A stretch of 63,641 bases of DNA, counting the filler, from Octopus bimaculoides (taxonomy: Eukaryota), in NCBI RefSeq assembly GCF_001194135.2. It is 5 parts of 5 records of this genome, joined end to end, with 100 filler letters (N's around TTAATTAATTAA, not from the genome) between each part and the next. Parts side by side here need not be neighbours in the genome. Positions count along the whole stretch, not along the records: positions 20,703 to 48,252 come from NC_069008.1; 4 more parts are not named here. One strand, written 5' to 3'. A program made the position numbers and the translations under genes. The notes beneath the pieces were generated by a model. It was not told where the DNA came from. It did not search any database and saw only the letters and a list, made by a program, of their open reading frames with translations. Shown one piece after another: positions 1-63,641 of the stretch. The stretch's first letter is position 1; each line of letters starts with the position of its first letter.

Positions 1-49
<49 letters not shown>
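1..49. repeat. (CA)n microsatellite
   Basis: Pure AC dinucleotide run. Confidence 0.97.
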
Positions 50-50
<1 letters not shown>

Positions 51-837
51 GTATATGGATACGCATGATTTGCATTGCAAAAGACTTTGCAAGAGTGTGC
101 GAGTTACCGAAATCAGTATCGAGTATCGACTGGAAAATTTCCGTGAATGAAGAGATGCGCTGCAATAGTAATCGTAAAAATAAATATTCCGCAGTTACTC
201 TGAGTGTATTTTGTTTTGTGCACTGTTTTGATTCGAGCAGTTTTGCAAATTTCTCCCATCCTATTTTTTCTCATGTAAATAAAGTGAAATTGCGTTCTTG
301 ATATCACGAGTTACTGAGTCACGCTGTATATATCAACAGTAACTCTCTTATGTGATAACTCTATTTTCGTTGGCGAAGACTTCACATGTCCACACTCTTT
401 CTTTTATGAACGTCTGAAGGACAGATATACCATTTCTTATACACTGTGTTTCAGTCTATAACGTGAATTAAGTTTGAAAAATTTCGTCATTCTAGCTGCA
501 TATGAATATGTGTCGGCGTGTGTATCTTGTTTCTATCTGTGTGTGCGTCAGTATGCGTGTTTTTCTATGTGGGTATGTGTGAGCGTATATGTGAATTTCT
601 GTGGTGTTTGTCTTTGTGTTGGTGCTATTGTCTCACGACTTGACTACCGGTGTTGGGCTGCTTACGTTCCTATAAGTTATTGCATTGAAATAAGTGTCAG
701 GTGGAAAGTAAGTTCTGAGGTAGATCAACTAACCTTTTCAAATAAAAGCAATAGATTATAAATAAAAAGAATACACACACACGCGCCCAAACGTTCACGG
801 TATTTCCAAGTCAAGTTATTTCCCTTAACTCATTTCT

Positions 838-858
838 CTATGTATATATGTATGCATG

Positions 859-892
<34 letters not shown>

Positions 893-1013
893 TGTATGTA
901 TGTATGCATGTGTATACTCACAAATAATTTCACGATTATGTGTGTGTGTGGGTGCTTGGGTGGATGCGTGTGTATGTATGTATTATCAGAGAGACAGATT
1001 GACAGACAGAGAA

Positions 1014-1056
<43 letters not shown>

Positions 1057-1057
1057 T

Positions 1058-1090
<33 letters not shown>

Positions 1091-1140
1091 GAAAAAGGCA
1101 GAAAGAAAGAAAAAAGAAAGAAAGAAAGAATGAAAGAAAG
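838..1140. repeat. Compound SSR (ATGT)n/(GA)n/(GACA)n/(GAAA)n
   Basis: Directly visible; representative of dozens of similar SSR blocks in the window. Confidence 0.95.
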
Positions 1141-1503
1141 ACACGGATAAGTAAGACAGAGTATAAAAATATTGATATAACGAAACTAAAACAATACTCT
1201 GCGCACCTTGAAGGATGTGCAACGGCAGAGGATATAGAATATCATATACACAAACATGCATACATACATACATACACACACATACATACACACACACACA
1301 TATATNNNNNNNNNNNNNNNNNNNNNNNNNNNNNNNNNNNNNNNNNNNNNNNNNNNNNNNNNNNNNNNNNNNNNNNNNNNNNNNNNNNNNNNNNNNNNNN
1401 NNNNNNNNNNNNNNNNNNNNNNNNNNNNNNNNNNNNNNNNNNNNNNNNNNNNNNNNNNNNNNNNNNNNNNNNNNNNNNNNNNNNNNNNNNNNNNNNNNNN
1501 NNN

Positions 1504-1552
<49 letters not shown>

Positions 1553-1942
1553 GCATGTATATATGTGTATTTATGTATATATGTATATATATGTATATAT
1601 ATGCATACAGACAGGCAGGCAGGCAAACCACACACACATGCACAAGTACGCAATTATAAAAGTGCAGACACATATATATAGTGACGTACAATTGCACACC
1701 TAACAAGATGCAATGGCAACAGTTATGAAAATAAAAGGCCAGACAGCTTTAGTAGTACACACAAAAGCATAAACACATGTACGTATTGAATGTTCCTTCA
1801 TTGAAAATTTATTGTATTTTTTTGTACAGTTATCAATAAAGCATACATATCCTCACGGTGGTGCACCAGCATGACCGCAGCCACTTGGCTGAAACACATA
1901 AATAAAAATAAATAAATATCACTATACCTACATACATATATG

Positions 1943-1993
<51 letters not shown>

Positions 1994-2602
1994 ATATATA
2001 TATATATATATATATATTGCGTTTTTGTTCCANNNNNNNNNNNNNNNNNNNNNNNNNNNNNNNNNNNNNNNNNNNNNNNNNNNNNNNNNNNNNNNNNNNN
2101 NNNNNNNNNNNNNNNNNNNNNNNNNNNNNNNNNNNNNNNNNNNNNNNNNNNNNNNNNNNNNNNNNNNNNNNNNNNNNNNNNNNNNNNNNNNNNNNNNNNN
2201 NNNNNNNNNNNNNNNNNNNNNNNNNNNNNNNNNNNNNNNNNNNNNNNNNNNNNNNNNNNNNNNNNNNNNNNNNNNNNNNNNNNNNNNNNNNNNNNNNNNN
2301 NNNNNNNNNNNNNNNNNNNNNNNNNNNNNNNNNNNNNNNNNNNNNNNNNNNNNNNNNNNNNNNNNNNNNNNNNNNNNNNNNNNNNNNNNNNNNNNNNNNN
2401 NNNNNNNNNNNNNNNNNNNNNNNNNNNNNNNNNNNNNNNNNNNNNNNNNNNNNNNNNNNNNNNNNNNNNNNNNNNNNNNNNNNNNNNNNNNNNNNNNNNN
2501 NNNNNNNNNNNNNNNNNNNNNNNNNNNNNNNNNNNNNNNNNNNNNNNNTATATATACATGTGTGTGTGTGTGGTGTGTGTGTGCGTGTGTGTGTATGTGT
2601 GT

Positions 2603-2916
2603 GGAGGCACATGGCCTAGTGGTTAGAGTAGCGGACTCGCAGTCAAGAGATCGCGGGTTCGAATCTCAGACCGGGTGATATATGTGTTTATGAGCGAGAC
2701 ACCTAAGCTCCATGCAGCTCCGGCAGAAGGTAATGGAGAACTTCTGCTGACTCTTCCGCCACAACTTTCTCTCACTCTTTCTTCCTGCATCTAGCAGCTC
2801 ATCTGCGACGGACCGGCATCCCGTCCAGGTGGGGAACCCAAACGCCAATGAAACCGGGAGACCGGCCCTTATGAACCAGGTATGGCTTGAGAAGGAACAA
2901 GCAACAACAACAACAA
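2603..2916 (+). mobile_element. Full-length tRNA-derived SINE (CORE/V-like body, (AAC)n tail)
   Basis: Pol III A box TGGCCTAGTGG and B box GGTTCGAATCT in a tRNA-like head; body contains CTGCGACGGACCGGCATCCCGTCCAGG; ends GAAGGAAC-(AAC)n. Confidence 0.85.
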
Positions 2917-2922
2917 TATATA

Positions 2923-2966
<44 letters not shown>

Positions 2967-3272
2967 AGTAAAAATAAATACAAAAAAAGGTGGATTTTTT
3001 TGTATGATTGTGTATAGAGGAATATATTATTTTGCTTAAAAGAGTTCCAACACTGTCTGTTTTTTATGTTTTATTTATATTCCTGCAGAACTAATGTGGG
3101 GTATAGAATATGGAATATACAATATATAATATAATATACAATATATAATATAAAATAAAATAAAAATGGATGGCACCATGAAATAAAGTATTGAATGTAG
3201 ATGAAATATTGAGTGTTCAATATAAAGGATCAAATATATAAATATATAAATATAAATATATATATATATAAA

Positions 3273-3312
3273 GGCGACTCGAGTTTCAGGGCGATTTCCC
3301 TTCGTCATGGCC
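3273..3312 (-). ncRNA. Minimal type I hammerhead ribozyme motif with a 1-nt insertion in the core
   Basis: Minus strand reads GGC-C[A]UGACGA-AGGG aaaucg CCCU-GAAA-CUCGAG-UC-GCC: stem I 3 bp, stem II 4 bp, palindromic stem III ACUCGAGU, GUC triplet. Confidence 0.7.
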
Positions 3313-4844
3313 GGTATGACAGTCTTTGAATGGTTACACATGCATATATAAATTAAAATATCATATGAAGTCTGTTCAATAAACATGTACTTAGTTTTAG
3401 TGAGAAAATATAGCCCGTTCAGAAAACCTTCAGGGGTTGAGACCGTCCAGCTCGTTCCTCTTTTTCATACGCTTGTACAGGTATGCATTCTTTATCCCTC
3501 TGTCTGTTTCCCCTTCTCTGTCTCTTTCTATGTGTTTGTCTATCTGTCTGTTCATCCGTCTGTATGCCTGTCTGTCTATCTGTCTCTCTCTCTCTCTCTC
3601 TCGCGCGCGCACACACATATACAGTGCTAGACCTAACAACTGGTCAACTTGTCAGCTGGTGAACAACATTCTTAGATATACAAACAACGTAATCTCTGTG
3701 TGGTTATTCGATCTACCTGAAATGTCAACCAAACCGCATTCAGACCATACTCCACTTTTCGAAAGTACTTATTAGTTAATGTATTTCAGGTTACATTCTT
3801 CATGAAACGAAAAGACGGCATGATTATGGCTTGAGTGCATTTGATCAGAGTCTGTTCGGTCAGTGTTAACATGAGATAAAACATTAACAATACTATTTGA
3901 GAAAACGAAACGGAAACCCACAATAGAATAAATGACATTAAATTGTGCTAAACATTATTGTAGTGAGGTTGTAAAAATGTTTAATGAGAAACCACAATGT
4001 ATACAGAAACAGAACACAGAAAAACAAAACCAGATAAAATTCATCCGGTTCAACGTATTCATTAATGTGAACGAAGCAGCTAACACACCTAGAAACATCA
4101 TAGTGTTGATAAAAAGGCACTTTCCCCACCAACCACAAATTCCACCAGCGGTTTTACAAACACGCAGTAAAAATGAATCACGCTCAGTGAAAATATCGCA
4201 TCACTGATAACAACCGTAAGAATTAGTGGAAGGAATTACATTAATGCAACTTTAGAAACACTAATTACCCAATGAAGGTCCTTGTGCATTGTGCCACGGT
4301 GTCATTCATAGATGTGAAGAACTCTTCTCTATTTACAGATACTACGTTGAATCACCTGGCATCTCCACCCCAACTTTCTTCAGAGTCAACAAAAAAGAAT
4401 TTTTATGTCAATATCCAAATACATTTCGAAGTAAAAAGTGAAGGGAATTTAAAGCGCAGTAACCTGTTATGTGGCAGAGGAAACTGCACCTCACTAGGCA
4501 AACATATGTAAAGATATTTGTTCTGTCAGGTCGTGAAATTCTTTTAAAAGATGATTATGAAGTTTATTGAGATATTGAACAAGTGATGTGATTTGATGTT
4601 AAAGTGTAAAAAATAAGAGAAGACCTGCTCTAAATTTATTTACAATGATGTCCAGAATAATACACGAGGTGTTACAAACCCGATACTACTATATCCATCT
4701 CGGTCAAAATTATAATCGTAATTTCCATCAAGCTGAGACAGTGACTGCCATCTGACGCCCTGACATCTAAGACAAAAACAGGATAGAATCCTACATGCAG
4801 CAAGAAATTCAGTTACAAAATGTAGATAGCTTTCTTTTATCCTT

Positions 4845-5050
4845 TTGTCTCTTACTTGCAGCATTTGGACTGCAGCCATATTAAGGCATTGCCTTGAAGG
4901 GTTTAATCGAACAAATTGACCCCAGTATTTATTTTTGAAGTCTGGAACATATTCTATCATTTTCTTTGGCCAAATCGCTAACTTTTGGCGATGTAAACAG
5001 ATCAACACCGATTGTCAATCAGTGTGGGGGAGCGGAGAGGACAAACACAA
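4845..5050 (-). mobile_element. SINE family A, diverged 3' half
   Basis: Resembles the 3' half of the complete copy at 23289-23684. Confidence 0.75.
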
Positions 5051-5067
5051 ACACACACACACACACA

Positions 5068-5133
5068 TACGATCGGATGCTGAAAAGTTCCTGGTTTTAA
5101 GGGTTTCGCGAAAGTCCTGGTTGGAGGCTCAAC
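5068..5133 (+). mobile_element. Mariner-derived MITE, 5' fragment
   Basis: TA-CGATCGGATGCTGAAAAGTTCCTGG matches the ends of the copies at 33930-34075 and 34603-34757. Confidence 0.7.
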
Positions 5134-5176
5134 ATTTATACATGCAATACCTCCAATCATTCTATGTAGTAGTACA

Positions 5177-6070
5177 CCATATTTTTTGGGTCCCTTCTTG
5201 GTTTTATTTAGATTATATTTTGTTATTTGTTCTAAATTGCTATTATTATATATCCCCATATTTTTGGTTTTATTTAAATTATATTTTGTTATTTGTTCTA
5301 AATTGCTATTATTATATATCCCCATATTTTTGGTTTTATTTAAATTATATTTTGTTATTTGTTCTAAATTGCTATTATTATATATCNNNNNNNNNNNNNN
5401 NNNNNNNNNNNNNNNNNNNNNNNNNNNNNNNNNNNNNNNNNNNNNNNNNNNNNNNNNNNNNNNNNNNNNNNNNNNNNNNNNNNNNNNNNNNNNNNNNNNN
5501 NNNNNNNNNNNNNNNNNNNNNNNNNNNNNNNNNNNNNNNNNNNNNNNNNNNNNNNNNNNNNNNNNNNNNNNNNNNNNNNNNNNNNNNNNNNNNNNNNNNN
5601 NNNNNNNNNNNNNNNNNNNNNNNNNNNNNNNNNNNNNNNNNNNNNNNNNNNNNNNNNNNNNNNNNNNNNNNNNNNNNNNNNNNNNNNNNNNNNNNNNNNN
5701 NNNNNNNNNNNNNNNNNNNNNNNNNNNNNNNNNNNNNNNNNNNNNNNNNNNNNNNNNNNNNNNNNNNNNNNNNNNNNNNNNNNNNNNNNNNNNNNNNNNN
5801 NNNNNNNNNNNNNNNNNNNNNNNNNNNNNNNNNNNNNNNNNNNNNNNNNNNNNNNNNNNNNNNNNNNNNNNNNNNNNNNNNNNNNNNNNNNNNNNNNTTA
5901 TTTAAATTATATTTTGTTATTTGTTCTAAATTGCTATTATTATATATCCCCATATTTTTGGTTTTATTTAAATTATATTTTGTTATTTGTTCTAAATTGC
6001 TATTATTATATATCCCCATATTTTTGGTTTTATTTAAATTATATTTTGTTATTTGTTCTAAATTGCTATT
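5177..6070. repeat. 66-bp AT-rich minisatellite spanning a gap
   Basis: Unit CCCCATATTTTTGGTTTTATTTAAATTATATTTTGTTATTTGTTCTAAATTGCTATTATTATATAT; about 3 copies on each side of the 510-N gap. Confidence 0.95.
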
Positions 6071-6898
6071 ATTATATATCATTATAATGTCTCGTTTCAT
6101 GCAATGTTTAATTCATACACCTCGGACAATATCATACTGATGATTTCCAAATAGAATGCAATAGTGCCACACACTTTACTACTGACTCGAAATTTTAAGA
6201 ACTTCATAATAAGTTAGCAGCAAAAATATTAAATATGTGTCTCCTGTGCACCTTTTCTCATATTTCTTAATTTCAAACTGAACTTCTAATCGCACCAAAT
6301 ATTATGATAGAATGGTTATTTCCTCTGTATAAACCGTCTGCTGGAGAACGCTACATGTTACTGTCTATTCTTTTGTTGATCACTCTTCTACTCCATGTAA
6401 ATCTCTCACTGCTTCTTGTTTGTTATTTTCTTCTGTATTTCAACTTGGCACTATCCCCAACTTACGGGACTCTTGTGACCAGTAACAGAATTCATTGTTT
6501 ATCTACGAATATACTACTAAGCCGGAGAATAAGAATAAGAACAGAAATAGCAATGAAGATAATACCAAAAATAAAAGCATCAAGGAAAACAAGAAAAAAT
6601 AACTAGCATGCAAAAACGAAAAATAACAAAGAGAACAAAATAGAAATTGAATACAAAAAGAAAGAAAAACTAACTAGTATATAAATGTATATATATANNN
6701 NNNNNNNNNNNNNNNNNNNNNNNNNNNNNNNNNNNNNNNNNNNNNNNNNNNNNNNNNNNNNNNNNNNNNNNNNNNNNNNNNNNNNNNNNNNNNNNNNNNN
6801 NNNTATATGCGCGCGTATTCTGATATTTACATAGCTTTTATAAACATCACGATCATTACGTTGTTTAAATATTCCAGTAGCAAGGGTAAAAACTGGGA

Positions 6899-6950
<52 letters not shown>

Positions 6951-6996
6951 TGCAGCAGCAGCAGTAGTAGTAGTGGTGGTGGTGGTAGTGGTGGTG

Positions 6997-7032
<36 letters not shown>

Positions 7033-7045
7033 GCGGTGGCTGTGG
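6899..7045. repeat. (AGT)n/(GGT)n/(AGC)n trinucleotide SSR
   Basis: Directly visible. Confidence 0.95.
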
Positions 7046-7185
7046 TTGTAGCGGCGTGTCTGTGAGGTGTTGTAGGAGAAAGACCAAGAAGATGGGGATC
7101 CCATTAAAATGTTAATATTAGTATTAATAAACATAATTTTATAAAACGGCTATATTAATTTGTAATATAGTCACACCACGACCAC

Positions 7186-7380
7186 GGCAAGCTGGCAGAA
7201 TAGTTAGCACCCCCAGGTAAAACGCAGAGCAGCATTTCTTTTGTCTTTAGGTTCTGAGTTCAAATGTCGCTGGGGTCGACTTTACTTTTTATCCTTTCGG
7301 GGTCGATAAAGTAAGTACCAGATGTAATCGACTTGCCCACTCACCTAAAACTACTGACCTTGTGTCAAAATTTGAAATCA
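7186..7380 (+). mobile_element. SINE family B (Nin-domain-like)
   Basis: Head GGCAAGCTGGCAGAA..GTTCTGAGTTCAAA and core GGTCGACTTT..TCCTTTCGGGGTCGATAAA..AAGTACCAG; many copies in the window. The Nin assignment is from recall of the consensus. Confidence 0.85.
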
Positions 7381-8729
7381 ATATTCTGTAATTTTGTGGT
7401 TCTTTGTATTTTGATTCTGTCTGATTGACGTTTCGTCTGAATCACCAACATGCATTTCATAGTGTTCTACTGAATCTTTGTTGGTCTTTAGAACGTGGTT
7501 AGTGTTGAGCTCAGGATCATAAGTACCAGCAGGCTATTTGTGGAGCCCCATCTCCCCCCCCCCCCNNNNNNNNNNNNNNNNNNNNNNNNNNNNNAGCCGT
7601 TACATCCACGATATTCAGCTGGGTCAAGAGTATCAAAATTCGAAAGGGCATTTATGTCGGCTCGCGACTAAAACAATTGGAAAAAGCGTGATACAAGCTG
7701 TCTGGTCACGCCGCCTTCCGAGTGACAACTAAGCGTTATGTGTGTGAGTGTATGCGCATGGGTGTATGTGTGTGTGTGTTGTATTAAAGATACGATTGCA
7801 TTCGATAATGACTATTTTTATTATTAATTTTTCACAACTTCTAATCATTTTACTTTGAAACAATAGTATTTCTAAGTTCATTAACTCCTTGAGATCGTTC
7901 TAAGTAACGTCCTTTCAATGAAATGGTATTTGGATTATCGCGATATTCTTTTGCTTTGTAATAGGTGAAAAGGTCAAGGGAATACTTTTATAACTTTTAT
8001 TAATGCTGGATTTTAAATTATTCAGCGGTTAATTCCCGGTAGATTTCTTGGTTTGCTTTCCATTTGATGTATCTCTGTGTTCATTGTTTTGTTTTTATTT
8101 TGATATCACTAAAACTTCTATAATGCATCTCCCCTTTTTTGTGGAGATATGATTAAAATAACCTAATTTTATTTCGAATACTGGCTTATAATGAGCTGTA
8201 TTGATTCCTTGCTGTGACTGCATGGTCAATTGACAAGAAAAGTAGGCATACTTTTGTGTTCGATGTAACAGTTTCAGTCGTGAAATTGACTACATTCGTT
8301 TTACTTCCGTCTTGCATATCTATATATTGCATTGGTTGTCCGAAATACACTCTGTGACCTAAAGGATTGTGACTTCATGATTATGAAGTTTTCCATTCTG
8401 TTCTTTTGTAATATAACTTAGCCATGAGTCGATGGTTAGATGTGAAGCATGTTGCGTGGTTTCATGAGCATTTTAGAGTACATATTCACCCGTTCTGTAA
8501 CACAGGTACATTTGATTCATGTAGTACACAACGTGTGTATGTGCGTGTGTTCGTATGTGAGTGTGTATGTGTGCATGTATGTATATGTATGTACGTGTGT
8601 GTGTATGTATGCACGTGTGTATGTGCATGTGTGAGTATGCGCGTACGTGTGTATGTTGGATAATACTATGAATGAAAATATGAAACCGTCACGACTCGTA
8701 TACATTTGCTTATATATCTCTTCGTACAG

Positions 8730-8796
8730 AGCTGACCTAAGGGCCAGACAACAACAACGACTAGTAGATGACCGAAATGATAAAGCTGTCATATCG
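8730..8796 (+). CDS. Possible 67-nt internal exon (unverified)
   Basis: Acceptor ATCTCTTCGTACAG, donor CG|GTAACA, only one open frame (ADLRARQQQRLVDDRNDKAVIS); also resembles a repeat tail. Confidence 0.18.
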
Positions 8797-10022
8797 GTAA
8801 CATTCTGACAAGACTAAATCCTCTAAGAACCGTTAACTTGCCGTATTCCTAATTTGGTATTGATTGCAAAAGTAATGGCATCAGTGGGGAGCGTTGACGG
8901 TGGGTAGTGTTGCTAGAGTAACGTGGATGAGAGCGCTGTTGGTGTTGGTGTTGCTATTGTAGTTGTTGTTGTTGGTGGTGGTGCTGGTGGTGGTGCTGGT
9001 GGTGGTGCTGGTGGTGGTGGAGATAGTGTTGGTTGTGATGGTGGTCTATAATATGACAACCTCTTTAAATGGAATTCAATTTGTACCTACATCCTTCCTT
9101 CTGCCATAATTACCCCCANNNNNNNNNNNNNNNNNNNNNNNNNNNNNNNNNNNNNNNNNNNNNNNNNNNNNNNNNNNNNNNNNNNNNNNNNNNNNNNNNN
9201 NNNNNNNNNNNNNNNNNNNNNNNNNNNNNNNNNNNNNNNNNNNNNNNNNNNNNNNNNNNNNNNNNNNNNNNNNNNNNNNNNNNNNNNNNNNNNNNNNNNN
9301 NNNNNNNNNNNNNNNNNNNNNNNNNNNNNNNNNNNNNNNNNNNNNNNNNNNNNNNNNNNNNNNNNNNNNNNNNNNNNNNNNNNNNNNNNNNNNNNNNNNN
9401 NNNNNNNNNNNNNNNNNNNNNNNNNNNNNNNNNNNNNNNNNNNNNNNNNNNNNNNNNNNNNNNNNNNNNNNNNNNNNNNNNNNNNNNNNNNNNNNNNNNN
9501 NNNNNNNNNNNNNNNNNNNNNNNNNNNNNNNNNNNNNNNNNNNNNNNNNNNNNNNNNNNNNNNNNNNNNNNNNNNNNNNNNNNNNNNNNNNNNNNNNNNN
9601 NNNNNNNNNNNNNNNNNNNNNNNNNNNNNNNNNNNNNNNNNNNNNNNNNNNNNNNNNNNNNNNNNNNNNNNNNNNNNNNNNNNNNNNNNNNNNNNNNNNN
9701 NNNNNNNNNNNNNNNNNNNNNNNNNNNNNNNNNNNNNNNNNNNNNNNNNNNNNNNNNNNNNNNNNNNNNNNNNNNNNNNNNNNNNNNNNNNNNNNNNNNN
9801 NNNNNNNNNNNNNNNNNNNNNNNNNNNNNNNNNNNNNNNNNNNNNNNNNNNNNNNNNNNNNNNNNNNNNNNNNNNNNNNNNNNNNNNNNNNNNNNNNNNN
9901 NNNNNNNNNNNNNNNNNNNNNNNNNNNNNNNNNNNNNNNNNNNNNNNNNNNNNNNNNNNNNNNNNNNNNNNNNNNNNNNNNNNNNNNNNNNNNNNNNNNN
10001 NNNNNNNNNNNNNNNNNNNNNN

Positions 10023-10059
<37 letters not shown>

Positions 10060-10148
10060 GTTTTTTACTGTGTATTTGTTTAGGCATATGCATTTCTTGG
10101 TGTGGATATATAACTGAATGTGTGTGGAAGAGAGAGAGAGAGGGGGAC

Positions 10149-10189
<41 letters not shown>

Positions 10190-10676
10190 GAGGAAGACAG
10201 AGAGAGAGAGAGACAGACAGAAATAAAACAAGAGAAAGCGAGTATGTATTTGTGTGAGTGTTTTATAAGTGTTATGCGAGTGCATATTTATGTATGTAGT
10301 TCTGTCTTCTTTGTTGTGTGTCTATGTGAAGAAGTATGTGTGTGTATGTGTGTGTGTATCTGTGTGAGTGTGTGTGTATGTGTGTGTGTATGTGTGTGTG
10401 TGTACTTGTGTGTGTGTGTGTGTACTTGTGAGTGTGTGTGTGTACTTGTGTGTGTGTGTGTGTACTTGCGCGTGTTTGCATACGTACATATTTATTCAAT
10501 GTATTTATTCTACCTTGATTGTATAAGTACCTCTATATGTGTGTATGTGTTTCTAGCCATACGTCTGTACATTTGTGTAGGAACGTGTTTGTTTCAGTGC
10601 GTATGTGTGTTTTCATGAGTAAGTAAAAACGTAGACAACAGAGAAAAATAGAGAATGTAAAAATAGAGGAAGAAAT

Positions 10677-10711
<35 letters not shown>

Positions 10712-11225
10712 NNNNNNNNNNNNNNNNNNNNNNNNNNNNNNNNNNNNNNNNNNNNNNNNNNNNNNNNNNNNNNNNNNNNNNNNNNNNNNNNNNNNNNNNN
10801 NNNNNNNNNNNNNNNNNNNNNNNNNNNNNNNNNNNNNNNNNNNNNNNNNNNNNNNNNNNNNNNNNNNNNNNNNNNNNNNNNNNNNNNNNNNNNNNNNNNN
10901 NNNNNNNNNNNNNNNNNNNNNNNNNNNNNNNNNNNNNNNNNNNNNNNNNNNNNNNNNNNNNNNNNNNNNNNNNNNNNNNNNNNNNNNNNNNNNNNNNNNN
11001 NNNNNNNNNNNNNNNNNNNNNNNNNNNNNNNNNNNNNNNNNNNNNNNNNNNNNNNNNNNNNNNNNNNNNNNNNNNNNNNNNNNNNNNNNNNNNNNNNNNN
11101 NNNNNNNNNNNNNNNNNNNNNNNNNNNNNNNNNNNNNNNNNNNNNNNNNNNNNNNNNNNNNNNNNNNNNNNNNNNNNNNNNNNNNNNNNNNNNNNNNNNN
11201 NNNNNNNNNNNNNNNNNNNNNNNNN

Positions 11226-11261
<36 letters not shown>

Positions 11262-12243
11262 ACAAACCCACACACACACACACACACACACTCACACACA
11301 AACACACACACACACATGTGGGTGGGAAGGGTGTTGTTTGCTTGTAGATCGTAATTTTAGAAGTGGCAACAAATACGAAAATAAACCAATACTTCTAAAA
11401 TAACGATCTAAATTTAAACAACCGCTCTTTCTTGCTCTTATGATTAAAGCGTCCAGTTTGGACGGTTGAAAGCTGGAGAGTCGCTGCGGGGAAATGGTAT
11501 CATCACTGTCCGGGTTACAATAGATTCATGGCTTGACTCCCGTGGATCACCGCCCGTGTCTTTTCTTTTATCCAAACGTTTTTCTCGACCAAACAATGCT
11601 TTACAAGCTATTCTTTTATAGTTACTTTTGCATTCAAGATACTTCGTAAGACGTTCATAACATGTGAGACACAGGACATGTATCAAATATGATACATATA
11701 CCTATATTTTTTCAAGCAAAAGGGCTAACTAAAAGTCCGAAAACAACCGTGGACGTTTACGACGAGAGAATTAAAAAGTGCATGCCTTATGTGCTTCTTT
11801 TAAAGTACAATAACACACATCTTTTAAGATTTTCATTGTTTCACTTATTTGTAATGAGAATGGAAAACGTAGGGCGAGTAGGTGTATTCATAAACTACAC
11901 TGGACACCTATCTTGCAGTTTTTTGCCAACAAAAAACGAGAGCTATGACATTCATCCCTCTTCTAAAGGTGCATTATGAGTCGTTTGAAAAGGCTTTACT
12001 CACATATTTCATGATGTTTGCAAATGTCTTGAGGGTAGCAATATTTATATGATTATTATTGTACGAGCTTTCGTTTTAGAATAACTACAATTAAGTATAG
12101 CTTCATTGCTATTTTTGGAGATATGTTGATAGCGGCCGGCTAAACCTTTTTCATGTTATTATAGTTAATAATAATTAATCCAGTTCGAGTAGAACTACGA
12201 TCAAAGTCATTATAACTGCAGCCCTCTTGTCTTTCTTTTTATT

Positions 12244-12367
12244 TTCTACTTGTTTCAGTCATTAGACTGCAGCCATGTCGGGGACTGTCTTGAAAAATTT
12301 TAGTCGAACAAATCGACTTCAGTACTTATATTTTTAAGCCTGCTACATATTCTATCGGTTTCATATG

Positions 12368-12401
<34 letters not shown>

Positions 12402-12512
12402 GGAGTTCTTTCAGTTTCCGCCCACCAAATCCACTCACACGGCTTTGGTCGACCCGAGGTTATAGTAGAAAACATTTGCTCAATGAGCCACGCCGTGGGA
12501 CTGAATCCGGAA
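12244..12512 (-). mobile_element. SINE family A, internally deleted
   Basis: Contains both the tail hairpin CAGTC TAAT GACTG and the 5' tRNA-like part; CpGs retained. Confidence 0.85.
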
Positions 12513-13069
12513 TGCCAATTAGCTCTAGATCAAACCTAGACATTAGTAACCTATCAAAAGTTACATTATTACACATATTCTTCCCATTCTGCGAACGTGC
12601 GTAGATTTGGTTGCTATTTCTCCACGGTCAAACGCCTGAGAACAGGTTTCTCCATTGTACATATCACTCCAATTCATGCTAAATATGTAACAATGTTTTT
12701 AGCAAGTGCCGTGTGGGCAAGTGTTTTCACACTTTACATTGGCTATCTTAAATATAGATTTTTTTTCTTCTTTTTGCTTGAACAAACTATTAGGTGTATT
12801 TGCTTTTCTTCCCTCTCTTCGTTTCTTATTTTTAACTGCAATACGATATTTGTGTTGTTGTTTTTGTTACCGTTGTTATTTGTAATATCGGTTGGAACTA
12901 AGTCTGTTTTATCTTCCATTACATGAAAAGAAAACCATTGAATTTTGAATTGAATTTTTACGGTATGTAAATCAAATAGGATTTATTCTGAGGCTTAATA
13001 TAAATAATCTTAATAAAATACCCTTTAAAATGCTTTCATCAATTTATTATCGTTGTTCATCTGATTTTT

Positions 13070-27865: not shown

Positions 27866-28166
27866 TCCATTGATTATGGCGACGAGGGTTCTAGTTGATC
27901 CAATCAATGGAAGGGCCTGCTCATTAAATTAATATGCATGTGGCCGAGTATTCCACAGACACATGTATCCTTAACATAGTTCTCGGTATATGACAAGGCT
28001 GGCCCCTTGTGAATTACAGGTCCAACTCATTGTTGCCAGCTGAGTGGAGTGGAGTAACATGAAACAAAGTTTCTTCCTCAAGCAAACAATGCCCTGCCAG
28101 GAATTGAACACAGGACCACACGATTGTGAGCCGAATACCCCTAACGACTAATCCACATGCCTTCAC
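27866..28166 (-). mobile_element. tRNA-derived CORE-like SINE (family C)
   Basis: Minus head GTGAAGGCATGTGGATTAGTCGTTAGGG..GTGTTCAATTCC; CORE-like TTGAGGAAGAAACTTTGTTTCATGTTACTCCACTCCACTCAGCTGGCAACAATGAG. Confidence 0.75.
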
Positions 28167-28190
28167 TACACACACACAGACATCCTCAAT

Positions 28191-28446
28191 CAGTGGTTCC
28201 CTGGTCACGTTCCTAGTGCTCCCACCCCCAACTAACCATCACAAACTCAGACCTCTTTCTAAAGCAAATTCAAAACAATTGTATTTCACAAATAAAACCT
28301 AGTAAACCCATTATTTTGTTTTTACACCAATCACACCCCTTTTGGCTACCCCATTATCACGCCCCATTTCTTCAACGCCCCCTTGGAACTTTCCACTGCC
28401 CCCAGCGGTGGGGAGGGGGTTTTACCACCCACTTTGCGAACCGCTG
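28191..28446. mobile_element. hAT (Charlie-like) MITE
   Basis: TIR CAGTGGTTCC..GCGAACCGCTG; 8-bp TSD TCCTCAAT/TCCTAAAA; sister copy at 45678-45936. Confidence 0.85.
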
Positions 28447-28658
28447 TCCTAAAATCATAGCAAATACACCAGGCTTTCCTCTTTGTAGATGAAAGCATTT
28501 GGTAACTCTGAGCAAGGACTTGAGTGACCCTCCATAGAGCATGAGCAAAACCTCAAACTACAGAACTACTGACACCGGGACACTGGAGCTAATGTCACAA
28601 ACAGAATAATACATAAGAGGACTGCTTAGATACACTTAGACAATGGCACTTAAGTGAT

Positions 28659-29150
28659 ACATTAGATAATGTAATTGAAGATATGATATTTCAATACAAG
28701 GTGGGATGGTCAAAGCCGGAGCATCTTTGATCATAAATCTGTTGGATCAGGGCTGACCTGGGGTTAAATAACAAGGAAGGAAGGAGGGACATGTAAGATA
28801 GTGCTGTCCGAGATACATTTTGAATAAAAGACAGGATGGTCGTGGCTGGGACACCCGTGATCATAGCTCTCTCAGGTCAGGACTAACCTGGGGCTAAGCA
28901 ACATCTATATCAAGGTGCAACACATTAGATAATGTAATCCTAGATAGACTATGCCTAAATAAAAGATGAGATGTTTGCAGATGGAATATACTGGATCAAG
29001 TCTCACCTGGAGCTAAACAACAACAATAACAACAACAAGGAAAGACATTAAATAATGTAGTCCGAGATATATCAGGTCTCGATAAAAGGCAGGATGGTCA
29101 TGGCCGGAACAGCTATGATCATAGCTCTGTCAGGTCAGGACAACAACAAA
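28659..29150 (+). repeat. Four degenerate tandem units of about 123-133 bp
   Basis: Units start at 28659, 28789, 28922 and 29045 and share ACATTARATAATGTA, GGATGGTC, TGATCATA and GACCTGGGGCTAA-(CAA). Confidence 0.8.
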
Positions 29151-30297
29151 GTCTCTTGATATCCCTTTTGTCTCCCATCCTCCCCACCACCACCTTCCTT
29201 CTGCATCATCCACCCCACCCCACGCCTACCTGTTGCCAATCTTTACCCTAACCCCCCCCCACTCACCAAGAGTTGGCCAAAACATGACTCAGGGCCTGGG
29301 GGCTTCCCCACCGTACCCCTTTCCTCTGGATAAGGTGGGGCAGGTACAGGCGTGGGAGAGGGGCTGATGTAGCTCTGACTACCTANNNNNNNNNNNNNNN
29401 NNNNNNNNNNNNNNNNNNNNNNNNNNNNNNNNNNNNNNNNNNNNNNNNNNNNNNNNNNNNNNNNNNNNNNNNNNNNNNNNNNNNNNNNNNNNNNNNNNNN
29501 NNNNNNNNNNNNNNNNNNNNNNNNNNNNNNNNNNNNNNNNNNNNNNNNNNNNNNNNNNNNNNNNNNNNNNNNNNNNNNNNNNNNNNNNNNNNNNNNNNNN
29601 NNNNNNNNNNNNNNNNNNNNNNNNNNNNNNNNNNNNNNNNNNNNNNNNNNNNNNNNNNNNNNNNNNNNNNNNNNNNNNNNNNNNNNNNNNNNNNNNNNNN
29701 NNNNNNNNNNNNNNNNNNNNNNNNNNNNNNNNNNNNNNNNNNNNNNNNNNNNNNNNNNNNNNNNNNNNNNNNNNNNNNNNNNNNNNNNNNNNNNNNNNNN
29801 NNNNNNNNNNNNNNNNNNNNNNNNNNNNNNNNNNNNNNNNNNNNNNNNNNNNNNNNNNNNNNNNNNNNNNNNNNNNNNNNNNNNNNNNNNNNNNNNNNNN
29901 NNNNNNNNNNNNNNNNNNNNNNNNNNGAGGTGTGTGGGTGGGCGGGAGAGCTACTTTTGTTTCACTGGAATTCGAATGAATACAACAAAAATTCCTGTTT
30001 TGTGGTTTTTGTTGTTGTTAGTTGCCAGACTGGCTTCTGGTCAATAATTCTGACGTGGGAAGATGGCTGCTGTTGGGTTTCACAACCACAATGGGTCTTA
30101 GCTTTTAAGTTTGGCAGAATCGGTAGAACATCGGGCAAAAACAACCTTGTGCGGCATTCAGTTGTGGCCCTTTACGGTCTGGCCTCAAATCACACTGACA
30201 TCGACTTTTGCAGGGGCTCAGAAAATAACCAATTATGAAGTGGGAAGTGGTCAGTGGCATCAACTGACCATAGCCAAAATTTCTGGCATTGGACCTA

Positions 30298-30735
30298 TCA
30301 TCATCGTCATCGTTCTTGTTTAACATCCTCCTTCCGTGCTGGTATGGGTCAGACGGTTTGACAGGAGCTGGCCAGGCAGAAGCCTGCATCGTGCTTCCGT
30401 CTGTTTTGGGAGGGATTTTACCGCTGGATGCCCTTCCTAACACCAACCACCCTCCAGAGCGGGCTGAGTGCTTTTTACGTGGCCCCAGCACAGGTGAGGT
30501 CAGTTTTGGAAAGGTTTTTACATCTGGATGCCCTTCCAAATGCCAACCACTTTACAGTGTGGACTGGGTGCTTTTTAAGTGACACCAGCACTGGCAGGGT
30601 CACCAAGTAACCTGCAAGACAAAGATCCTTTGAGTGGGGAGGGGCATTGGAGGAGAGGATCTTGTGCCAGATGATAAAAGGTTAGAGTGTGACAGAGAGA
30701 CAGAAACAAGAGACTTGCTGTAGAGGAGGCACATG
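30298..30735 (-). mobile_element. RTE LINE 3' UTR with an internally duplicated module of about 95 bp
   Basis: Two CTGGATGCCCTTCC..ACCAACCAC modules; (TGA)n tail at the 30298 end. Confidence 0.75.
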
Positions 30736-30830
30736 GTTGCCTGGCTAGAGAGAGAGAGTTAACAAGAAATGATAATGATCCTTTCTACTAAAGGCACAAT
30801 GCCTGAAATTTTGGGGGAGGCAGTTGTTCT

Positions 30831-31530
30831 GAAAGCATTGTTGTCAAAATAAGAATGACACAGATAAAGTTTAGGAAGCTGGAACCTCTACTAGCAGCAA
30901 AGGAATACTCTGTCTCCAAGAGGCAGATAAATTGAATGATGCTTGTGCATGAAGTACAATGTCACATGGTAGCAGAACATGGTCATTGAATATCAAATAG
31001 GTGTGAAGGCTGATGGTCATTGAATGTGAAGTAGGTGTAGAGGTTGATGGTCATTGAATGTGAAGTAGGTATGAAAGGTGGAAAGGAAAGAGGANNNNNN
31101 NNNNTGTAGAGGTTGATGGTCATTGAATGTGAAGTAGGTATGAAAGGTGGAAAGGAAAGAGGAGACCGTGCTGCACTGGATGTGTAATGTTGGTGTGGAT
31201 GAGTAATGGAATAGAAATAAGCAGAGAAATTGACTAACTCGATACAAGAGGAAACAGCTGTAGAGTGCAAGACCAGAAACTACGTTTGTATGGACATGCG
31301 ATGCGTATGGATGGTGACAGATAGGTACAGAAGTATCAGGAGGTCTGGGTGGAAGGGACTCACAGCAGGAGAAGTAAAACAGGGGCTTCTGGTAAAGGCT
31401 GTTCTCAGGAAGGTGAATCTCATAAAAAATGCAATAAATAACAAGACACCATACTGGAAAAACTCATCCAAGTCTCATAAACAAAGAATAATACGCAAAC
31501 AATGACGACAGCAATGACAAGATGACAACA
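30831..31530 (+). mobile_element. Decayed RTE LINE C-terminal region with an internal 34-bp x3 tandem
   Basis: ESIVVKIRMTQIKFRKLEPLL, DACA*STMSHGSRTWSL, VLHWMCNV and LRLYGHAMRMDGDR*VQKYQEVWVEGT are standard RTE C-terminal motifs. Confidence 0.85.
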
Positions 31531-31595
31531 GTGATAATGTATGTGGCTGGTGCATGCATCTATATATATATATATACCGATATTCNNNNNNNNNN

Positions 31596-31680
31596 GAGCT
31601 GGCAGAATCATTAGCACACTGGGCGAAATGCTTAGTGGTATTTCGTCTGCCATTACATTCCGAGTTCAATTACAGGCAGT
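31596..31680 (+). mobile_element. SINE family B head
   Basis: GAGCTGGCAGAATCATTAGCAC..GAGTTCAA. Confidence 0.8.
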
Positions 31681-31839
31681 GGCTTGGATGAATAATATCA
31701 GCAAAAGAAAATACCTTAGGAATGAGGACCCAGGGTTGGGTTCAAAATTCTACAAGGACACCTAACGTAAATAATGTACTCTGCACACACACACACACAG
31801 AATGTTGTAATAGAGAAATTACTCCACCTTTAATCCCAA

Positions 31840-32065
31840 TTCAACATCCAGCCACCAAACTGGTATGGATTAGACAGTTTGGCAAAATCCGAAGAACTGA
31901 GTGATTACACCAAGCCACAATGTCTGCTTTGGCACAATTTCTACAGCTGAATGCCCTTCCTAACATCAACCACTTTAAATAGTGTACCCAGAGCCCCTTT
32001 AAAAAATTTTTTTTTGATTTTTGTAGCACCAGCATTGGTGGGGTCACCTTGCAAGTTACAAGACT
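31840..32065 (-). mobile_element. RTE LINE 3' UTR fragment, diverged
   Basis: CTGAATGCCCTTCCTAACATCAACCAC module. Confidence 0.65.
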
Positions 32066-32109
32066 AACGACCTAAAGCCAGTCTTATAACTGACAGAAGA
32101 GAAGAAAGA

Positions 32110-32181
<72 letters not shown>

Positions 32182-33149
32182 NNNNNNNNNNNNNNNNNNN
32201 NNNNNNNNNNNNNNNNNNNNNNNNNNNNNNNNNNNNNNNNNNNNNNNNNNNNNNNNNNNNNNNNNNNNNNNNNNNNNNNNNNNNNNNNNNNNNNNNNNNN
32301 NNNNNNNNNNNNNNNNNNNNNNNNNNNNNNNNNNNNNNNNNNNNNNNNNNNNNNNNNNNNNNNNNNNNNNNNNNNNNNNNNNNNNNNNNNNNNNNNNNNN
32401 NNNNNNNNNNNNNNNNNNNNNNNNNNNNNNNNNNNNNNNNNNNNNNNNNNNNNNNNNNNNNNNNNNNNNNNNNNNNNNNNNNNNNNNNNNNNNNNNNNNN
32501 NNNNNNNNNNNNNNNNNNNNNNNNNNNNNNNNNNNNNNNNNNNNNNNNNNNNNNNNNNNNNNNNNNNNNNNNNNNNNNNNNNNNNNNNNNNNNNNNNNNN
32601 NNNNNNNNNNNNNNNNNNNNNNNNNNNNNNNNNNNNNNNNNNNNNNNNNNNNNNNNNNNNNNNNNNNNNNNNNNNNNNNNNNNNNNNNNNNNNNNNNNNN
32701 NNNNNNNNNNNNNNNNNNNNNNNNNNNNNNNNNNNNNNNNNNNNNNNNNNNNNNNNNNNNNNNNNNNNNNNNNNNNNCAGGCAGGTGGACAGGGGATAGA
32801 CCACTAGCAGGACAGGCAGGTGGCTGGACAGACGGATACTGACAAATGACTGGTAGGACAGAAAGGTGGATGGAGGAATGGACGGCTGGCAGGACAGGCA
32901 GGTGGATGGACGAATGGAGGGCTGAGGGGAAAGGCAAGTGGACAGAAAGACAGCTGGCAGCACAGATAGGTGGACAAATAAATGGATGGCTGAACAAATA
33001 AGTGGATGGACAGCTGGATGGACAGGAAGGAAGATAGATAGGTAGACAGGTGAGAAGGCAGCTGAATGGACCAACAAGCAACCAGGGAGACAGACAGACA
33101 GACAGACAGAAAGCCAGCTGGATGGGCGAGGCTGGATTAAGCATACAGG

Positions 33150-33305
33150 TAGACAGCTTCTTTCAGTTTCTGTCTACTAAACCCACTCACAAAGATTTGG
33201 TCAGCCTGAGGACATAGAAGACGCTCAAGGTGCCATGCAGTGGGATTGAACCTGGAACTATGTGGTTGGGAAGCAAGCTTCTTACCACATAACCATGCCT
33301 ACACC
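33150..33305 (-). mobile_element. SINE family A, 5' half, fully CpG-decayed
   Basis: Aligns to 23525-23684. Confidence 0.85.
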
Positions 33306-33575
33306 ATCTTTAAAGACAGTAAAGTATGATACAAGAGATTTGACTATCATTTCAAGCATTTTCAGTGACCCCTACGGAAGCTCCCTCGTTGGCTAATCTC
33401 TTCCCTGTACTAACACATCTGCTGACAATACTTCTACAGCATAAACACCTCCTCCTTCTCACTCCACCCCACCCAGTGACCATTAATCAAAGCTGCTGTC
33501 AGCGCCTTCTGCAGCAGTCACGCTGGCGGAACGAGACCATCTGCAATGCCATTAGCAGCATCGTTATCAGGCGAA

Positions 33576-33670
<95 letters not shown>

Positions 33671-33929
33671 AGTGCATCAACAGGAAAAAAAAACAAAAAC
33701 AAATCTACTTTGGTTGTGTAGTTAAAGGCATCTGATTGACAACTAAATTGGCAGGAGTTCAATCCCATGATACAGAGAACGTCTGTTAGCAGAGCCTTGG
33801 GTTTAACCAGGAACGTGCCATCAGGGTAGGCTGTTGGTGACCCTTATGTAATAAAACACAAAAAAAGAAGCAAAAACACAGACACATGACTGAGTTGAAG
33901 GCAGATTTACTTCTGCCTTTATAGCACAT

Positions 33930-34075
33930 AACATATTCCCTTCTCAGATTCACACAGTTATTGCAAGGGTCCTTCAGGTTTTCTAGGCCCTGTAAAAGAA
34001 CTTCGAAGGTCAGACCTCCAACCAAGCCTTTTGCAATACTCTTAAAACCAGGAACTTTTCAATCCCCCCCTTGTA
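33930..34075 (-). mobile_element. Mariner-derived MITE (TIR plus transposase C-terminal remnant)
   Basis: TA-CAAGGGGGGGATTGAAAAGTTCCTGG end; encodes LQGLENLKDPCNNCVNLRREYV, like a mariner C-terminus. Confidence 0.8.
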
Positions 34076-34330
34076 TGTCTGATATATATAATATGTACAA
34101 CAAAATACCATAAACAAACAAACGAAGAGCCACCTTAAGCAGCTCAACCCTTCAAGAATTACAATTTCAAAGAAGAATAATTTGAACCACAAGATTCATA
34201 ATCAACAGACACACCAAATGTATAGGTCCATCAACAGCAGCCACACACATACACACATTTATGTCTGCACCCTCTCACATAACTTGAAATATGCTGTGGT
34301 ATAAAGCATCAGTATAGATCTGTACCTTAC

Positions 34331-34400
34331 CCCCAAAGAAACAGCAGACGGGAATTCCATACTTACCTGCAAAGAGAAATGAAAATTAAATTCAAAACAA
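34331..34400 (-). promoter_or_regulatory. Candidate recursive splice site (3'ss immediately followed by 5'ss) plus 36-nt RS-exon
   Basis: Minus strand TTTTGAATTTAATTTTCATTTCTCTTTGCAG|GTAAGT (junction 34367/34366); second donor GGGG|GTAAGG 36 nt downstream. Confidence 0.55.
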
Positions 34401-34602
34401 GACCACAAATTCTTTTCACAAAATGCAACAAATGGCAGAGTTCCAGGAATTTTGGTAGACAATTATAACAAATAATAATAATAACAATAATAATCCTTTC
34501 AACTAAGGCACAAAGCCTGAAATTTGGTAGGAGGGAATAAGTCGATTACATTAACCCTGGTATTCAACTGGTAAAAGAAAATACAGGAGAATCAGTTAAT
34601 TA

Positions 34603-34757
34603 TGATTTTATTCAACATATTCCCCTCTCAGCTTCCCACGCTTATTGCAGGGGTCCTTCAGTTTTTCTAGGCCCTGTAAAAGAACTCGGAAGGTCAGGCC
34701 TCCGGCCAGGCCTTTTGCGATACTCTTAAAGCTAAGAAGTTTTCAGCATCCCTTGTA
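34603..34757 (-). mobile_element. Mariner-derived MITE, second copy
   Basis: Closely similar to 33930-34075. Confidence 0.8.
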
Positions 34758-34956
34758 TGTGTGTGTATACATACATACACAAGTCTGGGAAAAGGTTGTT
34801 TATGGAAGACCAGCAGTTACCTATGCATGCCAGCCTCCCCTTCCCCACACCATTATATGTACATAGGGTAAAGGGTAGAGACCCCCTTTGGTCAAGAATG
34901 ACAATGGGATTGCACCTAGAAAGTTCCCCTTCAAAGCACAGACAGATAGGAAGATG

Positions 34957-34988
<32 letters not shown>

Positions 34989-35624
34989 TAGGATGATGGG
35001 AGTGAGGGAAAGAGAGAAGACAGGAGAGAGAGAGATAAATAGGAAGATGGAGAGAGAGAAACAATGGGAGTGTGAGAGAAAGCGAAAATACGGGTGGGGT
35101 GGGGGTTTCAGAAAAAGTAAAATGAGATGAAGTTGAGAACAGAGAAAGAAAAGTTGCAAAGCGAGGAAGGAAGGCAGAAACAACCACCAGGGATGCTAAG
35201 CTGCTGCTGCTAGCTACTCACTGTCCCACTTGTTAACACCCTGTCTGTCTGTCTGTCCTCTCATGTTTCAGTCACACCAATTGGTTTACTAGAAACCAAA
35301 CCACATTCCTCAAATTCTTCCTTCAGAACTGTCAACCACTTGTTGCTATTTAACCCAAGGTCACACCTGACCCACTAGACCTTAACACCAAACCTGTCCC
35401 AGCAACAACCATTCATACTTTAAAAAAAAATTTTTTTTTTTTACAATTATTTTTATTGCAACAGTGTATCTAGGACTACATCAGCTAAAGTGTCCTACTT
35501 TACTTTTGTCGATGCTGTTTAGCGTCAAGGACATTCCTGATCCAGTAAATCTCTACGATCAAAAGGCACTCCAGACATGGCCAACCTGTCTTTTATTCAT
35601 ATGCAATAAGTGCAGTTGTAGCAT

Positions 35625-35698
35625 AGGTAACAGGTATGACTGCGCAATAGGTTTCCACATGGTTCCAGGTTCAGTCCCACTCGATAGCACCTTGGGCT
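35625..35698 (+). mobile_element. SINE family A head, truncated
   Basis: CCACATGGTTCCAGGTTCAGTCCCACT..CACCTTGGGC abuts the Tc1 fragment. Confidence 0.7.
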
Positions 35699-36021
35699 GC
35701 CACCTCTTCTTCGCCCAGGGCAGCACTACCTCCTCCAGGCACTTGATGTAGACCTCCATGTTGAGTCTGAGACCATGTGGGAAGATGAATGGCAGCATAA
35801 TGTTGCCCTCACTAGTGATCACTCCAAACACCATGGTGTTGACTGGATGTTTGATTTTTATCCCTCTCAGTACGTGTCCTCAGATTGACACCCAAACACT
35901 CTGAAATGTTCGTATTAGCGCTTCCAGCATGAATACCAAGCTGTACAGTTTGTCGTTTCTAAATTTCTGGCAGAGTATAATCTGCATAATTTAGACATCA
36001 ATATATTCACCGCATCCTGTA
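35697..36021 (-). mobile_element. Internally deleted Tc1/mariner-superfamily transposon
   Basis: TA-CAGGATGCGGTG TIR; HTH start GIHAGSANTNISECLGVNLRT fused to catalytic-domain KHPVNTMVFGVITSEGNIMLPFIFPHGLRLNMEVYIKCLEEVVLPW. Confidence 0.9.
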
Positions 36022-36039
36022 TATATGGATGGATGGATT

Positions 36040-36255
36040 GATGGATAGATACATGACGTGTGCGTTTGTCCCCCAATACTGCATGAACAACAAGTGTTGG
36101 TGTCTTTACATCCCTGTAACTTAGCAGTTTGGAAAAAGAGACCAATACAATAAATATCAGGCTTAATAAAAAAAAAAGTACTAGGGTGGATTCCTTCAAT
36201 TAAAATTATTCAAGATGGTGCTCCAGCATGGCCACAGTTTAATGAGTGAAAAGAG
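36040..36255 (+). mobile_element. SINE family A, 3' half
   Basis: GTAACTTAGCAGTTTGGAAAAAGAGACC..GGTGCTCCAGCATGGCCACAG tail. Confidence 0.8.
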
Positions 36256-36274
36256 TAAAAGGCTTTTGTGAGTG

Positions 36275-36336
<62 letters not shown>

Positions 36337-36457
36337 NNNNNNNNNNNNNNNNNNNNNNNNNNNNNNNNNNNNNNNNNNNNNNNNNNNNNNNNNNNNNNNN
36401 NNNNNNNNNNNNNNNNNNNNNNNNNNNNNNNNNNNNNNNNNNNNNNNNNNNNNNNNN

Positions 36458-36605
36458 TTATATCCTTGTAACTTAGCGGTTCGGCAACAGAGACCAATAG
36501 AATAAGTACTAAGCTCACAAAGAATTAAGTCCTGGGGTCGCTTAGTTCGACTAAAGGCAGTGCTCCAGCATGGCCAGTCAAATGACTGAAATAAGTAAAA
36601 GAATA
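36458..36605 (+). mobile_element. SINE family A, 3' half
   Basis: Tail GTGCTCCAGCATGGCCAGTCAAATGACTGAAATAAGTAAAAG. Confidence 0.85.
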
Positions 36606-36789
36606 ATGGCATGTAAAAACAACAACAAATTGTTTTTAAGACAAGAAATATGCGAAGGAAATGAATGAAAGCCACAAAGGGAAAGTTTGTGACACATTAT
36701 TAACCGTGAACTGAAAACCTTAATGCAAGCAGCAACCTTTGTTTGAGATGTGGATGGGAGGATACGTAAATGTGTGTTTGGTGGAATGT

Positions 36790-36957
36790 TGTAGACAGAG
36801 AGAGACAAACAGACAGACAGAGACAAACAGACAGACAGAGAGAGACAAACAGACAGACAGAGAGAGACAAACAGACAGACAGAGAGAGACAAACAGACAG
36901 ACAGAGAGAGACAAACAGACAGACAGAGAGAGACAAACAGACAGACAGAGAGAGACA
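36790..36957. repeat. 22-bp minisatellite (AGACAGAGAGAGACAAACAGAC)n
   Basis: About 7 copies running into a gap. Confidence 0.9.
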
Positions 36958-37515
36958 NNNNNNNNNNNNNNNNNNNNNNNNNNNNNNNNNNNNNNNNNNN
37001 NNNNNNNNNNNNNNNNNNNNNNNNNNNNNNNNNNNNNNNNNNNNNNNNNNNNNNNNNNNNNNNNNNNNNNNNNNNNNNNNNNNNNNNNNNNNNNNNNNNN
37101 NNNNNNNNNNNNNNNNNNNNNNNNNNNNNNNNNNNNNNNNNNNNNNNNNNNNNNNNNNNNNNNNNNNNNNNNNNNNNNNNNNNNNNNNNNNNNNNNNNNN
37201 NNNNNNNNNNNNNNNNNNNNNNNNNNNNNNNNNNNNNNNNNNNNNNNNNNNNNNNNNNNNNNNNNNNNNNNNNNNNNNNNNNNNNNNNNNNNNNNNNNNN
37301 NNNNNNNNNNNNNNNNNNNNNNGCTGCCTTAAAATAATAGACAGAGAACACCACTGGAAAATATGAAAGCTAAACAAAGCAGCACATATGCTAGGGCACA
37401 ACAACCTCCTAAGCAGACCAAGTGCAGATATGAACAGCATATGGGAACCGGTATTAAGGAAGGATAGGAGAATATTAGATTTATAAGCACTGAAATTCAC
37501 TCCATAATTGCCCAC

Positions 37516-37750
37516 GGGCATATGGCGTAGTTGTTAAGAGCACGGACTACTAACACCAAGATTCCTAGTTCGATTCCAGGCAGTGACGTGAAGAATACTA
37601 ACAACATCAAAAAATACCTTAGGAATGAGAACCCAGGTTCGAACTTTCCCCAAGACACCTGATGAAAGCTGGAGGGTATATCAGCTGAAATGTCTTAGCA
37701 ACAAACAAGATGAGGACAAATATCCGTCAATTGTAAATAATGTAAATAAT
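37516..37750 (+). mobile_element. tRNA-headed SINE carrying a degenerate hammerhead motif
   Basis: A box TGGCGTAGTTG (37523), B box AGTTCGATTCC (37567); CTGATGA-A-AGCTG(10 nt)CAGCT-GAAA-TGTC at 37659-37694; partial sister at 31706-31778. Confidence 0.7.
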
Positions 37751-37764
37751 TAACAGGTTTTAGT

Positions 37765-37935
37765 TGAAGAAGTCGGCCTCTAGGGCTTCTTTCAATTTCC
37801 GTCTACCAAATCTACTCAAGGCTTTGGTCGGCCCAAGGCTATAGTAGAAGACATTTGCCCAAGGTGCCACGTTGAACCCAGAACCATGTGGTTGGGAAGC
37901 AAGCTCCTTGCCACACAGCCACACCTGCACCTACA
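37765..37935 (-). mobile_element. SINE family A, 5' half
   Basis: Aligns to 23525-23684. Confidence 0.85.
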
Positions 37936-38152
37936 GAAATTTTATACAGATAATGCATAATACACACAAATACATATGCACATGTAGAAGGAGCTGCATA
38001 CAGGATCGATTGACTGGCTAAAAACAGCAGCAGAATCGACCTTAAATCACATCAACACACACAAATACACATTTATACACTGATAATATACACACATTAA
38101 TATTTAACAGAACAGATTCAAGGTATGAAGGTTTCGTACATTGGCATCAACA

Positions 38153-38244
<92 letters not shown>

Positions 38245-38650
38245 CAGCTATCATTTGGTATGTAGAAAAGTACTGCCTTCTCATGCACCACACCCCTTAT
38301 CTGCCCACCACCACCGACAGACACACTTTTCAGTTTTAAGTGCTCATGTACCCAATAGCAGACACACACACCCCTACCTCCTTTCCACCCTCACCCTGTC
38401 GATCCGGCAGAGCAGCAAAAGTGTCACAGCCAGAAGCTAAGCTATATCTTGTGTGAACCAGAGAAGAGAGAAGCAAGACTTATTTAGAGGTGACTCTTAA
38501 GCTTCTTGTCACAGCACCACCCTGGGGGTAGGCATCTACAACTTGTACAAGATCCAATGGGGAAAATCTATTAGGGGTGGGTGAGGAATGCATCCTGGTG
38601 AGGGCTATGGCTGGTGACCCATAAGTGTATATATATATATAATTATATAT

Positions 38651-38823
38651 AGTATTAATAAAATAGATGGAATGTGTGATAGACTTTATTGGGTACAACA
38701 CGTTTCGACCCGTTCTGGGTCTCTTCAGGTACATCAATAAAAAGTCTCACTAGAGATTTCTTCAATTAGCTTCCGTACCCAATAAAGTCTATCACACATT
38801 CCATCCCCTATTTTATTAATACT
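38651..38823. repeat. 46/49-bp inverted repeat enclosing the hammerhead
   Basis: The reverse complement of 38651-38696 equals 38775-38823 except for a 3-nt insertion. Confidence 0.92.
38693..38732 (-). ncRNA. Intact-core minimal type I hammerhead ribozyme (Penelope-type)
   Basis: GUAC-CUGAAGA-GACCC agaac GGGUC-GAAA-C GU G-UU-GUAC: canonical core, 5-bp stem II, self-complementary stem III (with G-U), GUU triplet, stem I GUAC/GUAC. Confidence 0.85.
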
Positions 38824-39121
38824 GTTACCCCAACCACAACTACGAAGTCCCTGCAATAAATCTACGGATAACAACAGGGAATCAAAGCTGTGCTGGTGCT
38901 TTACTCATCATCGATTTATACATTTTGTATAATTTCTCCTGTGTGTGTGCGTTCGTGCATGCAATTTGAGGCGTTGTGCCTATAGTAGATACGATTATTA
39001 CAATCCAATATGTGATCACGGTTGCTACTGTATGTTAGTGAAAATACATATTAAAATTGAGAAATATTATGGAAATATTATTTGTAGTTCTTGTATTAGA
39101 TATCAAGATTATATATATATA

Positions 39122-39159
<38 letters not shown>

Positions 39160-39276
39160 CTCTGCCAAATTAGATTGGAGCCTGGTGTTGCCATCCGGTT
39201 TCACCAGTCCTCAGTCAAATCGTCCAACCCATGCTAGCATGGAAAGCGGACGTTAAACGATGATGATGATGATGAT
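39160..39276 (+). mobile_element. RTE LINE extreme 3' end
   Basis: CGTCCAACCCATGCTAGCATGGAAAGCGGACGTTAAAC-(GAT)n. Confidence 0.8.
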
Positions 39277-39741
39277 ATATACACACACAGACACAGAATT
39301 GTGTTGACTTTCATATTTGTGTGTATGTATTTATTAAAGATAAAAAGAGAAGATGGAATGTACCGACAAAAAATTTAATTACCACAACAATTGTTGTGAT
39401 CATATACCTTCTGACTGCTCGTTTTTATCTTTAATATACACCCAACGTCCATCCTGGAATTCCGAGAATTATTACAACGATATTTGCTAAGTATTGCTGA
39501 TGACGCCTGTTAGCCATAAGTGGTGAACATGCTCCGTGGACACACAACCTGGGACTTGCTCTGAAATAAGGTTTCGATACTGTGCTTAACACGTATTTTC
39601 TTGACCTTAATTCTTTAACCTTATATATATGTATATATATATATATATATATACACATGCATATATGCATACATGTGTGAGTTGTGTAAGAGACCCTAAG
39701 TCAGAGAGAAGATGCACTCGTACAACTGTCAGTTAAGTAGG

Positions 39742-40453
39742 TATATTATCCAAATTTTATACTATTGAATATCCATAATGGCTGGTGTTACCAATTGGTT
39801 TCACACAGAAATACAATGGAGTGTTAGGTAACAATCCAATTATATAGTTACGCTCATCAGAGATAGCCGATATGGAAGGGAATATGGCAATTGCTCTCTG
39901 TCGTCGGATGTGGATTAGCACAACTGGTCAGTGGCTGCTGTGAAAAAAGTGGTGGAATGAGAAATGGGCCAGGGGATTAGGCTAGGAGTTATGTCCCTTG
40001 GTCAGGTACGTTGTGAAGCCGGCAAGAGTTATCTTGAAGTGGGGAAAGCATGTATTAATAATGTGGTGTCTCTGCGGGGATGGAGTGCATGGCATTGGGT
40101 GTGTGGTATGTGTAGCGCTGTCATATATATAATTTTTTCAGGGGCTGTAGGTATGTATAGCTGTATTCGGGGGGCTGTAGGTATATATAGCTGTGTTCGT
40201 TGGTCTGTTTTCTTCCTGTAAAGGATAAAGTGGTCAGGGAGGGGGGTATATTAGCATGCAGTGTGTAATATAAAATGTGTGTGGGTGGGGGTACAATAGA
40301 GAGCAGTCGCCATATTCCCTTCTACATCGGCTACCTCTGATGAGCGTAATTATATAATTAGATTGTTATCTAACACTCCATTGTATTTTGCGCAAAACCA
40401 ATTAGTAAGACCAGCTGTGATGGATGCTTAATACTACAAAATTCGGATAATAT
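39742..40453. mobile_element. Penelope-like remnant: inverted repeats of about 155 bp, each with a hammerhead-like motif
   Basis: 39742-39900 is the inverted homologue of 40298-40453; each has CTGATGA-GCGTAA..(G/A)AAA-CCAATT(G/A)G-TA. Confidence 0.75.
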
Positions 40454-40512
40454 ATATACATATATATATTTTCTATTTTCTTAATTTTTTCTCCCTGTTT
40501 ATTTCTGTATTC

Positions 40513-40548
40513 CTTTCAGATGAAGAGCATAGGCTCGAAACGTAAAAG
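40513..40548 (+). ncRNA. Minimal hammerhead motif (U4A variant, extra A after A9)
   Basis: CUUU-CAGAUGA-A-GAGC auag GCUC-GAAA-CG-UA-AAAG. Confidence 0.7.
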
Positions 40549-40657
40549 ATTTTCTCACTTCCTGAGTGTTAAACTAATACATCTGTTTGCTGTTTACACA
40601 CCCAGCTTCGTGTTTTTTTTTTTTTTGTAAATTCTCACTGTATATATGTGAATATAC

Positions 40658-40694
<37 letters not shown>

Positions 40695-41139
40695 CTGGTA
40701 AAGGATGGGGCAACAGCAATGAAGCTCAAAAGTAGAGACATGAGGGAATGTCAACGACCTAAACACAAGGTAAGGCTTTAGTCACAGTTAAGCCATCATC
40801 TCTAGCAACAGATTGAATCATAGTTTTTATGTAACAGAAAACTGTGTCCTGAAAACCAATGCAGTTCTGTTGATGTCTTCAGGTGTTTTCTATGACACCT
40901 GGCTGCTGGTGCAAGATGTGATTGGCTGCGATATATGTTGGCAGGTGTGTGTTGGACGTGTGCAGGAGTGGTTTTTAAGTGTGCTGTGACTAAATTAGCA
41001 AATGAAATAATATTAGTCAAACCGTGAAGCCAAATCCAAACAGAGCTGCTACGGGTTCAATCTCAAAGGGGATACTTGTCAGCTCCATAACTTGAGGTTT
41101 TCCAATCCTATGAAATTCTAGGAGTATCCAATAAATTCA

Positions 41140-41325
41140 TCATCTTTTACTCGTTTCAGTCGGAGTGTGGCCATGCTGGAGCACTGCTTTGAAGGGATAA
41201 GTCGAACAAATCCTTAAAGCCTGGTAATATTCTGTCAATCTTTTTTTGTTGAACTGCTAAGTTACAGGGATGTAAACAAACCAATACTGGTTGAAAATAT
41301 GTGGGGTTGTGACAAAGACACTTAT
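41140..41325 (-). mobile_element. SINE family A, 3' half
   Basis: TTTCAGTC..GGCCATGCTGGAGCAC tail in reverse orientation. Confidence 0.8.
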
Positions 41326-41339
41326 ACAAATATACATTT

Positions 41340-41545
41340 GTGTTTCCTTATCTTGACACTGTGTGATTGTAAACGAGTGTCACTGTCGTATAAGCGGTGT
41401 CATTCATTTCCAGGGTTCTATGTGAACTTGTCAGGCCATGGGGGAAATATCACCTTGCTGAGAAACAGGCAAGGACTGGTGACAGTGAGGGCATCCAGCC
41501 TTACAAAGTCGGCCCCAAATAAACTCAGTCCTACTCATGCAAGCA
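41340..41545 (+). mobile_element. Short element ending in an RTE-type tail
   Basis: GAGGGCATCCAGCC module and CTACTCATGCAAGCAGGGAAACGCAGATGTAAAC, like the 39226-39260 tail; body differs from the RTE UTR. Confidence 0.55.
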
Positions 41546-41809
41546 GGGAAACGCAGATGTAAACAATACACACACAAGTGCACACAATAGGTTTCTGCAT
41601 AGTTTCCATCTACTATTTTCACTTTCTAAGCCACTCAGAACTCCATGAATTTTTCAGACGACCAACATTGTTTACTTGAGATGACCATCACTTTGTAATT
41701 GGATTTTACGGAAATAATAGTAGAAGACTGTACGAGTATATATATGTGTGTGTGTGTGTGTGTGAGTGTATTTACCAGCATAAACCAGGTGTTTTTGTAG
41801 CCCTTTATA

Positions 41810-42105
41810 AGGGATACCTTTCAAGTGTTGGGCCTCACGGACGCAATGACCGAGGCCTTTGGCATTATGCTGTGCTTGAGAAGAAGAACCATCAAGGTGA
41901 ACAAAATCGCAGTCGTGGCAGATACTGGTGTCACGCAAATGGCACCCATGCTGGTGGCACGTAATGGCACCCATTACACTCTCAGATTGGTTGGCGTTAG
42001 GAAGGGCATCCAGCTGTAGGAAACCATGCCAAATCAGACTGGAGTCTGGCGCAGACTTCCAGTGTGCCAGCATGGACAACAGGCTTTAAATGATAATGAT
42101 GATGG
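41810..42105 (+). mobile_element. 5'-truncated RTE LINE (last codons plus 3' UTR)
   Basis: LGLTDAMT..RGLWHYAVLEK followed by the GGTTGGCGTTAGGAAGGGCATCCAGC module and a (TGA)n tail. Confidence 0.8.
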
Positions 42106-42107
42106 TG

Positions 42108-42144
<37 letters not shown>

Positions 42145-42280
42145 GGTAGATAAATATGATGGAAGACACACAGACACACACACACATGAAAGTAGATAAA
42201 TGGATAAACAGAGATGAAAGTAGGGACAGATATAGAGAGAAGCTGATAGAGGCAAATAGACAAAACAGATGTATAGACAC

Positions 42281-42315
<35 letters not shown>

Positions 42316-42433
42316 TGTGTGTGTGCATGCATCTGTTCATGTGTTTTGATCAGAATGCTAACATAGCCACCAACAGCATACCTATTTAGATATATAAACA
42401 GCATCCTCACATCCAAATAAATATACATGCTTG

Positions 42434-42474
<41 letters not shown>

Positions 42475-42539
42475 TAGATAGAGAGAGAGAGAGAGAGAAA
42501 GAGAGAAGAAGATGGCAGCCAGCATCTATCTTCTAATAC

Positions 42540-42607
42540 TTGCTTCCATCCTTGCTAACAAGTCATCATTGGAGAGGCCAAGGTTGTGGGCGAATAAGGA
42601 AGTAGAG
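42540..42607 (-). CDS. Possible 68-nt internal exon (unverified)
   Basis: Acceptor GTTTTCTGTAATGTTCTTCAG, donor CAA|GTATTA, open frame STSLFAHNLGLSNDDLLARMEA; a complex island between SSRs on the same strand as the RS site. Confidence 0.3.
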
Positions 42608-42620
42608 CTGAAGAACATTA

Positions 42621-42654
<34 letters not shown>

Positions 42655-43315
42655 TATGCAAACAGATACACACACACACACAAACATATATATATATATA
42701 CATCAATACTAGAGAAGAAAATACATGTGGTATGTGTGTGTGTGCATATAATATACATACATACACACGCATATACATTATGTTTATATACATATTTATA
42801 TATATATATGTATGTAATGTGTGTATATATATATATATTTATATATGTATATATATTTATATATACTTGTATGTAATACCTGTGTGTGTGTATATATATG
42901 TATGGATGTAATATGTGTATATATATTTATATGTATGTGTGTATATATAATAAATATATGTAATGTGTGTGTATATATATATAGTGTATACATGTATGTA
43001 ATATGTGTGTATATATAGTGTATATATGTAATATATGTGTCTATATATATATGTAATGTATGTATATACTATATATATATTTATACATCTATATATATTC
43101 ATATATATATAATGTATGTATGTATATTATATATATATATATATATTACATATATGTATATATATATAATGTATGTATGTATGTAATGTGTGTGAATGCG
43201 TTTGTTAGTGTTTATATGTTTGTGTGTATGAAATATGAACACAAAACCCGGAGCAGCCAGAGAGAGAAAATATATTTACAATATAAAAGTGTGGCAATTA
43301 ACTATATTTATAATA

Positions 43316-43367
<52 letters not shown>

Positions 43368-43670
43368 TGTGTGAGAGAGAGTGTGCGTGTGTGAGTGTGC
43401 GTGTATGCACACACAACACACGCATGTGCAGTAAAGGCTGGTGCTTAAAAAAAACTCACCGTTTCTATTGAGGGTGACTAATCGCTGGCTTATTGTTATA
43501 AACGAACATCCATTCCTGGTTGCTCTATTGCTTCTTCATCTCTCTCTCTCTCTCCTTCACATGTCAAATAACAAATATATACACTCACACACACACGTAC
43601 ATATATACACTTGCATATACACACCTTCCAGTGTATAGGAAAGAGGTGAGATAAGACAACATGCCAGCAC

Positions 43671-43782
43671 TTGTGTGTGGGTGTAGTGTGTGCGTTTAAA
43701 GGTGTGTGTGTGTATGGTCTAGTTGTGTGTGGGTGTAGTGTGTGCGTTTAAAGGTGTGTGTGTGTATGGTCTAGTTGTGTGT
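43671..43782. repeat. 52-bp tandem duplication
   Basis: TTGTGTGTGGGTGTAGTGTGTGCGTTTAAAGGTGTGTGTGTGTATGGTCTAG twice, plus a partial third copy. Confidence 0.92.
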
Positions 43783-44984
43783 GTGTGTGTGTATAGCCTA
43801 GTGTGTGTGTGTGTATGTAAGTTTGTATACAATGTAGGCTGTATATAGTTATGTGTGGGCCTGCACGTCTGTGTATGCTGTAGGATATTTATGTATATGT
43901 AAGTCTGTATATGGTGTAAGCTAAATACATTTATGTGTGTGTGTGTGTGTGTGTGTAGAGGCAGCTTCATCACCATGCCACAGATGTGAGCAATTCTTTC
44001 ATGAAAAGTTTCTATAGAAATTCAAGGCGGGCCAGCATTTTATCAGCATTGAGGTATTTCCTGGTCCTCAACAGGAAAATGATGTTTTTCGATGAGGCCA
44101 AACACAGTAATCGCACAACCTGTTTTGTTTTCTTTGTTTTTTTTTTTTATCCTGAAGGCACTCCGCAAAAATTTAAAAGCGAAACTCCACAAGCCAAATA
44201 AAATTCATTTTCTCTCCTAATAGAGAAAAAAAAATGACATCATCATCATCATTGTTGTTTTAGCCATGGCTGTGGATTCAGCGCCAGAGTCGGAAACAAT
44301 TAACGTATTTTAACATGTATAAGAAACCTGATTTTGTCAAAAATTAGGATTTAAAAAATAGGGGAGTTTTTTTTAATCCCTTACAAAACTGCTTTTCCCC
44401 AAAATTAGGNNNNNNNNNNNNNNNNNNNNNNNNNNNNNNNNNNNNNNNNNNNNNNNNNNNNNNNNNNNNNNNNNNNNNNNNNNNNNNNNNNNNNNNNNNN
44501 NNNNNNNNNNNNNNNNNNNNNNNNNNNNNNNNNNNNNNNNNNNNNNNNNNNNNNNNNNNNNNNNNNNNNNNNNNNNNNNNNNNNNNNNNNNNNNNNNNNN
44601 NNNNNNNNNNNNNNNNNNNNNNNNNNNNNNNNNNNNNNNNNNNNNNNNNNNNNNNNNNNNNNNNNNNNNNNNNNNNNNNNNNNNNNNNNNNNNNNNNNNN
44701 NNNNNNNNNNNNNNNNNNNNNNNNNNNNNNNNNNNNNNNNNNNNNNNNNNNNNNNNNNNNNNNNNNNNNNNNNNNNNNNNNNNNNNNNNNNNNNNNNNNN
44801 NNNNNNNNNNNNNNNNNNNNNNNNNNNNNNNNNNNNNNNNNNNNNNNNNNNNNNNNNNNNNNNNNNNNNNNNNNNNNNNNNNNNNNNNNNNNNNNNNNNN
44901 NNNNNNNNNNNNNNNNNNNNNNNNNNNNNNNNNNNNNNNNNNNNNNNNNNNNNNNNNNNNNNNNNNNNNNNNNNNNNNNNNNNN

Positions 44985-45160
44985 AGGAGTCGGAGTTGTC
45001 AGCAGGAGGAGTCGGAGGTGTCAGTCGGTAGGAGTCGGAGGTGTCAGTCGGTAGGAGTCGGTAGGAGTCGGAGGTGTCAGCAGGAGGAGTCGGAGTTGTC
45101 AGCAGGAGGAGTCGGAGGTGTCAGTCGGTAGGAGTCAGAGGTGTCAGTAGGAGAGGAGTC
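44985..45160. repeat. GC-rich composite minisatellite (22/23/10-bp units with an AGGAGTCGG core)
   Basis: AGGAGTCGGAG(T/G)TGTCAG followed by CAGG or TCGGT; emerges from a gap. Confidence 0.9.
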
Positions 45161-45677
45161 GAAGCTTTTTCTTTCAACTCCACAGCCCTGGTTTTAGCAT
45201 CTACTTTTCCTTGCTTCCATGGATCAAACAGTCTCCAAAGATGAGTCAGGTCAATCAAGGTGTGGCGGGGCATGTGATGGCACAGCCCCTTGCTGTGGTC
45301 ACCATTTGTGTCAGGATATTCACAGGTCCTTCTGGATTCTACTCAGTCCTCATCACATCTGCCATGTGGTTGACCAACACAAGCCATTGTCAACCCTGCC
45401 AGATCCTCAGTAAACAGGATCTAACTTGTTAAAATCGAGAAACATGACCAAACAATTCCGAGCTGGCACTCCTAAATCCTACATGAAACAGGATACATCC
45501 CAGATGCTGAGATGTTGATTGGATAGGAAACCTGACCAATGGTAACCCATAATTCTGTGAAGCATCCTGGTATCAAAGGACTTCAGGTGATCCCTGAGGG
45601 TCCTGGCCACTGTCCAGGTCTCACAACCACAGAGAGGACCAGAGACCTAAAGACATGAACCCTTTACAACTATAGAT

Positions 45678-45936
45678 CAATGCTTCCCAAACTTTTGGAG
45701 GCTGCTGCCCCCTTGACACCCAGGCCACATTCCTAGCACCCATACAAACACAGACCTCTTTATGAAGTAAATTCAAAGCAACTGTATTTCACAAATAAAA
45801 CTTAACCTCATGACCCCATTATTTTGTTGTTTTTACATGAATTACCACCCCATTATCAGCCCACTTTTCTTCAGCACCCCCTTGGAATTTCTCACCACCC
45901 CAGAAGGGGCAATACCACCCACTTTGTGAACCACTG
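45678..45936. mobile_element. hAT (Charlie-like) MITE
   Basis: CAATGCTTCCCAAA..TTTGTGAACCACTG; TSD CTATAGAT/CTATAGAA. Confidence 0.88.
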
Positions 45937-46149
45937 CTATAGAACAGGATAGGAAAGACCATAGACCTAAAAATCTGACCCTTGGTCTCTCTGCACAGAT
46001 ATATAAAGACCGTTGAGTAGAATTCCAGTCAGGTCTCCATCTCAGCGAGATACCTCCTCGTCTACTGTGCCCATGTGACATGTACTTGACCAGCATGAAC
46101 CAACCAACTAGCCCAGCTGGATCCTCGGGGAGGAGGACACAAGGGTCAA

Positions 46150-46440
46150 GCAGATGTGGAGGGAACTTACGGAAGAGGTAACCTCAGGAAGGCAATGGGA
46201 TGAGGTGGTGAAATATGATGTTGGGCCTCTTGGAGGCAATGACTAGTGACCAAGAACTTTGGCGATGGGCTGTGCTTGAGAAGACCCGTCAAGCCAAGTG
46301 AAATCAGAGTCATGGCCGATGCTGGTGCCACGTGACTGGCCCCTGTGCCAGTGGAACATAAAGGCACATGTGCCAGTGGCATGTTAAAAGCACCTATTAC
46401 ATTTTTGGAGTGGTTGGCATTAGAAAGGGCATCCAGTGGC
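46150..46440 (+). mobile_element. RTE LINE C-terminus plus start of 3' UTR
   Basis: VEGTYGRGNLRKA/WDEVVKYD..LGLLEAMTSDQELWRWAVLEKTRQAK*. Confidence 0.82.
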
Positions 46441-46444
46441 TATA

Positions 46445-46880
46445 AGTGGTGCCCAAGGTGCCATGCAGTGGGATTGAACCCAGAACCATGTGGTTGGGAG
46501 GCAAGCTTCTTACCACACAGCCACATTATATATATATTAATATATTTTCTTTTTTCCTTGTTTCAGACTGTGGCTATGCTGGGGCACCACCTTGGAAGAT
46601 TTTTAGTCAAATGAATCGCCCCCCAGGACTTATTGTGGATTTGATAGATGGAAACTGAAAGAAGCCTGCCATGTGTGCGCGTGGTGTCCCACCACCATTT
46701 GACAACTGGTGTTGATATGTTTATATTCCTGTAACCTAGCAGTTTGGCAAAAGAGACTGATAGAATAATTAACAGACTTTAAAGAAAATTTAAATAAACA
46801 CTGAGCTCCATTCATTCGACAAAAAATTGATGGTAGAGCCCCAGCATGGCCACTGCCTAATGACCGAAGCGAGTAAAGGA
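46445..46880. mobile_element. Nest of SINE family A fragments in both orientations
   Basis: Minus head 46445-46525, minus tail 46545-46635, plus body and tail 46635-46880. Confidence 0.75.
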
Positions 46881-47275
46881 TAGATGCATATAAATCTGTA
46901 GAAAAAAAATTCACAACAAAGGAACCGAGAGCGAAAGATCTCACGTTCATAGAAACCTCAAAATCAATGTTTTCTGTTGATAGATTAAAAAAACAAGTAA
47001 AGAAAGGAAGATTCTTGTTTGGTTTGGGGGGAAAAAAAGGGAGGGGATAAAGATGAAAGCTTTCCTCAGGCGTGATATTTTCAATAGCAAATGGTTTCAC
47101 CTTTGTTAAGGAATGAATAAAGAGAGAGAGAGAAAGAGTGAATAACTGTGAAGCAGAATATATGTTTACACGAATGAGTGATTATTGGGAGAGGAGGGAG
47201 GGGGGAAGACACACGATAATGATAAGAATGAATTCAAATTTTTGCCTCAAGGGCAGCTTGGGGGGNNNNNNNNNN

Positions 47276-47455
47276 GGGAATTAAGTCGATTACATTGACC
47301 CCCAATGTGTAACTGGTACTTATTTAATCAACTCTGAAAGGATGAAATGCAAAGTCGACTTTGGTGGAATTTGAACTCAGAATGTAGAGTGACAGGTGAA
47401 ATACCGCTAAGCATTTGGCCCAGCGTGCTAACGATTCTGCCAGCTCACCGCCTTA
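47276..47455 (-). mobile_element. SINE family B
   Basis: Aligns to the 26121 and 57340 copies. Confidence 0.88.
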
Positions 47456-47464
47456 ATAATAATA

Positions 47465-47790
47465 ATAAGTGGATTTGGTAGACGGAAACTGAAAGAAGCC
47501 CATCATATATATATGTATATGTTTGTCCATCCCCACCATCACTTGACAACTGATGTTGATGGATTTACGCCCACCCCCATAACTTAGCGGTTTGGCAAAA
47601 GAGACCAATAGAATAAGTACCAGAATAAGGCTAAATGATTAGCAGCATTTTGTCCACCTTTTGTGGCATTTTGTCCACTTTTACATTTCTGAGTTCAAAC
47701 TCCACTGACGTCGACTTTGCCTTTCATCCCTTCCTGGGTCAATGAAATAAGTACCAGCTGAGCACTGGCCTTGTGCTAAAGATTTGAAAC
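47465..47790 (+). mobile_element. SINE A body followed by SINE B body
   Basis: GGATTTGGTAGACGGAAACTGAAAGAAGCCC..AGAATAAGTAC, then TTCTGAGTTCAAAC..GTCGACTTTGCCTTTCATCC. Confidence 0.8.
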
Positions 47791-48252
47791 CTATGTGATT
47801 CAGCAGAATAATTCTTCTTCCTCAGGCTTCCATTACTTCCTCCTCCTCCTCCTCCCAATGTTATTTTTGTTTTTTGACATGTTTTTTAAGACTACGTATG
47901 GTTTCTTAATATCCTTAGGCTTTGTGTATCCTCAAATACAAGAGATTACTATAACATAGATATTTAAATCTTAGCATTAAGAGTTTGAAGGAAAATCTGC
48001 CAAATGACTGATAAGGGGGAGGGGGGTAGACAAGATTAGTCAATCGTGTATGCATGTGTGTGTGTGTGTGTGTGTGTATTTTTATTTATTACATTTTTCT
48101 TTTATTTGTTTGTCATTTGACTGCGGCCATGCTGGAGCACCACCTTTAGTCGACCAAATCAACCCCAGGACTTATTCTTCGTAGTGGTGTTGCAAAATTT
48201 GACTTGTGCATATTAATTTCCGTTATGCCCTTTATATTGTATCAAAATTTCA

Positions 48253-48352
48253 NNNNNNNNNNNNNNNNNNNNNNNNNNNNNNNNNNNNNNNNNNNNTTAA
48301 TTAATTAANNNNNNNNNNNNNNNNNNNNNNNNNNNNNNNNNNNNNNNNNNNN
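48253..48352. other. Artificial scaffold linker N44-TTAATTAATTAA-N44
   Basis: Same 100-bp structure as at 20603. Confidence 0.97.
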
Positions 48353-48419
<67 letters not shown>

Positions 48420-48703
48420 TGTTTGTGTGTTTGTGTGTGTGAATGTGTAAATGCGGTGTTGGTGCGTGTGTGGGCATATATATATGTATGTGTCTGTATA
48501 TTTGTATATATATATGTGTGTATGTGTGTATGTATATGTACATATGCATATGCGTCTATGTGTGTGTATGTATGTATGTCATTGTATAGTTTTATTTCAA
48601 GAGCTATTGGCCAATAGAGAAAAAGCCGGTTTCTAATCTTGATACAAGGCTCTTTCATTGGAATTTCAACATCAACAACAGGGTATTTTTGTTTGTGTGT
48701 ATG

Positions 48704-48735
<32 letters not shown>

Positions 48736-49309
48736 CATGTATGCATGTATGTATGTATGTATGCATGTACATGTGCAGATTTGTATGTTTTATGTATGTA
48801 TTCTCATGCACATAATTGCATATCTAGACATGCTCATGTATATTTAAATGATAATTCAATACATAAGAAGGTAAAAAGAGAGAGAAAAAAGAAAGCTTCT
48901 GACGATGCGGGAAAGTTGAAGATATTCTCTATATTTTAGGCGTAAAGGCTCATCGTCAAAAGACGAACAATCTGAGAAACTTTCTGCATTGTCAGAATTT
49001 TTCTAGTTTCTCTCCAAACACTGGCTTACACCATAATGTGGAGCACCGAAAACGTCGGTTACGCCTACCTTTGGAGAGGGACTGCAGCTGTTATATAATG
49101 CTAGGGAATTTGAATAGGCTAACGAAACTTACATAACGGGACTTTACACAGAGTGTTCTTCTCTTCTGATGATGAACCTTTACGCCTGAAATATAAACGT
49201 TTTATTAAACTTACCACATTTTCAGAAACTTTCTATTTTCTCTCTTTTTCCCTACTTCAATATTACAATGCTTCAAGCGAACTACAACGCACTAATATAT
49301 ACTCTTTAC

Positions 49310-49664
49310 TCTTTCACTTGTTTCAGTCATCTGACTGCAGCCATGCTGGAGCAAATCGACCCCAGGACTTATTCTTTGTAAGCCTAGTACTTATTCTATC
49401 GGTCATTATTGCCGAACCGCCAGGTGACGGGACATGAACACACCAGCATCGGTTGACAAGCAATGCTGGGGAGACAAACGCAGACACACAAACATACACA
49501 TACATATATACAATGGGCTTCTTTCAGTTTCCGTCTACCAAATCCATTCACAAGGCTTTGGTCGGCTCGAGGCTGTAGTAGAAGACATTTGGCCAAGATG
49601 CCACGCGGTGAGACTGAACCCGGAACCATGTGGTTAGTGAGCAAGCTACTTACCACACAGCCAC
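49310..49664 (-). mobile_element. SINE family A, near full length
   Basis: Aligns to 23289-23684 with a short deletion; CpGs retained. Confidence 0.92.
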
Positions 49665-49667
49665 ACA

Positions 49668-49745
<78 letters not shown>

Positions 49746-50951
49746 NNNNNNNNNNNNNNNNNNNNNNNNNNNNNNNNNNNNNNNNNNNNNNNNNNNNNNN
49801 NNNNNNNNNNNNNNNNNNNNNNNNNNNNNNNNNNNNNNNNNNNNNNNNNNNNNNNNNNNNNNNNNNNNNNNNNNNNNNNNNNNNNNNNNNNNNNNNNNNN
49901 NNNNNNNNNNNNNNNNNNNNNNNNNNNNNNNNNNNNNNNNNNNNNNNNNNNNNNNNNNNNNNNNNNNNNNNNNNNNNNNNNNNNNNNNNNNNNNNNNNNN
50001 NNNNNNNNATATGTGTAGAGAGAGATAGAGATAGACAGACAGACAGACAGGCAGACGGAGAGACAGACAGACAAACAGACAGACAAACAGACAGACAGAG
50101 ATAGAGAGAGATTGAACTTCCCACTGATACGTGTGTACTTAATTCTCACTTGTGACAAACTTGACGACGCTGGACCGTTAAATTACGAACACAGTCCATC
50201 TGATGTGCTTCCACACAATTTTTTCGTTAAATCAATTTCATTCACAATGATTAGATATACACAAGATTATGGTAACAGATACTTACTCGAGAGGTTACGC
50301 CGCGCGTTCGAATTTAAGACCTACCAATCACGAGTGAAATTCTTAGCAATTCGTCATAATACGACTAGCAAATCCATGCCACTCCATCGGGATTGGACTC
50401 TTCGAACCAAGCGAACGCATGAAATTAGATATACCGCTTATGTGTTCGATAAATCCTTTTGCACACATAAGGTATTACAACCACGAGTTCGCGATTTGGT
50501 ATAAACTAGCTGACTGATTTTGAACCACCTAATTATTGTTTCGCAGGTAGTCTTGTTATCGACCACGCTACAGAGCCTTATCCTGTGTAATCACGTGTTA
50601 GACACGTAATGGTTACAGTTTCCTCCACAGGCCAAATTCTCTTTTCTGCCGCGAATTAGCGTTTATAATGTTTTCTGGCAACGATATTACAATAGTAATC
50701 CTTTTATAATAATCACCAACTAAACCTAATCTTTTAATTAATATGATAGCAACAGTGTCTCCAAGTATTCCCAATACAGTTATACATCTCGTTTAACCAA
50801 ATTAATAACATCATTAATTAATTAAAGACTTATAAGAAGAAAAAAATTAATTCTCGTCCGTAAATGTGTTTGTCAAATCATACTTATGGACATATGTGTG
50901 TGCGCACGCGTACGTGTGTAGAAATATATATATATACATACATACATATAT

Positions 50952-51004
<53 letters not shown>

Positions 51005-51226
51005 TGTAACATATATATGTATCTTTGTATATATATATATTTATATACACACACACAATTATAAATATGCTACATATATATATATATATTATATATACAC
51101 ACACACGCACACACAAACGCACACACGCACACACAAACATATATATCATGTATCTATATACATACATACCTATATAAATATGTAAATATATACTTTATTC
51201 AAAAGCAGCAGAAAATATAACAAAAG

Positions 51227-51264
51227 CTGTTACTCAGAGTTTCACGTTCACGTTCGTCGGACAG
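51227..51264 (-). ncRNA. Minimal hammerhead motif (U4C variant) in the loop of a 38-bp hairpin
   Basis: CUGU-CCGACGA-ACG ugaa CGU-GAAA-CUCUGAG-UA-ACAG; flanks 51193-51226 and 51265-51298 are inverted repeats. Confidence 0.8.
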
Positions 51265-51388
51265 TTTTTGTTATATTTTCTGCTGCTTTTAAATAAAGCA
51301 TATTACTCTACATCTGGTATTTGAGTACTCTTTTTCTACCTTGTTTCACATTTATGAGCTTACTCCGGTATGTAAATATATATAAATA

Positions 51389-52537
51389 TGGTTACATGAC
51401 TTTCTGAAAGATAGAAGTCAAGTAGTAGTGGCCAATGGAGCCACCTCAATGAAAACACAAATTGTGAGCGGTGTTCCACAGGGCATTGTCTTGGGACCGC
51501 TGCTTTTTATAGAGACCCTCGCAGATATGCCCTCGACTGCCCGAATAAACACCTTTGCCTGCTATGCAGACGATTGTAAAGTCTCGCAGAAAATACAAAA
51601 CCCCAGCAATGTTGCACACCAGCAGCGGGGGTTCAAATCAATTTACAGATGGGCTGTGGATAATAATATGCAGTTTAATGCTGAAAAATTCCAAGCCCTG
51701 CGCTACCAGCGTCCAAAACTCTATATGAAAATTACAGGGTACACTGGTCCACAGGGAATTACAATCCCAGAGCCTAAATCAGTAAGGGACCTGGGTATCG
51801 GTATGTGTGATGATAACTGTTTCCAAGTGCACAATGCCAGGATGTCGACAAAGTGCAGACGATTGGCTGGATGGATCCTGAGAACATTCAGAACTAGAGA
51901 TAAGGAAACCATGATGGTCCTCTGGAGAATATTCATCCTCAGCCGCCTGGATTACTGCTCCTAGCTATGGTCACCCAACAGTGTAAAATTAAGAGCGGAT
52001 CTTGAAGCGATCCAGCGATACTTCACTAAGACGATCGTCTCATTGCTACAGCCCAGCCACTGGGAAAGGATGCAACAGCTAAGTCTCTACTTCCTGGAGC
52101 GAAGGCAGGAGAGGTATGCAATAATATACATCTGGAAGATCCTGGAAGGAATTGTGCCAAATTTTGGCATTGAAAGCTACACCAATGCCAGAACGAGTCG
52201 ACACTACATAGTACCAAAGATCTCAGCAATGCCATCGCGCTTCAAGATCAGTTACTGCCACAGCGTGGGTTTCAGGGGCCCACAACTATTTAATATTCTC
52301 TCAAAGAGCCTGAGAAACCTGCAGAAAGTAGATATAGGCGTTTTTAAATCAAGGCTGGACCTCTTCCAGTTGAGAGTCCCAGATGAACCTACCTCACGGT
52401 ACGAGGTGCAAATGAGGGTAGCTACATCAAATTCCATTCTTCACCAAGAGCCACATATTGGAGGAGAATCTCCGCAATAACAGTGTAGCAAAACGGTGGT
52501 GCATCAGCATGGCTACAGCTCTGAGCTGAAACTGCAA

Positions 52538-52540
<3 letters not shown>
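51389..52540 (+). mobile_element. 5'-truncated CR1/L2-like LINE (RT C-half plus 3' UTR)
   Basis: One frame: WLHDFLKDRSQVVVANG..SGVPQGIVLGPLLF..YADD..RDLGI..RLDYCS*LWSP..LERRQERY..DLF..VPDEP; a single TAG at 51962; stop at 52478; 3' tail ends in an (AT)n/(GT)n tract. Confidence 0.93.
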
Positions 52541-52615
<75 letters not shown>

Positions 52616-52792
52616 GTATATACATAGNNNNNNNNNNNNNNNNNNNNNNNNNNNNNNNNNNNNNNNNNNNNNNNNNNNNNNNNNNNNNNNNNNNNNNNNN
52701 NNNNNNNNNNNNNNNNNNNNNNNNNNNNNNNNNNNNNNNNNNNNNNNNNNNNNNNNNNNNNNNNNNNNNNNNNNNNNNNNNNNNNNNNNNNN

Positions 52793-53530
52793 TCAGTATT
52801 TAGACATTTCCAAGACAGACAATAATTTCAAGTAGCGATTCAACCATTCGTGAATGCTGCATGTAAGACCTCGAAAGTGAAGGTGGCCAGGACCCTTGTC
52901 ACAGCTTCCTTCACCTTCAATACAAGTGACGCTGAAATTCTCTTTCAGCTTGTGGTACAACCAAAAGTCCCAGGAAGCAAAGTCTGGACTGTAGTGTGGG
53001 TGAGGGGCAGTTTTCATGCCCGTCTCTGTAAAGTAGTTGGTGACCATGATGCTCGTCACTGGGAACAAACTTCGCACAAATTTTGTGCATGTTCAGATCA
53101 TCTTGAATATTTCCGTAAGCAATCGCCACGCCAACTCTAAATAACATGATTATTGTCATTATTGTCACACGACAGTCTTCATTTAGAAAACTTCGAATTT
53201 TCTCAACCAGCTCTGATGTTCTAACATCCGTTTCTCTCCTACATTTCTCATCGTCCGTCACCATCCTACCATCCTTGAACCTGTTCTGCCACCGAAAAAG
53301 TTAATCTATAAGCAGACTGGAGCATTTCATAAATTTTCTGCAGTGTTTTTGCTTAGTTTAGCCAGTTTCTACAAGTCACGACTACAGTATGAACACTAGT
53401 CACCTGCGAGAAGCAATGTTTAGTAGAGTGTTTTGAAAGTGCCGTTGCTTTTGTAACTTTCAATCTGAAACGATGAATGTTGGCAGTTCAGCTTGTTCGA
53501 TGTCTAGTAATGAAATATTCAAATTACAAT
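52793..53530 (-). mobile_element. Internally deleted mariner transposon
   Basis: N-half FRWQNRFKDGR..DDEK..VRTSELVEKIR..KICAKFVP joined near 53056 to C-half TNYFTETGMKTAPHPHYSPDFASWDFWL; frameshifted. Confidence 0.92.
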
Positions 53531-53979
53531 AATCTAGGGCATTTATAACTGCCTCTCCTAAATAAGTCTCAAAACCTCAGGAAAGTACCCCGTATTGGTC
53601 TTCGAAACGTCTAGATAGAATAGAGACAGCTGATGAAGGGATATTCCAAGGGGCTTTCCGTTTTCCTATGTGTTCGTTCCGTTGTCTGTAGTTTATTGTT
53701 CTAACGTCCTGTACCCTGATATGCATGTATATACACATGTAGATGTAAGTATGTACATATATGTGTGTATACATGTATATATATTCTTTGTATTATATAT
53801 ATATATATATATATACACACATGTATACGTATCCATATACATATGGACACTCATACACACATACATGTAAAAGCACTTAGACACACACACACAGAACAGA
53901 ACTGAGTATTTGTTGAGATTAAGAATGAGAATTAAAACGTTCCTTAGTGATTAAAATGTTTTTCTTTTTCTTATATTTT

Positions 53980-54200
53980 TTTTTTTACTTGTTTCAGTCA
54001 TTTGACTGTGGTCATGCTCGTACACCGCATTGAAGGGTTATAGTCGAACAAATCGACACGGAGGCGTTATTTTTTGTAACCTGGTACTTATGCTATTGGT
54101 CGCTTTTACTGAACTGCTAATTTACGGGGACGTAAATCCACTAACACCGGTTTCAAGCGGTGATGAGGAGCAAACACAGACACAAAGAAACACACATACA
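53980..54200 (-). mobile_element. SINE family A, 3' half
   Basis: Tail hairpin CAGTC AAAT GACTG. Confidence 0.8.
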
Positions 54201-54269
54201 CACATACGTATATATCTTTTATTCTCAAGTTTTTTATTATTCTTTCTCTGCTTATTTCCTCGTGTTCCT

Positions 54270-54415
54270 TTCTGTTGCCCCTGGTACTTATTCTTCGTAA
54301 GCCTTGCACTTATTCTATCGGTCTCTTTTTCCGATTTGCTAAGTTACGGGGACGCAAACACATCAGCGTCGGTTGTCAAGCGATGTTGGGGAGACAAACA
54401 CAGACAAAAAAAAAA
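54270..54415 (-). mobile_element. SINE family A body fragment
   Basis: CTTATTCTTCGTAAGCC..GCGATGTTGGGGAGACAAAC. Confidence 0.8.
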
Positions 54416-54440
54416 CATATACGCACACATACATACGTAC

Positions 54441-54480
<40 letters not shown>

Positions 54481-55268
54481 NNNNNNNNNNNNNNNNNNNN
54501 NNNNNNNNNNNNNNNNNNNNNNNNNNNNNNNNNNNNNNNNNNNNNNNNNNNNNNNNNNNNNNNNNNNNNNNNNNNNNNNNNNNNNNNNNNNNNNNNNNNN
54601 NNNNNNNNNNNNNNNNNNNNNNNNNNNNNNNNNNNNNNNNNNNNNNNNNNNNNNNNNNNNNNNNNNNNNNNNNNNNNNNNNNNNNNNNNNNNNNNNNNNN
54701 NNNNNNNNNNNNNNNNNNNNNNNNNNNNNNNNNNNNNNNNNNNNNNNNNNNNNNNNNNNNNNNNNNNNNNNNNNNNNNNNNNNNNNNNNNNNNNNNNNNN
54801 NNNNNNNNNNNNNNNNNNNNNNNNNNNNNNNNNNNNNNNNNNNNNNNNNNNNNNNNNNNNNNNNNNNNNNNNNNNNNNNNNNNNNNNNNNNNNNNNNNNN
54901 NNNNNNNNNNNNNNNNNNNNNNNNNNNNNNNNNNNNNNNNNNNNNNNNNNNNNNNNNNNNNNNNNNNNNNNNNNNNNNNNNNNNNNNNNNNNNNNNNNNN
55001 NNNNNNNNNNNNNNNNNNNNNNNNNNNNNNNNNNNNNNNNNNNNNNNNNNNNNNNNNNNNNNNNNNNNNNNNNNNNNNNNNNNNNNNNNNNNNNNNNNNN
55101 NNNNNNNNNNNNNNNNNNNNNNNNNNNNNNNNNNNNNNNNNNNNNNNNNNNNNNNNNNNNNNNNNNNNNNNNNNNNNNNNNNNNNNNNNNNNNNNNNNNN
55201 NNNNNNNNNNNNNNNNNNNNNNNNNNNNNNNNNNNNNNNNNNNNNNNNNNNNNNNNNNNNNNNNNNNN

Positions 55269-55320
<52 letters not shown>

Positions 55321-56073
55321 ATGCGTGCGTAGTGAAAATTACGATCAAAATTTTGTAAATCTTGTTTTTACTTCCAGATCAACAGATATTCTCTAGATAA
55401 CATACCGTGGCAATAACCTGTTTGCATATTTCATTAATATGTATGCATTTATTTGTTTGCTTTAATAGAATAGAGAACGCGAGGAACTATGAAACTCAGT
55501 TTTCTTAAGAGTAACTGAAACATGTGAGGCAATGAAACAGTTCCAAATCGTAATTAAAATCGTATCCAGATTTACTTCAAAACATTCTACAACAAAGGCC
55601 TTTATATAAAGAATTTTTTTACACTGATGCAATATCTCAGACACGAAGAGAAAACCATATAAAGTTTAATGTTTCAGTTAAGTCTACTACAAGACAAATA
55701 AAAAATTATTTACTTTTTTTTCATCGAAAACTTGACATCCGGTTTGAGAATGGCTATAAACGGGGATTGAAACCAATTTGAAATAATGATTGTTGTTGAT
55801 ATTATTTTAAATCGGTTTCCATTTGTTGTGATTGTTTCGCATCATATCAGCCATGATCGACTAGATATATAACTATACTAAAGGCTTTCTAGTCATTGTC
55901 ATGCTTATTTTTATTTTTCCTTTTCAATATTAGATAGTTTAGATACAACAGCATGGGGTGGATGTTACTGTTGCTTTTAGCCCCAGGAGGACATCTCTTC
56001 CAGCTGGCTTATCGACACACGACTGTGTCCTGTTTGCCAAGGGAAGTTATCCCTCTCACCAACATCTGCAGCA

Positions 56074-56118
56074 CGAACGGATCCGGATTTCAGGGTTATT
56101 TCCCTTCGTCGGCGTTCG
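56074..56118 (-). ncRNA. Minimal hammerhead motif (U4C variant)
   Basis: CGAACG-CCGACGA-AGGG aaauaa CCCU-GAAA-UCCGGA-UC-CGUUCG: perfect 6-bp stem I, palindromic stem III AUCCGGAU, AUC triplet. Confidence 0.82.
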
Positions 56119-56918
56119 ATAGCTGCTGACCTTGGTGAGAGAGACAAAAACCTGGCAATCTTATATCTTCTTTTCCAGTGAAATTCTTCACTGATATCGA
56201 AAAGGTGAAAACAAGCAATGTTAATTCTCTAAATGAAGTATTAACAGTAACTGCACGATAAAGTGTAGTATATTGCCACTTAAGTGTGGCTGACCCCTAG
56301 NNNNNNNNNNNNNNNNNNNNNNNNNNNNNNNNNNNNNNNNNNNNNNNNNNNNNNNNNNNNNNNNNNNNNNNNNNNNNNNNNNNNNNNNNNNNNNNNNNNN
56401 NNNNNNNNNNNNNNNNNNNNNNNNNNNNNNNNNNNNNNNNNNNNNNNNNNNNNNNNNNNNNNNNNNNNNNNNNNNNNNNNNNNNNNNNNNNNNNNNNNNN
56501 NNNNNNNNNNNNNNNNNNNNNNNNNNNNNNNNNNNNNNNNNNNNNNNNNNNNNNNNNNNNNNNNNNNNNNNNNNNNNNNNNNNNNNNNNNNNNNNNNNNN
56601 NNNNNNNNNNNNNNNNNNNNNNNNNNNNNNNNNNNNNNNNNNNNNNNNNNNNNNNNNNNNNNNNNNNNNNNNNNNNNNNNNNNNNNNNNNNNNNNNNNNN
56701 NNNNNNNNNNNNNNNNNNNNNNNNNNNNNNNNNNNNNNNNNNNNNNNNNNNNNNNNNNNNNNNNNNNNNNNNNNNNNNNNNNNNNNNNNNNNNNNNNNNN
56801 NNNNNNNNNNNNNNNNNNNNNNNNNNNNNNNNNNNNNNNNNNNNNNNNNNNNNNNNNNNNNNNNNNNNNNNNNNNNNNNNNNNNNNNNNNNNNNNNNNNN
56901 NNNNNNNNNNNNNNNNNN

Positions 56919-56971
<53 letters not shown>

Positions 56972-56974
56972 TTG

Positions 56975-57185
56975 TTTGTCTTTGTGTTTGTCCCCTACTA
57001 ACGCCTGACGATAGGTGTTGGTTTTTTGACATCGCGGTGACTCGGCGGTCCAGGAAAAGAGACGATAGAATAAGTAACTGAATAAGATAAGTACTGGTGG
57101 CGATTTGCTTGAGTAAGTCCTTCAAGACAATGCTTCAGCACAGACGTAGCCCAATGACTATGACAGATATGAACTAAAAGATAAA
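56975..57185 (+). mobile_element. SINE family A, diverged 3' half
   Basis: TTTGTCCCC..GATAGAATAAGTA..tail. Confidence 0.7.
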
Positions 57186-57339
57186 AGAGATTGTGTATTT
57201 GGAATTGCACTCCTCCAAAATCTCCCTTTCTTTCTTTCTTTTTTTTTTTCCAAAATGTTATGGTTTGATTTGAATTGAGGAGGAATTTAGATGCTATATT
57301 TCTAGCTGTTGATGCGATCACTCAGCTCTTTTGCTGAAA

Positions 57340-57540
57340 TAATCCTTTCTACTAAAGGTGCAAGGCCTGAAATTTGTGGGTAGGGGACTAGTCAATTGCA
57401 CCGACCCCAGAGTTTATCGTCACCGAGAGGATCAAAGACAAAGTCAACCTCGGTAGAATTTGAACTCAGAACATCGCGACGGGCGAAATGTTTAGCAGCA
57501 TTTCGCCCGGTGTACTAACGATTCTGCCAGCTCGCCGCTT
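57340..57540 (-). mobile_element. SINE family B, full length, CpGs largely retained
   Basis: Head GCGGCGAGCTGGCAGAATCGTTAG. Confidence 0.88.
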
Positions 57541-58236
57541 TCTTTCGCTGAAATAATGCAATCATTTGATTGATCACACACTATGTTTTATAGAAGACTG
57601 CAATGTAAGACTGTGAGACATTTATGTACATTTTCTTCTTTTTCTTTTCGAGGACATGAGCAGCGCTGGAGAACTGAGTTGGCTCGTAGCCAACAAATCA
57701 AAATCGGAAAAAGGTTTCCTTTCTTTTCTGTTTTTTTTCGTTTTTAATTATGTAGAATATACGGTTGTCACTTGACGAAGTAGAGACCATCAATGTTATT
57801 AAGGAAAAGAAACACGTTTCGAAAATTATTCCCCGCTTGAATGTGAAATATTACTTGGGAAATTAAAGCTTGGCGATATACTTTAGGCATCGCTTGCGTA
57901 TGCAATCAATAGTATATATAGGTGTGTATACATTCAGAAAGGAAGAAGAAAAAATATAGATCAATAAAATGTAGGCAATAGAATGCGGAACACATGGTTT
58001 TATAGGCAAACCGACTAACTGTGGTAAACAGTGATGGTGACTGCTGATACGACTTAGCCTCACTTTCGTAAGGTTTGTTACATTTATATGTCCTGTTATT
58101 ATTAGTCATTCCAAATAAACATGGTTATGTGTGAATGTATATCGTGGGTAAAGTTATTATTTTTTATGTGTAAGTAATATAGATTGTTAAATAGATAGAT
58201 AACTTCCTGGTTATCATTTTATTATCTCTGTTTCAC

Positions 58237-58291
<55 letters not shown>

Positions 58292-58391
58292 NNNNNNNNN
58301 NNNNNNNNNNNNNNNNNNNNNNNNNNNNNNNNNNNTTAATTAATTAANNNNNNNNNNNNNNNNNNNNNNNNNNNNNNNNNNNNNNNNNNNN
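58292..58391. other. Artificial scaffold linker N44-TTAATTAATTAA-N44
   Basis: Same 100-bp structure. Confidence 0.97.
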
Positions 58392-58890
58392 ACCACCACC
58401 ACCACCACCACCACCACTACCACTACCCCCCCACCACCACCACCACTATCACCACCACCATAACAACCAGTGCCAATACATAGGTCATTACCAGCGCCAT
58501 ACCAACATACAATCACTACCACTACCAACACCACCACTAGTACAATCACCACTACCACCATCATCAGCACAACCACTAGGAATATTACCAGCACCATACG
58601 AACGGACCATCACTACCACCAACACCACAACCAATACTACCACAATAGACAAGAATATTATCCCGCCGTACCAACATACAATCACTACCACCAATGTCAC
58701 AACCACCACCACCACCACCACTACTACCATCACCACCACCACCACCAGTACTAATAAATGGACAGGAATATTATCAGCGTCTTACGAACATACCATCACT
58801 ACCGCCAATACCAGAACCAATACTACCACGACAGGCAAGAATATTATCCCGCCATACCATCATACCATCGTACCATCATTAGCACCATGA
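58392..58890. repeat. ACC-rich region with a higher-order repeat
   Basis: The module RGAATATTA..CCRTAC(C/G)AACATAC(A/C)ATCACTACC recurs 5 times; 58579 and 58765 start units of about 110 bp that are 186 bp apart. Confidence 0.8.
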
Positions 58891-59043
58891 ATACGTGTAT
58901 TATAATGGTAAGCTGGTGATGATGAAAAGCAGTGAACTTACGGTGACTTTGTCTTACCCTTTGTCAAAATGGTTGTCGTAACGCTAGAACAAAGACTAAT
59001 CACACACACACACGTACACTTACACACACACACACACACACGT

Positions 59044-59075
<32 letters not shown>

Positions 59076-59504
59076 ACATGCATGCACTTTGTGTTTAACT
59101 AACATGACCAACCACATGCACAACGAAAGCAATATCTGCTTTAAGGTAAAACAAATAAATAATTAGCAAAAGCNNNNNNNNNNNNNNNNNNNNNNNNNNN
59201 NNNNNNNNNNNNNNNNNNNNNNNNNNNNNNNNNNNNNNNNNNNNNNNNNNNNNNNNNNNNNNNNNNNNNNNNNNNNNNNNNNNNNNNNNNNNNNNNNNNN
59301 NNNNNNNNNNNNNNNNNNNNNNNNNNNNNNNNNNNNNNNNNNNNNNNNNNNNNNNNNNNNNNNNNNNNNNNNNNNNNNNNNNNNNNNNNNNNNNNNNNNN
59401 NNNNNNNNNNNNNNNNNNNNNNNNNNNNNNNNNNNNNNNNNNNNNNNNNNNNNNNNNNNNNNNNNNNNACCACCACCACCACCATTGCCACCACCACCAC
59501 CACC

Positions 59505-59551
<47 letters not shown>

Positions 59552-59887
59552 CACAAAATAGGGGCAGCAACCAAAACCCTCATAACTTCCGCTTTAACAA
59601 TACCGATCCTTCTATAATTGACATCAATAACACCCCAACCCCAACCCCAACCGCGACCGCTCATCGACCAGACACTTAACTGGCATCATTACTTCTCTTA
59701 AGATCTTGCCGTCACACACCAACACCACCATCACCACCAGCATCACCATCACCACCATTTTCACCACCTCTCAACCACAGCCACCTCTAGTATCCCATCG
59801 TCATAGTAACAACAAATAATATTAACAATATATATATATATATATGTGTGTGTGTGCCCGCGTCTGTGTGTGCCCGCGTGCGTGTGT

Positions 59888-59927
<40 letters not shown>

Positions 59928-59930
59928 ATA

Positions 59931-60847
59931 TGTTTCTATGTGGCCTGCTTGTTTGTTGCACCTTGTTTACCATTTTGTTCTTGTTCTTTTGCCACGTCAT
60001 GTACCCAGTTATGTACATGTAGCTGAACGTATATACATACAAGTACATATATATGCATATACTCATATTGTTTGTATCACGACAGAACGCACGCGTTACC
60101 TTTATACAGTAAGTTTTGACTATTTTTCTAACGCGACTCTCTCTATTTCTATCTCCCCCTCTCATTCTTCCCTCTACTGTTCNNNNNNNNNNCTCTCTAT
60201 TTCTATCTCCCCCTCTCATTCTTCCCTCTACTGTTCTTCGCCTCTACCTGTCACTACTTCTCTCTCTCTCTTTATCTCTTGTTACTCGTCCTTCGCCTCT
60301 CACCGTTACTACTACTATCTCTCTCTACCTCTCCTTGCTCACTTTTATTCTACTTCCTCCCCTCCATTTCCCTCTGCTACTCTTTCTCTTCACACAGCCT
60401 TGGTCACGTGTGTCCGGCTGCTATCTCTTTTCGTTCTTGGAATCACCAAGCTCGCATGTACTTCTTTGCCCCTCCTGTACGTGCTTCACAGAGTTCAAGA
60501 CATACAAACTTCACGTCTGGCTGTACACCCTTTTTGTTTGTTTATTTCACCGTTTCGTTTTCCTGTCTTGTTTTCCGTCCGCCACTACCCTCCACGAAAA
60601 CAATTTGATTTGTGTTCGTGGGAAGAACCATTTTAACGATGCGTACTGCCTTAATTCTTCGAAACGCCGGAGTTTTAATGGTGGCAGCTGATGAAGGGGA
60701 TGTTTCTATGTGGCCTGCTTGTTTGTTGCACCTTGTTTACCATTTTGTCCTTGTTATTTTACCACATCATGTACCCAGTTATGTATCCATATGTACATGT
60801 AGATGAACGTATATACATACATGTACATATATATGCATATACTCATA

Positions 60848-60849
<2 letters not shown>
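59931..60849 (+). mobile_element. Element with direct repeats of about 140-150 bp (Penelope pLTR-like partial tandem)
   Basis: 59931-60069 matches 60701-60849; the second copy is preceded by TTCGAAACGCC and CAGCTGATGAAGGG. Confidence 0.55.
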
Positions 60850-60890
<41 letters not shown>

Positions 60891-60920
60891 TGCATCTATA
60901 TATATGTGTATATGTATATA

Positions 60921-60958
<38 letters not shown>

Positions 60959-61113
60959 CATACATACATATATATATATGTATGTATATATATATATGTA
61001 TGTATGTATGTATGCATGTATGTATATGTATATACACTGTACATGCTTACAAATTAATAACATTTATGGCAATGATTATATGCGTATGTGTGAGTCCGTG
61101 TATGTGTAAATGG

Positions 61114-61144
<31 letters not shown>

Positions 61145-61222
61145 CATATGTGTGTGTATATATATATATATATATATAAATATGTACATATATTTGTGTA
61201 TAAATACACACACACACACACA

Positions 61223-61322
61223 NNNNNNNNNNNNNNNNNNNNNNNNNNNNNNNNNNNNNNNNNNNNTTAATTAATTAANNNNNNNNNNNNNNNNNNNNNN
61301 NNNNNNNNNNNNNNNNNNNNNN
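61223..61322. other. Artificial scaffold linker N44-TTAATTAATTAA-N44
   Basis: Same 100-bp structure. Confidence 0.97.
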
Positions 61323-61359
61323 TGTGTGACTATATAGATCTACATACACACACGCATTT

Positions 61360-61391
<32 letters not shown>

Positions 61392-61399
61392 CGTGTGTA

Positions 61400-61544
61400 T
61401 GTGACTATGTAGATCTATACACATGCACACACACATATATATATATACATGCACACACACACATACATATATATATACATGCACACACACATATATATAT
61501 ATATACATGCACACACACAGATACATATATATATATATACATGC

Positions 61545-61575
<31 letters not shown>

Positions 61576-61745
61576 CATGCACACACACACACACATATAT
61601 ATATATACATGCACACACACACACACATATATATATATACATGCACACCCACACACACATATATATATATATACATGCACACACACACACACATACATAT
61701 ATATATACATGCACACACACACATATATATATACATGCACACACG
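61400..61745. repeat. Compound (AT)nACATG(CA)n repeat, an alternating purine-pyrimidine tract
   Basis: About 12 units. Confidence 0.9.
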
Positions 61746-61825
61746 TTGACATGGAGAGAATGGAGACAGCTAATAATGGGGGTCATTACAACAGGTGAAA
61801 TTGGGCTTGTTCAGGGGCTGTGAAG

Positions 61826-63420
61826 GTTATCATCATCATCATCATCATGGACATCATCATTGTCTCCTCCCCATCATTGTCATCATCATCGTCATCGTCG
61901 TTATCAGCGTCATCATCCTCAGAAGCAGCAGCAACAATGCCATTGTCATCATTATCATCACCATCATCATCACCATCGTCATCGTCATCGTCACCATCGT
62001 CATCATCATCGTCATCATAATCATCGTCATCATGGTCGTTAGAGACGTCTTTGTCATCGCCGTCATTTGTGTCGTTCGTCTTCAACATCCATTATTAGCG
62101 ACGTTGTCATCATCATGGTCGTCATCGTCATCATCACCACCCTCAGAACTGTAGTCATCATCATCATCATCATCGTCGTCNNNNNNNNNNNNNNNNNNNN
62201 NNNNNNNNNNNNNNNNNNNNNNNNNNNNNNNNNNNNNNNNNNNNNNNNNNNNNNNNNNNNNNNNNNNNNNNNNNNNNNNNNNNNNNNNNNNNNNNNNNNN
62301 NNNNNNNNNNNNNNNNNNNNNNNNNNNNNNNNNNNNNNNNNNNNNNNNNNNNNNNNNNNNNNNNNNNNNNNNNNNNNNNNNNNNNNNNNNNNNNNNNNNN
62401 NNNNNNNNNNNNNNNNNNNNNNNNNNNNNNNNNNNNNNNNNNNNNNNNNNNNNNNNNNNNNNNNNNNNNNNNNNNNNNNNNNNNNNNNNNNNNNNNNNNN
62501 NNNNNNNNNNNNNNNNNNNNNNNNNNNNNNNNNNNNNNNNNNNNNNNNNNNNNNNNNNNNNNNNNNNNNNNNNNNNNNNNNNNNNNNNNNNNNNNNNNNN
62601 NNNNNNNNNNNNNNNNNNNNNNNNNNNNNNNNNNNNNNNNNNNNNNNNNNNNNNNNNNNNNNNNNNNNNNNNNNNNNNNNNNNNNNNNNNNNNNNNNNNN
62701 NNNNNNNNNNNNNNNNNNNNNNNNNNNNNNNNNNNNNNNNNNNNNNNNNNNNNNNNNNNNNNNNNNNNNNNNNNNNNNNNNNNNNNNNNNNNNNNNNNNN
62801 NNNNNNNNNNNNNNNNNNNNNNNNNNNNNNNNNNNNNNNNNNNNNNNNNNNNNNNNNNNNNNNNNNNNNNNNNNNNNNNNNNNNNNNNNNNNNNNNNNNN
62901 NNNNNNNNNNNNNNNNNNNNNNNNNNNNNNNNNNNNNNNNNNNNNNNNNNNNNNNNNNNNNNNNNNNNNNNNNNNNNNNNNNNNNNNNNNNNNNNNNNNN
63001 ATCATCACCATCATCATCATCGTCGTCATCATCGTCGTCGTCATCATCATCATCATCATCGTCGTCGTCATCATCGTCGTCGTCATTATCATCATCATCG
63101 TCATCATCGTCTTCGTCATCATCGTCTTCGTCATCATCGTCTTCGTCATCATCGTCTTCGTCATCATCATCATCGTCTTCGTCATCATCGTCTTCGTCAT
63201 CATCATCGTCGTCATCATCGTCTTCGTCATCATCGTCGTCATCATCATCTTCGTCATCACCATCACCATCATCATCATCGTCGTCATCATCGTTGTCGTC
63301 ATCATCATCATCATCATCGTCGTCGTCGTCATCATCGTCGTCATCATCGTCATCGTCATCATCGTCGTCATCATCGTCTTCGTCATCATCATCATCGTCG
63401 TCGTCGTCATCGTCGTCGTC
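61826..63420. repeat. Long degenerate (ATC/GTC)n trinucleotide array across a gap
   Basis: Directly visible; source of the poly-H, poly-D and poly-M ORFs. Confidence 0.95.
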
Positions 63421-63641
63421 GAACCTGATCAACAAGGCAAGAGCCCTTTTATTTCTTCACAGGCGCATGCTCAGAATTGGTCCTTTCACACTGGCAATTC
63501 TCCCAACATTCAGCCCAACCTTTCAACAAACTTGCTACAAGGCAACACTATCCTCTCCACCCTCAACTTCCTTTTCAAGTGAAACCTGAAGTAGAAGAGA
63601 GCTTGGCCAAAGAGGAAAGTGTCCGTCTTTAGCCCTCTCAA

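What the first reader, a model, noticed from the sequence alone, without database searches (positions are those of the whole stretch)
34325..34400. Textbook recursive-splice (ratchet) signal with a frame-preserving 36-nt RS-exon
Seen on the minus strand: a long T-rich tract with a possible branch point TTTAAT, then TTTCTCTTTGCAG|GTAAGT, a perfect donor immediately after a strong acceptor. A second donor GGGG|GTAAGG lies exactly 36 nt further on (exon 34366-34331; VSMEFPSAVSLG or (G)KYGIPVCCFFG). Established: AG|GT ratchet points in Drosophila and RS-exons in vertebrate long neuronal genes have this architecture. My rough estimate is that the bare 9-mer could arise about 0.3 times by chance in this window, so the polypyrimidine tract and the second donor carry the weight. 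Inference: a long-intron minus-strand gene is spliced recursively here or has an alternative microexon. I do not know of recursive splicing being characterised in cephalopods.
Basis: partly seen in the sequence, partly recalled or inferred. Interest (0 to 1): 0.76.

Follow-up and report, generated by a model that had tools for sequence, protein, structure and literature searches.

The report
Used splice acceptor fused to donor
An intronic splice acceptor that abuts a perfect splice donor is really used in RNA from two public studies, so this is a credible but unproven candidate for recursive (stepwise) intron removal in a cephalopod, where it has not been described.

Summary
A pyrimidine tract (16 of 20) leads into CAG(34367)|GTAAGT(34366-34361). 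A second donor, GGGG|GTAAGG, follows 36 nt later. Chance expectation is 0.25 per window for the 9-mer and 0.02 with the pyrimidine prefix. A GTAAG at +20 to +100 occurs at 3.7% of positions.

The new evidence comes from public runs. Two RNA-like runs from different studies (X14, X20) hold contigs that follow the genome from the downstream side up to 34367. They then switch to the same foreign sequence, sense ...TAAACACATATATATTTAATATTTTCTC. Four DNA-type runs are colinear across the site at 8-56x. No RNA-like run holds the 126 nt just upstream. So the acceptor is used. Its partner exon is not in the piece, so it lies at least 13.9 kb away or in an assembly gap.

Both contigs read through both donors unspliced. 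A recursive-splicing intermediate looks like this, but so does a plain terminal exon. RNA cover stops at about 33,890, after TATAAA/AGTAAA and before a GU/U-rich stretch. The second, recursive step, a sawtooth profile and informative conservation could not be shown.

Verdict: partly supported. Recursive site about 0.45, cryptic last exon about 0.3.

The parts
34369..34400 (-). Pyrimidine-rich tract upstream of the acceptor. It includes the branch-point-like TTTAAT (34390-34385), whose A at 34386 is 19 nt from the AG.
   Evidence: Sequence; 16 of 20 pyrimidines and the branch-point distance. The function of the branch point is inferred only.
34367..34369 (-). CAG 3' splice site. RNA junction lies between 34367 and 34366.
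   Evidence: Contigs in X14 (498 nt) and X20 (184 nt) align up to 34367, then carry the same non-genomic sequence (+ strand GAGAAAATATT...). DNA-type runs X1, X2, X6 and X12 are colinear.
34361..34366 (-). GTAAGT consensus 5' splice site directly after the acceptor. After the observed splice it reads TCG|GTAAGT.
   Evidence: Its use was not observed; both RNA contigs read through it.
34331..34366 (-). 36-nt candidate RS-exon or microexon.
   Evidence: length 36, open in frames 1 and 3. No contig breaks at 34331. SNP at 34350. Three changes in organism B run X18.
34325..34330 (-). Second donor GTAAGG (GGG|GTAAGG).
   Evidence: Chance of GTAAG[TG] at +20 to +100 is 2.1%. Unchanged in organisms B and C. 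Use not observed.
33898..34366 (-). Stretch present in RNA-like runs, colinear with the genome and unspliced.
   Evidence: X14 contig 33898-34367 at depth 4.9, X15 contig 34101-34349 at 7.4, X20 contig 34195-34367 at 3.6. These runs hold 0.88, 0.76 and 0.40 of the sampled words of 34066-34366.
34368..34493 (.). Unique flank just upstream of the acceptor. Present in DNA, absent from every RNA-like run.
   Evidence: Depth 0 in X14, X15, X20 and X25 against 8-56x in X12, X1, X2 and X6. X14 holds 0.00 of its words.
33851..33923 (-). Features of the rival reading: TATAAA (33923-33918), AGTAAA (33911-33906), then a GU/U-rich run (33886-33851). RNA-like cover ends between 33898 and 33852.
   Evidence: for the sequence; bin 33714-33830 is 0 in X14, X15 and X20 against 60x in X1. 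No poly(A) tail was seen.
33930..34066 (.). Copy A of a ~135-nt dispersed repeat bounding the unique island. Copy B is at 34614-34750.
   Evidence: 85-86% identity. DNA word depth is 30-45 times single copy.

Best explanation
The site is a genuine, efficiently used intronic 3' splice site on the minus strand, fused to a consensus 5' splice site. It is most likely a recursive splice site (ratchet point) with a 36-nt cryptic RS-exon.

Proposed course of events:
1. The 36-nt segment is defined by the CAG acceptor and the GTAAGG donor. This step is inferred.
2. A distant upstream exon ending ...ATATTTTCTCG is spliced to 34366. This step is shown.
3. That splice recreates TCG|GTAAGT at the new junction. 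This follows directly from the sequence.
4. The recreated donor is then used to remove the rest of the intron, so nothing from this site remains in mRNA. This step is inferred and was not observed.

On this reading, the contigs seen are the intermediate between steps 2 and 4.
For: - Motif: it is exact and rare by chance.
- Junction: the same junction at 34367|34366 appears in X14 (sample S11, study P5) and X20 (S12, P6).
- DNA controls: X1, X2, X6 and X12 are colinear at 8-56x with no loose end.
- Not a local variant: the 28-nt foreign end is absent from the window. It is not significantly similar to the local upstream sequence, since 22% of shuffles score as well.
- Efficient use: no RNA-like run has any colinear cover of 34368-34493, while three cover the downstream side. 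The acceptor therefore looks efficiently used rather than noisy.
- Not in mature mRNA: 14 RNA-type contig runs hold 0.00 of 34066-34366. Three deep cDNA runs have depth 0 at 34325-34443. The segment is therefore not part of an abundant mature mRNA.
- Depth profile: upstream unique sequence is covered at lower depth than the segment just downstream. The values are X14 1.65 vs 4.9, X15 4.4 vs 7.4 and X20 2.5 vs 3.6. Cover falls off further downstream in X15 and X20.
- Strand of the host transcript: an X15 patch at 40668-40979 sits just 5' (minus sense) of an A14 run. This would fit priming on a minus-strand transcript 6 kb upstream.
- Relatives: both core motifs are intact in organisms B and C, while the 36-nt body drifts. 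Cryptic RS-exons in flies are described the same way (PMC8605326).
Against: - The second step was never seen. No contig or read joins the upstream exon to a downstream exon, and none could be searched for because the upstream exon lies outside the window.
- Support is thin: one contig per run at depth 3.6-4.9, in runs whose library type is not on record.
- RNA-like cover stops between 33898 and 33852 in all three runs. It is almost nil in the unique parts of 27850-31100. A long downstream intron segment would be expected to stay covered.
- X14 depth does not decline downstream (4.9, 5.6, 6.2).
- The host gene is not identified, and no coding exon was found in the piece.
- The upstream exon end is low-complexity and AT-rich, so it is probably non-coding.
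- Conservation has no statistical power. The chance that 15 core positions stay intact at 9% divergence is about 0.24.
Confidence: 0.45

Rival explanations
1. Cryptic or alternative last exon (intronic polyadenylation). The upstream exon is spliced to 34366 and the transcript is cleaved and polyadenylated about 475 nt later, near 33,890. The two donors go unused and the GTAAGT after the AG is coincidental.
For: - Both junction contigs run unspliced through both donors, for up to 470 nt.
- Cover in X14, X15 and X20 stops between 33898 and 33852 although DNA is at 54-60x there.
- TATAAA (33923) and AGTAAA (33911) are followed 15-20 nt later by CA and a GU/U-rich run at 33886-33851.
- If the runs are oligo-dT primed, there is no A-rich tract in the minus sense near here. 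A real tail would then be needed to capture these molecules.
Against: - No poly(A)-tailed contig was seen. X14's contig ends at 33898 inside a high-copy repeat, which alone explains the break.
- There is no AATAAA between 34366 and 31105, and the only ATTAAA is at 31834.
- The segment is absent from 14 mRNA-type contig runs and three deep cDNA runs.
- All three runs resume cover at 33268-33604.
- A last exon starting with a perfect donor, with a second donor at +36, has a chance of about 1e-5.
- From general knowledge of U1 telescripting, two strong U1 sites 475 nt upstream should suppress a weak poly(A) site.
Confidence: 0.3
2. Ordinary alternative 36-nt cassette microexon (34366-34331) included in some mRNAs through the GTAAGG donor, with no recursive step.
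For: The acceptor is used. The length is a multiple of three and two frames are open. A good donor sits at 34330.
Against: - No contig in X14, X15, X20, X12 or X25 breaks at 34331.
- No mRNA-type run holds the segment.
- The body changes at the flank rate in organism B run X18 (34340, 34347, 34350), and a SNP at 34350 changes frame 1 Pro to Leu.
- The upstream exon end has stops in two of three frames.
Confidence: 0.08
3. Not splicing. The break would be a DNA-level rearrangement or insertion allele in the animals behind X14, X15 and X20, or an assembly chimera in Logan contigs.
For: - The library types of X14, X15 and X20 are guesses ('RNA?', '?').
- Their depth over repeats tracks DNA copy number, at about 0.05-0.24 of X1 throughout.
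- The tract is indel-prone: organism C has a 4-nt insertion at 34382.
Against: - The break falls exactly on a consensus Y-tract CAG|.
- The same foreign sequence appears in two studies.
- Four DNA-type runs show no branch and single-copy depth.
- An insertion allele should also leave the other flank covered, but 34368-34493 is 0 in all three runs.
- The foreign end is neither elsewhere in the window nor a diverged copy of the local sequence.
- The contigs otherwise match, apart from a common SNP.
Confidence: 0.07

Closest known systems
Drosophila intronic ratchet points with cryptic RS-exons (Ubx, kuz, Bx; Duff 2015; Joseph 2018 and 2021, PMC8605326; Pai 2018, PMC6110457)
   Same: - Juxtaposed acceptor and donor with a pyrimidine tract and GTAAGT.
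- A short downstream cryptic exon with its own donor: 36 nt here, about 50 nt in flies.
- An exon-to-ratchet-point junction RNA with the downstream intron still attached.
- The exon body drifts while the motif stays intact.
- The segment is absent from mRNA-type data.
   Different: - The fly sites have sawtooth profiles, lariats, RT-PCR of the intermediate and the product, donor mutants and deep conservation. None of these was available here.
- Fly cryptic RS-exons are mostly out of frame; this one is 3n.
- The host gene and intron length are unknown here.
Vertebrate RS-exons in long neuronal genes (Sibley 2015; Blazquez 2018, PMC6224609)
   Same: The RS-exon definition model applies: an acceptor, a reconstituted 5' splice site and a competing downstream 5' splice site. 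The setting is a distant upstream exon.
   Different: In vertebrates, inclusion or skipping was measured, along with dependence on the exon junction complex and on NMD. Here no product of either donor was seen.
Cryptic last exons / intronic polyadenylation isoforms (for example SFPQ-repressed cryptic last exons, PMC7997972)
   Same: An intronic acceptor is used and is followed by several hundred nt of unspliced sequence. RNA cover ends near poly(A)-signal-like hexamers and a GU/U-rich run.
   Different: There is no poly(A) tail, no canonical AAUAAA and no signal in mRNA-type runs. A perfect donor at the first base of the exon is not a feature of that class.

Membership tests
Recursive splice site (intronic ratchet point with cryptic RS-exon) | Juxtaposed 3' and 5' splice sites: pyrimidine tract, then NCAG|GTAAGT | tested here: met
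   exact consensus, 16 of 20 pyrimidines, expected 0.02 per window.
Recursive splice site (intronic ratchet point with cryptic RS-exon) | Junction RNA from the upstream exon to the ratchet point (the recursion intermediate), absent from DNA | tested here: met
   same junction in X14 and X20. X1, X2, X6 and X12 are colinear. One contig per run at depth 3.6-4.9.
Recursive splice site (intronic ratchet point with cryptic RS-exon) | Second step: the regenerated donor is used and the mature mRNA joins the flanking exons with nothing from the site | not testable with these tools
   The upstream exon is outside the window and foreign sequence cannot be used as a query. Indirect only: the segment is absent from mRNA-type runs.
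Recursive splice site (intronic ratchet point with cryptic RS-exon) | Lies on the sense strand of a long intron (8 kb or more in Pai 2018) | tested here: inconclusive
   The partner exon is not within 34368-48252 at up to 3 mismatches. It is therefore at least 13.9 kb away unless hidden in an N gap. Host gene not identified.
Recursive splice site (intronic ratchet point with cryptic RS-exon) | Sawtooth: RNA density steps up at the site and declines downstream | tested here: inconclusive
   depth is 0 just upstream and 3.6-7.4 just downstream in three runs. It declines in X15 and X20 but not in X14. All three share a hole at 33647-33852. Contig depths only.
Recursive splice site (intronic ratchet point with cryptic RS-exon) | Short downstream cryptic exon with its own 5' splice site | tested here: met
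   GTAAGG at +36, chance 2-4%. Met in sequence only; use not observed.
Recursive splice site (intronic ratchet point with cryptic RS-exon) | Motif conserved beyond the neutral rate | tested here: inconclusive
   both cores are intact in organisms B and C, but overall identity is 91-97%. P is about 0.24 for 15 unchanged positions.
Recursive splice site (intronic ratchet point with cryptic RS-exon) | Lariat reads whose 5' end is at the ratchet-point donor, or whose branch lies upstream of the ratchet-point acceptor | not tested
   No raw total-RNA reads covered the site. The raw cDNA runs had depth 0 there.
Alternative cassette microexon | Junctions on both sides and presence in mRNA | tested here: not met
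   There is an acceptor junction only. No break at 34331. mRNA-type runs hold none of the segment.
Alternative cassette microexon | Frame-preserving, with the coding sequence under constraint | tested here: inconclusive
   The length is 3n and two frames are open. The body changes at 3 of 36 positions in X18, the same rate as the flanks.
Cryptic last exon / intronic polyadenylation | Poly(A) signal, cleavage site and poly(A)-tailed RNA downstream of the used acceptor | tested here: inconclusive
   Variant hexamers and a GU/U-rich run are present, and cover ends there. No tail and no AATAAA were found.

The most novel reading that the evidence does not exclude
This would be the first documented recursive splice site in a cephalopod, and in any lophotrochozoan. 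It has the same acceptor|donor plus cryptic RS-exon layout as in flies and vertebrates. That would imply stepwise removal of long introns is either ancestral to bilaterians or arises repeatedly wherever neuronal introns grow long.
Probability: 0.4. Interest if true: 0.65.

Novelty: new member of a known kind. Interest (0 to 1): 0.55.

Why it matters
Recursive splicing has been characterised in Drosophila and in vertebrates. A full-text search of the held library found no study of it in cephalopods. Cephalopods have large, repeat-rich genomes with very long introns in neural genes (general knowledge). A verified site would show whether the same solution is used there. It would also give a concrete locus for RT-PCR, lariat mapping and minigene tests. 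If it proves to be a cryptic last exon instead, it is an ordinary example of intronic polyadenylation with a coincidental donor.

Tried and rejected
The near-upstream 36.3-40.3 kb was therefore never examined.
- The 28-nt foreign end was searched in the whole window with up to 3 mismatches and gave no match. This rules out a back-splice or a local deletion within the piece.
- I tested whether the foreign end is a diverged allele of the local pyrimidine tract. It shares ATTTAAT and TTTCTC, but 22% of shuffles and 11% of T-rich 28-mers align as well. Rejected.
- A fixed paralogue was rejected. DNA contigs cross the site unbranched at single-copy depth.
- The apparent 'joints' (for example 34494 to 35425, or 33670 to 36277) also occur in DNA or have non-splice ends in repeats. 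They are not splicing.
- Six-frame ORFs of 45 aa or more across the piece showed no convincing coding exon. Five repeat-like ORFs gave no significant Pfam hit. ARAGORN found no tRNA.
- Raw cDNA runs X24, X26 and X27 are unstranded, were sampled at about 6%, and gave no reads at the site.
- Spliced-leader trans-splicing was considered for the short foreign end. It could not be tested, and the same end was not seen at other places in the truncated loose-end lists.

Full report
**Observation**

On the minus strand the sequence reads ...tttaattttcatttctctttgcag|gtaagtatggaattcccgtctgctgtttctttgggg|gtaagg. The AG ends at 34367. GTAAGT occupies 34366-34361, the intervening segment is 34366-34331 (36 nt), and GTAAGG is 34330-34325.

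Sixteen of the 20 bases before CAG are pyrimidines. The A of TTTAAT lies 19 nt from the AG.

With a five-pyrimidine prefix the expectation is 0.02. A GTAAG falls at +20 to +100 of 3.7% of positions in this piece. The full layout is therefore expected about 7e-4 times per window. That is rare locally, but my extrapolation still gives some tens of chance cases in a genome of a few Gb. It is the only AG|GTRAG in the piece with both a strong pyrimidine tract and downstream donors.

**Setting**

The piece is a gap-ridden scaffold with 12 runs of N. It is full of microsatellites and dispersed repeats. No convincing coding exon was found in six-frame ORFs of 45 aa or more.

The motif sits in the middle of a single-copy island of about 410 nt. 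DNA contig 34032-34493 has the same depth as other unique sequence. The island is bounded by two direct copies of a ~135-nt repeat.

**RNA evidence**

This is the main new result.

- Run X14 (guessed RNA; sample S11, study P5) holds a 498-nt contig. It follows the genome from 33898 up to 34367 and then carries 28 letters that are not genomic. In transcript sense they read TAAACACATATATATTTAATATTTTCTC, followed by g|gtaagtatgg....
- Run X20 (sample S12, study P6) holds a 184-nt contig that stops at the same base. Its loose end has the same first 11 letters.
- DNA-type runs X1, X2, X6 and X12 cross the site colinearly at 8-56x with no loose end.
- X15 (same sample as X20) covers 34101-34349.
- None of X14, X15, X20 or X25 has any cover of the unique 34368-34493.
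- The word index agrees. X14, X15 and X20 hold 0.88, 0.76 and 0.40 of 34066-34366. X14 holds 0.00 of 34368-34495, which only DNA-like runs hold.

On the plus strand the break would need a non-GT donor. On the minus strand it is a canonical Y-tract-CAG| acceptor. I conclude that this acceptor is used, and that it was used by essentially all the molecules sampled here.

The foreign end is not in the window at up to 3 mismatches. The partner exon is therefore at least 13.9 kb upstream or hidden in an assembly gap. The foreign end shares two short blocks with the local pyrimidine tract, but 22% of shuffles align as well. A diverged allele is therefore not indicated. A fixed paralogue is excluded by the unbranched, single-copy DNA contigs.

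**What the RNA does next is not shown**

Both junction contigs run straight through GTAAGT and GTAAGG. No contig breaks at 34366 or 34331 on the donor side.

After the observed splice the junction reads TCG|GTAAGT, a strong donor. According to the fly and vertebrate literature read here (PMC8605326, PMC6110457; PMC6224609 abstract), a recursion intermediate has exactly this form: upstream exon, ratchet-point donor, cryptic RS-exon, then unspliced downstream intron.

Several observations are consistent with recursion:
- The segment is absent from 14 mRNA-type contig runs and from three deep cDNA runs.
- Depth is 0 just upstream and 3.6-7.4 just downstream in three runs.
- Depth is lower (1.65, 4.4, 2.5) in unique sequence about 1 kb upstream.
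- Depth falls downstream in X15 and X20.
- An X15 patch 6.3 kb upstream lies next to an A14 run in the minus sense.
- Both core motifs are intact in two related organisms, while the 36-nt body changes at the flank rate (3 of 36 against 19 of 208 in X18).

**Reasons for caution**

- Each run contributes one contig at depth under 5, and the library types are not on record.
- Contig depth is a poor measure of abundance. X14 does not decline downstream (4.9, 5.6, 6.2).
- All three runs share a hole at 33647-33852 where DNA is at 54-60x.
- The unique parts of 27850-31100 are almost uncovered.
- Just before the hole lie TATAAA (33923) and AGTAAA (33911). After them comes a CA and then a GU/U-rich run at 33886-33851. 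This is the layout of a weak poly(A) site.

The same molecules could therefore be a ~475-nt cryptic last exon. Several points count against that reading. No tail was seen, and the X14 contig ends inside a high-copy repeat. There is no AATAAA. mRNA-type runs show no signal. Cover resumes at 33268-33604 in all three runs. Finally, a perfect donor at the first base of a last exon would be a coincidence of about 1e-5.

A plain coding microexon is the weakest reading. There is no donor-side junction and no constraint on the body. The upstream exon end is AT-rich and low in complexity, with stops in two of three frames.

**Comparison with known systems**

The site works like, and may be, a fly or vertebrate-type ratchet point with an RS-exon. 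Of the defining features:
- Met: the motif, the intermediate junction and the downstream donor.
- Inconclusive: long-intron context, sawtooth and conservation.
- Not testable or not tested: the second step and lariats.

I therefore call it a candidate, not a member. A full-text search for recursive splicing together with cephalopods returned one incidental paper. If confirmed, it would be a new member of a known kind in a new clade.

**Verdict**

| Reading | Probability |
|---|---|
| Recursive site | 0.45 |
| Cryptic last exon | 0.30 |
| Microexon only | 0.08 |
| DNA variant or artefact | 0.07 |
| Other | remainder |

Interest is 0.55.

Noticed in passing
33930-34066 and 34614-34750: Two direct copies (85-86% alike) of a ~135-nt dispersed repeat flank the single-copy island that holds the motif. 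DNA word depth there is 30-45 times single copy.
   Followed up: partly
33223-33265 and 35655-35697; also near 23600, 26700, 37880, 46470: SINE-like element in inverted copies (43 nt, 86% complementary). The same translated motif (GTEPGTMW) recurs across the piece. ARAGORN calls no tRNA.
   Followed up: partly
29007 (minus strand): A second AG|GTGAG with 14 of 20 pyrimidines lies 5.4 kb downstream on the same strand, in sequence covered by repeat-derived contigs. It has no downstream donor within 120 nt.
   Followed up: no
34350: SNP G>A (minus strand C>T) inside the 36-nt segment. It is present in X1, X2, X12, X14 and X20 and absent in X6. It changes Pro to Leu in frame 1 and is silent in frame 3.
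   Followed up: partly
34388-34470: The 83 nt upstream of the pyrimidine tract are identical in organism B (X16) and organism C (X17), while 34262-34387 carries 5-6 changes. Organism D shares 6 of 9 sampled 31-mers of 34368-34495. This hints weakly at a conserved upstream flank (P about 0.09).
   Followed up: partly
40613-40626 and 40668-40979: An RNA-like contig (X15, depth 9.5) lies directly 5' (minus sense) of an A14 run. It looks like oligo-dT internal priming on a minus-strand transcript. The library type is unknown.
   Followed up: no
35562-35879 (-) and 45482-45646 (-): ORFs that look by eye like transposase and reverse-transcriptase remnants. Pfam gave no hit at E<=0.1.
   Followed up: partly
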